Below, piece after piece: positions 1 through 52,020 of a DNA stretch of 52,020 bases. Where the stretch lies: positions 1 through 52,020 of IMG/VR virus record IMGVR_UViG_3300034375_010259; one strand, given 5' to 3'. The stretch comes from a virus. Its lineage: Duplodnaviria; Caudoviricetes. The notes under the pieces are model-generated. The model saw only the letters and a list, made by a program, of their open reading frames with translations. It had not been told where the DNA came from and searched no databases. The translations under genes and the position numbers were made by a program. Positions within the stretch are counted from its first letter, which is position 1, and each line of letters opens with the position of its first letter.

Positions 1-173
1 TTCCCAAAAAAACCAAAAAATCCTCAAAAGCCCGTAAAAGCCTTTCTAAGCCCTGCAAGAATCTACCCTAGGCTACCCCCCTCAAAGAATCCTAGCAAGG
101 CTGCTAGACCCCAAAAAACGCGCCTCCGGCAGTATCAATCATGACCCCAAAGAAAATTTTTAGACTCAGATGA

Positions 174-201
174 CCGCAAATGGCTAAGTACTTGAAATCA
201 C
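174..201 (+). promoter_or_regulatory. IHF-like bipartite protein-binding motif (ccgcaa..gctaa-N6-gaaatcac)
   Basis: Core TAAGTACTTGAAATCAC is repeated exactly at 289-305. Its reverse complement TTTCAAGTACTTA is one mismatch from the IHF consensus WATCAANNNNTTR. Confidence 0.5.
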
Positions 202-218
202 TACAAACGGCTACAATG

Positions 219-247
219 TTGTACCCTAAGTCCTAACAAGCTATAAT
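219..247 (+). promoter_or_regulatory. sigma70-type promoter for the + arm
   Basis: TTGTAC-17bp-TATAAT upstream of the first gene. Confidence 0.7.
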
Positions 248-319
248 AAACAACAGTAATTATTTTTGAGCAAAATACACAATTCACGTAAGTACTTGAA
301 ATCACGTAAAAGGGGCATC

Positions 320-682
320 ATGCCAGGTTCCACAAAAAAAGACGACTCCAAGCGCCAGCCGCGTCGGAAGAAAATCGAAGGTCGAGTCGTATCCAAAACC
401 GAAGAATACGAAGTCCAAGAAATGCCAAGCCTAGAACGCCTAGTCTCAGACGGCTTGTCCATCATCGGCTCCGAACTAGCCCGCTACCGCAGAAAGACTT
501 CCAAAGGTATCACCCTAGATCTCAAAGAAGCCCGTGTAGTAACCTCATACATAGAAGCCTTAACCAAAATGTCCAAGGAAGCTAGAGAAGCCGCCAAACC
601 CTCCCTACTCGGCGAGATGACTGACGAAGAACTTCTAAAGCTTGTCCAGGACTCAGTATCGGAAAATAAAAATAAATCATGA
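320..682 (+). CDS. putative terminase small subunit / hypothetical protein
   Basis: First gene of the packaging module, small and helical with a basic N-terminus. ATG at 320 follows AGGGG and is preferred to the TTG at 266. The function is positional inference. Confidence 0.4.
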   Translation: MPGSTKKDDSKRQPRRKKIEGRVVSKTEEYEVQEMPSLERLVSDGLSIIGSELARYRRKTSKGITLDLKEARVVTSYIEALTKMSKEAREAAKPSLLGEMTDEELLKLVQDSVSENKNKS

Positions 683-724
683 TTCAATATAATGCGCGAA
701 GCCACATTTTAAAAGGAAAAGCAA

Positions 725-910
725 ATGAGTAATAAACCAACCCTAGAAGAAATCAGCAAACACTACGAGTATCTGTGTTCGCAGCTCGGAGACTGCCAGT
801 ACAATATCCGACAATACGAAAACCGTATGAAAGAACTTTACAATCAAATAGATGCCCTCAACAGCATGGCAAAGGACCTTAAAGCGCAAAGAAGCGAGGA
901 AGTAAAATAA
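725..910 (+). CDS. hypothetical coiled-coil protein
   Basis: AAGGA RBS; 61 aa; stop coupled to the next ATG. Confidence 0.7.
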   Translation: MSNKPTLEEISKHYEYLCSQLGDCQYNIRQYENRMKELYNQIDALNSMAKDLKAQRSEEVK

Positions 911-1392
911 TGAAACAAGCCCCATACAATATCCGCGAAGCGGAGACTAAAGATGTTCCCTTCATATTTAACTCATGGCTAAAGTCCTACCGAAACAGTA
1001 ACTTTGCCAGACCACTAGAAAATACAATATATTTCTCCGAACACCATAAAGTGATCGAACGAGTCTTACAGCACCACGGAGTCATCATAGCTTGCAACCC
1101 AGAAGATCCTTCTCAAATCTACGGGTTCCTTTGCGCCGGCTATGTTGATGGAATCCTAGTACTGCACTATGCCTACGTCAAACAACCTTTCAGGAAACTA
1201 GGAATAGCCAAAGCACTACTAAACTGCCTGGAACAGCCCGACGACTCAGCCATCCTATATACGCACCAAACGAGAGTTGCACAAACAGTCGCGCCAAGGT
1301 ACAATATGATATACCACCCGTACCTAGCCTATGACTTAGCAGCCTACCTAGGACTTAAAAACGGAGAAGACAGTGAAGCCGATAAAGATTAA
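910..1392 (+). CDS. GNAT-family acetyltransferase
   Basis: IREAETKDV start; LHYAYVKQPFRKLGIAKALL acetyl-CoA binding motif A. Confidence 0.8.
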   Translation: MKQAPYNIREAETKDVPFIFNSWLKSYRNSNFARPLENTIYFSEHHKVIERVLQHHGVIIACNPEDPSQIYGFLCAGYVDGILVLHYAYVKQPFRKLGIAKALLNCLEQPDDSAILYTHQTRVAQTVAPRYNMIYHPYLAYDLAAYLGLKNGEDSEADKD

Positions 1393-1711
1393 AATTAAAG
1401 ACATCGAATGGTCCTTCGCAGTACTAGGCGACAAAGAGTATGTAAGAAAACACGGCGCCGACTCTCAAGGCATCACAGACAAAGATGATAAACTAGTTCA
1501 CTTTAAAGAATCACGCCTATCACTAGCCTTAGTAAAGCACGAACTGCTTCACGTATACTTCAGTAGTTGTTGTATAGACAGCGCCACCGAACTCCAAGCC
1601 GAAGACGCGGAAGAAATAGCAGCAGAAATAATAGCGCACCACGGAGAAGATCTGCTAAAAATATCAAAAAAGCTCTACAACAGCCTGAAGGAGATTGAGC
1701 TAGATGAATAG
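1373..1711 (+). CDS. small HExxH zinc metallopeptidase-like protein
   Basis: KHELLH plus downstream EEIAAE; GTG start after GGAG. Confidence 0.65.
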   Translation: MKPIKIKIKDIEWSFAVLGDKEYVRKHGADSQGITDKDDKLVHFKESRLSLALVKHELLHVYFSSCCIDSATELQAEDAEEIAAEIIAHHGEDLLKISKKLYNSLKEIELDE

Positions 1712-1928
1712 AGCAGACAGAGTCATAATATTCTCGCGAGTAAAAAAAGCTGTGATAAACATCCTATCATCAGTCTTCACAGCCATAGAAACCGCGACCG
1801 ATAGAAACACAGTAACCTTAAACGGAGTAAAATATGTAAGAGCGTCCACCTTGAAAATGGAGCTAAGATCAATAAGAACAGAAACTTTAACGCAAGTTAG
1901 AAAACTAGGAGAAGGCTATGAGCAATAA
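1704..1928 (+). CDS. hypothetical protein
   Basis: Overlapping operon-style ORF with GGAG RBS. Confidence 0.6.
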   Translation: MNRADRVIIFSRVKKAVINILSSVFTAIETATDRNTVTLNGVKYVRASTLKMELRSIRTETLTQVRKLGEGYEQ

Positions 1929-2184
1929 AGAAGAATTAAGTGAACTATCAGAAGTAACTGAACAAAACTCAGAAGAACTAGTAGAAGAATTAAAAGAGTC
2001 CCGTCCTGCACATCAGATAGACGGCGACGTTTTCAACTACATCAAAAGGCTTCAAAAGCCTAGACTAAAAATGATGAGCAAAAACCAACTAATAGATGCT
2101 CTCATCGTCATGTCTATTCAACAAACAGAACTAAAACAAGCTCTAAAACAACTAATGGAAGAAAAGGAATCAACAGATGAATAA
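1918..2184 (+). CDS. hypothetical protein
   Basis: AGGAG RBS; overlaps both neighbours. Confidence 0.65.
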   Translation: MSNKEELSELSEVTEQNSEELVEELKESRPAHQIDGDVFNYIKRLQKPRLKMMSKNQLIDALIVMSIQQTELKQALKQLMEEKESTDE

Positions 2185-2881
2185 GATCATGACGCTACTA
2201 GCAACCCTACTAATCTCGTTCCAAGCTAGAGCACTAAACTTAAATACTGCAAACACGGTAAACCTCCGAGGATCTATAAACGAATCCTCAGTAGCAAAAG
2301 CCTACCAAGACATTGAAAGCCTTAGAAACCTTAGAGGTGTTGCAAAGTATCCAATATACTTAGTAGTCAACAGTCCAGGGGGAAGCGTACTTCAAGGCAT
2401 GAAACTCATCAAGTACATGAAGACCGTTCCAAACCTAAAAGTTATCTGCTTATTCTGCGCCTCTATGGCTCATGCAATATTACAACATCATCCAGAAGAA
2501 AGACTTATACTAGAAGATTCAATGCTCATGGCTCACCGAGCTTCAGCGACCTTCAGAGGTCAATTCGCGCAAGGAGAAGTAGAAAGCACTTTAAAAGTTC
2601 TCTCAGCTCTAATAAACTACCTGGAGTCTATAACAGCCAACCGAATAGGACTAAGCCTAAAAGACTACAAACAAAAAATCATAAACGAGTGGTGGACTTT
2701 CGGAGCAGAATCAATAAAACAAAACGTAGCTGACAGAGTAATCACTATAAACTGTAGTCGAGAACTAGAAAAGAAACAAGACATAACAATAGAGGAGTCC
2801 TTTTTCGGACAATTTAAAATAGCCCACTCAGGATGCCCCCTTATAGAATTTGAAATCCCAGTAAAAGAAAAGAAAAAATAG
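2177..2881 (+). CDS. ClpP/crotonase-like (S14/S49) serine protease with N-terminal signal peptide
   Basis: YLVVNSPGGSV, CASMA (catalytic Ser), LMAHRA (His), NVADRVI; N-terminus MNKIMTLLATLLISFQARA. Confidence 0.8.
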   Translation: MNKIMTLLATLLISFQARALNLNTANTVNLRGSINESSVAKAYQDIESLRNLRGVAKYPIYLVVNSPGGSVLQGMKLIKYMKTVPNLKVICLFCASMAHAILQHHPEERLILEDSMLMAHRASATFRGQFAQGEVESTLKVLSALINYLESITANRIGLSLKDYKQKIINEWWTFGAESIKQNVADRVITINCSRELEKKQDITIEESFFGQFKIAHSGCPLIEFEIPVKEKKK

Positions 2882-2889
2882 GAGAAACC

Positions 2890-3216
2890 ATGAAGATAGA
2901 AAACATTAGAAACGTAAGACTCTACCAAGCTGTAAAATTTGACGGTAAATCAGACACCTTTTTTACCATTGACACTACTCCATCCAGACGAGGAGTTCAA
3001 CTATCAATAGTAGAAAACATCGGCGTACTAATTGAAAACGAGCGTGACGCCATTCTAGTTCCTTTTCCAAACATCTCAGGGATCTACTTAAAAACAGATC
3101 ACCACAAGAAAGAAGAAAAGAAAAAACAAGAACTAGCTGACGAAGCGGAACGAACCAAAGTACTAGCTCCACCTAAAAAGGTAAAGCGTGATCCGATCGG
3201 AGCTAAAAGACTTTAA
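2890..3216 (+). CDS. hypothetical protein
   Basis: AGGAG RBS; TAATG coupling to the terminase gene. Confidence 0.7.
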   Translation: MKIENIRNVRLYQAVKFDGKSDTFFTIDTTPSRRGVQLSIVENIGVLIENERDAILVPFPNISGIYLKTDHHKKEEKKKQELADEAERTKVLAPPKKVKRDPIGAKRL

Positions 3217-4703
3217 TGGTTAAAAAGCCCATATCCAAACAAGCAATACTTGACGAACTAAGACGGAGACAGGAAAAAGTACTTGAAGAAGCTACTCGTC
3301 CTGTTTTCGTCTTCCAAGAACATTGTTTCGATAAACAAACCGAGTTCTTCAAAGGCGAAGGACCTAGATTCCGCTGCGTCGTTGCCAGTCGTCGTGCGGG
3401 AAAAACAGTAGGAATCGCAGCAGACATGATCGACACCTGTAGAACCGAACCAAACGTCCGATGTCTCTACATAACACTATCAAAACGAAATGCAAAAAAC
3501 ATCATTTGGGGCGACCTTCAAAGGATTGTAGAAGACTACGAAATAGAATGCAAAGCAAACGAAGTAGAACTAACTCTCACATTCCCCAACGGCTCAAAGC
3601 TACACATCGAAGGAGCCAAGGATAAATCAGAAATAGAAAAGTACCGAGGCTGGAAGCTAAGAAAGTGCTATATCGACGAAGCCCAGTCCTTCAGAAGCTA
3701 CATAAAAGATCTAGTAGACGACATCATCGCACCCGCTCTGCGAGACTTACGAGGTGAACTATACCTAACCGGAACGCCTGGTCCTATTCCGACCGGATAT
3801 TACTACGATTGCTCCCAATCTACCACATGGAAAAACCACCACTGGACTGCATTCGATAATCCATACATGCACAACCCCGCCGAAGGTCTTGACCTAGAAG
3901 AAACTCTAGCGGAAGAACGAGAACTCCGAGGCATTGATGAATCAGATCCTTCATACCGACGAGAAACTTTTGGAGAATGGATAGAAGATCAAGACTCTCT
4001 AGTCTTCAAGTATAATGAAGGCGTCAACCACTACGAGGAAATCCCAGAAGGCGACTACACCTACATCATGGGAGTAGACGTTGGATACGACGACGCTGAC
4101 GCCATAGCCATCCTAGGATACTCAGCAAAGCACAATCAAGTATACCTAGTCGAAGAATACCTAATGGCTAAGAAAACAATCTCACAACTAGCAGACATGA
4201 TCATCGAACTTGACATAAAATACAACTGCGTTAAAAAAGTAATCGACTCAGGCGGTCTCGGAAAGAAAATACAAGAAGAAATCATGCAACGATACGGCAT
4301 CACCTTAGAAGCCGCCGAAAAGCAGCGAAAAATAGAATTTATCGAACTAATGAACGCCGACCTCCGCAAAGGCGTCGTCAAAGCTAAAAAGGATTCTGCA
4401 TTCGCTGAAGACTGCCGACTCATTCAATGGGACCGAGATAAGTCCTCCCCCGACAAAAGAGTCATATCCAGCATCTACCACTCTGACATCGCTGATGCAG
4501 TCCTTTACGGATACCGAGAAGCTAGACACTATCTCTACAAGCCTACCCCCGCCAAACACAAAATAGGAACCAACGCCTACATGGAAGAACTAGAAGCCAT
4601 AGAAGCTGAGAAAATGGAAAACGCTAAAAACAAGCACGAGTTGCTGGACCTAGACGAAGATGATATAATAGAACTAGAATCCATGATGGACGAAATCCTA
4701 TAA
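3216..4703 (+). CDS. terL: terminase large subunit
   Basis: Walker A SRRAGKT, Walker B CYIDEAQ, coupling motif TGTP, RNase H-like nuclease GVDVG..D and HSDIADA. Confidence 0.95.
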   Translation: MVKKPISKQAILDELRRRQEKVLEEATRPVFVFQEHCFDKQTEFFKGEGPRFRCVVASRRAGKTVGIAADMIDTCRTEPNVRCLYITLSKRNAKNIIWGDLQRIVEDYEIECKANEVELTLTFPNGSKLHIEGAKDKSEIEKYRGWKLRKCYIDEAQSFRSYIKDLVDDIIAPALRDLRGELYLTGTPGPIPTGYYYDCSQSTTWKNHHWTAFDNPYMHNPAEGLDLEETLAEERELRGIDESDPSYRRETFGEWIEDQDSLVFKYNEGVNHYEEIPEGDYTYIMGVDVGYDDADAIAILGYSAKHNQVYLVEEYLMAKKTISQLADMIIELDIKYNCVKKVIDSGGLGKKIQEEIMQRYGITLEAAEKQRKIEFIELMNADLRKGVVKAKKDSAFAEDCRLIQWDRDKSSPDKRVISSIYHSDIADAVLYGYREARHYLYKPTPAKHKIGTNAYMEELEAIEAEKMENAKNKHELLDLDEDDIIELESMMDEIL

Positions 4704-4722
4704 CTAACAAAATTACAAGGAT

Positions 4723-4974
4723 ATGCAAATGATAACAAACCTAGATCAACTCAAAAAGCTCATAGAATGGTGCAAAGACAATAAAATTAAAAAGTTAAAG
4801 CTCCAGGACATTGAATTTGAGATCTCAGAACTCGACTTTCTTCCCGAAGAAGGCAAAGCTCTGACGCTAGGAAACAGCAATATACGAGAATTTAACACAG
4901 AAACCCTTACTGACACCTCAAAAGATCAGTCCATAATCGACGATGAGGATCTATACTGGTCATCAAACACTTAA
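4723..4974 (+). CDS. hypothetical protein
   Basis: AAGGA RBS; lies between terminase and portal; acidic C-terminus. Confidence 0.7.
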   Translation: MQMITNLDQLKKLIEWCKDNKIKKLKLQDIEFEISELDFLPEEGKALTLGNSNIREFNTETLTDTSKDQSIIDDEDLYWSSNT

Positions 4975-4983
4975 GGATAGCAA

Positions 4984-6924
4984 ATGGCACTAGATAACTG
5001 GAACCGTAATAACCCTTATTGGTGGAAGGAAAAAGCTGACGAACTTCACAAGAGCGTCTTTCCTAAAATAAAGCACCTTGACGAGCAGCAATCCTACAGA
5101 AGTGCCGCCAATCTACGCCACATGAGACTTTATGGCAACTTCGAACTCATGGGACTTCAAAACTACCAATACGCCCGCCAATCCTCAGCATACAACACAA
5201 CCAACCGAGTAACTTTCAACATCGTTCAAAGTATGATCGATACGGTAGTTTCAAAAATTACAAAAAACCGTCCAAAGCCCACTTTCCTCACAGACGGGGG
5301 CGACTTCAGCCTTCAACAGCGTGGAAAAAAACTAGGAAAGTTCGCAGAAGGCAGATTCCAATCCGCAAAATACTATCAAATCGCAACACAAGCATTCATG
5401 GACGCTTGTATCTTCGGAACCGGCGCCATAAAATTCTTTCGTGACGGAACAGAAATAAAAGCCGAAAGAGTCATGATCGACGAAATCATCATCGACGACA
5501 GCGAAGCCTTATACGGAGCCCCTAGACAGATTCATCAGAAAAAACAAATCCACAAGGACATGGTTAAAGCAATGTTCCCTGACAAACATGGATTCATCGA
5601 TCAACTAGGCTTAGGATCTGAATACTACAACTCAAACACTCAAAACGACATGATCACAGTCGTAGAATCCTGGCATTTACGCTCCGGAAAAGACGCAGAC
5701 GACGGAAAACACACAATCACTATCGAAAACTGCACCCTATTCGAAGAAGAATATACCAAAGACTATCTACCATTCGTATTCATCCGATGGGGAACTCGAC
5801 CTCTAGGATTCTTCGGACAAGGTATCGCAGAACAGCTAATGGGTATCCAGCTAGAGATCAACAAAATCCTAAAAACGATCCAAGTCTCCATGCACCTTAC
5901 AAGTATTCCAAAAGTATTCGTGGAAGCCTCCTCTAAAGTTGTAACGGCTCACCTAGATAACAAAATAGGCGGAGTCATCAAATACGTAGGAACTAAACCC
6001 TCCTATGAATCAGTAAGCGCAATCCCTCAAGATCTTTTTCAGCACCTTGACAGGCTTTTCAACCGCGCATACGAAATCATCGGAATATCCCAACTATCCG
6101 CACAATCTGCAAAACCAGCAGGACTTGAAAGTGGTAAAGCCTTACGTGAATTTACCGACATCGAATCAGAAAGATTCCAAGCCGTAGGCATGAGATATGA
6201 AGAATCATTCATGGAAGCTGCAAAAATTTTCATCGACATGTCAAAAGACATCTACGAAGAAACCGGCGAAATGAAAGTAAAAGTAAAAGGCGAAGGATTC
6301 CTTGAAACAATAGACTGGAAAGAAATAGATCTAAAAGAAGATCAATACATGATGCAAATCTACCCAACCTCCTCTCTATCAAAGCACCCATCAGGAAGGC
6401 TATCAGACATTCAGGAACTAATGCAAGCAGGCTTAATCGATCCAAAACTAGGCTTAAAACTCCTAGACTTCCCAGACTTAAAATCTGCAATGGATAGAGA
6501 AAACGCCGCCATAGAAGACATCGAAGCTACTATCGAGCGCATCATAGACAAAGGAGAATACTCAACTCCAGAACCTTACCAGGATCTACAAATGGGTATC
6601 AAGCTAATGCAACAATCATACCTTCTATATAGAAACAAAAACGTCCCAGAAGACCGTTTAGAACTTCTCACTAGATGGATCGAAGACGCAAACGAGCTTA
6701 TGACTCGCGCCGCCACACCAGAAGTCTCAGATAAAGAACTCATGGCAAACGAAGAAGAACTCATGACTCAAGAAGGTCAACTACCTCAGGAGCTACCTCC
6801 GGAAATGGCGGGATTACCGCCGGAAGCCGCAATGCCAGAAGCCCCCATGCCAGACGCCGGTATGCCCGTAGAACCAACCGCTGTACCAGAAGTTCCGCCA
6901 ACATCGGATCTTTTGCCAGTATAA
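4984..6924 (+). CDS. portal protein (P22/T7-like head-tail connector)
   Basis: 646 aa after terL; LPFVFIRW..RPLGFFGQGIAEQL and ESGKAL portal-like segments; Pro/Glu-rich tail. Confidence 0.85.
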   Translation: MALDNWNRNNPYWWKEKADELHKSVFPKIKHLDEQQSYRSAANLRHMRLYGNFELMGLQNYQYARQSSAYNTTNRVTFNIVQSMIDTVVSKITKNRPKPTFLTDGGDFSLQQRGKKLGKFAEGRFQSAKYYQIATQAFMDACIFGTGAIKFFRDGTEIKAERVMIDEIIIDDSEALYGAPRQIHQKKQIHKDMVKAMFPDKHGFIDQLGLGSEYYNSNTQNDMITVVESWHLRSGKDADDGKHTITIENCTLFEEEYTKDYLPFVFIRWGTRPLGFFGQGIAEQLMGIQLEINKILKTIQVSMHLTSIPKVFVEASSKVVTAHLDNKIGGVIKYVGTKPSYESVSAIPQDLFQHLDRLFNRAYEIIGISQLSAQSAKPAGLESGKALREFTDIESERFQAVGMRYEESFMEAAKIFIDMSKDIYEETGEMKVKVKGEGFLETIDWKEIDLKEDQYMMQIYPTSSLSKHPSGRLSDIQELMQAGLIDPKLGLKLLDFPDLKSAMDRENAAIEDIEATIERIIDKGEYSTPEPYQDLQMGIKLMQQSYLLYRNKNVPEDRLELLTRWIEDANELMTRAATPEVSDKELMANEEELMTQEGQLPQELPPEMAGLPPEAAMPEAPMPDAGMPVEPTAVPEVPPTSDLLPV

Positions 6925-6976
6925 TAAAAAACTGCCGAAAGGCGAGCAATTACGCTCAACTAAGTAAGGAGACAAC

Positions 6977-7966
6977 ATGTCAGAACAAGCCGCACAAACA
7001 GCACAAGTAGTAGAATCAGGAAATTCGCACGATGGAACAAGCGAAGCCTACGCTCAACACGATGCCAACACTCAATTAGAACAATCCATGAATCAGAGTC
7101 AAACTGAACAGGTTCTAAAACCCGCTGGAGAAACTTCCGAAGAATCTCAGGAAGTGGAAACACAGCAACAACAACAAGAGCAAAAGGATCAATTCTCCTC
7201 AAAATTCGCAGCCTTATCAAAGCGCGAACGTGCTATCCGAGAAAAAGAAGCCGCTTTAGAGCAAAAAATCGCAGAATTAGAAGAACGTATGTCCTCTATG
7301 CAGCAAGAACCAGAGCAGCGCGAAGTAATGGAAACTTCAAGCGAGCCAGAACTACCTTTAGAATACCGACTAAAGCGAAACCCTCTGCAGACATTAGAAG
7401 AACTTGGACTAAACTTCGAAACTTTAACAAATCTAGCTTTAAATGACGGGAATTTAACCCCCGAAATGAAAATGGAACTCATGAAGCAAGATTTAGACTC
7501 TAAATATTCCAAAGAGTTAGAAGAAATCAAAAATCAGCTTCTAGAAAAGGAACAAAGAGAAGAACAGAGAAAACACGAAGAAGTTATTGAAAACTTTAAA
7601 TATCAGCTAACAAATTTCATTAATAATAACGAGAACTATGAACTCATTAGAGCGAATGACGCTTCTAGCGTAGTTTTTGACGTAATCGAGGAGCATTGGA
7701 AGGCAACTGGACGAGTCATGAGCAACGAAGAAGCAGCAGACCAAGTAGAGGCGTATCTGGAGGAGGAAGCAGACCGTCTTTTCAAGAACACAAGTAAACT
7801 CAAAAGCCGATATAGCTCGGCACCGGAGCCAATGCCAACTAAAGAAGTAAAGAGTAGCCCAACACTCTCAAACAGTCTTACGTCGCCTCAAACAGAGACA
7901 AAGCGAAAACTGACGAAAGATGAGTCAATAGCCGCCGCGGCAAGTTTGCTAAGGTGGAATGAATAA
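6977..7966 (+). CDS. capsid scaffolding protein
   Basis: Acidic, Gln-rich coiled coil between portal and major capsid. Confidence 0.75.
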   Translation: MSEQAAQTAQVVESGNSHDGTSEAYAQHDANTQLEQSMNQSQTEQVLKPAGETSEESQEVETQQQQQEQKDQFSSKFAALSKRERAIREKEAALEQKIAELEERMSSMQQEPEQREVMETSSEPELPLEYRLKRNPLQTLEELGLNFETLTNLALNDGNLTPEMKMELMKQDLDSKYSKELEEIKNQLLEKEQREEQRKHEEVIENFKYQLTNFINNNENYELIRANDASSVVFDVIEEHWKATGRVMSNEEAADQVEAYLEEEADRLFKNTSKLKSRYSSAPEPMPTKEVKSSPTLSNSLTSPQTETKRKLTKDESIAAAASLLRWNE

Positions 7967-7998
7967 CTTTAACTTTAATTTACTTTTAGGAGTATAAA

Positions 7999-9207
7999 AT
8001 GGCTTTGGACCTAACTTCATTTGACGCTGCACTTAAGCAGCACTACACAAGCGACCGTATCGAGAATATGGTTTACTCAGACAACCCACTTCTTGCTATG
8101 ATTGCAAAATATGAGCAATTCGGTGGACGTAACCTTCCAGTTCCTATTGTTTATGGAAACCCACAAGGACGTTCTGCTACTTTCAGTACTGCTCAAGCTA
8201 ATAAGACAAACAGCCAATTGGTTGACTTTGTTCTTACTAGAGATAAAGACTACTCTTTAGCTTCTATCGATAACGAAACACTAGAAGCTTCTAAAGGTAA
8301 CGCAAACGCTTTTATGGAAGCTGCTACTTTAGAAATCGACGGCGCTATCAACTCTAACACTCGTTCATTAGCTATCGCTATGTACGGATCTGGATCTGGT
8401 TCAATCGGTCAGGTTAGCGCTGGAACAACTGGTACTTCTATCCAACTTAAAAACGTAGAAGACGTTACTAACTTTGAAGTTGGAATGGAAATCGTTGTTT
8501 CTACTGCTGACGGCGGTGGATCTGTTAAATCAGGAACAATCACTGTAAACGGTGTTAATCGTGACTCTGGCGTTTTAACTGTTGACGCTGCTTCTGCTAT
8601 CGACGGCGGAACAGGTGTTGCTACTGACGATTACATCTTCGTAGAAGGTGACTACGATCTAAAACTTAAAGGTCTTGCTGCATGGCTTCCTGCTTCTGCT
8701 CCAGGCGGATCTGACAGTTTCTTCTCTGTAAACCGATCTGTTGACGCTACTCGTCTTGCTGGTATCCGATATGACGGATCTGCCGAGCCAATCGAAGAAG
8801 CTCTAATCGGCGCTGCTTCAAGAGTAGGTAGAGAAGGTGGAAAACCAACTCACTGTTTCCTAAGCTACAGCAAGTATGCTGACTTAGAAAAAGCTCTTGG
8901 ATCAAAAGTTCAATATGTTGACGAAAGAGTTAATGTTGAAATTGCCTTCCGTGGAATCATGGTAAACGGACCTCGTGGACCGATCAAGGTTATGCCTGAT
9001 CAAAACTGTCCAGAAGACGTTGCTTACATGCTTCAAATGGATACTTGGAAACTTTACAGTTTAGGTAAAGCTCCTAAGATCCTTGATTCTGACGGAATGA
9101 AAATGTTGCGTGAATCTGGCGCTGACGCTGTAGAAGTTCGAATCGGCTACTACGCTCAGATGGGCTGTAAAGCTCCTGGATACAACGCTCGTATTCAACT
9201 TGCATAA
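7999..9207 (+). CDS. major capsid protein
   Basis: 402 aa after scaffold; strong RBS; highly biased codons; followed by a terminator. Confidence 0.85.
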   Translation: MALDLTSFDAALKQHYTSDRIENMVYSDNPLLAMIAKYEQFGGRNLPVPIVYGNPQGRSATFSTAQANKTNSQLVDFVLTRDKDYSLASIDNETLEASKGNANAFMEAATLEIDGAINSNTRSLAIAMYGSGSGSIGQVSAGTTGTSIQLKNVEDVTNFEVGMEIVVSTADGGGSVKSGTITVNGVNRDSGVLTVDAASAIDGGTGVATDDYIFVEGDYDLKLKGLAAWLPASAPGGSDSFFSVNRSVDATRLAGIRYDGSAEPIEEALIGAASRVGREGGKPTHCFLSYSKYADLEKALGSKVQYVDERVNVEIAFRGIMVNGPRGPIKVMPDQNCPEDVAYMLQMDTWKLYSLGKAPKILDSDGMKMLRESGADAVEVRIGYYAQMGCKAPGYNARIQLA

Positions 9208-9218
9208 TTAAACTAACG

Positions 9219-9252
9219 ACTAGGGGAGCCTTCGGGCTTCCTTAGTTTTTTT
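9219..9252 (+). terminator. Rho-independent terminator
   Basis: ACTAGGGGAGCC-TTCG-GGCTTCCTTAGT stem with a cUUCGg tetraloop followed by a T run. Confidence 0.9.
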
Positions 9253-9303
9253 AAGCAGCGGGGTAGCCTCCCTCTGACTAAATGACTAACAAGGAGTCAC
9301 ACC

Positions 9304-9681
9304 ATGGCAAACAGAAATTTTCACAGATTACAATCATTAACAAGAGAAGTAAAAGTACTTCACGCAAAAGTAGCTATCGGAGCTTCTGGAGCGCCAACAC
9401 TTGACGCCGACAACAGCGTAGGTGTAGCATCAGTAACTCGCGACAGCGCCGGTGTTTACATCGTAACTTTAGATGACAAGTACAACGCACTAGTAGGCTT
9501 TGACGTTAAGCAAATTTTTGCAACAGCAGAAGACCTTACTTTTCAAATCGAATCAGAAGCCGTAGCAACTTCTAAGACTGTTCAATTTCAGTGTAAAGCT
9601 GCTGCTGTTGAAACTGATCCTTCAGATGGAAGTACTCTTCTTATCAAACTAGAGCTTAAAAACACTAGCGTTAGAAGATAA
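9304..9681 (+). CDS. putative head decoration / minor structural protein
   Basis: Beta-rich, SVTRDSAGVYIVTL motif; directly after the capsid gene. Confidence 0.55.
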   Translation: MANRNFHRLQSLTREVKVLHAKVAIGASGAPTLDADNSVGVASVTRDSAGVYIVTLDDKYNALVGFDVKQIFATAEDLTFQIESEAVATSKTVQFQCKAAAVETDPSDGSTLLIKLELKNTSVRR

Positions 9682-9708
9682 CTAGTCTATTAACAAAAAG
9701 GACTAAAA

Positions 9709-9972
9709 ATGTTACTGAAGGACAAAAGAAAAGGTTTAGCGACAATAATCATCAAACGTATTGGAAAACCATCAATGGATTCCGGATACAAAGAAGAAAT
9801 GTCGCAGCACAAGCCTGAAGGCGAAGTTGACAACGACATGGCAAAAAGCGCCTGTTGCGATGGAATCATCAACGCTATCGAGTCCAAAGACTCTAAAGCT
9901 CTTAAACGTCATTTACTACAATTCCTAGAAATGGCAAAAGAGCATGATGATCCTATGCACAAAGAAGACTAA
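9709..9972 (+). CDS. hypothetical protein
   Basis: AAGGA RBS; 87 aa. Confidence 0.7.
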   Translation: MLLKDKRKGLATIIIKRIGKPSMDSGYKEEMSQHKPEGEVDNDMAKSACCDGIINAIESKDSKALKRHLLQFLEMAKEHDDPMHKED

Positions 9973-9980
9973 CCAATTTT

Positions 9981-10022
9981 GGACGGTACAGACTAAAAAC
10001 CTGTATCGTCCTTAATTTCTTT
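9981..10022 (+). terminator. stem-loop, probable terminator or processing site
   Basis: GGACGGTACAG-9nt-CTGTATCGTCC stem followed by TTAATTTCTTT. Confidence 0.55.
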
Positions 10023-10033
10023 ACGAGGCTTAA

Positions 10034-10720
10034 ATGGCAATTACATTAGCAGAACTAAAAACTCAAGCCCGTCAAATGGCTGACATGGAACAAAGTCAAT
10101 TTGTTACCGACGCTGAACTAACTAACTACATAAATTTTGCAATCGCAGAACTACATGACCTCCTAGTACAAACATACGGATCTGATTACTTTTTAGAATC
10201 CGTCGAAGGCACTACCACATCCGGAACAGCCGACTACGCACTTCCAGCAGACTTCTACAAACTACGAGGCATTGACGTAAGATTAAACGGAACCGACTGG
10301 TTCACAGTACCTCCATTTAATTTTAACGAAAGAAATAAATATGAAAGATTTGGAAGCTGGACACTTTTAGGAATATCAAATATAAGATACCGAGTAATGG
10401 GAGGCAATTTAAAACTCACTCCTACGCCAGATAGCAACGTAGACTACAGACTATGGTACATTCCAGTAGCTTCAAAACTTTCAGCAGATACAGACTCTTT
10501 AAATGATGTTAATCAATACTCCGATTACGTAATAGTAACCGCAGCTATGAAAATGCGACACAAAGAAGAATCTGACATAAGAGCATTAGCAGCCGAACGC
10601 GGTCGCATAGTTGAAAGAATTGAACAAGCAGCCCAAAACCGTGACGCTGGGCAATCTGAGCAAATAACTGACATTTACGCCGATAACACTGATTACATAT
10701 TCTATACATCGGATAGCTAA
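10034..10720 (+). CDS. head-tail adaptor / tail tubular protein A-like
   Basis: TLAELK..ARQ, DAELTNYIN.AI.EL, YALPADF, LTPTPD pattern typical of podovirus adaptors. Confidence 0.75.
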   Translation: MAITLAELKTQARQMADMEQSQFVTDAELTNYINFAIAELHDLLVQTYGSDYFLESVEGTTTSGTADYALPADFYKLRGIDVRLNGTDWFTVPPFNFNERNKYERFGSWTLLGISNIRYRVMGGNLKLTPTPDSNVDYRLWYIPVASKLSADTDSLNDVNQYSDYVIVTAAMKMRHKEESDIRALAAERGRIVERIEQAAQNRDAGQSEQITDIYADNTDYIFYTSDS

Positions 10721-11037
10721 TGTCTGTAAAAAACTTTAAAAAGTTAGCTTTAAAGGATAAAGAATCTTCAAAGCTGCAAGAAAACGTAGAACTGGTTTTA
10801 AAGCCTATAATAAACTCTCAAATAATTGATGGAGTTTTATTAAAATGTGTAGACTTACAGCCAGGAAAAAGAAACGAAGTACAGCACAAGCTTGGAAGAC
10901 TTCCTCTAGGCTACATAGTCGTACGTAAGCGAGCTGATGCAAGAATATGGGATTTGCAGGACACTAACCCTGCTCCTGGACAAACTTTTTCACTAGCCTG
11001 CTCTCATGCAGTACAAGTGGATTTATGGATTTTTTAA
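10720..11037 (+). CDS. small tail structural protein
   Basis: VQHKLGRLPLGYIVV motif common in small tail proteins; position in the module. Confidence 0.55.
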   Translation: MSVKNFKKLALKDKESSKLQENVELVLKPIINSQIIDGVLLKCVDLQPGKRNEVQHKLGRLPLGYIVVRKRADARIWDLQDTNPAPGQTFSLACSHAVQVDLWIF

Positions 11038-11046
11038 AGGAATAAT

Positions 11047-11703
11047 ATGGCTACTCCAAATATGAACCTAAGTCTTCCAACTGTATCAATCACAGAAGGA
11101 CCTGAATGGGCTACAGCACTAAACACAGCTATCGAAATGATAGACGCCCACGACCATTCAAGCGGAAAAGGCTCTAAAGTAACTCCAGCAGGCTTGTTCA
11201 TCAATTCAAACTTAGAATTTAACGACAACTCCATCTACGAATTAAAATCTGCAAGATTCCAGGAACAATCAGCAGCCCTAACCGGCTCCGCAAACAGTAA
11301 TGGTCTACACAGCGTTCTAGGAAACCTTTACTGGACAAACGGCTCTGGAGTAGCTGTTCAACTAACTTCCGGAGGCTCCTTAGTATCCGCAACTCCAAGC
11401 ACTAATAGCTATGAAACATTAGCAGTCTCAGCAAACTTAGGTATCAACTCAATAGACACTTACTCCTACTTATTAGTAGACACCACAGTATCACGAACTA
11501 TCACATTACCAGCAGCTTCAGCAGTCTCTAACGGTCGTTTCTACATCATAAAAGACGTATCTGGACAATCATTCGCCAATAACATTTCAATAGCAGTAAC
11601 CGGAGCCGATACTATAGACGGAGATTCATCAGCTACATTATCATCCAACTACGGAAGCTGGACAATTGTAGGCGACGGAACTAGTGAATGGCATATCTCA
11701 TAA
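11047..11703 (+). CDS. tail fibre / fibre-attachment protein
   Basis: TPNMNLSLP N-terminus, HDHS motif; C-terminal TITLP..IKD..NNI..TIDG..NYG..DG..W domain. Confidence 0.65.
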   Translation: MATPNMNLSLPTVSITEGPEWATALNTAIEMIDAHDHSSGKGSKVTPAGLFINSNLEFNDNSIYELKSARFQEQSAALTGSANSNGLHSVLGNLYWTNGSGVAVQLTSGGSLVSATPSTNSYETLAVSANLGINSIDTYSYLLVDTTVSRTITLPAASAVSNGRFYIIKDVSGQSFANNISIAVTGADTIDGDSSATLSSNYGSWTIVGDGTSEWHIS

Positions 11704-11714
11704 GGGATTTATAA

Positions 11715-14654
11715 ATGTTAAGAAAACAAACAATACCGATCCCATTAGTAGAAGGCGTCGAAACTAAAATAGACGAAAACCAAAAAACTATCGGATCTAT
11801 AAGAATCTTAGAGAACGTAGAATTTGAAGATCCTGGAAAGTACGTAAAACGAACAGGATATGACTGCATATCTGTAGACATCCTAGGAAGCTCCTCAATT
11901 ACAGATCCTAGAAAAATTACAACGTACAAAAATGAACTTTGTGTAGCAAACGACACCAATCTATACTCTTACTCAGACTCTACAAATAAATGGACCAACA
12001 AAGGAACCATATCCAACATATTTCCAACCTCAACTCCAATAGTTAGAAATAATTATCAACAATACAATCTAGCTTCAGGACATAAAAACGATATTCAAGT
12101 CTACGCATGGCAAGACACTAGAGGCGGGATCAGAATCACAATGATAGACGCCGCTACTGAAAATGAACTAATAAGCGACGTAGAAATAACAGCCTCCGGA
12201 ACCGTTCCAAGCATTGAAATAACAGAGGCAACCTGCTACATTTTTTTCATTGACGGAAGCAGCATAAAATTCCGAAAAATTGATATAGCAAACCCAACTG
12301 AAATAGAGTCAGAAGTAACCATCATCAACGCCGACCTAAACGCCGGAAATAAAATCTATGACACTTGCCAAGTAAATAACAGAGTCTTCATAGCATACTA
12401 CTCAGCCGCCGCAGATTTAAAATATTTCTACCTATTAGACGATGACACTTTATCGGCTGGAGTAGCCGACGCGGAAGCTCCGTCAACGGCTTTAACACTT
12501 AACCCAGACTACCAAGGTCGTATAGGCGTATCATTCTACAACGGAACTGAGGTAAAATGTGCAGTTAAAAACTTTTCCCTTTCCGCAAACATAGTTCCTT
12601 ATAATGTAGTAGAAACTGTAGCCAATATAACTAGAACTACAATGAGTACTGAGGACGGAACAACTTACACCGTATTTTATGAGCAATCAGCCGCCAGCGC
12701 CTCTAATCACTTAATAAGATCCAATACAGTAACTACAGCATCAGTAATAGGCACCGCTTCAGTCTTCAAAAGATCTTGCGGAATAATAGCAAATGCTTTC
12801 ACCCATGATCAAAAAATATACTTACCAACAATACATGCATCCTCTCTTCAATCTACAATATTTATACTCAACAAAGACTCTGAAGTAGTTTCAAAAATAT
12901 CTTACTCCGTATCAGGAGGTCTTCTAAGTACTTATAAGCTTAGTAAAGTAACCAGCATAAGCACTAGCAAGTATTTGCTGACGAGTCAAATTAAAAACAG
13001 AAACATCTCAGAAGACAACACTCTATTCAGCCTTCTAGGCGTGAACAGTACTTCCCTAGACTTTGACAATTCCGTAAAATATGACAACGCTCGTCTAGGC
13101 ACAAACCTACATTTCGCCGGAGGAATTATACAAGCCTATGATGGAAAAGAAATCGTAGAACACGGATTCCACATATTCCCTGAAGGTCTTGTAAATTCCG
13201 CCACCGCCACTATTGGCGGAAATATGTCGGATGGAACTTACCAGTACGCTGCCGTCTATAGTTGGATAGACAACAAAGGCAATGAGCATAGATCAGCTCC
13301 ATCAGAGTTCTTAGAAGTAACCTTATCAGGCGGAACCGCTACACAAACGGTAGACATACAAATCCCAACTCTAAGAATAACTGAAAAATCAAACGCAGTA
13401 ATAGAATTATACAGATCAGAAGCCAACGGAACCGTTTTATATAAAGTAACTTCCACAACTTCTCCAGTCTATAACGACACTACAATAGACACAGTAACTA
13501 TTCAAGACACATTAGCCGACTTAACAATACTGTCAAATGAACTAATATATACAACCGGAGGCGAATTAGACAACATAGCTGCTCCCGCTGCATCCATTAT
13601 AGAAACTTTTCAAAACCGAATAATACTTGCAGGATTGGAAAACAAAAATTCAATCCAGTACTCTAAAATACAACAACCTGGAAAGCCTGTACAATTTAAT
13701 GACACTTTGATTCAACAGGTAAATTCCAGAGGCGGAGACATCACAGCCGTAGCAGCTTTAGACGACAAACTAATAATCTTCAAAGAAACTGCCATCTACT
13801 ACATGTCTGGCGACGGTCCTAATAATTTAGGAGAGCAAAATACATTCATTGAACCAGAACTCATATCTTCAGACGTAGGCTGCAAAACTCAAAACTCAAT
13901 CGTAAGAATACCGTCAGGAATCATGTTTCAATCCGAAAAAGGCATTTACCTGATAGACAGAAGCCTTAACACAACCTACATAGGCGCTCCCGTAGAAGAC
14001 TACAATGACCTAACCATTAAATCAGCAAGCTTTATACCTAATAAAAATCAGGTAAGATTCCTAACCGATGATCAATGTTTATCATACAACTACCTAGTAA
14101 ACAAATGGGTATTGTTCACAAACCATCAAGGGATCTCGTCCACTGTATTAGGAAATGACTACTACTACATTAGAGAAACTAATGACATATTCAAATCCGC
14201 TACGCATTTCACAGATAACGGCTCCCCAATCCTAATAGCCCTAGAAACCGCATGGATCTCAGCCGGCGGAGTTCAAGGCTTTGCCAGGATCTACAGAGCC
14301 CTTATTTTGGGAGAATACAAATCTCCTCATAAAATAAAGCTAAAACTAGCCTATAACTACCTAGACGCCTTTACACAGGAAAGTCTAATAGATACGTCCG
14401 ATTTCACAGCTACTACGGTTTACGGAGGAGACTCTCCCTACGGCTCAGGAAGCCCCTATGGAGGCACCGGAAACCAGTACCAAATGAGAATCGACATGAA
14501 ACAGCAAAAATGCCAAAGCATTAAGCTCAGATTAGAAGAATCTCAAAGCGACAACTACGGCGAAGGGCTGCAATTATCTAACATTTTGCTAGTAGTAGGG
14601 AATAAGTGGTCAGAATTTAAGCCAGATCAGACCAGAGTTTACGGAGCGTCGTAA
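11715..14654 (+). CDS. tail nozzle / tail tubular protein B (P22 gp10 / T7 gp12-like)
   Basis: 979 aa, beta-propeller-like; ENV.F..PG...KRTG start; DKLIIFKETAIY and VGC...NSIV motifs. Confidence 0.75.
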   Translation: MLRKQTIPIPLVEGVETKIDENQKTIGSIRILENVEFEDPGKYVKRTGYDCISVDILGSSSITDPRKITTYKNELCVANDTNLYSYSDSTNKWTNKGTISNIFPTSTPIVRNNYQQYNLASGHKNDIQVYAWQDTRGGIRITMIDAATENELISDVEITASGTVPSIEITEATCYIFFIDGSSIKFRKIDIANPTEIESEVTIINADLNAGNKIYDTCQVNNRVFIAYYSAAADLKYFYLLDDDTLSAGVADAEAPSTALTLNPDYQGRIGVSFYNGTEVKCAVKNFSLSANIVPYNVVETVANITRTTMSTEDGTTYTVFYEQSAASASNHLIRSNTVTTASVIGTASVFKRSCGIIANAFTHDQKIYLPTIHASSLQSTIFILNKDSEVVSKISYSVSGGLLSTYKLSKVTSISTSKYLLTSQIKNRNISEDNTLFSLLGVNSTSLDFDNSVKYDNARLGTNLHFAGGIIQAYDGKEIVEHGFHIFPEGLVNSATATIGGNMSDGTYQYAAVYSWIDNKGNEHRSAPSEFLEVTLSGGTATQTVDIQIPTLRITEKSNAVIELYRSEANGTVLYKVTSTTSPVYNDTTIDTVTIQDTLADLTILSNELIYTTGGELDNIAAPAASIIETFQNRIILAGLENKNSIQYSKIQQPGKPVQFNDTLIQQVNSRGGDITAVAALDDKLIIFKETAIYYMSGDGPNNLGEQNTFIEPELISSDVGCKTQNSIVRIPSGIMFQSEKGIYLIDRSLNTTYIGAPVEDYNDLTIKSASFIPNKNQVRFLTDDQCLSYNYLVNKWVLFTNHQGISSTVLGNDYYYIRETNDIFKSATHFTDNGSPILIALETAWISAGGVQGFARIYRALILGEYKSPHKIKLKLAYNYLDAFTQESLIDTSDFTATTVYGGDSPYGSGSPYGGTGNQYQMRIDMKQQKCQSIKLRLEESQSDNYGEGLQLSNILLVVGNKWSEFKPDQTRVYGAS

Positions 14655-14666
14655 ATATGGTATACT
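14638..14666 (+). promoter_or_regulatory. internal sigma70-type promoter
   Basis: TTTACG-17bp-TATACT with TG extension upstream of the GNAT and ejection genes. Confidence 0.5.
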
Positions 14667-14683
14667 GTATTTGGGAGGATTTT

Positions 14684-15016
14684 ATGACCAGATCGATGTA
14701 TGCCAAATATAAAAAAGAACGTGAAAACAAAGAAATTCTTGAAAGTGAAATAGGATTTGCTATTTATTTCTTCGAAAATGACTATGTCTATATCGAAGAT
14801 ATTTTCGTCGAAAAAGAATACCGAAAGGGAAAAGAAGCTTCAAGGCTTGCAGACGAAATAGCAAAAATAGCAAAACAAAAAGGAATTAACAAAATGCTAG
14901 GTTCGGTCCGACCCTCCTCAAAGGGAAGCACCTCTAGCTTGAAAGTTCTTCTAGGCTACGGATTCAAACTAGCTTCCAGCCATGAAGACGCAATATATTT
15001 CATAAAGGATATATAG
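14684..15016 (+). CDS. GNAT-fold acetyltransferase (T7 gp13-like position)
   Basis: YIEDIFVEKEYRKGKEASRL; ATG at 14684 after GGAGG. Confidence 0.75.
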   Translation: MTRSMYAKYKKERENKEILESEIGFAIYFFENDYVYIEDIFVEKEYRKGKEASRLADEIAKIAKQKGINKMLGSVRPSSKGSTSSLKVLLGYGFKLASSHEDAIYFIKDI

Positions 15017-15024
15017 GAGAAATA

Positions 15025-16527
15025 ATGGGCGGAGTAGTTTCATCAGTCACAAAACCAGTAATGGACACAGTCAGCAACGTACCGATAGTAGGCACCGCTT
15101 TAGGAGGTCTTGGGATAGGGAATAAAGCAAAATCTAAAGTAGCTCAAGCAAATGAAAGATATATAGATCCAGAAGCTTTTAAACTTCACACTGGCGCCGG
15201 TGGTGTAGGTCAAATTCAATGGGGATTGCACAATCTTGGAAGTATTGCAGACCGACGACGAATTGCTTTGCAAAAACAAGCCGACACAAGAAGAGAACAA
15301 TTCGGCGGAAGCCTTGGAAATCAAAACCAGTCTCGACAAGCCCAACTAAGATTTCAACAAAGCTTAGAACGTCAAGCCGCCGGTCAAGGTCCTTCACTAG
15401 CTCAAGCTCAATTAAAATCAGCTCAAGACAGATCCTTAAGACAACAAATGGCAGCCGCATCAACTATGCGTGGAGGTCCAGTAGGCGCTCAACAGCGTCA
15501 ACTCATGAGACAACAATCAACCGCTCAAGCCGATCTAGCTCAACAAGCTACACAAGCTCGAATGGCAGAGCAACTTCAAGCTCAACAGCTCCTAGGAAGT
15601 GCAAACGAGCAAATGAGAGCCGGAGACTTAGCATCTTCTCAACAACTTTTAGGCGCTAGACAATTAGAAGAAGAATTAGCAAACAAACAATTTCAACTAT
15701 CAATGGCAGCTCCAGAACTAGCCTTAAAGTTTGGACAAGCTGATCAAGCTGCTAGAGCTGATTTAGAAAGACTACGAACAAACCAATACACCGGACTAGC
15801 AGGCGCTAACCTACAAGCTCAGTCAAGCGCACAAGCCGCCCAAGCTGCAAAAGAAGGTGGAATGTTGAGCGGATTAATGAGTGCAGGCGGAGCTATAGGT
15901 GCAGCGGCACTCCCACTCATGTCAGATGAAAGAACTAAAAAAGCTAAACCAGCCGACGAAAGTTTCGTAAAAAAGAAAACATCCGAAATAGCTTCTGCAT
16001 TTTCCAAAAAAACTAAAAGTGCCACTAAAAACATTAAAGAACATAAAAGAACTAACGCTAAAAACGCTGATGCAAGCAGAAAAAAACTGGGAAACGCCTT
16101 AGGAGACGCAGGAAGTCAATTAGGAAAAGGAATAGCTTCCGGAGCAGATGCAGCAAAACAAGAATATGAAAAAGCTGCACAAGCTGGAGCAGATCTTCAC
16201 AAAAAATCATTAGCTGCAATGTCTGACGAAAAAACAAAACAAAAAGACTCAGATTTCACACCTAAAAAGTTTTTGGACGCTATAAAACCTTACTCTTTTG
16301 AGTACAAAGATGAGTACAAAAACATGCCAGGTGCCGGAAGAGAAAAATATCTAGGAATCATGGCACAAGATTTAGAAAAATCAGGAGCCGTAGGCAAAAG
16401 CATGGTCCATCATTCACCCGAAGGCATTAAGCAAGTTGACTTCGGAAAAGGCTTTGGAGCCATCCTAGCATCACAAGCTCATTTAAACAAAAGACTAGAA
16501 GCTATTGAGAAAAAAAGGAAGAAGTAA
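15025..16527 (+). CDS. ejection (internal virion) protein with C-terminal peptidase S74 intramolecular chaperone domain
   Basis: Gln/Ala/Gly-rich body; MSDERTK and MSDEKTK; LDAIKPYSFEYK..YLGIMAQDLE..VDFG S74-like tail. Confidence 0.7.
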   Translation: MGGVVSSVTKPVMDTVSNVPIVGTALGGLGIGNKAKSKVAQANERYIDPEAFKLHTGAGGVGQIQWGLHNLGSIADRRRIALQKQADTRREQFGGSLGNQNQSRQAQLRFQQSLERQAAGQGPSLAQAQLKSAQDRSLRQQMAAASTMRGGPVGAQQRQLMRQQSTAQADLAQQATQARMAEQLQAQQLLGSANEQMRAGDLASSQQLLGARQLEEELANKQFQLSMAAPELALKFGQADQAARADLERLRTNQYTGLAGANLQAQSSAQAAQAAKEGGMLSGLMSAGGAIGAAALPLMSDERTKKAKPADESFVKKKTSEIASAFSKKTKSATKNIKEHKRTNAKNADASRKKLGNALGDAGSQLGKGIASGADAAKQEYEKAAQAGADLHKKSLAAMSDEKTKQKDSDFTPKKFLDAIKPYSFEYKDEYKNMPGAGREKYLGIMAQDLEKSGAVGKSMVHHSPEGIKQVDFGKGFGAILASQAHLNKRLEAIEKKRKK

Positions 16528-18143
16528 TGAATGATAAATTAGCAGCATTGCAAAATGCACAAAACTTACAAAAACTAAAAGAATCAGGATACCTTCCACA
16601 AGACTTTAACGGCGTTCAACCTGAAGTACCACCAGCTCCAGTAGCTCCAGTAGCTCCAGTAGCTCCCGAAGCCCCTATGGAAGCTGTAAATCCCGAAGCT
16701 CAAGTACCTCCAACAGCTATAAACCCTGAAGCCTCTAGCCTAGAAGCTCCACTACCTCCAGGACCTTCAAGAGAAGAACTAGATCCACATGGGATTCTAC
16801 CTATAAACGAAGAACCTCAATTTGATCCTTCAATGCCACAAGAAACTCCAGAAGAAGCAGATCGTCGGTTACGTCAGGAAGAAATAGACGCGAAACAATC
16901 TGACCTAGCCGAAGAAGAAAGTATCATGATAGGTCATTTAAAGAAAAATCAACAAGAGCAAGATGCTATATCAAACAAAAGAATAGCCGAGCAGTATATT
17001 GAAAAAAAGAAACAAATAGAAACTAATGTAGCAACTGAAAAAGCCGTTCAAGACCACGTAACTAAGACTAATGACGAAATACAAACCAAAATAAAAGGCG
17101 CCCTCAATACCATAAAAAGAGAAGATGAGGAAGCAAAAACCGACGAAGTTGTCGATAAAGACGGTGAAAAAGTTTGGAGCATTTGGGGAAAAATAGCTTT
17201 TGCACTAGCAGCAGGTATTTCCGGAGCTGGACAAGCTATGGCAGGCGATAGAGGTCCTAATAGATTCATACAAGCTTATCAAAATGCAAAAGACTCTGTT
17301 TTAAAAGGTAAAAAATTAACCGAAGAACAAAGACTTGCCAAAGAAGAAATGATACTAAAAAAACAACAAGTAAATATAAGAAAAGCCGCCCAAGCAACAA
17401 ACGAAAAAAACGCTAAAACTAATCTTATGAAGGTTGAAAGAATGTTGCAAATGGAAGGTGCAAAACTGCATATCGAAAGACTTAAACTAGCAATGAAACA
17501 ACAAGAAAAACTACAGCAAGCGCAAGTCTTTAAGAACGAAGTAGCCAACAAAGGTCTCACAAGAGAACAATATCTTGCAGTAGACGAAAAGCGAGCAAAA
17601 TCATACGTATACCTACCAAGCATGGATAGATACCAAAAGCTCACTTCTCCAACCGTAGCAGATAAAACCACTTTCGCAATCGGTAAATACAACGGAGCTG
17701 TAAATCAAATCAACATGATGGAAAACCTCATGGAGCAAATAGACACAGGAGATAAAATACTAGCTTCAGCAAACCTAAGTAAAACCGCCGCATCATTACA
17801 ATCCCAGATAGGCTTCCTAATCGGAGAAAACCGAGTAGAAGTACTAGGTCCAGGTGTTATGACTCCAGCGGAACTAGAATACGTAAAAGGACTTATAGGT
17901 GATCCAACTAAATTCGCCGATGGAATGTCAGACGTAGAAAAAACAAAAATGAGAGGCTTTTTAGGATCTGTTCAAAGTAGAATGATAGAAAACCTACGAG
18001 CTACTGGACTACAACTACCTCCTTCTAAAAACGAAGCCAGAATCGAGGCTATGTTGAAAAAAAATCCAAAATTGGATAGAATAACCGCCGTACAAGCATT
18101 ACAAAAAGTGAATGAGTGGGATTATAACTTCAACAAACTATAA
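16527..18143 (+). CDS. putative ejection / internal virion protein
   Basis: Pro-rich N-terminus, coiled coils, one hydrophobic segment; position in the module. Confidence 0.55.
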   Translation: MNDKLAALQNAQNLQKLKESGYLPQDFNGVQPEVPPAPVAPVAPVAPEAPMEAVNPEAQVPPTAINPEASSLEAPLPPGPSREELDPHGILPINEEPQFDPSMPQETPEEADRRLRQEEIDAKQSDLAEEESIMIGHLKKNQQEQDAISNKRIAEQYIEKKKQIETNVATEKAVQDHVTKTNDEIQTKIKGALNTIKREDEEAKTDEVVDKDGEKVWSIWGKIAFALAAGISGAGQAMAGDRGPNRFIQAYQNAKDSVLKGKKLTEEQRLAKEEMILKKQQVNIRKAAQATNEKNAKTNLMKVERMLQMEGAKLHIERLKLAMKQQEKLQQAQVFKNEVANKGLTREQYLAVDEKRAKSYVYLPSMDRYQKLTSPTVADKTTFAIGKYNGAVNQINMMENLMEQIDTGDKILASANLSKTAASLQSQIGFLIGENRVEVLGPGVMTPAELEYVKGLIGDPTKFADGMSDVEKTKMRGFLGSVQSRMIENLRATGLQLPPSKNEARIEAMLKKNPKLDRITAVQALQKVNEWDYNFNKL

Positions 18144-18151
18144 GAGTTTAT

Positions 18152-20737
18152 ATGACAAAAAAGCAAGCCCCTGAAGATAATCAAGACTTAAAAGTCTTAA
18201 AATCTGAAGCAGATATAGCAGCCGACAAAGCCTTAGAAGCCATTGGAACTCCTTCAAGTTCTACAACTCCTTCTAATCCGCAAGTCGATCCCATACAAGG
18301 TCATGTATTCGACAATGACGACGAAGTCGCAGTATCTAAAGCTTTAAACAAAATAGAAGTAGAACAAAAATACGGCGACCAAAACCTTAGAACGGCTGCC
18401 GAATCCGCACTAAGCGCCGCCACTCTAGGAATATCCGACAAAGCTTTAGTAGAATCAGGACTAGTAGACGCTGAAGACCTTGCAGGACGAAGAGAAGCCA
18501 ACCCATTTGCATCCGGAGTAGGATCTGTCGGCGGTTTAGCAGCTTCTCTAGCCTTTCCAGGTGGAGCCGCCGCAAAAGCCGCACAAGCCGCTACTACTAC
18601 TGGAAAAGTCGCCGCTACCGCCGGAAAAGTCGCTTCTACCGCAACAGCTTTACCAAGAGTAGCACAAGCCGCAGGAAAAACCGCAGAAACCGCTCTAGCA
18701 AATGTAATTAAAAAATACGGAAAAGACTCTACAGTTCACAACATTATAAAACAAACAATAGCCAAAGGCGCTGGCGGAGCCGTTGAAGGCGGTTTCTATG
18801 GAGTAGGTCATTTAATATCTGAAAACGCTTTAAATGATGTAGAATTAAGCGTAGAAAATCTTGTCTCTAACATCGGCATGGGCGCCTTACTAGGTGGAGC
18901 TACTTCCTCAGGCTTAGTAATACTTCCAGCTTTAGGATCTGTCGCAGGAAAAAAAATAGCATCAGGGACAAAACAAGTTCGAGAATCTTTAGGAAAATCA
19001 CTAGGACCTAAAGGTGAAGCTATGAAGGCTGTACTCAAGGAAAAATCAGAAAAACTTACAGATGCTAACTCCTTAATGGGAGATATTTTAGGATGGACTC
19101 CATCTCGAAGAGTCAATTGGGAGAAAAATCCCGACCTATATGACAACGTAGCTTCTTGGACACATGAAAATTTAAAAATAAAAAATATTCAAAGAGCTGA
19201 CCACTTTTTAAATCAATTAAAAAACGTAGAAAAAAGAACCGCCAACGCCGCCAATAAACTATTCGAAGAAGTAGATTCAAAAGTCAGTACTCCCGCATAC
19301 AAACTCTATCAAGACATGCTATCCACCTTAAAAGGCGTCGAAGAACGTAATCGAACTGGATACATGAACAAACTAATAAAAGATTTCAGAAAAAAAGTAC
19401 ACTCAAAAGAAATACTACCAGACTCAGCCCCTCATGCTAAATACGGAAGAACTTATAAACTAGTACCTAATGTCGGACTAGCTGAAAAATCAAAAAACTT
19501 ATTAGAACTTAGAAGACAGATTGACGAAGTAGTAAATTGGGGTGATAAAAAAACAGCCGACCATGCTCTAATAAAAATAAGAGAACAAATAAACAACACA
19601 CTCAAAGATATAGCAGAAAAGAACATTCCAGGAGGCGGAGCCCAATTTCGAAAAATAAACTATGACATCAGAATGACTAAAAGACTTATCGACGATGTCA
19701 TGAAAAAAGAAGCTAAAGGCGGCGGAAAAAGCGCTCTTGAAAATGTACTAGACTTCAAAAACCTAGGACTAGCAATACTCGGTCATGGAATAGGAGGAAT
19801 CGAAGTCGCCGGAACAATTGCAGCAGGAAAAGCTCTATTAGAATCAGAAATGGTAAAACGCGCCAGAATTATACACGCCTTAGAAAAAGCCGGAAAGAAA
19901 AACGACGAAGCTGTAAAAGGATACGTATCTAAATTCTTCGAAGGCGCTAAAAACGCCACCGGAACAACTTTAAAACCCGTCAATAGGTTCGCAAGCAAAT
20001 ATGGTAAAGACACTTTTAGAGTTTCATTAATTAACAGCGAACTATCAAAACCATACGACGATACCAAAAAGAAACCAAAAAATAGAATGGAAGCCTTCCA
20101 AACTGTAAGCAACAACCTTTCAAGGCTAAAAACGGAACCAGAACTCCTAGAAAAACTAATAGGTCGAAAAATTCTCCCAATGTATGAAGCCGCGCCGCGC
20201 TCCGCAATGACAATGATCGACACCGCCGTCAGAGGCATAGACTTTTTAGCTTCAAAGCTTCCAAAGCCTTTAACAGAACGAGGAATGTTCAGAAAACATG
20301 AATTTGAACCTTCTGAAATACAACTTCGAAAGTTCGAAAGATACTTAACAGCCGTAAACAACCCTATGTCAGTAATAGAAGATTTCGCCGCTGGAACCTT
20401 AACTCGCGAAGGTGCCGAAGCCTTACAAGTCGTTTATCCTAAAATCTTTCAAGGTCTTCAGCAGACAGTCCTAGCCTACGGAACGGAAAAAAACATAGTC
20501 CTTCCGCTACAAAAAAGAATCCAAGTAGGAATACTGCTAGACATACCGTCAGACATCTCGCTTCAACCAAAGCATTTAGCCGCTTTGCAGCAATCTTTTG
20601 CAGATCAAGCCGAATCTGAACAAGACTCTCAAGCTTCTCAAGCGCCTTCTCAGTCTAAAGCAACTCCTGCCAGAGCTGACAAACTCGACAGAGCTTCCAG
20701 AGAGGAAACTAAACAAAATAGAATAGCGCAACGCTAA
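18152..20737 (+). CDS. large ejection / internal virion protein
   Basis: 861 aa; Gly/Ala-rich membrane-like segments (SAATLGISD, GGAVEGG); position in the module. Confidence 0.6.
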   Translation: MTKKQAPEDNQDLKVLKSEADIAADKALEAIGTPSSSTTPSNPQVDPIQGHVFDNDDEVAVSKALNKIEVEQKYGDQNLRTAAESALSAATLGISDKALVESGLVDAEDLAGRREANPFASGVGSVGGLAASLAFPGGAAAKAAQAATTTGKVAATAGKVASTATALPRVAQAAGKTAETALANVIKKYGKDSTVHNIIKQTIAKGAGGAVEGGFYGVGHLISENALNDVELSVENLVSNIGMGALLGGATSSGLVILPALGSVAGKKIASGTKQVRESLGKSLGPKGEAMKAVLKEKSEKLTDANSLMGDILGWTPSRRVNWEKNPDLYDNVASWTHENLKIKNIQRADHFLNQLKNVEKRTANAANKLFEEVDSKVSTPAYKLYQDMLSTLKGVEERNRTGYMNKLIKDFRKKVHSKEILPDSAPHAKYGRTYKLVPNVGLAEKSKNLLELRRQIDEVVNWGDKKTADHALIKIREQINNTLKDIAEKNIPGGGAQFRKINYDIRMTKRLIDDVMKKEAKGGGKSALENVLDFKNLGLAILGHGIGGIEVAGTIAAGKALLESEMVKRARIIHALEKAGKKNDEAVKGYVSKFFEGAKNATGTTLKPVNRFASKYGKDTFRVSLINSELSKPYDDTKKKPKNRMEAFQTVSNNLSRLKTEPELLEKLIGRKILPMYEAAPRSAMTMIDTAVRGIDFLASKLPKPLTERGMFRKHEFEPSEIQLRKFERYLTAVNNPMSVIEDFAAGTLTREGAEALQVVYPKIFQGLQQTVLAYGTEKNIVLPLQKRIQVGILLDIPSDISLQPKHLAALQQSFADQAESEQDSQASQAPSQSKATPARADKLDRASREETKQNRIAQR

Positions 20738-20796
20738 CAATTTTACTAATATAGAACCCGCTAAGACCTACAAGTCTGAGCCCACAAGGAGCCTAA

Positions 20797-21156
20797 ATGT
20801 CACGAAAAAACGTCGTTAAGACCTATAAGATGTTGGAATCTGAAGATTTATCAGTCAACATCACCTCCTCTACTACAAATGTCATAAACCTGGACAAAGC
20901 CTCTATAGTCCTGGAATGGTCTGGAACAGCTCCAGTAGGCACCGTAACCATAGAAGCCACCAATGACGATCCAGACAAAAGCCCTTTATGGCGGGAATTA
21001 GACTTCGGTTCCACCATATCCATAAGCGGAAACACAGGAAATCATGACCTTATATTCAATGAACTCCCATTTAGAGCTATGAGAATCCAATATGTTGCCG
21101 GCTCCGGAACTGGAACTTTAACTGCAACATTAACCAGTAAAACCGTAGGAGCATAA
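20797..21156 (+). CDS. small beta-sandwich virion protein (spike-base-like)
   Basis: GTVTIEATND..W..FRAMRIQY; paralogue of 31406-31771. Confidence 0.6.
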   Translation: MSRKNVVKTYKMLESEDLSVNITSSTTNVINLDKASIVLEWSGTAPVGTVTIEATNDDPDKSPLWRELDFGSTISISGNTGNHDLIFNELPFRAMRIQYVAGSGTGTLTATLTSKTVGA

Positions 21157-21158
21157 CG

Positions 21159-23129
21159 ATGGCACAATTTCTATACCCCCCATCATCAGCAGCTATAGCA
21201 GCCGGAGCAGCTACAGAAGCTAAACAAGATTCTCAAATCACAGAATTGCAAGGTATTAATACTGAATTAGATGGTCAATCCACCACCTTAACCTCATTAG
21301 ATGGTAAAATCCTAGAAAACCTAATAGACTCAAACAACTCCACAACCGCAACTCTAGGAGCTGGAGCAACATTTACCGGAACCGGAACCGATGTTTCGAA
21401 ATACGCAGCAGTTGCCATAACAATATTTGCAGATCAAGACTCCGCCGTAGATGGTATGCAATTTCAATTTTCATCTGACAACACAAACTGGGATGAAGTA
21501 AACAGCTACAACTTAGATATATCAGTTTCCCAAACTAGAAGATTTCAATTTCCAGTTACAGCACAATATTTTAGATTTGTATACACAAATGGCGCAACTC
21601 CCCAAGGCACTTTTAGAGTTCAAACAATTGTACACACCACAAACGTACTTACAAGTATTCACAGAATTAACACCGGACTTACAAACGATCGCTCCGTAAC
21701 TGTTACAAAATCAGTAATAGCTGGAGAGACATCAGCGGGCGGAGGAGCCTTTGTAAACGTAAAGGCAAATCCATCTGGATCTTTAGAAGTTAATTCTAAT
21801 CAAACAACACATGACGACTTAAATGCAAATGCAAATATACAAGTTGGAGATATTGACGTAAGCGGAGCTAATCCAGTACCAATATCCGCAACTTCACTAC
21901 CATTACCAACTGGAGCCGCCACAGAAGCTACTTTAGCATCCATAGATAGTAAGGACTTTGCAACGCAAACAACTTTAGCAGCTCTTTTAACTGAATTACA
22001 ACTAAAAGCTGATCTTACTGAAACTCAACCTGTTTCGGCTACAACACTTCCATTGCCTACCGGAGCCGCTACCGAAGCCACTTTAGCATCAATAAACGGA
22101 AAAGATTTTGCAACGCAAACAACCCTAGCTTCTATAGACGCTAAAGACTTTGCAACACAAACCACATTAGCTGCCTTACTAGTAGAATTACAAGGCAAAG
22201 CAGATCTCATAGAAACTCAACCGGTATCTGCAGCCTCACTGCCACTACCAACTGGAGCAGCTACGGAAGCCACGCTTGCGTCTATCGATGCCAAAGACTT
22301 CGCAACTCAAACAACTTTAGCTGCATTGTTAACAGAACTTCAAGGCAAAGCAGATCTCGTAGAAACTCAACCAGTATCTGCAGCCTCTTTACCATTGCCT
22401 ACAGGCGCAGCCACAGAAGCCACGCTCGCATCCATAAACGGCAAGGACTTCGCAACGCAAACAACTTTAGCAGCTCTTTTAACCGAACTACAACTAAAAG
22501 CTGACTTAACAGAAACTCAACCTGTTTCGGCTGCATCTCTGCCTCTACCTACAGGAGCCGCTACTGAAGCCACACTAAGCACCTTAACCGGAAAAGATTT
22601 TGCAACGCAAACAACTTTAGCAGCTCTTTTGACTGAATTACAACTAAAAGCTGACTTAACAGAAACTCAACCTGTTTCGGCTGCATCTCTGCCTCTACCT
22701 ACCGGAGCCGCTACCGAAGCCACACTAAGCACCTTAAACGGAAAAGTAACCGCCGTAGACACTGGAAACGTAACCATTTCCGCAGCGCTACCAACAGGAA
22801 CAAATACAATCGGAGCTGTAGACGTAAATACATTAACTCCGGTAGATTTCCTAGACTCAGGGTTAGTAGACGCTGCCGGAACTAACATAGCAACTACAGG
22901 AACCACCGTAGTAGCTTCCTTAGCCGCAGATTGCAAGGAACTAGAAATAGTAGAAGACATAGGCGAGTTTATGACAATCAGAAACGGAGCAGATGCCATA
23001 CTAGCATATCTTCCACTAGGCGGAGGACGGGTGAAAGTATCTATTTCTTCGGGAACCGCTATAAAACTTACAAGTGAAACCGGAAGTGCAATCACAACCG
23101 GAAGTATTGCAATAAACTTTCTAGGCTAA
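21159..23129 (+). CDS. tail or head fibre protein with internal 50-aa repeats
   Basis: QPVSAASLPLPTGAATEATL repeats; Thr/Ala-rich. Confidence 0.75.
   Translation: MAQFLYPPSSAAIAAGAATEAKQDSQITELQGINTELDGQSTTLTSLDGKILENLIDSNNSTTATLGAGATFTGTGTDVSKYAAVAITIFADQDSAVDGMQFQFSSDNTNWDEVNSYNLDISVSQTRRFQFPVTAQYFRFVYTNGATPQGTFRVQTIVHTTNVLTSIHRINTGLTNDRSVTVTKSVIAGETSAGGGAFVNVKANPSGSLEVNSNQTTHDDLNANANIQVGDIDVSGANPVPISATSLPLPTGAATEATLASIDSKDFATQTTLAALLTELQLKADLTETQPVSATTLPLPTGAATEATLASINGKDFATQTTLASIDAKDFATQTTLAALLVELQGKADLIETQPVSAASLPLPTGAATEATLASIDAKDFATQTTLAALLTELQGKADLVETQPVSAASLPLPTGAATEATLASINGKDFATQTTLAALLTELQLKADLTETQPVSAASLPLPTGAATEATLSTLTGKDFATQTTLAALLTELQLKADLTETQPVSAASLPLPTGAATEATLSTLNGKVTAVDTGNVTISAALPTGTNTIGAVDVNTLTPVDFLDSGLVDAAGTNIATTGTTVVASLAADCKELEIVEDIGEFMTIRNGADAILAYLPLGGGRVKVSISSGTAIKLTSETGSAITTGSIAINFLG
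21897..22745 (+). repeat. ~150-bp intragenic tandem repeat (5 full copies plus a partial sixth)
   Basis: LPLPTGAATEATLASIDxKDFATQTTLAALLTELQxKADLxETQPVSAxS; copy 2 has a 14-aa internal duplication. Confidence 0.95.
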
Positions 23130-23164
23130 TAGCCTACTAACCCCAAGGGTTACAAGGAGAATTC

Positions 23165-23677
23165 ATGGCAGCAGTCATATTTAACGGCGCAGCAGTAAAA
23201 GCCTTAAAAGACATCATAAGACTTAAAGCTGGAATTGAAATAATTACCAATGATTCTGACGATCCAACACTAGTAGCAAAAAACGCTCCAGCATCAAGCC
23301 TATACCTAAGACAGGGAACTGGAGAAGTCTATGTAAAAACCGACGCCGGATCCTCCACAAACTGGAATCTTTTTACAACATCCACAGCGCCTCCTATTTT
23401 TGACGTATCTTCCATATCAACTAACACTAATGCAGTCAGTGGAGCCACATATTTAGTAGACGTATCTGGCGGAGCAGTGACAGTAACTTTACCAGCACCA
23501 GCAGTAGATGCTTTTGTTCGTGTAAAAGATAGCAGCGGATCTGCAAACACAAACAACATTACAGTAGCTCGTAACGGATCTGAATCAATCGACGGAGTTG
23601 CTGGAAACTTTACGTTAGATTCCAACTATGAATCAGCAGTATTTGTAAGTGATGGCACTGATTGGTGGAGACTATGA
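23165..23677 (+). CDS. tail fibre-associated structural protein
   Basis: APASSLYLR..YVK..W motif; C-terminal domain paralogous to that of 11047-11703. Confidence 0.65.
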   Translation: MAAVIFNGAAVKALKDIIRLKAGIEIITNDSDDPTLVAKNAPASSLYLRQGTGEVYVKTDAGSSTNWNLFTTSTAPPIFDVSSISTNTNAVSGATYLVDVSGGAVTVTLPAPAVDAFVRVKDSSGSANTNNITVARNGSESIDGVAGNFTLDSNYESAVFVSDGTDWWRL

Positions 23678-24291
23678 GTAATTATTATGTATACGCTCAT
23701 TATACAAAGACAACCAAAGAGTTGTTTTATATAGGAAAGGGGAAGAATAATCGAGCTTATAGCGAGCAAGGAAGGTCGAACTATTGGAAAAGAGTAGTAA
23801 AAAAACACGGACTGGAGGTCATAATTCTTATAGATGAATTAGAAAGTAAAGAAGCCGACAACCTGGAAATAATAGCAATAAGCTTACATTCCCCACGATG
23901 CAATTTTACAAAAGGCGGTACTGGAGGAAACACTACAGAAAAATATAATGAAATAAGAATGGCGGAGTATAAAAAAAAGTGTAGTAAATCTAAAAAAGAT
24001 TGGTGGAATTCCAAGGACGAAAACTTTAAAAAAGAGCATACTAAACCAGCCAATCGAGCAGTTTCGAAGATGTGGAAGAACATGGACCCAGAGCAAAAAA
24101 GTAACGAACAAAAAAGACGAAATTCTTTGAAAAAGAGAAAAAAAGTAAAATGCTTAAACACTAATAAAATATATAATACAGTAGAGGAAGCGGCTAAAGA
24201 TTTAAAAATATCATATAAACAAGGCATTTACAATCAAATAAACGGATATAAAAAACATATACAAGGATATAAATTTACTTACGTCCTATAG
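23674..24291 (+). CDS. free-standing GIY-YIG homing endonuclease with NUMOD-like DNA-binding C-terminus
   Basis: YYVYAH..LFYIGKG..RA, LE..AI, CNFTKGG.GG; KKVKCLNTNKIYNTVEEAAKDL; ATGA overlap at 23674. Confidence 0.85.
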   Translation: MSNYYVYAHYTKTTKELFYIGKGKNNRAYSEQGRSNYWKRVVKKHGLEVIILIDELESKEADNLEIIAISLHSPRCNFTKGGTGGNTTEKYNEIRMAEYKKKCSKSKKDWWNSKDENFKKEHTKPANRAVSKMWKNMDPEQKSNEQKRRNSLKKRKKVKCLNTNKIYNTVEEAAKDLKISYKQGIYNQINGYKKHIQGYKFTYVL

Positions 24292-24345
24292 AAGTTTTTC
24301 TACATGGTGTAAAAAACCACAGGATGTAAAAACCAGGAGGCAGTT

Positions 24346-26487
24346 ATTAGCTACATTGGAAAGAACCCAAAACTAAACACAAACACATTCACCCCACAAT
24401 CAGCCGATCCCAGTAATCCCGCTGACGGAATGGTCTTCATGTCAGACGGTACTTCTAGACCAGAAGGTTTATGGCGATATGACGCATCTGCAACGGCATG
24501 GATTCAGGTAGAAAACGACGGCTCGGCAGGGATCAATTTCGTTGACAACGATGATTTCGAAACTGACACTACAGGATATGCAACATATGCGGACGCCGCT
24601 GGAGTAAACGCAGTAGACGGAACTGGCGGAGTTGCAACAACTACCTTTACTCGAAACACTACCACTCCCCTCAGAGGAACTGGCGACGGTCTTATAACTA
24701 AAGATGCTGCCAACCGACAAGGCGAAGGTGTTTCATATGACTTCACAATCGACGAAGCTGATAAAGCTTCAATGCTTAAAATCGCATTTGACTATAAAAC
24801 TAGCACCGCCTATGCTGACGGAGACATTAGAGTTCAAATCTACGATGTCACCAACACTAATTTAATTCGCATAGCTCCTGAGGATTTAGCTGCCAATGAA
24901 GTAAATGGAAAGTTTTTCTCAAGCTTCCAGGCTGCTGCTGACAGTACTTCTTATAGATTAATTTTACATATATCTTCCACCAATGCTTCAGCATATACGG
25001 TTAATATCGATAATGTTGAGGTAACTCCGGCTGTCAGTTCAAGGTATACTCCGGTTTCGGATAGTAGAACTCAGAACACTATCACTATTGAGGGTGTAAC
25101 TACTGATCCTACATTTGGAACAATATCTAAACAAGACATTCTTTATCGTAGAGTGGGTGATCGATTAGAAGCAACCTATAGTTTTGATACTGATGGTACT
25201 GGATCTAGCGCAGGTTCGGGAACCTATTTAATAAGCCTACCGACAGGTTTAAGTTTCGACTCTGATAAAGTTACATATTCAACTTCTGAGAATGAATTTA
25301 ATCCCCATACAAATATAGGATTTGGTAATTTATATAATCAAGCTGCCGGCGGTATTCACGGGATGGTTATGGCTGTCCCTTATGATGATACCAGATTTTA
25401 CTTAGTATCCTCTTCTGTTGTTACCGACGCTGGCGCAGCTTCCTCTGAAACCGCAGATACTTGGGGTAGTGCATCCGCTCACAATGCTACAACACGACCA
25501 TCGTTTGTTCTTCAGATTAATGTTCCAATTAAAGGCTGGTCAACTGGACTCAGTGTTGAGGAATCTTTAAGTGGTAGAATTATTGCTGCTTCGATTCAGG
25601 GCACCGACTCCAACACCGTTGGGGCTGGCACCGCTGAATTTGTTGGATACCAAACAACTCTCTTTGATACACACGGAGGTTTTACCATTGGATCAACCGA
25701 TCCCACTGAATCCAATTCCACATATTATACAATTCCAGAAACGGGCTATTATCAAGTTGATGCTGGGATTGCTTTCGCTGCTTCAACTGGATGGACTTCT
25801 AATGCTTCGGCAGAAATTTATATCATAAAAAATGGATCTACTGTACTCAGACGTAGAGGACATCTTGAGAACAATACAACCAGTCACCCCGTCCAAACAC
25901 AAATCTCTGATACCTTTTATCTTGAAAAAGGCGACACCGTTTCAGTTAAGGCTTACAATGGAACCGCTGGCGCATTGGGATTTTACACACCTGTTCCAAG
26001 AGATACCTATTTCTCAATTGCTAAAGTTCAAGCACCGAGCGAAGTTTTACCTAGTGAGAAAATTTATGCGACTTACTCCCATAATGCCGCGACATCATTA
26101 ACTGCGGCAACTAATACAACTATTCCATATAATACAAAAGAAACGGATTCTCATAACTCGGTTTCGTCGGGCGTCTTTACGGCACCTAGGTCAGGTATGT
26201 TTTATTACTCATTTACGACCTATTTTGCAACTAACTCATGGGCTGCGGATAAAAATATAGATACTGTAGTTTATAAAAACGGAAATGGGACTACTCAGGT
26301 GCAGACTAGCAGGTGGATTTCCGGTGGATTAGCTTCTAATACTATACAAGTTCCAATTTTATCCGGTTTAGTTTATCTAACAAAAGGCGAAACCTTAGAA
26401 TTTACCGTGAATCATGATAACGGAGGAGGTAACACAACAGGAACTGATGCTACAAGAAATAAAATGGTTATATACTCTATAGATTAA
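24346..26487 (+). CDS. receptor-binding tail fibre with two C1q-like domains; probable ATT start
   Basis: AGGAGG-5nt-ATT AGC TAC ATT GGA AAG (xSYIGKNP) in frame with the 24430 ORF; YTIPETGYYQV and FTAPRSGMFYYSF C1q-like motifs. Confidence 0.75.
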   Translation: MSYIGKNPKLNTNTFTPQSADPSNPADGMVFMSDGTSRPEGLWRYDASATAWIQVENDGSAGINFVDNDDFETDTTGYATYADAAGVNAVDGTGGVATTTFTRNTTTPLRGTGDGLITKDAANRQGEGVSYDFTIDEADKASMLKIAFDYKTSTAYADGDIRVQIYDVTNTNLIRIAPEDLAANEVNGKFFSSFQAAADSTSYRLILHISSTNASAYTVNIDNVEVTPAVSSRYTPVSDSRTQNTITIEGVTTDPTFGTISKQDILYRRVGDRLEATYSFDTDGTGSSAGSGTYLISLPTGLSFDSDKVTYSTSENEFNPHTNIGFGNLYNQAAGGIHGMVMAVPYDDTRFYLVSSSVVTDAGAASSETADTWGSASAHNATTRPSFVLQINVPIKGWSTGLSVEESLSGRIIAASIQGTDSNTVGAGTAEFVGYQTTLFDTHGGFTIGSTDPTESNSTYYTIPETGYYQVDAGIAFAASTGWTSNASAEIYIIKNGSTVLRRRGHLENNTTSHPVQTQISDTFYLEKGDTVSVKAYNGTAGALGFYTPVPRDTYFSIAKVQAPSEVLPSEKIYATYSHNAATSLTAATNTTIPYNTKETDSHNSVSSGVFTAPRSGMFYYSFTTYFATNSWAADKNIDTVVYKNGNGTTQVQTSRWISGGLASNTIQVPILSGLVYLTKGETLEFTVNHDNGGGNTTGTDATRNKMVIYSID

Positions 26488-26496
26488 GGATAAATA

Positions 26497-26586
26497 ATGG
26501 CAGAATTTAAAGACGAATATACAAAACGGATAGCGCAAAGACAGGCTGGAAACGGCTTGTTTGGAGAAGCTTATAATTTAAACTAA
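26497..26586 (+). CDS. 29-aa ORF, possibly a truncated gene remnant
   Basis: AAGGA RBS then MAEFKDEYTKRIAQRQAGNGLFGEAYNLN; absent from the ORF track. Confidence 0.35.
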   Translation: MAEFKDEYTKRIAQRQAGNGLFGEAYNLN

Positions 26587-26627
26587 AAAGTAAAAAACTA
26601 AAAAGCCTCTAACCAAAAAGGCAATAA

Positions 26628-27080
26628 ATGTCAACTAAAGTACTAGAGCGGGGTGCTGCAAACACAAAAGCAGCCTCCGCCTATTCAAATACAGTAGCAG
26701 ACTATGAATCCAGCGCTTCTGGAGACAATATCATAGAATCTGTACCATGCGACTCTACCGTCTTCATAGGCGCCGTAGTTCGTATGAACAGTGGAACTGC
26801 TGTAAATGCAATAGCTGACAGCTCGACAAATTCCAAAGTCGTAGGAATCTGCGTAGCTAAAACATCTAGTACAGTGTGCAACATTCAAGTATGCGGAGCA
26901 ACTTCAGGAATTTTTGGAGGACTTACAGACAATAACTACTTCTTAAGCGAAAGTACAGCAGGTCAAATAACAACCACAGCCCCAACCGGCTCTGGAGAAA
27001 TAGTAATACACATAGGACGATCTCTAACAAGTTCTAGATTAGTAATACAAGTAGGAACACAAATAAGAAGAGCCACTTAA
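26628..27080 (+). CDS. virion decoration/cement-like protein
   Basis: IGAVVR..AIAD..VVGIC..YFLS..AG.IT.TAP..SG; paralogous to the C-terminus of 27482-28303. Confidence 0.6.
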   Translation: MSTKVLERGAANTKAASAYSNTVADYESSASGDNIIESVPCDSTVFIGAVVRMNSGTAVNAIADSSTNSKVVGICVAKTSSTVCNIQVCGATSGIFGGLTDNNYFLSESTAGQITTTAPTGSGEIVIHIGRSLTSSRLVIQVGTQIRRAT

Positions 27081-27095
27081 ACATAAGGATTTAAA

Positions 27096-27464
27096 ATGAC
27101 GGAAAAAAAGAAACCAGCTAGAAAAAAGAAAGAAGAGGTTGTAGAATTTCAAGATCCTACATCAATAGGAAAAATGGAGCCTTCTAAGTACTGGGAATGG
27201 CGCTGCACCATAGAAGAACTTAAAACGGCTAAGTTAAACGAAAAATTAGCGGTTTACAAAAAAGACTTGCTAACAAAAGAGCTAATTATAAAACAACTAG
27301 AATTAAAAAACCACGCACAAATAGAGTCAAAAATCTACCAAGAAAAAATAGCTGCGCAGAAAGAATATGAGCGATTTAAATTAAGTCTGGAAGAAGATTT
27401 AGGATTTGATCTTAAAGACTGTGTGATTGATGACATAACTTTCGAGGTAAAAAAACTCGACTAA
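27096..27464 (+). CDS. hypothetical coiled-coil protein (possible fibre assembly chaperone)
   Basis: AAGGA RBS; charged and helical; sits between structural genes. Confidence 0.6.
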   Translation: MTEKKKPARKKKEEVVEFQDPTSIGKMEPSKYWEWRCTIEELKTAKLNEKLAVYKKDLLTKELIIKQLELKNHAQIESKIYQEKIAAQKEYERFKLSLEEDLGFDLKDCVIDDITFEVKKLD

Positions 27465-27481
27465 CCTAAAAAGGAGACTCT

Positions 27482-28303
27482 ATGGCTCAGGTAAAACTTT
27501 TAAAAATTGGCGCTGACGGACTACAGGAAGAATTTAACAGCGCATCTGACGACATTACGCTTGCTTCGTATACCGTCAACGGCTCCAGCGCCTCTTTAAG
27601 CGCTACCGGATTAGACATGCAGAACACTGACATCACTCTAATCCAGGACATTACATTCAATGACCCCACTACTGGAACAATCACTGATTCTTCCGGAGCG
27701 CACGTCATTGACAAATTAATGTTCGCAGACAAAGAAAATAGCATCGACGTCGGATCCGCTATTCTCTTTCCAACAATTTCCGACGCAGTTGATGAAGTAG
27801 ACGCATTCCGTCTTCCTACATTAGCAGGCACTCCTTCCGCTGCTCCAGCAGACGGTGGAGAAGGCTACCTAGTATGGGACAGCACCAACAACAAGCTATA
27901 TGCTTACGATGGATCTGCCTGGGACGACTTGTCAACAGTTACAGCGGCTGAAAAAGTCTGCAACGTCTACACAACTGGCGAAGCTATTGCAATCGGCGAA
28001 GTTCTTTACATCTCTGCTGCTAACACTGTAAGTAAAGCTGACGCTTCAACTAACTACGAAGCCATGGGCTTTGCTAAGACTGCTGACGGAGTTGGCGGAT
28101 CAACAATTGAAGTCCAATCAGAAGGCATAATCGAAGGATTAGCTGGACTTACTGCTGGATCTAGATACTTTCTAGACACTACTGCAGGAGCCGTAACAGC
28201 AACAGCGCCCACTGGCTCAGGCTCTCGTGTACTTCAAGTAGGTTTTGCAAAAAATACTACTGACCTACACATTCAATTCGACTTCGTAGGACGAAGAGCC
28301 TAA
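27482..28303 (+). CDS. virion fibre/decoration protein
   Basis: EGYLVWDSTNNKLYAYDGSAW fibre motif; C-terminal GEAIAIGEVLYI..GLTAGSRYFL domain; capsid-like codon bias. Confidence 0.65.
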   Translation: MAQVKLLKIGADGLQEEFNSASDDITLASYTVNGSSASLSATGLDMQNTDITLIQDITFNDPTTGTITDSSGAHVIDKLMFADKENSIDVGSAILFPTISDAVDEVDAFRLPTLAGTPSAAPADGGEGYLVWDSTNNKLYAYDGSAWDDLSTVTAAEKVCNVYTTGEAIAIGEVLYISAANTVSKADASTNYEAMGFAKTADGVGGSTIEVQSEGIIEGLAGLTAGSRYFLDTTAGAVTATAPTGSGSRVLQVGFAKNTTDLHIQFDFVGRRA

Positions 28304-28318
28304 TTAGTGAATTAACCA

Positions 28319-28350
28319 AAGGAAGCCAAGGAAGGCTTTCTTCCTTTTTT
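28319..28350 (+). terminator. Rho-independent terminator
   Basis: AAGGAAG...CTTCCTT stem followed by a T run. Confidence 0.6.
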
Positions 28351-28366
28351 ATAAGAAGTTAATAAA

Positions 28367-28858
28367 ATGAAATTTTGTAGAATTTGTAATATAGAAAAAC
28401 CATTAATAAAATTTGCGACAAGAAAATCAGCAAAAGATGGAAGAAGAAACGAGTGTAAATTATGTACGAATAAAAAACATAAAATGTACAGAGACACTCC
28501 TGAGCAAAAGAAAAAAAAGAAAGAGCGTAGAAAAAAAACATATTGCGTTGAGTATTATAGAATTTACAGGAAAAATAATATACAAAAAATAAGAAAATCA
28601 GCAAACAAATGGGCAAAAAACAACAAAGAATATAGATCTCATATGCAGAAAAAAAGAGAAGTTTTAAAAAGACAATCTTCTTTATATGGATACGAAGATG
28701 AAATTAAAAACATATATATAAACAGACCTCCAGGGCACCACGTAGATCACATAATACCATTAAACCACAAAGACGTGTGTAGACTGCACGTCCCGTGGAA
28801 CTTACAATATTTACCAGCAATAGAAAATTTAAAAAAGAGTAATAAACTATGTCAATAG
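28367..28858 (+). CDS. free-standing HNH homing endonuclease
   Basis: N-terminal CxxC..CxxC; HHVDHIIPL..LHVPWNLQYL..ENLKKSNK. Confidence 0.9.
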   Translation: MKFCRICNIEKPLIKFATRKSAKDGRRNECKLCTNKKHKMYRDTPEQKKKKKERRKKTYCVEYYRIYRKNNIQKIRKSANKWAKNNKEYRSHMQKKREVLKRQSSLYGYEDEIKNIYINRPPGHHVDHIIPLNHKDVCRLHVPWNLQYLPAIENLKKSNKLCQ

Positions 28859-29436
28859 ACAAAGTCAAACCACTAAAAATAGAAGACTCAACAAACGGAA
28901 CCGAATTCGACATGGTTCCAACTGAAACCGACCCCACAGAAGACTACCTAGCTTCCAAAGGCATTGCTTTCGAAAACTCAGAAAACACAACAATATATGG
29001 TGACGCCGGCGTCATGAAATTTAAAGACACGGACGTAACAACAGAAAAATCCTTAATAGAACTAGTATCCTCAGCCTCCCCCGGATTTATATGCTCCAGA
29101 AAAGGAGTAACATCATCCGGAACTTGGTTAGAAAGCGACGGCATCCCAACAAATACCGTGGGAATTCCAATATTATTAAACAATCCAACACTAACTGCAA
29201 TTATTGCAACAAATGAAACAGCATCTGCAACTTTTACCGTAGAAATATACGAACACGATGGAACAACTTTCACACTAATAGACACTCTAACAGTAACCTC
29301 CAGTAGGTCAGATAAAAAAGTACTAACCACCCCAGCGTCTTTAACCTCCGAACAGGAACTAGCGGTAAAAATATCTTCCGGAACTGCAAAAAATATTAAA
29401 GTAATTTGCCTAATAGGCGGAGACACCATAACATGA
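28849..29436 (+). CDS. structural protein (tail accessory)
   Basis: Thr/Ser-rich beta protein in the structural cluster. Confidence 0.55.
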   Translation: MSIDKVKPLKIEDSTNGTEFDMVPTETDPTEDYLASKGIAFENSENTTIYGDAGVMKFKDTDVTTEKSLIELVSSASPGFICSRKGVTSSGTWLESDGIPTNTVGIPILLNNPTLTAIIATNETASATFTVEIYEHDGTTFTLIDTLTVTSSRSDKKVLTTPASLTSEQELAVKISSGTAKNIKVICLIGGDTIT

Positions 29437-30119
29437 GTAAAATCCTAAAAAACACCACTATCTCAGACATAGAACTATCCACATTAGCCAGAACAATTCC
29501 AGCCTCTGGACAAATAACCATACCAGTAGGAGATTACCTTCTATTAGGATCAGAAGACTCCATAACCGAACTAACCCCCCTAATAAACTCCGGAGATATT
29601 GTAATAAACGATGGTTCAAATGATCTTTCTTCGGACGAGGCAATAGAATACGCACAATACCCAGACCAGGCTTCAAATATAAGATTCACTCCCACCTCAA
29701 GCATAGCCGAAATTAATGTACAAGATGCCATAGGATCCGGAGTCAATACCGCACTAAACACTCCTCGATACGGAATACCACTAATTTATAATGGAGTTGT
29801 AAGTAACAATGAATTTATAGGATATTCAAATCTACTACCTGGAGATGAGACTCCAATTATCATACCAGTAGACTCAGAAATAACAGGATATACTTTTAGT
29901 AATTCCAGAGCAGACGCAAGCTACACAATAGAACTAAGAAAGAACTCAGAAACCGCTACACCATTTAACACTACTTCAAAAATAACAACAAAAAACTTCA
30001 TTCAATCAGAATTATCCGAAGAATTTGCCGCCGGCGATTCTATATTTGTAAAGTATTTAGATGATGGCGTAAACGCTTCGGACGTTGGAATATTTTTAAC
30101 ATTTAAAGCAATTTTATAG
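29433..30119 (+). CDS. structural protein (tail accessory)
   Basis: ATGA overlap, GGAG RBS; MSKILKNTT..GDIVINDG..EAIEY; EINVQDAI fibre motif. Confidence 0.55.
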   Translation: MSKILKNTTISDIELSTLARTIPASGQITIPVGDYLLLGSEDSITELTPLINSGDIVINDGSNDLSSDEAIEYAQYPDQASNIRFTPTSSIAEINVQDAIGSGVNTALNTPRYGIPLIYNGVVSNNEFIGYSNLLPGDETPIIIPVDSEITGYTFSNSRADASYTIELRKNSETATPFNTTSKITTKNFIQSELSEEFAAGDSIFVKYLDDGVNASDVGIFLTFKAIL

Positions 30120-30130
30120 GAGGCAATTAA

Positions 30131-30835
30131 GTGAGCATATATATAAAAAACACCGACTCTATTACAAGAACCTGGCATGGAAAACAACTCAATGTAAATG
30201 AATATCATTTAATTCAACCATCATCAGAAGTATCATGGGCAAACAATGAACAACTTCTCATAGACATAGCAAACGGAAAAGCCACAGTAGCTAAGGACGA
30301 TTCTGGTTCTAAAGATATTACAAACATAAATGAAGCTATAAACTACTTAAAAAACAACCTACCCACTCAAGTAAAAACCATTGCGGTAAATGAACCAGAT
30401 GGAAAAAGGGCTAGGTTAGTGGGAGTAATACCAGGAACCACAATTGCCACGGCAAATACCACAACCTCCCATGATTACTTAATTCCACAACTACAATACG
30501 AAGGACAAAACGTAAATTCTATCTTCGACGGAATTCAATACTTCGTAAAAGACTCTGAAATGGGGGACAAAATGACTTTCCAAGTAGTTGACAAAGACGG
30601 ATTCGGAGTGTTAGCAGGATGGTATGACCAAGCCACTTTCGATGCTATGGGAAATCTATATGTAGTAGAAGAATTTGGAAAAGACTGGAACATCGCTCCC
30701 AATCATCTTGAAAACATTGTACTTTATAAAGCCCGGCTAATAAGTGGACTATATCTGCGAGTAAATTACACCAATGTCCACGCAACAAAAGACACAAATT
30801 TTTTTATAAACCTCTTCCGACACATCGAGTCGTAA
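30131..30835 (+). CDS. structural / hypothetical protein
   Basis: GGAGG RBS and GTG start; N-terminus resembles that of 29433-30119. Confidence 0.55.
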   Translation: MSIYIKNTDSITRTWHGKQLNVNEYHLIQPSSEVSWANNEQLLIDIANGKATVAKDDSGSKDITNINEAINYLKNNLPTQVKTIAVNEPDGKRARLVGVIPGTTIATANTTTSHDYLIPQLQYEGQNVNSIFDGIQYFVKDSEMGDKMTFQVVDKDGFGVLAGWYDQATFDAMGNLYVVEEFGKDWNIAPNHLENIVLYKARLISGLYLRVNYTNVHATKDTNFFINLFRHIES

Positions 30836-30836
30836 C

Positions 30837-31382
30837 GTGGAATACATAAAAATAGGATTTTCCAAATCAAAAAAACCGCTACCTATTGGATCATGGATAA
30901 TCAGAGCTTATCAAAGAACCTCCTACTCTCACGTATATATAGAAGTTCCTACAAGTAAATTCCCTTCTAATCATATACTACATGCATCAGAAGGCATTGT
31001 ACACAAAATGTCAAAAACTCAGTTCCATAAAAAACATGAAATCACAGAAGAATATGTAATTCAAATACCGGAGATGATATTATTCAATAAACACCAAAAC
31101 AAAAGCACTACATTGTATCAACTAATACTAGATGAAATGCACGAAATTTCTGGAGCCGATTACGGTATAATGCAAAACATAGGTATCGCTTTAGTAGACT
31201 TACTAAGACTATTCAACATAAAAATAAAAAACCCTTGGACTTCCGGCTGGAACTGCTCAGAATTTGTAGGATTTGTACTAAAAAACATTTTTCCAGAAGC
31301 CTTTAAAAACAAGAACTTAGACATTATAACGCCTAAAGATATTAATAACATCCTAAAAAGCCTAACAAATCTATATAAGTAA
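30837..31382 (+). CDS. permuted papain-like NlpC/P60 (YiiX/YebB-type) amidase/peptidase
   Basis: YSHVYI, LHASEG, G.DY, WNCSEFV (His before Cys indicates permutation). Confidence 0.8.
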   Translation: MEYIKIGFSKSKKPLPIGSWIIRAYQRTSYSHVYIEVPTSKFPSNHILHASEGIVHKMSKTQFHKKHEITEEYVIQIPEMILFNKHQNKSTTLYQLILDEMHEISGADYGIMQNIGIALVDLLRLFNIKIKNPWTSGWNCSEFVGFVLKNIFPEAFKNKNLDIITPKDINNILKSLTNLYK

Positions 31383-31405
31383 CCACACAAAGAAGGAAAG
31401 AACGC

Positions 31406-31771
31406 ATGAGAACCAAAAACGACTCCTTGACGCTGTCTGGCACCGATATGACAGTCAACATCACCTCAGATCCAATCTGGTTAGGTCACATCGTAAATTA
31501 CTCAATTCAAGTAGTTTATACCGGAACTCCAAATGGAACCCTTAAACTCCAAGGCTCTAACGATCAAGGAGCCAACGACACTTCTTTATCAACCGCAACA
31601 ATTACAAACTGGACCGACATTCCTTCCAGCTCTATAGCCGTTTCAGCCGCAGGAAGCTCTTTATTACTAGACAAAGATTGTGGATACCGCTGGGTTCGCC
31701 TAGTATGGACTGACTCAGCTTCAGGAGCTTCTTCCATTACAGTAGCGAGATATAACGTAAAAGGTATATAA
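31406..31771 (+). CDS. small beta-sandwich virion protein
   Basis: GTLKLQGSND..W..YRWVRLVW; paralogue of 20797-21156. Confidence 0.6.
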   Translation: MRTKNDSLTLSGTDMTVNITSDPIWLGHIVNYSIQVVYTGTPNGTLKLQGSNDQGANDTSLSTATITNWTDIPSSSIAVSAAGSSLLLDKDCGYRWVRLVWTDSASGASSITVARYNVKGI

Positions 31772-31777
31772 TAAAAG

Positions 31778-32035
31778 GTGAATAAAATGAAGGAAGATTT
31801 TGACAGGATTCACAATAAAATTGAAAAAATTGATGACAAACTAGACAATATAGATAAACATTTAGCGGTATACAATGAGCAACTAGCTATTCATATAAAA
31901 AGAACAGCTTTATTGGAAGATGAAATAAAACCAATAAAAACCCATGTAGATCAAATAAAAGGCATAGGTAAAGCTTTAACCATTTTATCGATAATAACAA
32001 CCGTAGTCCTAGCCGCAAAACAATTCATAGGATAA
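31778..32035 (+). CDS. putative holin / XhlA-like membrane protein
   Basis: Coiled coil plus a single C-terminal TM segment. Confidence 0.5.
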   Translation: MNKMKEDFDRIHNKIEKIDDKLDNIDKHLAVYNEQLAIHIKRTALLEDEIKPIKTHVDQIKGIGKALTILSIITTVVLAAKQFIG

Positions 32036-32039
32036 TATA

Positions 32040-32711
32040 ATGGAAGATGAAAAAAAGAAAAAAATCAACCCTATAAGAAAAATCGCCAAAGCAGGCATGG
32101 AAAGGGTATCAGAAGCGAAGAAAGATAAATCAGAAATTTTAAAGCCCACATCTACTTTTAAACAAAAAACTGAAAAAATAGATACAAAAAGCGCTCAAAA
32201 ACAACTATCAGGCGACGAATTTGTAAAAAAACAAAACAGAATAAAAAGACTAAAAAAAATAAAACAAGGCGTCTTAGAAAAATCAGCAGAATTATCAACA
32301 AGTGAAGGAGCTGGTCCAGCAACTCGATATGTTGAAAAAGCTAAAAAAATAATAGACGAAGCCAAAGAACGTAGAGGAATTACAGAAAAGATCGGAACCT
32401 CTCAAAAAGGAATGCTCAAAGCATCTTCTAAACTAGGAAAATCGGCAGGAAATAAAGCCTTAAAAAAAACTGGCGGATCTTTAGTAAAAAAAGTAGCCTC
32501 CAAAGCAGGACCAGTAGCATCTTTTGCAGCCGCTTTAGGAACCGCAATCTCAGCAAAAGACTCTATGGCTGCAATGCCAGGAGAAGAATCCGGACCCGCA
32601 CGAGGTACAGAAGAATATAAACTAGAAGGCGGAAAAGGTGACAAAGAAAAAGACAAACAAATTTACGAGGAGGCTATGAAAAAATGGCGCTCCAAAAAAC
32701 TAAGGAGATAA
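32040..32711 (+). CDS. hypothetical Lys-rich protein
   Basis: 223-aa ORF with one Gly/Ala hydrophobic segment. Confidence 0.6.
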   Translation: MEDEKKKKINPIRKIAKAGMERVSEAKKDKSEILKPTSTFKQKTEKIDTKSAQKQLSGDEFVKKQNRIKRLKKIKQGVLEKSAELSTSEGAGPATRYVEKAKKIIDEAKERRGITEKIGTSQKGMLKASSKLGKSAGNKALKKTGGSLVKKVASKAGPVASFAAALGTAISAKDSMAAMPGEESGPARGTEEYKLEGGKGDKEKDKQIYEEAMKKWRSKKLRR

Positions 32712-32712
32712 A

Positions 32713-32874
32713 ATGGAAATCTTAAAAAGCGTGGGAAAATCCCTTTTAAGCGCATTACTAACTGAAAAGTTTCTAAAAGAACTTATCATATTTCTTCTCG
32801 AAAAGCTTGTAGCTAAAACAGACAACAAACTTGACGACGAAATCGTAGCCAAAGTAAAGGAAGCTCTAAAGTAA
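32713..32874 (+). CDS. 53-aa amphipathic protein (TDNKLDD motif), possibly lysis-associated
   Basis: TAAGGAG RBS; MEILKSVGKSLLSALLTEKFLKELIIFLLEKLVAKTDNKLDDEIVAKVKEALK; below the ORF-track cutoff. Confidence 0.75.
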   Translation: MEILKSVGKSLLSALLTEKFLKELIIFLLEKLVAKTDNKLDDEIVAKVKEALK

Positions 32875-32877
32875 TTC

Positions 32878-33345
32878 ATGAAACGAATAAAGCTAGTAAT
32901 CCCGCTAAAGCCATACAGTCTAAACAAAATGTACTACCGCGACGGTAAAATAAAAAAGACTGAAGCTAGAAACTGGGAGAACGCTGTAATCGAATATCTA
33001 AGGGACGAAAAAACCCAAAAAGACCTTGAACAATTTAGAGAATCTTTCAATCCTAAAAAACACTACCTAGAAATCCACCTTTTATTCTTATACCCCAAAG
33101 AACTATTATTTACCAGGGAAGGCTCATGTAGTTCTAAAGTATTTGACGCTACTAACGTGGAAAAGCCTTTAGTAGACGTAATATTCTTAAAATCCCACTC
33201 AACATCTCGAATAAGAAATCTCGAAATAGATGATAAATTTATAATGGACTTAGTTTCAAAAAAAAGATCTGCTGAAAAGCATCGAATGGAAATTACAATT
33301 TATATAAAAGATCTTCAAGATCTTCAAGATACAGAGCAACCTTAG
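32878..33345 (+). CDS. rusA: RusA-like Holliday junction resolvase
   Basis: PYSLNKMY; DATNVEKPLVDVI; IDDKFI catalytic Asp pattern. Confidence 0.8.
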   Translation: MKRIKLVIPLKPYSLNKMYYRDGKIKKTEARNWENAVIEYLRDEKTQKDLEQFRESFNPKKHYLEIHLLFLYPKELLFTREGSCSSKVFDATNVEKPLVDVIFLKSHSTSRIRNLEIDDKFIMDLVSKKRSAEKHRMEITIYIKDLQDLQDTEQP

Positions 33346-33844
33346 TCTTAGCATAAAAAGGAACTTTACACTCCCCCCAACGCTTATAGTCTGATACGTC
33401 TTTAGCATCACAATAACCTAAGATCTCCACCTCTCGCTTATCAAGATCTACCGACGTAAAAGCCAAAATGTCCTCCTCAGAAGGTTTAGAATACAAAGAA
33501 TCAGATTTTTGGAATAACCATGATTTTCCATAACGCTCTACACTAGCAAGACTTTGAGATTTTACATGTACAAAACCATAATCAGAAATCAAATCAGCCG
33601 AAAAAGACTTTCTCCGACCTTCATAGATTTTCATATCTGGCTTAGTGCATTTACGGTTCTTTCGATTCAAATCCTTATAAACCGCCCACTCGCCTAAAGT
33701 ACCGCAGATAATATCCTCAATCATTTTATCTACTCGACTCTCACCTCTATAAGCATAACATGATTTAGACAATCCCACTCGATCATGAGCAAAAGCAACG
33801 CATTTATCATACAAGTACTTACTTATTTTTATTTTTTTCGCCAT
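33293..33844 (-). CDS. putative PD-(D/E)XK-like nuclease
   Basis: GTLGEWAV..PD..ADL..VHVKS; ATG at 33844. Confidence 0.5.
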   Translation of the reverse strand: MAKKIKISKYLYDKCVAFAHDRVGLSKSCYAYRGESRVDKMIEDIICGTLGEWAVYKDLNRKNRKCTKPDMKIYEGRRKSFSADLISDYGFVHVKSQSLASVERYGKSWLFQKSDSLYSKPSEEDILAFTSVDLDKREVEILGYCDAKDVSDYKRWGECKVPFYAKTKVALYLEDLEDLLYKL

Positions 33845-33849
33845 ATAAC

Positions 33850-34128
33850 CTACAAAAGTATAAAAAGTAAAATAGTTAAAACTGAAGTCCAATTAAGAGC
33901 CTTGGAAGCCTTTGCCTCTTCCTCTACTTCTTTAACTCGATCTTCAACTACTCTAATTTTAGTATCTTGAGCTATAATAACCTTTTTCTGGCTATTAATA
34001 GTCTTTTCCTGAGCCTCTACGACCTTAGTACACTTACTAAGTACTTTATCACACTCACTTGTCATCCCTATAGGACTGTAAATCAGACATGAAATCATCA
34101 CGCAATTTATTAGAATTTTCTTCAGCAT
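33850..34128 (-). CDS. envelope protein: signal/lipoprotein-like N-terminus, coiled coil, C-terminal TM (spanin-like?)
   Basis: MLKKILINCVMISC..; ALNWTSVLTILLFILL. Confidence 0.45.
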   Translation of the reverse strand: MLKKILINCVMISCLIYSPIGMTSECDKVLSKCTKVVEAQEKTINSQKKVIIAQDTKIRVVEDRVKEVEEEAKASKALNWTSVLTILLFILL

Positions 34129-34252
34129 TTTGAGCCTCCTTCTTAGCTTCTTTTATTTGCTTATTTAGTTTTTTTACTTTCAACTCATACATAATACTTT
34201 TAACCGCACTTTTAATTATATGAACAATGTGATCAATTAACAACTTTATCAT
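34055..34252 (-). CDS. hypothetical amphipathic/coiled-coil protein
   Basis: Coupled to the polA stop; overlaps the next gene by 74 bp. Confidence 0.5.
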   Translation of the reverse strand: MIKLLIDHIVHIIKSAVKSIMYELKVKKLNKQIKEAKKEAQNAEENSNKLRDDFMSDLQSYRDDK

Positions 34253-36459
34253 TATTTAATATCTCCATACTTGTTTCCAACTTCCGGATCAGCATTTAAA
34301 GGTACTGAAAGTTTAGTAGTATTCTCCATAAGGAATTTCATGATCTTAACAACTCTCTCAACATCTTTTTCAGCCGCGCTCACCACAATTTCATCATGAA
34401 TCTGCATAATAATATGAGCATCCAAACCTATTCTTTTAAACTCCCTAGAAATAGCCACACAAGCTCTATTAGTTATGGAAGCCGCCATAGACTGAATAGG
34501 AAAATTTAACGCATTATTAATAGCCGCTCGATACTGCTTACTTAAATATTTCATCTGCTTATATTTTTTAGGACATCCGTGATATTTCTTCCACAAAGAT
34601 AAAGAATCTCCTAACTCTTCACCATGAGCAAAATGAAGCTTTTTTAGCATGGGCAAATGCCGAACCCTTCCAGCTCTACTTTTTACATATCCGAACTTTT
34701 TGGCAAAATCAATAAGATTGTCCATACGGATTTTTAAATCAGGATAGGTATGAAAATAAGAATCAATGATCTCATCAGCATCCTCTGTAGAGATATTTAA
34801 GGTCTTTGAAAGTTTAAAAGACTGCATTCCGTACCTTAGACCTAATGAATAAACCTTAGCATCCTGCCTAAGATCTGGTTTATGATTTTTCAAAAAATTA
34901 TCCGCCTTCTTATCAGCGGAATACTCATCCGACAATCCATGAACCCCGATAGCCGTTTTTGAGTAAAAATCTTCTCCATTTCTAATCATATCCAACAAAG
35001 CCGGATCTTCAGAATCATCAGCAAAAACAACAACCTCCAAAGAACTATAATCGGCACCCACTAACTTTCTACCAGAACCAGAAATGATACAATCCCTGAT
35101 TACATTATTATATTTCTCAACTAAGGGATCAACTCCGGAAACCTTTCTAGGTAATTGCATCAAATCTCCACCTAAACGTCCTGAAGTAGTCCTATGCATA
35201 AACCATCCTGGAAAAAATGATCCGTCTATATTCTGCTCCAGGTATCTATCAATATAAGTCCCCTGAAGCTTCACAAGCCTATTAAAGACCATAAGATCTT
35301 TCACCCACTCGTACTTATCAGCTACTTTCATCAAAAACAAATGATCTACTTGAGGATTACCCTTCTCAGTACGACTAACCGGCTCCTCCTGAAGCTCATC
35401 AAAAAATAAACGCTTCAAATGGTCCTTACTACTTAGATTAAATACTTGAGGTTTTCCTTGCTCCTCCCACCATAAATTCTGAACAGCCTTAACAACTTCC
35501 TCATCCAAATAAGGACCTCCACTAATAAACTTAATAGCTTCATGATCCTTAAAAGGTTCTAATGCGGAATCACTAAGACTATATCTACCTGTCTTAGTCT
35601 TCGGAAGATCCAAATCATAATACTTACACAATAATTGAGCAAAAGTCCCTGACCTTCTTGGAGGCATCTCTTTGTTCAAATACCATGAATAAAAATTATC
35701 CAAATGCGGCTCTATTTGCTGCATGATCTTATTAGTTTGATTCTCAATATCTAGTTTTAATTCCTCAGAGTACTTAGACAAAAGATCAACATCAACAACC
35801 ACACCTTTAGACTCCATAGGAATAATAACTTCTTTATACATAGGCATGACTTCTTCAACAAAGAAGAATTTTTCTAACCTCTGTTTTTTAACTTCTTTCA
35901 AATAATGCTCATTAATTCTAAAAGTAAGCAAGCAATCCTGAATACAGTACTTACCTAGTATTTCGGCATCAGCCATAAAATAATCAGACGAAGGATTACC
36001 GCCATTAGCCTTAATAGACTCTTTCATTAACGCCTGCTCATCAACAGCTTCGTCACCATACAATTTCTTCGCCAACTCTTTCAAAGCAAAAGGACGCTCC
36101 TCATCGACTGTATGCTTTGCCAACATCCCATCAGACCATAAACTATTTACTAAGTCTACGCCAAAATAAGACATACAAAACCTACACTCAAATGAGGAGT
36201 TCCATCCCGTCCATTGCTTATCTTTTAATTTCGCTAAAATTTTCTTACATTCCTCAAAAGGAATTACTTCTTCTAACTCAGATCCGTTCCAGCGTAGATG
36301 AACAACGTAAAAGCCCTTTTCGCTATTACTAACTCCAAACCCAATAATTTTTTCTTGGCTTGGCATCAGTCCCGTCGTTTCAATGTCAAATGCCAAAAAT
36401 TCATTTTGATCTATGAAAGTAGTAATGTCAATAAGATCTCTTACGTTGTCTATTATCAT
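34252..36459 (-). CDS. polA: family A DNA polymerase with 3'-5' exonuclease domain
   Basis: ExoI FDIETTG, ExoIII YCIQD; motif A GADYSSLE, motif B RQDAKVYSLGLRYG, NFPIQS, motif C QIHDEIV. Confidence 0.95.
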   Translation of the reverse strand: MIIDNVRDLIDITTFIDQNEFLAFDIETTGLMPSQEKIIGFGVSNSEKGFYVVHLRWNGSELEEVIPFEECKKILAKLKDKQWTGWNSSFECRFCMSYFGVDLVNSLWSDGMLAKHTVDEERPFALKELAKKLYGDEAVDEQALMKESIKANGGNPSSDYFMADAEILGKYCIQDCLLTFRINEHYLKEVKKQRLEKFFFVEEVMPMYKEVIIPMESKGVVVDVDLLSKYSEELKLDIENQTNKIMQQIEPHLDNFYSWYLNKEMPPRRSGTFAQLLCKYYDLDLPKTKTGRYSLSDSALEPFKDHEAIKFISGGPYLDEEVVKAVQNLWWEEQGKPQVFNLSSKDHLKRLFFDELQEEPVSRTEKGNPQVDHLFLMKVADKYEWVKDLMVFNRLVKLQGTYIDRYLEQNIDGSFFPGWFMHRTTSGRLGGDLMQLPRKVSGVDPLVEKYNNVIRDCIISGSGRKLVGADYSSLEVVVFADDSEDPALLDMIRNGEDFYSKTAIGVHGLSDEYSADKKADNFLKNHKPDLRQDAKVYSLGLRYGMQSFKLSKTLNISTEDADEIIDSYFHTYPDLKIRMDNLIDFAKKFGYVKSRAGRVRHLPMLKKLHFAHGEELGDSLSLWKKYHGCPKKYKQMKYLSKQYRAAINNALNFPIQSMAASITNRACVAISREFKRIGLDAHIIMQIHDEIVVSAAEKDVERVVKIMKFLMENTTKLSVPLNADPEVGNKYGDIK

Positions 36460-36475
36460 CTAAACCTCTAATTAA

Positions 36476-36823
36476 TTATGCTACTAAAACATCAAAGGAA
36501 TGAGCCATAGTTCCTTTATAGGTGCCTTTTTTCATTTCTTTTTTGCCTTCGTAGACTATTTTGCAGAAATCTCCAGGAGAGACTTCCTTCATTCTATGAG
36601 CTAAGTTCCCAGCATGATTAACAATAACAATAGTCCCGTCTTCTTGTTCGAACTTGTAATCATACTTATTAGGATCATACTTGTTCTCAATAGCCTCTAA
36701 AAAAGTTCCCTCTAAAAGATCTCCTACAAAGCCTTCATCAGCCAAAGACTTTGGACGGATAAATTTTACTGAAAACTCACCCTCTGACTCACCATTAGGT
36801 CTTTTCCATACTCTTTCTGACAT
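36476..36823 (-). CDS. putative OB-fold ssDNA-binding protein
   Basis: GDLLEGTF..PGDFCKIVYEGKK..HSFDV beta pattern; next to polA. Confidence 0.5.
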   Translation of the reverse strand: MSERVWKRPNGESEGEFSVKFIRPKSLADEGFVGDLLEGTFLEAIENKYDPNKYDYKFEQEDGTIVIVNHAGNLAHRMKEVSPGDFCKIVYEGKKEMKKGTYKGTMAHSFDVLVA

Positions 36824-36831
36824 ATTTACTC

Positions 36832-37020
36832 CTATTGCGGTTTCCCGCTATCTCTCTCGGCATTATTGCCTTGAGATTCGATCAAAACTATTTCATTTGT
36901 TGCACGATCCATCATCTTTTTAAGGAATCTATCCTTATAAAAAACTCCATCAGGATTATGATATAATTTATTATAAATATCCAATAACTGCACCAAATCA
37001 CTTTTTCTCATATTTTTCAT
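36832..37020 (-). CDS. hypothetical protein
   Basis: GAGG RBS; fills the gap in the replication operon. Confidence 0.6.
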   Translation of the reverse strand: MKNMRKSDLVQLLDIYNKLYHNPDGVFYKDRFLKKMMDRATNEIVLIESQGNNAERDSGKPQ

Positions 37021-37021
37021 A

Positions 37022-37840
37022 CTACACCTCTAGTATCTCATAATTTTCAGATTTGTCAACTTCTTCTTTAATTATTTTTGTTGATTCCCATTTATTTTCT
37101 TTTTTGCAAGTTTCATAAATCTTCAAAGCTTTTCGGAATTTCCGATCTCCTTCGGATCTAGTATCCGCTGATAGCTTATAAATCTCGGTATTATTATCTC
37201 GTTTATCTAAAACCAAAAAGTAAAATTCAAATGGTTTACCATAATGTTTTTCAAACAATTTCAAATACATAGCCGAACTTATATCATAACCAAAACCATC
37301 AACCGTAATCTTAAAAGACTCTAAGTCTGAACCTTGCCCAGAAGTCTTTACATCTACTATATAGCCTTTTTCGACGTTTATATAGTCAGCTCGAACTTTC
37401 AAAGGTATTCCGTTATAGTCCATAAATAAAGAAGCTTCCGCCTTGCCGCCCTTTAAAAGCTCATTAGCTAATGACATTTTTCTAGCAGACGAAACCCACC
37501 GTTCGACTCTAACTCTCTGCGGCTTTGAAAGTAATATATAGCCCTGATTCTCTTCCTTAAAATCTTCCCAAGCCTTACCAATCTTTTTCCACCCGTCATA
37601 GAATCGAAATTCCTGATCAATCAAATGCGGCTCTAAAAGAAGAGAATGAGCATAAGTCCCTTCGTCAAAGTTGGCTTGAGTCCTGGGAGATGGTTCAGGT
37701 TTATTACCTAAAATCTTTTGTTCATAAAAATCTGCCGGATCTTTCAAAAGCATCTTCAAATTAGACGAACTTAAATGCTCCCGTTCCGCATGATAATCCT
37801 CATTCGATAAGTCTACAATACCGCTGTACTTTTTACTCAT
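37022..37840 (-). CDS. RecE/exonuclease VIII-like PD-(D/E)XK nuclease (DUF3799-type)
   Basis: LSNEDYHA..LSSSNLK; GTYAHSLLLEP; LKVRADY..IVDVKTS; FGYDISSAMY. Confidence 0.85.
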   Translation of the reverse strand: MSKKYSGIVDLSNEDYHAEREHLSSSNLKMLLKDPADFYEQKILGNKPEPSPRTQANFDEGTYAHSLLLEPHLIDQEFRFYDGWKKIGKAWEDFKEENQGYILLSKPQRVRVERWVSSARKMSLANELLKGGKAEASLFMDYNGIPLKVRADYINVEKGYIVDVKTSGQGSDLESFKITVDGFGYDISSAMYLKLFEKHYGKPFEFYFLVLDKRDNNTEIYKLSADTRSEGDRKFRKALKIYETCKKENKWESTKIIKEEVDKSENYEILEV

Positions 37841-39198
37841 TACTTTTTTCCTTTTGTTTTTTTCTCATGTATATGCAATCTCCACACCCTAACACCATCC
37901 TCCGTAGTATTTTTTACCGAGAAAACTTCAGGATATTTTTTCATCAATTCTAAAAACTTACCTCTACCGATTCTAAAGCTGTAGCCAAATTGCTCTTTAA
38001 CTTGATCAGCAGCCTCCCAAATCTCATAATTTTTACCACTATTAATCTCACAAAATCTAAATATGAACCAATCCTCCCATTCCTTTAAAGAGCTAGATCG
38101 GACTTCTTCAGTTCGTTTTGAAACAAAAACCTTTAACATTTCTTTTTCGTCTACATGATAATGCCATAAAAAAGAAGCCAAACTCTTTATATTCTCAGGA
38201 GCAAATAAGCTTTGAATCTCTTCCGGAGTAAAAACTGTAGTAAGCTTTTTATCAGTCAATTCAATAATACTAAATCGCCTATCATCAGCAGTAAGAGAAA
38301 TAGAATCCATGTTATTTGATGATATGTAAAAATTAGCATAATTCTTAATTTCCTTAGCATCTACACCTTTCTGCTCAATCTCTAAATAGTCATTAACCAC
38401 CAACTTTATCCGATCCTCTTCTTCTTTGTTTTTTATACTTATTTCATCACAATAAACCAATCTTTTGTTCGCTATCTGAGAATTAAAAGTCCCTTTAAAC
38501 ATTCTATCTCCGCCAGAGTAGAAATTAGAGGCTCCAAACAATTCTCTCATAATCCCACCTAGAACACCCTTTCCAATTCCTTGTTTGCCTATAGTAGCCA
38601 AGATACAATAATTACGACTTCTCAAGCCATTTGCCAGCCATTGAATTAGATAATTGTATGAAGTCTTATCCTTATTGACTAAATGCATGAAAAACCGACG
38701 GTACAAGTTTTGAAATTCTAACTCTTTTGGCACTTCCAGATTCCCTTCCGAAAAAAAACAATCCTGAAACCAGAAAGGCGGCTGGTACGTATTAAAACTA
38801 TAAGTATCGTCATCATTTTTTATTAACATCCCGTAATCATAAGGTCGATACTCATACTCGCACGTAATAATCTTATTTTTGATATTGCACCTACGATCAA
38901 AAAGCTCCACTAATCGAGATCTATGAATCTTAGAAACTTGTCGAGAAACCTTATCAAGAATAGAAACCGTATTATCCTCACCCAATTGATCACAAACCAA
39001 GTCGGATCTAACTAACTTCTGAATAAGCCCGTAATTCTTATAATCAGCTACGCAATCCTCAATAATGTCGGCAAGAACTTCCGAACTGACAGACTTATAC
39101 TGCGCTTCCAATCTTTTCTGAATTTGATTATGGTTATTTCCAAATCTAATCAAAGTTTCACATTCCGTCTTTATTTCTCTAATTTCCTTACTATCCAT
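37840..39198 (-). CDS. D5-like / SF3 primase-associated helicase (DUF5906-type NTPase)
   Basis: Walker A GKQGIGKG, Walker B VYCDE, IEQKGVD, ISSNN, DDRRF; ATG at 39198 after GGGAG. Confidence 0.85.
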   Translation of the reverse strand: MDSKEIREIKTECETLIRFGNNHNQIQKRLEAQYKSVSSEVLADIIEDCVADYKNYGLIQKLVRSDLVCDQLGEDNTVSILDKVSRQVSKIHRSRLVELFDRRCNIKNKIITCEYEYRPYDYGMLIKNDDDTYSFNTYQPPFWFQDCFFSEGNLEVPKELEFQNLYRRFFMHLVNKDKTSYNYLIQWLANGLRSRNYCILATIGKQGIGKGVLGGIMRELFGASNFYSGGDRMFKGTFNSQIANKRLVYCDEISIKNKEEEDRIKLVVNDYLEIEQKGVDAKEIKNYANFYISSNNMDSISLTADDRRFSIIELTDKKLTTVFTPEEIQSLFAPENIKSLASFLWHYHVDEKEMLKVFVSKRTEEVRSSSLKEWEDWFIFRFCEINSGKNYEIWEAADQVKEQFGYSFRIGRGKFLELMKKYPEVFSVKNTTEDGVRVWRLHIHEKKTKGKK

Positions 39199-40126
39199 TG
39201 ATTTCTCCCGCTCTGATCTTTTTATTATATCCATGATCAACACCGATACACAACTTATGCTCGGGATAACCTACACTAATCAACTTCGGAAAAACACGCT
39301 CCCATAGAACCTGTAAAAGGACTTCTTTACTTACTTTCGTATAATCTATACATTGGACCGTCAACTTAAAAATTTCTCGATACATGCCATCAGGACGTGC
39401 CCAATCGACATATCTGAGTCTATTTTTAAGAAACACAGGACAATGTTGCCAAAACTCTTCTACATCCTCAACCTGGACCTCTGCCTCAAACTTCTTAACA
39501 GGATTAAAAGAAATAGAAGGACATGAATCTAATATCAAATTAAACGCCTGAGCGGTCAACCGATCCCCCAAATAAACCAATTCCTGAATAACTCCATTTC
39601 TTTCAAATCCAGGAAATCTTGAAAGCCTTGAAGGATTCTGACAAGAGTAATCAACGAACTTCTCGCCTTTATCTCCATCTAGCAGCTCTGAAGCCTTTAA
39701 ATCGATTTTAGCAGCCAATCTACGCCACACATGCTTATAGTACTGAATACCGTCTAACGTGTGAACAGCGGCATTTAAAGGCTTCTCAAGGCTAACTATG
39801 GCATGATACGATTTACCGCCTGAATACACGATAGAAGTAAACGGAATGCCACATTCTTTAAAAATCCTTAATTGATCTTTTAAATCAATATTATCCATTT
39901 CAAATAAAAAATTCCTATAAGAGCAAACATTAATATCAGCTCGCGAAGGAAATCGACTATCTTTGTCCTGAACATAAGATTTGTACGGATCTAATGCATT
40001 TATGCAGAAAAACTCTGGAACGGCACTACCAATTTTCAATGCGTTACGAACCTTGGTCTGGTAAATACCCCCAAAAGTAGTGCAATTTCCCTGTACGAAC
40101 AAGGTACTCATAAACGTATTTTTCAT
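39191..40126 (-). CDS. AEP-superfamily primase (RepB'/prim-pol-like)
   Basis: NFLFEMD, VYSGGKSYHAIV, VD.SCQNPSRLSRFPG. Confidence 0.85.
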   Translation of the reverse strand: MKNTFMSTLFVQGNCTTFGGIYQTKVRNALKIGSAVPEFFCINALDPYKSYVQDKDSRFPSRADINVCSYRNFLFEMDNIDLKDQLRIFKECGIPFTSIVYSGGKSYHAIVSLEKPLNAAVHTLDGIQYYKHVWRRLAAKIDLKASELLDGDKGEKFVDYSCQNPSRLSRFPGFERNGVIQELVYLGDRLTAQAFNLILDSCPSISFNPVKKFEAEVQVEDVEEFWQHCPVFLKNRLRYVDWARPDGMYREIFKLTVQCIDYTKVSKEVLLQVLWERVFPKLISVGYPEHKLCIGVDHGYNKKIRAGEING

Positions 40127-40140
40127 AACTTACCTCCGAA

Positions 40141-40440
40141 CCTTTTGTTCAAAATTTTTCTGTACGCACTTAAATTCATGAAATCACTAAGGAGTGCAAC
40201 TCGTACAGATTTTCTCTCAGTTCCCCCACGCATATTTTATTATTCCCTACCTTATATGTTTTTTTTTATTAGTCTTTTTCAGTACTCTTTAAGTACTTTA
40301 CTAGTCTATACTAGTCTATATTATTTCTACAGTCAACTTAAGATTTCTCTGTACTTCTGTACTTATTAAGTTCTTCTTTAGTTTCAAGAACTTACACCTC
40401 AAGGGTGGGATATGATTCCTTGTACGTACAGGACCTTCTA
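40141..40440. other. candidate replication origin / control region
   Basis: ~300-bp non-coding AT-rich gap upstream of primase; hairpin at 40159-40209; two inverted IHF-like motifs; CTAGTCTATA x2. Confidence 0.4.
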
Positions 40441-40719
40441 TCATGATTTATCATGGGTCTCTTTTTCTTTTCTAATTCTATCAAAAAACTCTAATTCTTC
40501 CCTACTATGTCTTCGAGTTTTCGCTTTAAAATCCGTCCAAATGACATCTCCGTCACCTTTATGGAAATTCCTTAAATAATACAAATAATTTCTAATTGCC
40601 TTCAACTTCTTCTCGTCTTCAGAAGTCTTAACAAGTCCTTCACCAGCCTTCACTCGCCTACCTCCATTTCTAATTGCCCAAAAAAGCCTTAAAATCCAAT
40701 CCCATAAAACCGACAACAT
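40441..40719 (-). CDS. hypothetical protein
   Basis: GGAAGG RBS; ORF in the early arm. Confidence 0.6.
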   Translation of the reverse strand: MLSVLWDWILRLFWAIRNGGRRVKAGEGLVKTSEDEKKLKAIRNYLYYLRNFHKGDGDVIWTDFKAKTRRHSREELEFFDRIRKEKETHDKS

Positions 40720-40741
40720 TAAAACCTTCCAAGTCTATAAA

Positions 40742-40960
40742 TTATTCATCATCATCTTCACCTAATAACGATTTCGAAGCCTTATGAAGCTCATAAGCAT
40801 TCTTAAAAAGTCTAAGCATATATAAGTCATACTCAGCAATAACCTCAAAGTAATCCGACTCTTCAAAAGTCCAAACTATAAAATTAGTGTCCAAGCTAAA
40901 ACCGATCCCTACATTTTCCTCGTCTTCAAAACCTTTCATGAAATCATTATACAACGCCAT
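40742..40960 (-). CDS. hypothetical acidic protein
   Basis: AAGGAG RBS. Confidence 0.7.
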   Translation of the reverse strand: MALYNDFMKGFEDEENVGIGFSLDTNFIVWTFEESDYFEVIAEYDLYMLRLFKNAYELHKASKSLLGEDDDE

Positions 40961-40971
40961 AAAAGCTCCTT

Positions 40972-41301
40972 TTAAGCGTTAATCTGATATAAAAAGTCCA
41001 AAAAGTCTTCCGAAGCTTCCAAGTACTTTTCCGCCTGCCGAAGCCTTTTAATATTCCCTATCATAATCCAATCATCCCGTAAAATGCTCCCAAAGTACAA
41101 AGCACCAATCTCAACATGAACCTTACCGTTTCGAAAAAAGGCTACACCGTCCACGCTATACTGCGCTCCATCAACTTCAAACTGATAATCGTTTATATCC
41201 ATTTCCTTATTTTCCAATAAAGAATATTCCCCCGAATCATCATGATTCATGTACTCATAAAACAACTCTTCATAATCAGATCTTACTTTAATTTTTCTCA
41301 T
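40972..41301 (-). CDS. hypothetical acidic protein
   Basis: AAGGAG RBS. Confidence 0.7.
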   Translation of the reverse strand: MRKIKVRSDYEELFYEYMNHDDSGEYSLLENKEMDINDYQFEVDGAQYSVDGVAFFRNGKVHVEIGALYFGSILRDDWIMIGNIKRLRQAEKYLEASEDFLDFLYQINA

Positions 41302-41310
41302 TTTAAACTC

Positions 41311-41385
41311 CTTAAGCCTTCAAAAGTCTTCTCAAGCCTACCATACTTAAGCCTTCAAAAGCCTTCTCCAGTCTACCACACTTAA
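41311..41385. repeat. 35-bp intergenic tandem duplication
   Basis: CTTAAGCCTTCAAAAG(T/C)CTTCTC(A/C)AG(C/T)CTACCA(T/C)A x2 plus CTTAA. Confidence 0.85.
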
Positions 41386-41666
41386 CCCCTTTTGACAACC
41401 CTTTTTTTGCCTTTTCCAATATTTTTCCCAGCCTTATAATGCTCCAAAAGCCTTAAAAAGTCCTCAAAAGCCTCCCACTTAACGTAATAACCACAATGAT
41501 CACATGTCTCTTTATCCACACTTTCGGCGCCTACCAACGGCTTCCTCGACCTATAATGCGGTTCCATACCTTTATGGCATGAACAAGTAGCTATATACTC
41601 TACACCTCTAAAGATCTTCCTAGTTCCACTAAGTTCCTTAAAATTATTCATCTCCATTCCTTCCAA
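41382..41666 (-). CDS. hypothetical protein with Cys/His (zinc-ribbon-like) motif
   Basis: CSCH..CDHCG; exact start uncertain. Confidence 0.6.
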   Translation of the reverse strand: MEGMEMNNFKELSGTRKIFRGVEYIATCSCHKGMEPHYRSRKPLVGAESVDKETCDHCGYYVKWEAFEDFLRLLEHYKAGKNIGKGKKRVVKRG

Positions 41667-41677
41667 GCCTTAAACTA

Positions 41678-42061
41678 TTAATGTTTGATTTTTTTCCCAG
41701 CATCCATGATTTTCTGCACTTCCAGATCTTCCAAATCTTCAAAATCTTTTCCACTCGAACCTTTAAGACTTAAAGATTTAGAACTAGAACCCTTATAATC
41801 TTCAACAGTCTTCAAAAGCACTTCAAAAGCCTTTTCCGCAAATTTACTAGCTGTAGAAGTCTTCAAAACTCCCATCTTTAAAGCTGTAGCTATGATACTC
41901 ACGGCTACAGAGATTAATATCCCAGGAACTTCCTTTAGCATCAATGCCGCATTTTCACTCGACTCTAGTAAGTCATCAGTTTCGGATGCATAAGATTCCT
42001 CCATTAAATCAACAATGGCATCTCTATACTCTTTTCCTTTTTCGGATAGTTTAATTCTCAT
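41678..42061 (-). CDS. hypothetical protein
   Basis: ATG at 42061 after AAAGGAG; the ORF-track TTG start lies in a repeat. Confidence 0.65.
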   Translation of the reverse strand: MRIKLSEKGKEYRDAIVDLMEESYASETDDLLESSENAALMLKEVPGILISVAVSIIATALKMGVLKTSTASKFAEKAFEVLLKTVEDYKGSSSKSLSLKGSSGKDFEDLEDLEVQKIMDAGKKIKH

Positions 42062-42094
42062 CTTTTCTCCTTTATGGTTTAGTGGTCTTTTGTA

Positions 42095-42175
42095 GACCGT
42101 CAATAGCTTTTTAGCTTTTTAGCTTTTTAGCTTTTTAGCTTTTTAGCTTTTAGCTTTTTAATTTTTAGCTTTAAA
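42095..42175. repeat. GACCGTCAATAGCTTT element plus (AGCTTTTT)n array
   Basis: Exact 16-mer followed by about 8 octamer units. Confidence 0.9.
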
Positions 42176-42176
42176 A

Positions 42177-42356
42177 CTAATCATCATCATGATCATGCAA
42201 ATACCTATCAATACAAGTTTTCACATCCTCCACCGTGTAATTGGTTTCCTCGCAATCCTCCACCATGAGTTCATACCTATACTCATCAGCAGCCTTCATC
42301 ATTTTCACGCCTACAGAAGTCGCTAAAAGCACACTTAAAACCGCCACCAAAATCAT
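42177..42356 (-). CDS. small membrane-anchored / secreted protein
   Basis: GGGAG RBS; hydrophobic N-terminus; two Cys. Confidence 0.6.
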   Translation of the reverse strand: MILVAVLSVLLATSVGVKMMKAADEYRYELMVEDCEETNYTVEDVKTCIDRYLHDHDDD

Positions 42357-42357
42357 G

Positions 42358-42555
42358 TTATCTCCCTTTGTATTTCTTAATCGCATTTAAAATTACCTCA
42401 TAAATATTAACGGTCAATAAAACCCCCATCATGATTAAAAACCCAAAAACACTCGCAACAAACTCCACTACAAACGCCATCAACCTAAAAACACCTTCCG
42501 CCAATTCCTTTAAAGTTTCTACAAATTCCTTCAAAGTCTCTAAAAAATCCTTCAT
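42358..42555 (-). CDS. small membrane protein
   Basis: AAGGAGG RBS; long hydrophobic segment. Confidence 0.65.
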   Translation of the reverse strand: MKDFLETLKEFVETLKELAEGVFRLMAFVVEFVASVFGFLIMMGVLLTVNIYEVILNAIKKYKGR

Positions 42556-42587
42556 AGTTCCTCCTTTTAAACTTATTAACCTTTAAA

Positions 42588-43178
42588 TCAATTAACTATA
42601 TAATACATCAATTCCATGTATTCATCAAGCAATTTCCCATTATACTCATCAATAAACTTAATCGGATCTACCTGAACCCCATCAACAATCACCTCAAAAT
42701 GTAAATGCGGTCCCGTCGTTTTCCCCGTATTTCCTGACAAACCAACCGGCTCGTAATCCAATAGTATGTCTCCTTTCTCGACTTTAAAAGAACTCAAATG
42801 CGCATACAAAGTCTTAAACCCATCATGCCGCACAATCACATAATTTCCAAACCCAGACTCAAACCCTACAAACTCCACCACGCCCTTTTGAATCGAAATC
42901 ACTTCCTCCCCTTCCCGAACTGCAAAATCAACTCCTTTATGCATCCTAGATCCATTCCCCAAATCGCGAAGCCCATACGGAGAAGACATGACTCCTCTAA
43001 CAGGCATTCGAAGAAACTTCCTAGGAACTTCAATCCTTTTAGGCTTCCTTTGCAAATCATGCTTTTCAATTAACAACTGCTTCTTACGCTCTTTCAAAGC
43101 CTGCAAAGTACTTACATCAGTCGTACTACAGCCTACAAACAATAAAAGGCTTCCAAAGACTACAAAACTATTTCCCAC
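42588..43178 (-). CDS. M23-family peptidoglycan endopeptidase, predicted lipoprotein
   Basis: SSPYGLR, MHKGVDF, YAHLS, GNTGKTTGPHLHFEV; lipobox FVGC after a GTG start at 43178 with AGGAG RBS. Confidence 0.9.
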   Translation of the reverse strand: MGNSFVVFGSLLLFVGCSTTDVSTLQALKERKKQLLIEKHDLQRKPKRIEVPRKFLRMPVRGVMSSPYGLRDLGNGSRMHKGVDFAVREGEEVISIQKGVVEFVGFESGFGNYVIVRHDGFKTLYAHLSSFKVEKGDILLDYEPVGLSGNTGKTTGPHLHFEVIVDGVQVDPIKFIDEYNGKLLDEYMELMYYIVN

Positions 43179-43188
43179 TTTTAAACTC

Positions 43189-43671
43189 CTATTTCCTAAC
43201 ACCGTACCAAGTAGGCTCACGCACATCATGATCCCATCTTACGGCTAAATATAACTGATAAGCTTTAGTAACATCCTTTATATGCTTAAAATCAACTCCA
43301 ACAGACTTATTAGCGGCACAATTAGCAAAAGGCGTCAAACTCCCTTCGGGAATCATAAACTCATGATCCTTAAAAACATCCAACAACCTACTAGACTTGT
43401 GAACCTTACCATACCTGAAAGTATACTCATCACTTAAAGCCTTAAAATGCCTTAAAAGCCATTGAAAGTTTTCCCTAGTTTCCCTAGCCCACACACTACT
43501 TGGGTGATTCTTATGAGTCATTTTGTAGATGCCATCACCCTCATAACCATGAACTCTTAAAGCCGTACTAAGCATTTGAGCAGTTTCTAAAACCATTTTC
43601 AGCGCTCTCTTGTCATCTAAAAATTTAGCACATTCTATTGGACATTCGGATGTAAAAAATATATTCATCAC
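43189..43671 (-). CDS. pyrimidine-dimer DNA glycosylase (endonuclease V-like)
   Basis: MNIFF..P..CA..LDDK...KMVLETAQMLST, THKNHPSSVWAR, EYTFRYGKVHKS. Confidence 0.85.
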   Translation of the reverse strand: MMNIFFTSECPIECAKFLDDKRALKMVLETAQMLSTALRVHGYEGDGIYKMTHKNHPSSVWARETRENFQWLLRHFKALSDEYTFRYGKVHKSSRLLDVFKDHEFMIPEGSLTPFANCAANKSVGVDFKHIKDVTKAYQLYLAVRWDHDVREPTWYGVRK

Positions 43672-43694
43672 ATGACTCCTTTTGGGTTTATTAA

Positions 43695-43723
43695 ATTGTA
43701 CCGTACTTTTAGGGGATTTGCAA
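43695..43723 (-). promoter_or_regulatory. sigma70-type promoter
   Basis: TTGCAA-17bp-TACAAT on the - strand, with an A-rich UP element. Confidence 0.7.
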
Positions 43724-43767
43724 GACTTTTTTTGATTTTTTAGATTTATAGATTTATAGACTTAACC

Positions 43768-43817
43768 GACCGTCAATAGCTTTCAGCTAATAAATTCCAA
43801 CTAATAAATTCCAGCTA
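43768..43817. repeat. GACCGTCAATAGCTTT element with adjacent short tandem repeats
   Basis: Exact 16-mer at 43768; CTAATAAATTCCA x2 follows; TAGATTTA repeats precede. Confidence 0.85.
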
Positions 43818-43895
43818 TTCTCCAGCTTCAAATATGTCCAGCAGGATCATTATTACAGCCAATGCAACTAATAGCATTAATAATAAGTTAATCAT
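43815..43895 (-). CDS. 26-aa single-TM microprotein
   Basis: GAGGG RBS; MINLLLMLLVALAVIMILLDIFEAGE. Confidence 0.45.
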   Translation of the reverse strand: MINLLLMLLVALAVIMILLDIFEAGE

Positions 43896-43905
43896 CAGTA
43901 TTCCC

Positions 43906-44193
43906 TCAGTCTTGCGTCTTTATTAATTCATTATATAACATACAATCTAATGAGTAGATAATCATTTCTTCATTATTAAAATAAATTGCACTTCCTAAAA
44001 CGTAGCCTTTATCGTTATTAATATCAGCGCCTTTTTCTATTAAATATTTAACAATATCAAAATGTCCATTAAAGGCTGCAATTCCTAAAGCCCAATCATG
44101 GTTAGCATTAGCTCCATTTTTAACTGCTAATTTTACCATTTCGAGTTGATTAATTTCAATGCCGAGTGTTAGTATTTTTTGCCAATCAATCAT
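43906..44193 (-). CDS. ankyrin-repeat protein
   Basis: LEMVKLAVKNGANAN, ALGIAAFNGHFDIVKYLIEKGADIN. Confidence 0.9.
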   Translation of the reverse strand: MIDWQKILTLGIEINQLEMVKLAVKNGANANHDWALGIAAFNGHFDIVKYLIEKGADINNDKGYVLGSAIYFNNEEMIIYSLDCMLYNELIKTQD

Positions 44194-44395
44194 TGATGCC
44201 GCCTTTTTGTTGCTTCAAAGTTCTCCTAACAATAACCATAGAAGCTGGCACAATTAACTCCCCACCATCAGGCAATCTAAGCAACATTAAATTATTAACA
44301 CTATCATAATACTTCATCTCTTTCAAAGGTGCCCACATCGTTCTTCCCAAGGCTGGTATTATATAGTATTGTTCATATTCCGGTTTATTTTTCAT
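44186..44395 (-). CDS. hypothetical protein
   Basis: TAAGGAG RBS. Confidence 0.65.
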   Translation of the reverse strand: MKNKPEYEQYYIIPALGRTMWAPLKEMKYYDSVNNLMLLRLPDGGELIVPASMVIVRRTLKQQKGGIND

Positions 44396-44422
44396 TATTA
44401 ACTCCTTAAAATTATATCACTA

Positions 44423-44659
44423 TTAATTATTAATCTCTTTATAATACTCATCAAGCCAATCCAGTTCGGTAATGTGCAATTGTCTCTCTAATAACTTTTC
44501 GTACAATTTATATGTGTTGCTTAATTTCTCCCTGTATTCCTCAGTGTATAGATCCTGCTGGGTGGATACCATTACGTAGTCGAGTAGTAAGTCCTTGACT
44601 TCATTAAGTAATTTTACTTTTTCGTTGTTGTTCATTAGTAATACTTCCTTTTTATTCAT
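44423..44659 (-). CDS. hypothetical protein
   Basis: GAGGT RBS right after a promoter. Confidence 0.65.
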   Translation of the reverse strand: MNKKEVLLMNNNEKVKLLNEVKDLLLDYVMVSTQQDLYTEEYREKLSNTYKLYEKLLERQLHITELDWLDEYYKEINN

Positions 44660-44688
44660 TATTGTTACCTCAATGTTGCGTCAATGAT

Positions 44689-44717
44689 AGAGTATCATGC
44701 AAAAATGTTGATGTCAA
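44689..44717 (-). promoter_or_regulatory. sigma70-type promoter
   Basis: TTGACA-17bp-TACTCT with TG extension. Confidence 0.75.
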
Positions 44718-44761
44718 GTATTTTTTGAGTTTTTTAGGAATTTATGCCAATTTTATTGAAT

Positions 44762-45061
44762 TTAAACAGATTTAAGTGAACACCATTTCAAATGATGATT
44801 TGGAAACGAAGTATGCTTGGCTGCGCAATCGCAATTTTTCGGTATTGGTGGCGGCTCATTGACGACATCCTTATTTATAAACATCCAATAATAACTAGAG
44901 TCGTATGTCATCTCTCTAAAAGCGTATAAATCGCTTAAAATAGTGACCATCTTCCCGTCAACATGAATTACCTTACCTTTATCCATATTACTTGCGCCGG
45001 TATATATTTCTATTTCACATCCAATCAGGGATTTATTTACGGTATGTATAAATTGGTTCAT
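44762..45061 (-). CDS. hypothetical protein: SH3/KOW-like N-domain plus CxC..H..WC tail
   Basis: IGCEIEIY..KGKVI; CDCAAKHTSFPNHHLKWC. Confidence 0.65.
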   Translation of the reverse strand: MNQFIHTVNKSLIGCEIEIYTGASNMDKGKVIHVDGKMVTILSDLYAFREMTYDSSYYWMFINKDVVNEPPPIPKNCDCAAKHTSFPNHHLKWCSLKSV

Positions 45062-45524
45062 CAACAATTCTCCTTAGTTTTGCGTCTTTGAGTAATTTTA
45101 CGATTTCGGTATGTTTCATTACGAGAAGCCCATTTAATGCTTGATCATTCTTAGCATGAATATTAGCTCCATGTTCTAATAACAGTTTTACGATTTCAGT
45201 ATGTCCATAATCAGAAGCCAATCTTAATGCTTCATCATTCCAAGCATGAACATTAGCTTCTTTTTCCAATAACAGTTTTACAGTTTTAGTATGACCATTT
45301 TTAGAAGCTCGTCTTAATGCTTGATCATTCTCAGCATGAACGTCAGCACCATAGTCTAATAACAGTTTTACGATTTCAGTACGTCCATTACGAGAAGCCC
45401 ATCTTAATACATAATCATTCCCAGCATGAACGTCAGCACCATGTTCTAATAACAATTTTACTATTTCAATGTGACCAAAATAAGAAGCCCATGTTAATGC
45501 TTGATTTAATTGGTTTTGTGTCAT
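45033..45524 (-). CDS. ankyrin-repeat protein (about five 31-aa repeats)
   Basis: ALxWASxNGHxEIVKLLLEHGADVHAxND repeats; near-identical 93-bp DNA units. Confidence 0.95.
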   Translation of the reverse strand: MTQNQLNQALTWASYFGHIEIVKLLLEHGADVHAGNDYVLRWASRNGRTEIVKLLLDYGADVHAENDQALRRASKNGHTKTVKLLLEKEANVHAWNDEALRLASDYGHTEIVKLLLEHGANIHAKNDQALNGLLVMKHTEIVKLLKDAKLRRIVDEPIYTYRK

Positions 45525-45604
45525 CAACAATTCTCCTCAATGTTGCGTCTTCTTTTCCGGGCAAAATTATTACGTTCTAGGTACTCTATAAAATCTTTTT
45601 TCAT
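45524..45604 (-). CDS. 26-aa leader ORF translationally coupled to the ankyrin gene
   Basis: MKKDFIEYLERNNFARKRRRNIEENC ending in a TGATG overlap. Confidence 0.35.
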   Translation of the reverse strand: MKKDFIEYLERNNFARKRRRNIEENC

Positions 45605-45676
45605 TATTTTTGACCTTCTCAGTTCCTTATCTATCAGTATAGCAGATATGGGTTGTCAACAGTACGTTAATCATTT

Positions 45677-46693
45677 TTATTTCCTTAAAGTTTTGACCAT
45701 TTCTTCTGCAATTCTTTCAATAACTGGAACAGCTACGGAATTTCCAAATTGCTTATAAGCTTGTGTATCTGATACAGGTATTATAAAACTTTCAGGAAAT
45801 CCTTGTAATCTAGCGCATTCTCTGGGCGTTAATTTCCTAGGTCTTTTATTAATATCTGATTGATCTATTAAAATTTCGCTACCATCTTTTCCATACCTAG
45901 CACTAATAGTATTCGTGTACTCAGAATCTTTATTGAATAAAGAATATCCAAACCCATTGCCCTTCTGTTTATGACTCTCTTTTCTTCTTTGATGACCATT
46001 CCATAGCTTTTCAGAGAGAGTGTATTTATCATCCACATTTTGCTCTAAAATATTTCCAACTTTTGTAGGGGTTTTACAAGGCTCAGGAAAGTTAAAATTA
46101 TCATTAAAATTGAAATTTAAAGGAAATTGACTCTTATCAAATCCAATAATATAAATTCTTTCCCTATTTTGTGGTACTCCGAAGTCAGCAGCTCTTAGTA
46201 CTTTAAATTCAACATGATAATTTAACATTGTGAGAATTTCAAGGATGGTATTTAAAGTCTTTCCTTTATTGTGACCTTTTAATTGTTTCACATTTTCTAG
46301 TAAAAATGCCTTTGGTCTTTTATGTTTTATAATGTCTTGGATATAAAAAAATAGTGTTCCTCTAGTATCTTCAAATCCTTTTTTTAATCCTGCTTGAGAA
46401 AATGGCTGACACGGAAATCCTGCCAGTAAAATGTCGTGGTTAGGTATTTCCTCCATAGATATCTTTGTTATGTCTCCATGAGGCATTTTTCCATAATTAG
46501 CCTTATAAGTCTCTTGAGCAAATTTATCCCATTCAGATGTAAATACACATAATCCTTTATGTTTTTCAAAGCCTAATCTCATTCCACCTATACCAGCAAA
46601 AAGATCAATAAATGAATAATTATTGTCAATGTTAGCATTAGCACCTTTTTCAGAGGATCGTTTTAATGCTTTATTTAATTCTTTTTGTGTCAT
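45677..46693 (-). CDS. dcm: DNA (cytosine-5)-methyltransferase, SsoII/NlaX/Dcm-like (predicted CCNGG or CCWGG)
   Basis: FIDLFAGIGG, AGFPCQPFS, LLENV, PQNRERIY, YTNTISARYGKDGSEILI, QFGNSV. Confidence 0.95.
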   Translation of the reverse strand: MTQKELNKALKRSSEKGANANIDNNYSFIDLFAGIGGMRLGFEKHKGLCVFTSEWDKFAQETYKANYGKMPHGDITKISMEEIPNHDILLAGFPCQPFSQAGLKKGFEDTRGTLFFYIQDIIKHKRPKAFLLENVKQLKGHNKGKTLNTILEILTMLNYHVEFKVLRAADFGVPQNRERIYIIGFDKSQFPLNFNFNDNFNFPEPCKTPTKVGNILEQNVDDKYTLSEKLWNGHQRRKESHKQKGNGFGYSLFNKDSEYTNTISARYGKDGSEILIDQSDINKRPRKLTPRECARLQGFPESFIIPVSDTQAYKQFGNSVAVPVIERIAEEMVKTLRK

Positions 46694-46713
46694 CAACAAT
46701 TCTCCTCAGTGAT

Positions 46714-46977
46714 TCAATTATTAATACTAAAATCGATGTACTTTTGGCTCATTCGCCACCTTTTGCTGACACCGATCTTACCGTTAATTATATAATACCA
46801 ATCAATAAATGTCAATACCCCACCTTTCGAGGCGGCAAAATAGCAGTTTGGATGGTCGTCAAAAGGTCCGGTACCGCGTTTAAAGTACTTATAATAAGTA
46901 ATAGACTCGCCCTTAGCTCGTTTCTCTTGAAAGTAAAACGGTTTATCCGATTCTATGCATTCCTGTAAACTCGCCAC
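46714..46977 (-). CDS. hypothetical protein
   Basis: GTG start after GGAG; 87 aa. Confidence 0.55.
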   Translation of the reverse strand: MASLQECIESDKPFYFQEKRAKGESITYYKYFKRGTGPFDDHPNCYFAASKGGVLTFIDWYYIINGKIGVSKRWRMSQKYIDFSINN

Positions 46978-46979
46978 TA

Positions 46980-47219
46980 CTAAATCTCCGTATCCCCTGC
47001 ATGAGTGTTGTAGAAGTCTTCGATCTTATTCCGTTTATCAATGCAATGGGAAGCCAAAGTAGAATTTAAATTCGCGGCAAAATAAATAGACATGATATGA
47101 TACATCTCCCCAATGGGTAAATTATTCATTGACGCAAATTCAGCAATCGAATGATCTATACCTTTTAAGTCTTTCTTGCCTTTTTCTACGTGTTCAATTA
47201 AGTATTTAGTTACATCCAT
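46980..47219 (-). CDS. hypothetical protein
   Basis: TAAGGA RBS. Confidence 0.65.
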   Translation of the reverse strand: MDVTKYLIEHVEKGKKDLKGIDHSIAEFASMNNLPIGEMYHIMSIYFAANLNSTLASHCIDKRNKIEDFYNTHAGDTEI

Positions 47220-47251
47220 AATAGTTCCTTAGTGTTGTTTTAAATCTTTCA

Positions 47252-47467
47252 TTACAAATCCTTATCAGTTTCTTCAACCATACTCTTAAAATCATCAAAC
47301 AAGTCATCTACGATCTGATCATACGCATAAGACTCGCCATTTATCGAACAATAATCAACGCTATCCAAGACTGCATAACTTAAAACATCCGCCATCCCTT
47401 TTTTAATCTCTATTAGGTCTTCAGAAGCTAATAAATCTTTTAAAATCTTCAAAGTCTCTGGTTTCAT
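47252..47467 (-). CDS. hypothetical acidic protein
   Basis: GGGAGGT RBS after a promoter. Confidence 0.7.
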   Translation of the reverse strand: MKPETLKILKDLLASEDLIEIKKGMADVLSYAVLDSVDYCSINGESYAYDQIVDDLFDDFKSMVEETDKDL

Positions 47468-47497
47468 TTTTACCTCCCTTAAAGTTTCTTATACTTT

Positions 47498-47526
47498 ATA
47501 GTACAGGAAATCGTTTTAAAATGCAA
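47498..47526 (-). promoter_or_regulatory. sigma70-type promoter
   Basis: TTGCAT-17bp-TACTAT. Confidence 0.65.
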
Positions 47527-47603
47527 TCTTTTTGATAAAAAAAGTCTAAAAAATCCGCAAGTAGCTAACCCACCGAAATCACATGACTCGCGGAGCCTTC
47601 AAA

Positions 47604-47822
47604 CTATTCCTCCTTAGAAGTCTTCGTGCCATAAAAAAACACCGGACTGCTACCGTCCTCATATTCCTCAACTGCACTCGGATAATGTATCAAAACCCAT
47701 TGATGCGTCAACGCTAAAATCTCCCCCATCTACAACCCATGATCGTGAGCCATTTCCATAAGCACATTTTCATGATCCAATAAAACATCTCCCATTTTTC
47801 GAACTTTTAAGCTTTTACTCAT
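47604..47822 (-). pseudogene. 72-codon gene interrupted by an in-frame amber (TAG) at codon 31
   Basis: MSKSLKVRKMGDVLLDHENVLMEMAHDHGL*MGEILALTHQWVLIHYPSAVEEYEDGSSPVFFYGTKTSKEE; AAGGAG RBS. Confidence 0.6.
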
Positions 47823-48438
47823 TTGAACTCTCCTTTTTAGTTATAGCTCTATCAAAGTCTATCATATCCTTCAAAACATTATTCTTATACCTATCATCCT
47901 TCTCCGGATGCGTAAACTGATATTCAGCTAGCATAGCCAAATTACACAAAGCGTGCCACAAATGCGGCTTCCCCGACTCCGAATCCAGATCTTCCCCACC
48001 GTTAAATTTATACAAATGCCTTAAAGCACAATTAATAACCTTCGACCAGTCCATGCCCTTTCTCCAATTCTGGTCCGGATATTTACCACCATGCTTTTCG
48101 CTGTTCGCCATCAGTACGGAAGCGATCGCATATATTGCGGCTTCAGGGCATTGCGTCAGTTCAATTTTTCCGTCATTGAAGCGCAATCCCTCAGTGTTTC
48201 CAATATTGCCAATATTGCTGTCAATGTTGCTATCAATGTTGGATTTTTGTTGTGGTTGTTGATGGAACAATTCAATGTCTTGATTTTCTAAAATTCTGCC
48301 ATCCAAAGTAAATCGACTATGTCCAGTAACATCAAACCTAACTTTTATAGGATATTTTTCAAAGAAATTTATTTCAACAACCTTTCCTTTTTGATCTCTA
48401 AATCTAACCAAGTCGCCAGCCTTAAATTCTCTACTCAT
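47815..48438 (-). CDS. dATP/dGTP diphosphohydrolase-domain (DUF5664-like) protein with N-terminal SH3/KOW-like domain
   Basis: GLRFNDGK, KY..NWRKG, ALRHL, EDLDSESGKPHLWHALCNL. Confidence 0.85.
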   Translation of the reverse strand: MSREFKAGDLVRFRDQKGKVVEINFFEKYPIKVRFDVTGHSRFTLDGRILENQDIELFHQQPQQKSNIDSNIDSNIGNIGNTEGLRFNDGKIELTQCPEAAIYAIASVLMANSEKHGGKYPDQNWRKGMDWSKVINCALRHLYKFNGGEDLDSESGKPHLWHALCNLAMLAEYQFTHPEKDDRYKNNVLKDMIDFDRAITKKESSNE

Positions 48439-48463
48439 CTAAAACTCCTTATAAACTTAAAAA

Positions 48464-48715
48464 CTAATCAATACTTTCCTGCACTAATCTTTTCTTTAAA
48501 AGCAAAAAATTCCTATGCTTTTCAAACTGTCTTTTGATCCATGGTGTCATGTTATGTTTAGAATTTATGGATCTTTTCAACCATTCAAGCATTTTACGGT
48601 CCATTTCAGCCAAAGAAAGTTCTCCATTAAGCCTTAAACGGACTAACTTAGCCCAATAAGTCTCATACCGTTCTTCCCAATACTTTAAAGCTTCCGCATC
48701 CTTAAAAGTCTTCAA
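48464..48715 (-). CDS. hypothetical protein
   Basis: GGGGAGG RBS; TTGA overlap with the upstream gene. Confidence 0.65.
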   Translation of the reverse strand: MKTFKDAEALKYWEERYETYWAKLVRLRLNGELSLAEMDRKMLEWLKRSINSKHNMTPWIKRQFEKHRNFLLLKKRLVQESID

Positions 48716-49032
48716 AAGTCCTCCCCCGTTTTCAAATCCTTAGTCTTCAAATCTTTAATCTTCAAATCATTAAGCCTTTTAAACCTATTAACGGTCATCA
48801 AAGACTTCCCATTCCCATCACTCGGCAAATAACAATAAGCTCTATATTCTTGAAAGCCTGTCTTAACTAACCTAGCCAAACAATACTTTTCACCATATAG
48901 ATTTTTACAACCTTTAGAAGCCGTCAATAGGTTTTCTGTATCCGTATCATTCCAAGGCAAACTCGACTTATTAACTCGAACAGCCTCCGGACATACAGAC
49001 ATGATTAATAGTGCAGTAATCAGAAAATTCAC
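48712..49032 (-). CDS. secreted Cys-containing hypothetical protein
   Basis: Hydrophobic N-terminus; 4 Cys; GTG start after AAGGA. Confidence 0.6.
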   Translation of the reverse strand: MNFLITALLIMSVCPEAVRVNKSSLPWNDTDTENLLTASKGCKNLYGEKYCLARLVKTGFQEYRAYCYLPSDGNGKSLMTVNRFKRLNDLKIKDLKTKDLKTGEDF

Positions 49033-49043
49033 TTATAGTCCTT

Positions 49044-49595
49044 TTAAGGCTTGTTCGGGTTTTGTTGCCCATTAGCGTTTCCATTACCGTTGCCAGGGCT
49101 TTGTTGACCGTCATTGCCTTCACTGCCGTCAGTAGCTCCACCGCCTTCAGTACCGTCAGTAGCTTCATTGCCATTAGACTGTGAGTCTAAAAAATCCGTT
49201 AAATTATCAATACAATTCTGCTGATCCGCTTCCTCCGTGTACTGATCCTCGCAAAAACTTACAACGCCTTCCAAGTTAAGGGAAACTTCCGAGTCAAAAA
49301 AGCCTAACGCAGCCATAAAGCAATCATTACTCTCTTCCGTACCTTCACCAAACCGTCGATCGCATGTATCAGATACTTTATCGAAATCCATGACAAACTC
49401 TACCGGATCTGCATTGACCTGAATATCTTCAAATTCTACTTTGTCTATAGTAAGCCGACTTTCGCCTTGATTGGCTACGGTAATCTTTTCCGGAGTTCCG
49501 GAGATCTTGTGTTTAATACCACATGACGAGAATCCTAAAGCGGCTACGCCAATAAGCATGATTTTCATTTGTAATTTTTTAGTTTTTAAGTTCAT
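49044..49595 (-). CDS. lipoprotein with Cys pairs and Gly/Asn/Asp low-complexity tail
   Basis: Lipobox FSSC; two C-x10/11-C pairs; ATDG(T/S)EG repeats. Confidence 0.75.
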   Translation of the reverse strand: MNLKTKKLQMKIMLIGVAALGFSSCGIKHKISGTPEKITVANQGESRLTIDKVEFEDIQVNADPVEFVMDFDKVSDTCDRRFGEGTEESNDCFMAALGFFDSEVSLNLEGVVSFCEDQYTEEADQQNCIDNLTDFLDSQSNGNEATDGTEGGGATDGSEGNDGQQSPGNGNGNANGQQNPNKP

Positions 49596-49616
49596 TTTAA
49601 CTCCTTGGTAGGTTAT

Positions 49617-49645
49617 AGATTAGCAGATTTTTCAGGAGTTGTCAA
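49617..49645 (-). promoter_or_regulatory. sigma70-type promoter
   Basis: TTGACA-17bp-TAATCT with TG extension. Confidence 0.75.
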
Positions 49646-49653
49646 CTGTTTTT

Positions 49654-49796
49654 TAGGCTTTTTGGGCTTTTTTGGGCTTTTTTAGGCTTGGATGACCGTC
49701 AATAGCTTTTAAGCTTTAGTGACCGTCAATAGCTTTTAAGCTTTAGTGACCGTCAATAGCTTCTAAGCTTTATAGCTTTTAAACTTTACTTCTTCC
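49654..49796. repeat. three tandem 27-bp units (GACCGTCAATAGCTTTTAAGCTTTAGT) preceded by GGCTTTTT repeats
   Basis: Units start at 49694, 49721 and 49748. Confidence 0.95.
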
Positions 49797-50196
49797 TAGG
49801 ATTCTTATGAGTATAATCTTTCGATTCAAACATCGGACACCAATCATAATGCTGGCTCGGATTGGCTTTCGGATACAACTTCAAAACTCCACAAACGCAT
49901 TTAGACTTCAACGGCTTTGAATCTGGACTGTAGTCTCCAAAGTCTAATAGTCTTTCAAATTCATCCAGTAATTCGTCATCCCCCATGCGTTGGTAGACTT
50001 GATAACTCTGAAAAAGTATCCACATTGGAAGTCCGTTGTCAGGCTGTACTTGTATCGAAGCTCCCGATTTGTTTATAACTTTGCCTTGCATGACTTTCTG
50101 GACGCTATTAAAGATTTGAACATAATCCCCAATGCTTATTTTGTCCATGTCCAGGATAAACTTAAACTTTGATTGTACAGAACTATAATTATTCAT
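49786..50196 (-). CDS. hypothetical protein: SH3/KOW-like N-domain plus CxC..H..WC tail
   Basis: IGDYVQIF..QGKVI; CVCG..HYDWCP. Confidence 0.7.
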   Translation of the reverse strand: MNNYSSVQSKFKFILDMDKISIGDYVQIFNSVQKVMQGKVINKSGASIQVQPDNGLPMWILFQSYQVYQRMGDDELLDEFERLLDFGDYSPDSKPLKSKCVCGVLKLYPKANPSQHYDWCPMFESKDYTHKNPRKK

Positions 50197-50211
50197 TTAT
50201 GTCCTTTTTAG

Positions 50212-50317
50212 GCTTTAGTGACCGTCAATAGCTTTTAAGCTTTATAGCTTTTAAGCTTTATAGCTTTTAAGCTTTATAGCTTTTAAGCTTTATAGTTTTT
50301 AAACTTTACTTCTTTCC
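50212..50317. repeat. GACCGTCAATAGCTTT element plus four 16-bp units (GCTTTTAAGCTTTATA)
   Basis: Direct-repeat counterpart of 49740-49793. Confidence 0.95.
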
Positions 50318-50432
50318 AATTGGCGTTTTCATTAAACACAACGCTGGCTTAACAGGATATAAAATATCTCCCACAGTCATTTTGTTATCACAAACCACAT
50401 CATTAAAATACCCTTTACAAGTATTTAATATA

Positions 50433-50792
50433 TTACAACCCTACGTCTAATAAAACAAGATAAACTTTCTTACCATCATGATGCACTATCGAAGGAAACC
50501 CGTAAAGAGTTTGAAACTCCTTCCACTGCTTACCAGTCTTCGGAAGCTCTACTTGCTTTTCCAGGTCGTAATTATCTAACAACTCCTTTTCAAGTTCATC
50601 ACAAGCCGTATGCATTTCTCTACTTTTTTGATCCAACTCTTCTCTGGTTATCTCACCTTTTTTAAATCTTGTATATTCTTTCTGGTAATCATTACTAATA
50701 AGATCAAATCTTTCACGCCATTGCTCATTATAATCTTGATTATCAGCACCCTCTATAGGTCTTCCTGATTGTCTTTGTAAGGTTACTCTCAT
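50433..50792 (-). CDS. hypothetical protein
   Basis: AAGGAG RBS; ATGA overlap. Confidence 0.7.
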   Translation of the reverse strand: MRVTLQRQSGRPIEGADNQDYNEQWRERFDLISNDYQKEYTRFKKGEITREELDQKSREMHTACDELEKELLDNYDLEKQVELPKTGKQWKEFQTLYGFPSIVHHDGKKVYLVLLDVGL

Positions 50793-51055
50793 TTTAACTC
50801 CTTGGAAGTTTTTAATCGGTAGTAAATCATTACCGAAATGAATAAAATATTCGCCATGTAATTATATAGCAAGGGATTGATTCCAAAAACTTTTAAAGTA
50901 TAAACAAAAGCTAGAATCTCCCCTAAATACCATGGTACTAGCAAAGCCCACGGCACTGTACATTTTTTTGTTATGAAACATGATATAGTCTCTGGAAGTC
51001 CGCAAAAGGCTAGTAAAGCCGATCCAAGCCATCCAATAGTCTCAATTAGCTCCAT
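50789..51055 (-). CDS. PQ-loop / SemiSWEET-like 3-TM membrane protein
   Basis: IGWLGSALLAFCGLPE (PQ-loop position), three hydrophobic helices, PLLYNY..N; ATG at 51055. Confidence 0.7.
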   Translation of the reverse strand: MELIETIGWLGSALLAFCGLPETISCFITKKCTVPWALLVPWYLGEILAFVYTLKVFGINPLLYNYMANILFISVMIYYRLKTSKELK

Positions 51056-51224
51056 AAGGCGCTCCCATTTTTTTATACTCTTGAATATGCCTTTCCACTG
51101 ATTGCTCATTTTTCTTTATTAGTTCTGTAATGACCGTTCCTAGCTTTTTTCCTGGCAATAATAGGACTGTAGTGACCGTAAGTAGCAAAATACCCAAAAA
51201 CAGCTTATCATTTTTCTTTTTCAT
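51042..51224 (-). CDS. small membrane-anchored protein
   Basis: GGGAG RBS; basic N-terminus plus a TM segment. Confidence 0.55.
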   Translation of the reverse strand: MKKKNDKLFLGILLLTVTTVLLLPGKKLGTVITELIKKNEQSVERHIQEYKKMGAPYGAN

Positions 51225-51351
51225 AAGCGCTCCCAATAAGCTTCGCTAATAGACATGACCCTAGTAGCTTAAAAATTTAAAATCTAAATACCAAGTTCTT
51301 CTTCAAAAATAATCATTAAAACAAAAACCACAATAAGTATAATCTTTATCA

Positions 51352-51594
51352 CTATTTCTCCTTTGCGCTATTAAGCATTTCTTCAAAATAAACATCCCAA
51401 CACATCTCATCAAAAAACTCTTCATTAAACCAATCTACATCATCATGATGAAAATACTCTCCACAATACTTATCATACTTAAACTCATCCCACAACTCGT
51501 TTAATCTATCATCGTTTTCAAACTGCCAAGCTTCAAAGTCTTTTTCCAAAACTTCAAATTCTTCTTTTGTCAGTTTCTTTAAAATTGAGTTCAT
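51352..51594 (-). CDS. highly acidic first early protein (DNA-mimic candidate)
   Basis: AAGGAG RBS after a strong promoter; Asp/Glu- and aromatic-rich, 80 aa. Confidence 0.7.
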   Translation of the reverse strand: MNSILKKLTKEEFEVLEKDFEAWQFENDDRLNELWDEFKYDKYCGEYFHHDDVDWFNEEFFDEMCWDVYFEEMLNSAKEK

Positions 51595-51613
51595 TAAAAT
51601 TCTCCTTTTTAAA

Positions 51614-51642
51614 ATCTTAACATTTTATAAATTACTTGTCAA
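51614..51642 (-). promoter_or_regulatory. sigma70-type early promoter
   Basis: TTGACA-17bp-TAAGAT with TG extension and an AT-rich UP element. Confidence 0.8.
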
Positions 51643-51717
51643 TTATTTTTAAAAAAGTTTTCCAGGAATTTTAGCCTTTTTTATTTGTTGGAGGGAAGAT
51701 TCAATAATTTTTGTTTA

Positions 51718-51789
51718 TAAACAACTTTTATTAACTAAACAACTTTTATTGACTAAACAACTTTTATTGACTAAACAGAAATTATTGAC
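51718..51789. repeat. four tandem 18-bp units (TAAACAACTTTTATTGAC)
   Basis: Units start at 51718, 51736, 51754 and 51772 (last degenerate). Confidence 0.9.
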
Positions 51790-51886
51790 GAAAGTCGAAA
51801 AAAATTGCTTATAATGATAACCATCAATATTTTTTATTTATGACCCAATAATTTTTGTCTTTTTTTTATCATAACTAATTAAAATA

Positions 51887-51916
51887 ATAGTAACATACTA
51901 TATAAATTGTTGTCAA
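51887..51916 (-). promoter_or_regulatory. sigma70-type promoter
   Basis: TTGACA-18bp-TACTAT. Confidence 0.55.
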
Positions 51917-52020
51917 CTAGAATCTGTTTATCCAATAAATTCAGGGACTTATAACTTTTTTTTCTTTACTGTTTTTTTTCTTGACCGATTTTGATTAGAT
52001 TTAATTAAGAATTCAGCATT

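Follow-up and report, generated by a model that had tools for sequence, protein, structure and literature searches.

Arrays of short tandem operators are known from the RHH repressors, as in the met-boxes of MetJ, which have an 8-bp period, and the heptads of omega; these arrays overlap the promoter which they regulate. At the middle promoters of phage T4 there is sigma appropriation.

Two described systems of dispersed intergenic elements are closer to the element presented here. The T4-type PeSLs (promoter-early stem-loop cassettes) consist, in the account of Arbiol et al. (2010, PMC2839356), of a stop codon, an A/T-rich stretch and a -35 followed by an SD and a start codon, and are located in a hyperplastic region beside ORFans. 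Typical of a PeSL are a sigma-70-like promoter, complete with its -35 and -10 boxes, and a stable stem-loop that serves as terminator or attenuator. The stoperators of cluster A mycobacteriophages are described by McGinnis et al. (2022, PMC9283540) as asymmetric sites in short intergenic spaces with an orientation that follows transcription, reversal of which abolishes function. A stoperator system has more than 20 sites genome-wide, in both arms, and a cognate repressor with an HTH plus a stoperator domain.

A 16-mer box in the early arm

The window analysed is a whole virus record of 52 kb from an uncultured water phage. A 16-mer, hereafter the box (GACCGTCAATAGCTTT), is present in five exact copies at 42095, 43768, 49694, 49721 and 50220 and in a sixth copy with one mismatch at 49748; since the window is the whole record these six copies are the genome total. 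With up to two mismatches there are just three further matches in the genome, all ORF-internal; a match with two mismatches is found on the opposite strand at 48781, within an ORF. Seven box matches compare with 0.07 expected, and none of 100 shuffles reached seven. The positions, the copy number and the mismatch reported in the initial annotation are confirmed.

All six copies are located in gaps between minus-strand early-gene ORFs, in a single orientation which is sense to transcription, and they form four loci in one 8-kb stretch from 42.1 to 50.2 kb. The element is therefore, as first proposed, intergenic, unidirectional and confined to the early arm. An ORF called from a TTG start (41678-42103) formally runs into the 42095 copy; the start codon with a Shine-Dalgarno sequence below this copy is the ATG at 42061. 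The proposed order on the transcribed strand also holds: a stop codon comes first, then the A/T-rich array and the box (AAAGCTATTGACGGTC), and last a sigma-70 promoter or an RBS.

The box is asymmetric and, taken as a whole, is not a palindrome. In an alignment of the four loci all 16 columns are invariant and the following 4 nt differ; between the loci at 42.1 and 43.8 kb the box is the sole shared sequence. Since recent paralogy links four of the six copies, the box has been observed independently about three times.

The four loci

The distances from the box to the start codon at the four loci are 33, 99, 98 and 23 nt. At 42.1 kb the box (42095..42110, minus strand) lies upstream of the ATG at 42061 by the first of these distances, and a small GGTCT/AGACC hairpin comes after it. 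The array at this locus (42104..42172, minus strand, 77% A+T) has about 8.9 units of the 8-mer AAAAGCTA and begins 4 nt past the stop codon of a gene for a 69-aa membrane protein.

At 43.8 kb irregular AGCT-bearing repeats (43785..43828, minus strand; 2.2 copies of a 14-bp unit, with no 8-bp register) come after the stop of a 26-aa mini-ORF. The box follows (43768..43783, minus strand), 44 nt upstream of the -35 of a sigma-70-type promoter, TTGCAA-17-TACAAT (43695..43723, minus strand), which is preceded by A-tract repeats (43724-43767, 80% A+T).

The locus at 49.7 kb has three tandem boxes with 27-bp spacing (49694..49763, minus strand), of which those at 49694 and 49721 are exact and that at 49748 has the one mismatch. 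Two to three extra AGCT units (49764..49788, minus strand) reach the stop codon of a 136-aa gene (49786-49788). On the other side of the boxes (49617..49693, minus strand) there are A-tracts phased at about 10 bp (49646-49693) and, ahead of a lipoprotein gene, a TTGACA-17-TAATCT with TGn that resembles a promoter (49617-49645); it was read by eye and falls under the threshold of the promoter scan.

At 50.2 kb the box (50220..50235, minus strand) precedes the ATG of the 136-aa gene by 23 nt. The array (50228..50308, minus strand, 78% A+T) has 5.1 units of 16 bp, each consisting of two diverged 8-mers (AAAGCTTA and AAAGCTAT), and some 20 nt upstream of it, stop codon included, are common to the 49.78-kb locus. 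The 50.2-kb and 49.7-kb loci are direct repeats flanking the 136-aa gene, with about 120 nt in common including the last codons of the preceding genes.

On the plus strand four boxes with 18-bp spacing were seen by eye at 51729..51815 (TTATTAAC at 51729; TTATTGAC at 51746, 51764 and 51782). The last of the plus-strand boxes, TATTGACG, is by eye the -35 of a rightward TTGACG-19-TATAAT. These boxes are possibly related to the minus-strand system.

Arrays and AGCT spacing

The box had been thought to seed AGCT arrays with units 8 bp apart. The arrays have periods of 8 bp (42104-42172, 8.9 copies), 16 bp (50228-50308, 5.1 copies) and 27 bp (49693-49772, 3.0 copies). Successive AGCT sites are spaced by 8, 8, 8, 8, 8, 7 and 15 bp at 42.1 kb, by 8 bp seven times at 50.2 kb, by 8, 19, 8, 19, 8 and 8 bp at 49.7 kb, and irregularly, by 7, 28 and 11 bp, at 43.8 kb. 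The 8-bp register is kept at three of the four loci; the genome has 19 pairs of AGCT sites with a spacing of exactly 8 bp, and 16 of them fall in the three arrays. The regular spacing thus stands; the seeding is better explained by descent of the 8-, 16- and 27-bp arrays from one 8-bp unit. The first half of the box is itself one such unit.

AGCT as a special array core was rejected: among viral contigs with 8-bp arrays an AGCT core is no commoner (65 loci) than the TGCA control core (75 loci). Non-coding arrays of 8 or 9 bp occur in many unrelated viral contigs, and no protein related to those of this phage is encoded at the 65 AGCT-array loci.

Relatives and strain variation

No multi-copy match to the box was found in the IMG/VR, metagenome or genome collections, and the literature search found no description of it. 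This supports the view that the box is a genuine cis-element family with no earlier description found; to that extent the "undescribed cis-element system" of the initial annotation is upheld, and the functions offered with it fare unevenly. The sole relative found (G001), with 56% identity in the primase, is without the box and has in its place repeated complete promoters, which are PeSL-like; it also carries about 13 tandem units of the 9-bp AAGCTTCCC. Between the two phages the early arm is not homologous, with just three weak protein matches at 40-52 kb.

Contigs from all four sequencing runs enter the arrays but stop inside them (at 42133/42144, 49722/49733 and 50241/50266). No contig piece among those listed for the four runs spans a whole array, and the copy numbers given here are those of the assembled record. 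Array length and type vary among strains. In run X15, which represents a diverged strain, one contig (depth ~4) shows the 50.2-kb locus rearranged with the junction within the repeats, 49772 being joined to 50432 and 50239 to 49740; on this reading the box is kept in two 27-bp tandem units and there is no 16-bp array. A methylase cassette which is missing in three of the four runs is bounded by other short early-arm repeats. Of the functions offered earlier, recombination handles gain some support from this strain-variant rearrangement bounded by repeats, which rests on one contig at that depth.

Phage proteins

The PHROGs scan covered 72 of the 76 called ORFs (the other four are 725-910, 32700-32927, 36832-37020 and 40145-40369); 54 ORFs were also compared with Pfam and 31 with NCBIfam, the latter set including two of those four. 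A phage RNA polymerase or sigma factor was not found in these scans, and host polymerase must therefore be managed. The box as a promoter for a single-subunit phage RNA polymerase finds no support, no such polymerase having been found among the 72 ORFs compared with PHROGs, of which 54 were also compared with Pfam.

Among the early-arm ORFs, 33 compared with PHROGs and Pfam and 26 with NCBIfam, there is no HTH, RHH, repressor or sigma match, and no MotA-, AsiA- or sigma-like protein appeared in any ORF scanned against the three collections. The genes neighbouring the box modules were assigned to no family in PHROGs, Pfam or NCBIfam, and small orphan proteins stay without a class. The phage shows no integrase or repressor and no sign of lysogeny, so that a stoperator-type silencer would be without an obvious lysogenic role.

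Promoter likeness and terminators

The box contains a -35-like TTGACG, and the claim that it lacks a properly spaced -10 proved correct: the promoter scan found none at 16-18 bp from TTGACG in the six copies, and the reading by eye agrees. Nor did the terminator scan find a hairpin plus U-run at the modules. The box as a complete promoter or terminator accordingly loses support.

Together with the preceding A-tract the box copies what the sigma-70 promoters of the phage itself have in their upstream half, an A-tract and then a -35 hexamer. The early-arm promoters, read by eye, mostly have an A-tract 3-4 nt ahead of TTGACA or TTGCAA, and the layout of the box is the same; the full box is present in none of the true promoters. 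At two of the four loci a sigma-70 promoter is located downstream of the box, and transcripts from these promoters are therefore without it, which suggests that the box serves where the upstream unit ends, or else on DNA. In the 19-kb early arm there is one intergenic candidate for a hairpin-plus-U terminator, at 47.55 kb, as compared with two strong candidates in the late arm.

A proposed boundary element

We tentatively prefer the possibility, suggested by the anatomy, that the box is a protein-read boundary element which acts on RNA polymerase traffic in the manner of a stoperator. In a phage dependent on host polymerase four boundary modules, set in a variable early arm, would each have the box as their invariant 3' end. 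Each module is made up of a slippage-prone A/T-rich array that goes back to a single 8-bp unit and, behind it, the asymmetric box ATTGACGGTC; the last A-tract and TTGACG reproduce the upstream half of a promoter from which the -10 half is missing. A protein would read the box on DNA, the candidates being a phage early product which evolved to recognise a -35-like sequence or, alternatively, region 4 of the host polymerase together with the alpha subunits. Placed where the upstream transcription unit has its 3' end, the box would be an orientation-dependent block or insulator of read-through, its effect being blocking and not activating, and the A/T-rich array may be the stretch where the halted polymerase sits. 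As a side effect, which is partly shown, the repeated modules would be homologous recombination points that reshuffle gene cassettes.

What the analysis shows is how the modules are built and oriented, that they resemble half promoters, that the arm has almost no ordinary terminators and that the loci vary among strains; binding of a protein, and an effect that blocks, are inferences. The reading is favoured because the identity of the box is sharply bounded, the copies are orientation-locked and early-arm terminators are few, and because the box is retained in the X15 contig and stoperators, as McGinnis et al. (PMC9283540) describe them, are a precedent. An operator-like protein site, one of the options offered initially, is the best fit to the anatomy, but no candidate binding protein was found in the scans of early-arm ORFs. 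Also at variance with the boundary reading are the six copies at four loci within 8 kb as compared to more than 20 sites genome-wide in L5, the true promoters without the full box, and the sole relative without any box. Neither the 27-bp nor the 8-bp spacing corresponds to whole turns of the helix, and this speaks against cooperativity by looping.

In an extended form of the boundary reading a phage without signs of lysogeny would partition a long and almost terminator-free early operon by orientation-locked protein roadblocks built from half promoters, an A-tract plus a -35-like box. The A/T-rich 8-bp arrays would be a zone for release of halted host polymerase or for spreading of the binding protein, slippage would tune the copy number, and the same modules would be points of cassette exchange. 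That all of this holds jointly, with a roadblock-partitioned operon, slippage-tuned arrays and modules that are also exchange points, is rather doubtful.

Alternative explanations

The modules might be regulatory cassettes of PeSL type in which the -10 and the stem-loop have been lost or were never present; homologous recombination by which early-gene cassettes are inserted, deleted and swapped would be their main effect, and gene conversion would keep the box identical. We consider this somewhat unlikely. The anatomy fits the PeSL description (PMC2839356), and the non-homology of the early arm to the relative, the direct repeats around the 136-aa gene, the X15 junction inside the 50.2-kb repeats and the repeat-bounded methylase cassette are all in its favour. 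However, the defining parts, a -10 at 16-18 bp and a stable stem-loop with a U-run, are missing, the X15 reading is that of a single contig at low depth, and gene conversion leaves unexplained the sharp 16-nt block at 42.1 and 43.8 kb with differing flanks.

Unlikely, too, is a signal at the RNA level: in the read-through early transcript the box and the AAGCU(U) repeats, A-rich and unstructured, would serve for processing, for stability or for ribosome standby, and would uncouple the cistrons on either side. With early read-through the modules would be transcribed in sense, ordinary terminators being nearly absent, and at two of the four loci the box is 23-33 nt ahead of a start codon that has a good SD. 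Since AGCU pairs with itself, long imperfect hairpins can form in the arrays; nevertheless folding of the sense strand is no better than that of shuffles at two loci (z -1.26 and -0.17) and is modest at the others (-2.28 and -2.74), and the four loci have no common RNA structure and no Rfam match. Furthermore, at two of the four loci a separate promoter for the downstream gene stands between it and the box, and the array is dispensable at one locus in X15.

We give an equally low probability to functionless repeats, produced by local duplication and replication slippage of a palindrome-containing unit and tolerated between genes. Arrays of short period are widespread among viral contigs irrespective of core, their length and type here are strain-variable, and the relative manages without the box. 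This does not account for the exact 16-nt identity despite fully diverged flanks, the strictly uniform orientation and position relative to genes, or the promoter layout kept by the box.

It is quite improbable that the box is an activator site of middle-type promoters, with a phage factor replacing recognition of the -35 and an A-rich TAWAAA 12 nt past TTGACG as the -10, in resemblance to the sigma appropriation of T4. TAAAAA, TAAAAG or TATAAA is found exactly 9 nt past the box in five of the six copies, A-tracts lie upstream as at promoters, tandem boxes could be tandem promoters, and two copies are directly ahead of genes. But four of the five TAWAAA-bearing copies are paralogues, the hexamers are without the final T, and the predicted start, 0-7 nt before the ATG, would remove a well-placed SD at both promoter-less loci; the scans, moreover, yielded none of the proteins which such a switch would call for.

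The proposal that the arrays are decoys titrating a host restriction or defence protein specific for AGCT/AAGCTT is very improbable: each array packs 5 to 8 AGCT sites (0 to 4 AAGCTT) into 45-80 bp, but AGCT is not depleted (297 observed, 309 expected, ratio 0.96), AAGCTT occurs 39 times genome-wide, a site under pressure would be avoided as GGCC is here (0 against 81 expected), and the C5 methylase of the phage aligns over its full length with M.HhaI.

Comparison with known systems

In the RHH operator arrays as in the phage arrays, units of 7-8 bp follow one another head to tail, each with a small palindromic core, and a row of dimers could bind on them cooperatively. The phage arrays differ in their place, which is between a stop codon and the box and not over the promoter; the array is absent at one strain-variant locus and irregular at another, and the Pfam and NCBIfam scans gave no RHH family match in the phage.

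The boundary element proposed here is likened to stoperators by anatomy and not by sequence. Stoperators (McGinnis et al., PMC9283540) are, like the box, asymmetric, placed in short intergenic spaces, locked to transcription and related to a site in a promoter region. They are more than 20 genome-wide as against six copies in an 8-kb stretch. The box, in addition, has tandem arrays attached, and neither a repressor gene nor a sign of lysogeny was found.

PeSLs, as described by Arbiol et al. (PMC2839356) and Comeau et al. (2014, PMC4122927), are likewise dispersed intergenic repeats in a hyperplastic early region beside ORFans. The order of stop codon, A/T-rich stretch, -35, SD and start is the same. 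PeSLs are linked to insertions and deletions between close strains, of which the box modules may offer a case in the one X15 contig (depth ~4). The box modules, in contrast to PeSLs, are without a workably spaced -10 and without a terminator stem-loop; they carry a true tandem array, and their conserved block is a 16-mer where that of the PeSL is a whole promoter. Short-period phage arrays in general likewise have 8- or 9-bp units in non-coding DNA, and coupling of such arrays to a dispersed invariant 16-mer is seen only in this phage.

The two arms of the genome

The whole virus record (52,020 bases, estimated completeness 98% in IMG/VR) has a late arm at 1-33 kb on the plus strand, with genes for prohead protease, large terminase, portal, major capsid, tail and fibre proteins, and an early arm read from 52 to 33 kb on the minus strand. 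In the early arm many small orphan genes are found together with those for a family A DNA polymerase, primase, D5-type helicase, PD-(D/E)XK exonuclease, M23 peptidase, two ankyrin-repeat proteins, a MazG-like pyrophosphohydrolase domain and a C5 cytosine methylase. In a PHROGs scan of 72 of the 76 called ORFs (all but 725-910, 32700-32927, 36832-37020 and 40145-40369) no gene for an RNA polymerase, a sigma factor, an integrase or a repressor turned up. Nor did one in the comparisons with Pfam, made for 54 of these ORFs, and with NCBIfam, made for 31, the NCBIfam set taking in two of the four outside the PHROGs scan.

The early arm uses canonical sigma-70 promoters such as TTGACA-17-TATAAT at 46815-46787; the promoter scan placed further ones at 51916, 51642, 43723 and 40336, and more were read by eye. 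Most early-arm promoters have an A-tract 3-4 nt before TTGACA or TTGCAA, and the Shine-Dalgarno sequences of the arm are strong. The only good intergenic hairpin-plus-U candidate for a terminator in the early arm is found at 47543-47600 (47.55 kb; a hairpin of -14.1 kcal/mol, then TTTTTT), just before a promoter-like TTGCAT-17-TACTAT which follows it directly, and the late arm has two strong intergenic candidates.

The sense strand of the early arm (33000-52020) is strongly G-rich and C-poor, the plus-strand GC skew being -0.22 to -0.42 across most of 34-50 kb and -0.18 in the 2-kb bin at 44-46 kb. The sense strand of the late arm is A-rich with an AT skew reaching 0.39, and the cumulative skew falls monotonically over the record. 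Coding repeats occur at 22131-22746 (150 bp, about 4 copies, in a fibre-like gene) and at 45096-45505 (90 bp, 4.6 copies; these are ankyrin repeats, and their number varies among strains).

The box and its setting

The dispersed 16-mer, which we call the box, reads AAAGCTATTGACGGTC on the transcribed minus strand. The initial annotation had listed five exact copies (42095, 43768, 49694, 49721 and 50220) and one with a single mismatch (49748), all in the same orientation, and they were found exactly so, on one strand. At up to two mismatches there are seven matches against 0.07 expected, a number reached by none of 100 shuffles. The finding is real. With the A/T-rich arrays next to them the copies make up four modules, at 42.1, 43.8, 49.7 and 50.2 kb. 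The order first read at these loci, stop codon, array, box and then promoter or ribosome binding site (RBS), holds at every one of them, the box being followed by a promoter plus RBS or by an RBS alone. The promoter lies between box and start codon at 43.7 kb and 49.6 kb, where the distances are 99 and 98 nt; at 42.1 kb and 50.2 kb the RBS comes directly after the box, and the start codon is 33 and 23 nt away. In an alignment of the four loci all 16 box columns are invariant, and identity ends abruptly downstream. Three more 13-mers matching the core of the box at up to two mismatches (48784-48796, 49151-49163 and 51174-51186), all inside ORFs, could be decayed copies or chance, about 0.5 such matches being expected in all.

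The last array unit and the TTGACG of the box have the layout found in the arm's own promoters, so that the module looks like the upstream half of a promoter; GGTC follows this half in place of spacer and -10. A complete sigma-70 promoter was rejected because no -10 is present 16-18 bp from its TTGACG, as had been noticed earlier and is now borne out both by the scan and by reading the sequence by eye.

At all copies (42095-42103, 43768-43776, 49694-49763 and 50220-50228) a mini-frame begins with the TTG of the box (MTVTKA, MTVIQA or MTVG, then stop), and at 42.1 kb it shares the reading frame of the gene downstream. Translation of the mini-frame is improbable, since no Shine-Dalgarno sequence precedes the TTG. 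A block inside the early arm at 42177-43671, flanked by two box modules, resembles a lysis cassette; its genes code for a T4 endonuclease V-like protein, an M23 peptidase with a lipoprotein-type signal and two small membrane proteins.

A box-like row, an 18-bp tandem repeat of 3.3 copies on the plus strand (51700-51830), sits between the leftward early promoters at 51916 and 51642. Four plus-strand boxes 18 bp apart were read in it by eye, TTATTAAC at 51729 and TTATTGAC at 51746, 51764 and 51782, the last plus-strand box (TATTGACG) being, again by eye, the -35 of a rightward TTGACG-19-TATAAT. The boxes of this divergent control region also point along transcription. By eye the row would be a relation of the early-arm box, and 51700-51830 may be a switch region for the late arm.

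The arrays and the AGCT motif

Tandem Repeats Finder gave arrays with periods of 8 bp (8.9 copies), 16 bp (5.1 copies) and 27 bp (3.0 copies). It had been claimed that AGCT is repeated 8 bp apart in all three; this stands throughout two of the arrays, while in the third the spacing alternates between 8 and 19 bp. At 43.8 kb the AGCT spacing is irregular. The first eight bases of the box equal one array unit. Two diverged 8-mers make up the 16-bp unit, and in the 27-bp unit two 8-mers are joined to the 11 bases that remain of the box and its tail. This shared derivation makes the 8-bp AGCT register an inheritance from one unit, not three independent solutions. An alignment of the 50.2-kb with the 49.7-kb locus covers about 120 nt, among them the last codons and stop of the preceding ORF and about 12 nt after the box; judged from this sequence likeness the two loci are recent paralogues, direct repeats which flank a 136-aa gene.

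AGCT occurs 297 times in the whole genome against 309 expected, and AAGCTT 39 times. GGCC is absent from the window against 81 expected, as are CAGCTG, GAGCTC, AACGTT, GCATGC, GTCGAC, CTCGAG and other 6-bp palindromes, and CYCGRG and GWGCWC occur once each. The phage avoids some restriction sites, AGCT not among them, and the pattern could aid in finding the host. A search of 2.9 million viral contigs gave 65 loci with five AGCT spaced 8 bp apart and 75 with the control core TGCA, and at none of the 65 AGCT loci are relatives of the phage proteins encoded. On this control the idea of AGCT as a special core, and of its arrays as a class of their own, was dropped.

Strain variation

Near-identical DNA is present in runs from 14 studies, covering freshwater, estuary, marine and lagoon metagenomes, and contigs of four runs were compared with the region. 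Contigs enter the arrays from both sides and end inside them in all four runs, and so do not confirm the array copy numbers of the record. The existence of the modules in samples besides the likely source is supported. The most diverged strain (run X15) has, on one contig with a depth of about 4, the stop of a 119-aa gene, next two 27-bp box units, and after these the 136-aa gene; it has neither the 16-bp array nor a 236-nt mini-ORF stretch, and over 49675-50239 it is 42 bases shorter. On this one contig, therefore, the array is dispensable at one locus and the box is retained. Two insertions were seen in the same strain, one of 7 nt at 42123 within the 8-bp array and one of 35 nt at 43746 within A-tract repeats. 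These losses and insertions make the modules hot spots of length change and rearrangement.

The methylase gene (45677-46699) belongs to a cassette which is missing in three of the four runs (X9, X10 and X15). It lies between 60-nt direct repeats (45483-45542 and 46652-46711), through which the methylase gene and the ankyrin gene at 45033-45530 have their leader and first five codons in common. In X15 the cassette junction falls in these repeats, which carry the shared gene starts.

Occurrence of the box elsewhere

Three collections were searched, with results that say little on close strains: the exact 15-mer of the box gave 87 single-copy matches in IMG/VR and no contig with two, and the box plus the next AGCT (19 fixed bases) gave two near-identical, unrelated single matches in metagenome contigs and one single match, a planctomycete MAG, in 185,579 species genomes. 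By our own estimate a 15-mer would have roughly that many chance matches in a collection of such size. The literature searched does not mention the box; 10-mers of it matched primers and unrelated sequences only. The box family seems undescribed, in agreement with the first reading of it as an undescribed cis-element: no multi-copy match was found in the three collections. Megablast of 10 kb gave no match to cultured phages, polymerase and capsid protein searches only distant ones (at most 37%). The 136-aa gene between the modules had no relative in IMG/VR, and nothing usable was found in the ESM Atlas for small early proteins.

One relative of 55 kb (G001) was found with the primase, to which its own is 56% identical. 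Synteny with the phage extends over the late arm and the replication genes of G001 (30-80% amino-acid identity), and the early arm beyond the primase has three weak matches only. The search of related phages which had been proposed was negative here, no box being found in G001 at up to two mismatches. Instead, a complete sigma-70 early promoter, its conserved leader ending GGATTAACATG, occurs five times in G001 (L097-L098, 22235-24776), and the start context GGAGATTAACATG recurs at six genes. It also has an array of about 13 AAGCTTCCC units after a stop codon. Four AAGCTT at 9-bp spacing were found at 12 viral loci, G001 included, and AAGCTT-cored arrays may, from two genomes, be a habit of the lineage. 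An 18-bp AGCT-bearing repeat in G001 was rejected as kin of the arrays because it is a coding hexapeptide repeat. A structured-looking, G+C-rich gap of 430 nt between early genes of G001 (L097, 14710-15139) could be a non-coding RNA.

The first 265 bases of the window are C-rich A-tract DNA. In position they match G001 25390-25690 (part of the stretch 24600-25700 there), which adjoins the AAGCTTCCC array and follows a 162-aa gene; this gene and the array are absent from our record. Relative to G001 our record is circularly permuted. It probably broke at a repeat and misses under 1 kb.

Possible roles of the box

The box may be read on the DNA by a protein, at the boundary between successive transcription units. 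This reading is based on a conserved block which is sharp, asymmetric and locked in orientation, on its position after stop codons and, at two of the four loci, upstream of promoters, and on the promoter-half design combined with the scarcity of ordinary terminators in the early arm.

RNA-level processing, a middle-type promoter and neutral repeats are less favoured explanations. For processing at the RNA level, a conserved RNA structure was rejected since folding of the sense strand is weak (z -0.17 to -2.74) and not common to the loci, and Rfam gave no match on the early arm. A middle-type promoter would draw on the A-rich TAWAAA found 12 nt after TTGACG in five of the six copies; it does not make a good one, because four of these five are paralogous, the hexamers are without the final T, and a start at TAWAAA would remove the well-placed Shine-Dalgarno sequence at the two promoter-less loci. 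Should the box be without a regulatory role, half-sites and slippage arrays at these loci still mark the gain and loss of early-gene cassettes in natural phage populations.

An intrinsic terminator was rejected, a hairpin with U-run being absent at the modules. A decoy titrating an AGCT- or AAGCTT-recognising protein, which the initial annotation had offered, is disfavoured, as the sites are not avoided and the methylase, from end to end, aligns with M.HhaI (E 2e-72). After inspection by eye, the IHF-like, Rho-utilisation, integron attC-like, replication-origin and packaging-site readings were dropped, as nothing testable supported them.

Should the box indeed act as a polar, protein-read block or insulator, control of elongation in the manner of stoperators would reach beyond temperate mycobacteriophages into an abundant and widely distributed lineage of aquatic phages. 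It would also be a compact, orientation-dependent stop of transcription which works without an RNA hairpin.

Comparison with known systems

The stoperator of cluster A mycobacteriophages is, in the parts of the source available (PMC9283540), an asymmetric site found in short intergenic spaces, with an orientation following transcription, which stops elongation in one orientation only. The box shares the asymmetry, the intergenic position and the orientation along transcription, and a stoperator-like boundary site is our nearest working model. We propose it tentatively, as a possibility rather than an expectation, because no binding protein was found, there are few copies, some of them paralogues, and genes for lysogeny were not found in the phage. 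The promoter-early stem-loop (PeSL) cassettes of T4-type phages, as far as the available parts of the sources describe them (PMC2839356; PMC4122927), fit the modules in setting and on the side of recombination; their two defining parts, the -10 and the stem-loop, are absent here. The box belongs to the dispersed regulatory or boundary repeats of plastic early phage regions, and it differs from these in that half a promoter is joined to slippage arrays.

Follow-up and report, generated by a model that had tools for sequence, protein, structure and literature searches.

The window, that is, the whole 52,020-bp stretch of DNA analysed here, is a near-complete 52-kb genome of a podovirus-like phage from freshwater metagenomes. 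One part of it, which we call the island, carries on its minus strand a C5 cytosine DNA methyltransferase gene, two ankyrin-repeat genes (ank1 and ank2) and several small ORFs, among which five copies (A to E) of a short stop/ribosome-site/start repeat are distributed (Table 1). As an earlier note on this DNA had stated, the island is AT-richer than its flanks, with a GC content of 0.331-0.334 at 44-47 kb versus 0.349-0.381 in the 41-44 and 47-49 kb bins. The same note described the GC skew as lacking; it is weaker (−0.15 to −0.19 at 44-47 kb versus −0.31 to −0.50 in adjoining bins), not absent.

Table 1. Genes and linker copies of the island, listed in the direction of transcription (positions in the window).
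Feature	Position	Strand	Remarks
Linker copy A	46690..46708	-	Ribosome site, 8-nt spacer, ATG (methyltransferase ATG 46693)
Ankyrin-derived leader, first ~23 codons of methyltransferase ORF	46625..46693	-	Nucleotide matches to ank1/ank2
C5 cytosine DNA methyltransferase, 338 aa	45677..46693	-	PF00145, E 8.8e-114
Methylase module tail	45552..45676	-	TTGACA-containing promoter-like stretch, read from sequence; consensus scan gave no score for it
26-codon ORF	45524..45604	-	Ends in TGATG on ank1 start
Linker copy B, full junction	45521..45551	-	ank1 ATG 45524
ank1, 163 aa, five ankyrin repeats	45033..45524	-	Ank_2, E 5.5e-41
Linker copy C	45058..45088	-	ank1 3' end, then ribosome site and ATG (45061) of ORF99
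ORF99	44762..45061	-	No family match; start taken from ankyrin junction
Linker copy D, 5' half only	44668..44684	-	Between promoter-like site and ORF78
ORF78	44423..44659	-	ATG 44659; no family match
ORF69	44186..44395	-	No family match (Pfam/PHROGs)
ank2, 95 aa, diverged	43906..44193	-	Ank_4, E 2.4e-14; ends K-T-Q-D-stop inside linker E
Linker copy E, diverged full junction	43892..43920	-	3' of ank2
Putative 26-codon hydrophobic ORF started by linker E	43815..43895	-	ATG 43895; read from sequence

In a complete junction, the upstream ankyrin gene contributes its final codons (AAGACGCAA, three bases and TGA or TAA); a GGAG ribosome site that overlaps this stop, an 8-nt spacer and the ATG of the next gene follow. 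AAGACGCAA is the coding tail of both ank1 and ank2, and in copies B, C and E the frame set by the next ATG spells K-T-Q-x-stop. The genes ank1 and ank2, each with a Pfam Ank match, have the tail, stop and ribosome site in common. Because the frame upstream of copy B is open for nine codons only, its K-T-Q tail is a remnant. Copy A is preceded by ORF87, which does not encode ankyrin repeats, and for that reason it has no AAGACGCAA half. The repeat stands at the starts of five ORFs (methyltransferase, ank1, ORF99, ORF78 and the 26-aa ORF), as had been described. One detail differs from that description: the TGA within copy A does not terminate the preceding ORF, whose end is at 46714.

The existence of the repeats was confirmed, and they exceed chance. 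The 19-mer TGAGGAGAATTGTTGATGA was found on the minus strand exactly at 46690-46708 and 45521-45539 and with one mismatch at 45058-45076; allowing up to 3 mismatches over the whole window, there were three matches versus 0.02 expected, and at least three occurred in 0/100 shuffles. The 5' half of the repeat, AAGACGCAAnnnTGAGG, was found on the same strand without mismatches at 45535-45551 and 43904-43920, with one mismatch at 45072-45088 and with two at 44668-44684 (four matches versus 0.35 expected; at least four in 0/100 shuffles). Also confirmed were the 28/31 identity of copies B and C, which flank ank1, and the 15/15 identity of copy D (44668-44682) with copy B (45535-45549). Two more exact sites of AAGACGCAA in the window, at 6683 and 14985, lie in unrelated contexts. 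A likeness between 45658-45685 and 43879-43906 (75% of 28 nt) did not reach E≤1 on rescoring and was discarded as chance.

For copies A and B, the ~30 bp originally ascribed to the repeat underestimates its extent. Their homology covers 46708-46663 versus 45539-45494 (43/46 nt, E 3.8e-15) and continues for 27 nt into coding sequence, past the ATGA, so that the first 10 codons of the ankyrin start (M-T-Q-x-x-L-N-x-A-L) belong to the shared stretch; ORF99 has only ~11 nt beyond the ATGA in common with the ankyrin start. On the other side, 5' of AAGACGCAA, the homology ends abruptly in copies B, D and E. Within these limits the conservation is uneven. The 19-mer core is 19/19 and 18/19 identical whereas the adjoining coding sequence is 84-90% identical, and the ank1 and ank2 proteins are only 36-44% identical, yet AAGACGCAAnnnTGAGG is exact in both. 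Likewise, the 9-mer tail and the ribosome-site core are more conserved than the adjoining ankyrin bodies. A core of this kind, spanning a ribosome site and a start codon, might owe its conservation to selection for a role in translational control or coupling (e.g., as the binding site of a phage translational repressor) and not to inheritance by duplication. We regard this as barely credible, because the genome has three copies only, all tied to ankyrin remnants and without a shared structure, and because the homology runs on into the coding sequence, as duplication predicts.

The earlier note had interpreted the island as an integron-like plug-in array working without an integrase. The island does resemble integron cassettes in that its small genes are lined up with a repeated motif between them, and the occurrence of that motif at five boundaries in an AT-richer, less skewed region would fit a dedicated cassette system with its own insertion mechanism. 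However, no family match to a tyrosine or serine recombinase, IntI included, was found among 59 distinct ORFs (Pfam on 50, PHROGs on 30), and five 61-nt stretches centred on the copies gave hairpin z-scores of −0.72 to +1.29 without a shared fold. There were no Rfam matches in 43000-47500 at E≤1. In a consensus scan, promoter-like sites were present inside the island, and none of the promoter-like or terminator-like sites coincided with the 31-mers. The island thus differs from integrons in having neither IntI, attC hairpins nor a single Pc-driven promoterless array, and its exchange points, as described below, lie in coding homology. The motif with the same flanks was also absent from the other contigs scanned. 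The repeats are fully accounted for as the 3'-end/ribosome-site/5'-end boundaries of tandem ankyrin genes, an origin that the note had set against its own proposal. A dedicated cassette system is therefore highly improbable. The RecE-like exonuclease on which the proposal also drew is present (37022-37840, phrog_412, E 5e-54).

The methyltransferase gene shows how an unrelated gene can come to lie behind such a junction. Its product matches profile positions 1-324 of the 324 of PF00145, including the FxGxG region and the PC motif, and has the invariant columns in common with 13 aligned homologs. The Pfam domain begins at residue 26 of the ORF, and the alignments to the best homologs (65-74% identical, 120 listed) begin at residue ~26 as well. 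The listed homologs are mostly 380-430 aa long and most have an N-terminal PF01381 HTH, which the phage copy lacks. The same methylase protein occurs on 12 contigs, of which the longest has 55,067 nt. At the nucleotide level the leader matches the ank1 start (43/46), ank1 repeat 3 (24/29) and ank2 (18/20). The methyltransferase is a chimera of ~23 ankyrin-derived codons and a bacterial-type methylase. In a MAFFT alignment the first residues of the leader fell under the HTH helix of bacterial methylases; an HTH origin was rejected, more weight being given to the leader's likeness to ank1 and ank2 at the nucleotide level. The first ten leader codons could conceivably still stem from the methylase, although the matches to ank1 argue against it. 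No restriction partner was found in the island, the neighbouring ORFs having no match to a nuclease family in Pfam or PHROGs. The suggestion that the cargo serves counter-defence is reasonable for just one gene, the orphan methylase; none of the remaining ORFs matched a family.

Natural variants were looked for in assembled Logan contigs, not raw reads, of four runs (X9, X10, X12 and X14). X9 and X10 have the arrangement of the window with the methylase module present. In X12, a contig of 3,309 nt (depth 11.6) matches 49500-46663 with 19 differences and past 46663 continues into ankyrin repeats (aligned to 45403-45155 with 41 differences), skipping the methylase. A contig of 1,105 nt from X14 also skips it, through a joint 46663->45313 with 9 shared letters. 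The methylase-less contigs thus come from two independent runs, are near-identical to the window in their flanks, and have an ankyrin ORF opened by the start at 46693. In an X14 contig at depth 5.64, the 3' end of an ankyrin repeat, followed by 7 letters, leads straight up to 45551 (joint 45551->45366), one side being 31 nt long. Uncovered bins (45505-46572 in X12, with low cover there in X14) were not used as evidence on their own. The methylase module is therefore polymorphic for presence and absence in nature, and this is the one polymorphism seen.

On the right, the replacement ends at 45551/45552, which is the 5' edge of linker B. On the left, the crossover lies after leader codon 10, 30 nt inside the leader, and the other crossovers lie within ankyrin repeats; the variants were thus exchanged within homologous ankyrin coding sequence and outside the 19-mer core. 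The idea that genes are gained and lost at an expression-ready linker therefore holds insofar as the methylase is polymorphic behind linker A and obtains its ribosome site, ATG and leader there; the place of exchange gives it no clear support. The ankyrin part behind the joint differs by 16-17% from the window and aligned to different repeats in X12 and X14; because of this divergence and difference in alignment, the variants did not arise by plain deletion, and they do not prove which way the change went. Because contigs break inside the repeats, it is the one contig with the 31-nt side that tells how many ankyrin genes the variants have. Joints from linker to linker (e.g., 46663->45493) were absent from the contigs of the four runs, in which rare forms are dropped. 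Downstream of 45114, a 3,063-nt contig of X12 shows 4 differences from the window, with gene content and gene order unchanged (genes 42122 to 45114). The variants also differ from the window at the 3' end of ank1. In the window, ank1 consists of five 90-nt repeats, 78-80% alike; the last repeat has two compensating 1-nt indels, and the ORF reads through linker C into ORF99. The ank1 of X12 is without both indels. A 2-nt insertion at 45090, present in X12 and also at the loose end of contig 17 from X14, causes ank1 to terminate there on the TAA within linker C.

A methylase module between 46-nt direct repeats (43/46) recalls the insertion of restriction-modification genes with long target duplication, for which Furuta, Abe and Kobayashi (2010, PMC2853133) reported flanking 46-bp repeats of 43-45/46 identity. 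The likeness extends to the length of the repeats (>30 bp) and to the existence of a related genome without the insert, and the methylase-less contigs match copy A through 46663. Copies A and B might accordingly have been made by methylase insertion without any pre-existing tandem ankyrin pair. We consider this very unlikely. Criterion i of those authors calls for both R and M genes in the insert, whereas only an M gene (PF00145) was found in the phage island. The AAGACGCAA tail is on copy B, not on copy A, and copies C, D and E are left unexplained. In addition, copy B exists without the insertion because the X14 contig shows it behind an ankyrin 3' end, albeit with a 31-nt side and in a run that may hold both haplotypes; the downstream repeat thus appears to be a pre-existing ankyrin-ankyrin junction. 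Finally, past the repeat the variants continue in an ankyrin allele that has diverged from the window, which indicates a replacement and not a clean insertion.

We therefore think it probable that the linker is the conserved boundary of neighbouring ankyrin genes, onto which unrelated genes were joined by general or short-homology recombination. An ancestral tandem ankyrin pair is likely from the methylase-less contigs, with their ankyrin ORF and with linker B behind an ankyrin 3' end. According to this model, the early region would once have held head-to-tail ankyrin-repeat genes, and foreign or unrelated genes would later have been joined onto their boundaries, replacing the ankyrin bodies and keeping the expression signals. 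In the clearest case, a bacterial-type C5 methyltransferase would have lost its own N-terminal HTH, been joined in frame to ~23 preceding ankyrin codons and taken the place of the upstream ankyrin body as far as the AAGACGCAA tail at 45551. A methylase-less allele persists in natural populations. We infer that the event was a replacement in the lineage of the window, perhaps carried out by the RecE-like system of the phage, and ORF99 and ORF78 presumably arrived in the way the methylase did. It counts against this reading that ORF78 resembles an ankyrin helix only weakly, at 44607-44637 (25/31, E 0.3), and that the likeness of ORF99 to the ankyrin start is so short. What we describe is the known mosaicism of phages at paralog boundaries and not a new cassette system.

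Tandem ankyrin arrays of phages, giant viruses and host-associated bacteria are similar to the island in having head-to-tail genes, the tail of one overlapping the ribosome site and start of the next, and in having conserved ends and diverged middles. Here, in contrast, the array is decayed and interrupted, with two intact ankyrin genes left, and three boundaries serve non-ankyrin genes, one of them as an in-frame fusion. The MTQ leader or KTQ tail was seen in none of the 17 ankyrin homologs examined (109 found, 27-66% identity), and the search did not find a near-identical variant protein.

An ancient duplication alone does not predict the conservation of tail and core or the sharp 5' edges; to explain them, constraint, gene conversion or crossing-over that recurs at the junction has to be added. 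A rival explanation, for which the same conservation and edges speak, is that the ankyrin-derived junction is a recurrent hot spot of homologous recombination, at which swapped genes arrive ready for translation. A precedent is the promoter-early stem-loop (PeSL) of T4-type phages, described by Arbiol et al. (2010, PMC2839356) and Comeau et al. (2014, PMC4122927) as units of a strong sigma-70-like early promoter and a terminator stem-loop, recombination between which forms mini-circles and leads to insertions, deletions and replacements between close relatives. As in that system, a short conserved motif recurs among the non-essential genes of a variable, hyperplastic region; the motif here differs in having neither promoter nor stem-loop and in being a translation-start boundary derived from a gene family. 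A hot spot would also agree with the at least three different non-ankyrin genes behind copies, with the polymorphic methylase module, which on the right ends precisely at the 5' border of copy B, and with the RecE-like exonuclease. We nevertheless consider it unlikely: a single polymorphism was seen, its crossovers lie in the ankyrin leader and repeats, not in the core, and the genes from 42122 to 45114 are unchanged in order in X12. Linker-linker joints were absent as well, though contigs drop rare forms, and so was the linker with matching flanks from the other contigs scanned. If the junction were a recurrent crossover point, the PeSL idea would extend beyond T4-type phages and from transcription to translation signals.

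It is rather improbable that the ankyrin boundary was co-opted as a portable, translation-ready linker behind whose short ankyrin leader the RecE-like system repeatedly captures foreign genes, for instance the HTH-less methylase, in frame. Such a translation-level counterpart of PeSLs would give captured genes instant early expression, and would explain why the 31-mer is conserved above the surrounding genes.

For the probable course, capture at a paralog boundary, the natural polymorphism shows a route by which a phage domesticates a bacterial methylase. The regulatory HTH is dropped and the catalytic part placed behind the start of an early gene already resident in the phage, so no new expression signals are needed. 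Stop/ribosome-site/start repeats in phage early regions can thus be scars of tandem paralogs and not cassette machinery.

Beyond the presence or absence of the methylase behind linker A in the near-identical variants, the occurrence of the linker with different cargo in related genomes, which the earlier note had proposed as support, was not observed in the collections searched. None of 50,697 phage records was matched by 43500-47300 in megablast, and blastn gave 33 records, the methylase gene being matched in the rows listed. An exact 19-mer scan of IMG/VR found 12 loci (nine from one unrelated family and three singletons), 0/12 with matching flanks, and a 22-mer scan of metagenome contigs found 19 loci, 0/19 related and none matched by the island in blastn; both scans may leave out the records nearest to the window, so the absence of close kin means little. 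Among protein-seeded locus searches, that with the DenV-like flank gene gave one locus, cut at the gene, that with the MazZ-like flank gene one distant locus, and that with ORF99 none.

The primase-helicase search gave one relative, the 55-kb L018, which has primase, helicase, exonuclease and polymerase in common with the window (43-56% aa identity) and none of the island ORFs. A scan of the records L016-L018 for the motif, with up to 3 mismatches allowed, found a single occurrence, at 3 mismatches and within an ORF, which was taken as chance. Three Imm5-like paralogs stand in tandem in L018, with 94-97% identity over stretches of 300 nt across their junctions, indicating that tandem duplication with conserved junctions occurs in the early region of this phage group.

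A repeat of about 30 bp had been claimed at five gene boundaries of the island, and all five copies are present (table below), with copies B and C identical at 28 of 31 positions and copy D matching copy B over 15/15 bp, as described. The 19-mer core (ribosome site, 8-nt spacer and ATG) occurs three times in the window at ≤1 mismatch, against 0.02 expected, and the 5′ half four times at ≤2 mismatches, against 0.35; 0/100 shuffles reached either count. Exact copies of AAGACGCAA, the 9-mer in the 5′ half, number five, three at island gene ends and two in unrelated contexts. In keeping with the earlier note, GC is slightly lower in the island (0.33) than in its flanks (0.35–0.38), but the island's C skew is not absent; the negative GC skew is roughly halved.

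Features of the island and of other regions of the window
Feature	Position	Strand
Copy A	46690-46708	−
Copy B	45521-45551	−
Copy C	45058-45088	−
Copy D	44668-44684	−
Copy E	43892-43920	−
Methyltransferase (methylase)	45677-46693	−
Ankyrin gene ank1	45033-45524	−
ORF99	44762-45061	−
ORF78		−
ORF69		−
Ankyrin gene ank2	43906-44193	−
Perfect TTGACA-17-TATAAT	46815-46787	
209-aa ORF	23662-24291	+
207-aa protein	47815-48438	−
8-nt tandem repeat	42104-42159	
ORF beside tandem repeat	41678-42103	

The repeat does not stand as a linker on its own. The homology of copies A and B extends 27 bases into coding sequence (46708-46663 vs 45539-45494, 43/46, E 3.8e-15), so the methyltransferase and ank1 have their first ten codons in common (M-T-Q-x-x-L-N-x-A-L). 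The coding tail of both ank1 and ank2 is AAGACGCAA, and copies B, C and E, when translated in frame with the ATG that follows, read K-T-Q-x-stop. Because this frame is open for only nine codons upstream of copy B, it is there the remnant of a lost ankyrin gene. ORF99 has no family match; in its translation, the C-terminal part has many Cys and His residues and is possibly a small metal-binding domain.

After the ten shared codons, the methylase leader still matches ank1 repeat 3 (24/29) and ank2 (18/20). The Pfam methylase domain starts at residue 26 of the phage protein, and in two pairwise comparisons homologs align from residue 13 or 26 on. The best 120 homologs listed are 65–74% identical, and most of those listed have 380–430 aa with an N-terminal HTH_3 domain. 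By its leader, the domain start and the start of the homologs' alignments, the gene is a chimera in which an HTH-less methylase is joined behind about 23 codons of ankyrin origin.

The island, whole or partial, was detected in 20 public runs of 14 studies, most of them freshwater metagenomes, with marine and estuary runs of 2024 as well. For natural variants, Logan contigs of four runs (X9, X10, X12 and X14), assembled sequences that break in repeats, were aligned to window 41500-49500. X9 and X10 have the window-type arrangement, with exact contigs over 45247-45787 and 46463-47162. Starting at 49500, a 3,309-nt X12 contig (depth 11.6) matches the window as far as 46663 with 19 differences; from there it passes over the methylase into ankyrin repeats (41 differences in the alignment to 45403-45155). 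A 1,105-nt X14 contig also skips the methylase, joining 46663 to 45313 with nine letters common at the joint and 26 differences in 152. At both joints the leader runs in frame, on the minus strand, into an ankyrin repeat. Another X12 contig, of 3,063 nt, covers 42122-45114 with 4 differences, so the genes downstream of ank1 are unchanged.

In X12, a 2-nt insertion at 45090 makes the ank1 stop a TAA inside copy C; the loose end of X14 contig 17 has this insertion too. Two 1-nt indels that compensate each other, at 45133 and 45115 (minus strand), scramble six residues in the last ankyrin repeat of the window's ank1; as the X12 contigs lack both, the window's ank1 may be decaying. In another X14 contig (depth 5.64), the 3′ end of an ankyrin repeat plus seven letters immediately precede 45551, the first base of copy B, a junction that depends on a 31-nt side; this contig also has a different repeat order (joint 45492 to 45133). 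The methylase-less phages thus carry an ankyrin gene at copy A, and those of X14 also a junction of two ankyrin genes at copy B. The ankyrin sequence behind the X12 and X14 joints differs from the window by 16–17% and aligned to different repeats. These alleles are diverged. From the X12 and X14 contigs taken together we infer the direction of change, in which the window's methylase module (45552 to ~46625) probably replaced the body of this upstream ankyrin gene.

The most likely mechanism, which we favor with reasonable confidence, is that tandem ankyrin gene boundaries existed and recombination then grafted other genes onto them. Tandem ankyrin genes would supply the repeated boundaries, and ankyrin bodies would be swapped for other genes by general or short-homology recombination, possibly carried out by the phage's RecE-like system, whose previously noted exonuclease we confirmed (phrog_412, E 5e-54). 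Incoming genes would inherit the ribosome site and ATG, and the methylase a leader in addition. A residual puzzle for this mechanism is twofold: conservation of the 9-mer tail and core exceeds that of the ankyrin bodies, and homology stops sharply at AAGACGCAA. This puzzle keeps alive the idea, unlikely in our view, that the junction is a hot spot of recurrent crossover.

The integron-like plug-in array proposed in the earlier note did not hold up. No recombinase family matched among 59 distinct ORFs scanned in the window. All five copies fold no better than their shuffles do (z −0.72 to +1.29), with no hairpin, and there is no Rfam match at E≤1; integron membership fails on these features. 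The 31-mers overlap no promoter-like or terminator-like site, the perfect promoter-like site lying upstream of copy A, and PeSL membership fails on such sites and on folding. In its working the locus is like the modular shuffling mediated by PeSL (PMC2839356 and PMC4122927), yet it is no PeSL itself. R-M "insertion with long target duplication" (PMC2853133) is what the methylase module resembles, but the module has no R gene and its downstream repeat seems pre-existing. We would best classify the locus as a tandem ankyrin array that has decayed and carries grafted genes, kinds already known.

The earlier note named other cargo between copies of the 31-mer in related genomes as support for the array. 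The 19-mer found 12 other IMG/VR loci and a 22-mer found 19 metagenome loci, of which 0/12 and 0/19 share flanks or island similarity, in scans outside which very near records may lie. The sole relative found, locus L018 on a 55-kb contig, has five replication-module proteins in common with the window at 43–56% identity: a primase, a helicase, an exonuclease, a polymerase and the product of one ORF of unknown function. L018 has no match to any island ORF between 43906 and 47467, and among flanking genes only the MazZ-like one matches it, weakly (32%). The early region of L018 holds three tandem Imm5-like paralogs, 94–97% identical over 300 nt across junctions, so tandem duplication with conserved junctions occurs in this phage group. 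Together with a fourth ORF of the same size that has no family match, they occupy L018 4346-6736; across these ORFs the identity covers junctions and 5′ thirds, and the middle is variable, low-complexity and Ala/Ser/Tyr/Asp-rich.

The window is an entire IMG/VR virus record of 52,020 bp (completeness estimate 98%), with plus-strand structural genes (terminase, portal, major head protein, SU10-type adaptor) and minus-strand early and replication genes (PolA, the RecE-like exonuclease, primase-helicase). Strand composition is strongly asymmetric between 1-33000 (plus) and 33000-52020, with AT skew of +0.2 to +0.43 across most structural genes and GC skew down to −0.50 in the early region. GGCC has 0 sites against ~81 expected (maximal-order Markov estimate), which points to a GGCC-specific restriction enzyme in the host that the phage strongly avoids; the site covered by the methylase presumably differs from GGCC. 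CCGG (88 vs 111 expected), GCGC, GATC and CCWGG are all near expectation, and CCCGG (2 vs 9.2) and CCGGG (1 vs 4.9) are low.

The N-terminal domain of the 207-aa protein is that of a dATP/dGTP diphosphohydrolase (PF18909, E 4.9e-25; phrog_801). This places it in the MazZ-like family, which occurs in phages whose purines are modified; among the ORFs scanned in the window, none matched a PurZ-like family. Tail genes surround the 209-aa ORF, whose I-HmuI NUMOD-like match is weak (E 7e-5, short of the Pfam cutoff); this ORF may be a homing-endonuclease remnant. The perfect tandem repeat TAGCTTTT (~7 copies) lies directly upstream of its neighboring ORF, and Logan depth increases there (bin 42034-42300) in 4/4 runs, as expected of a simple repeat.
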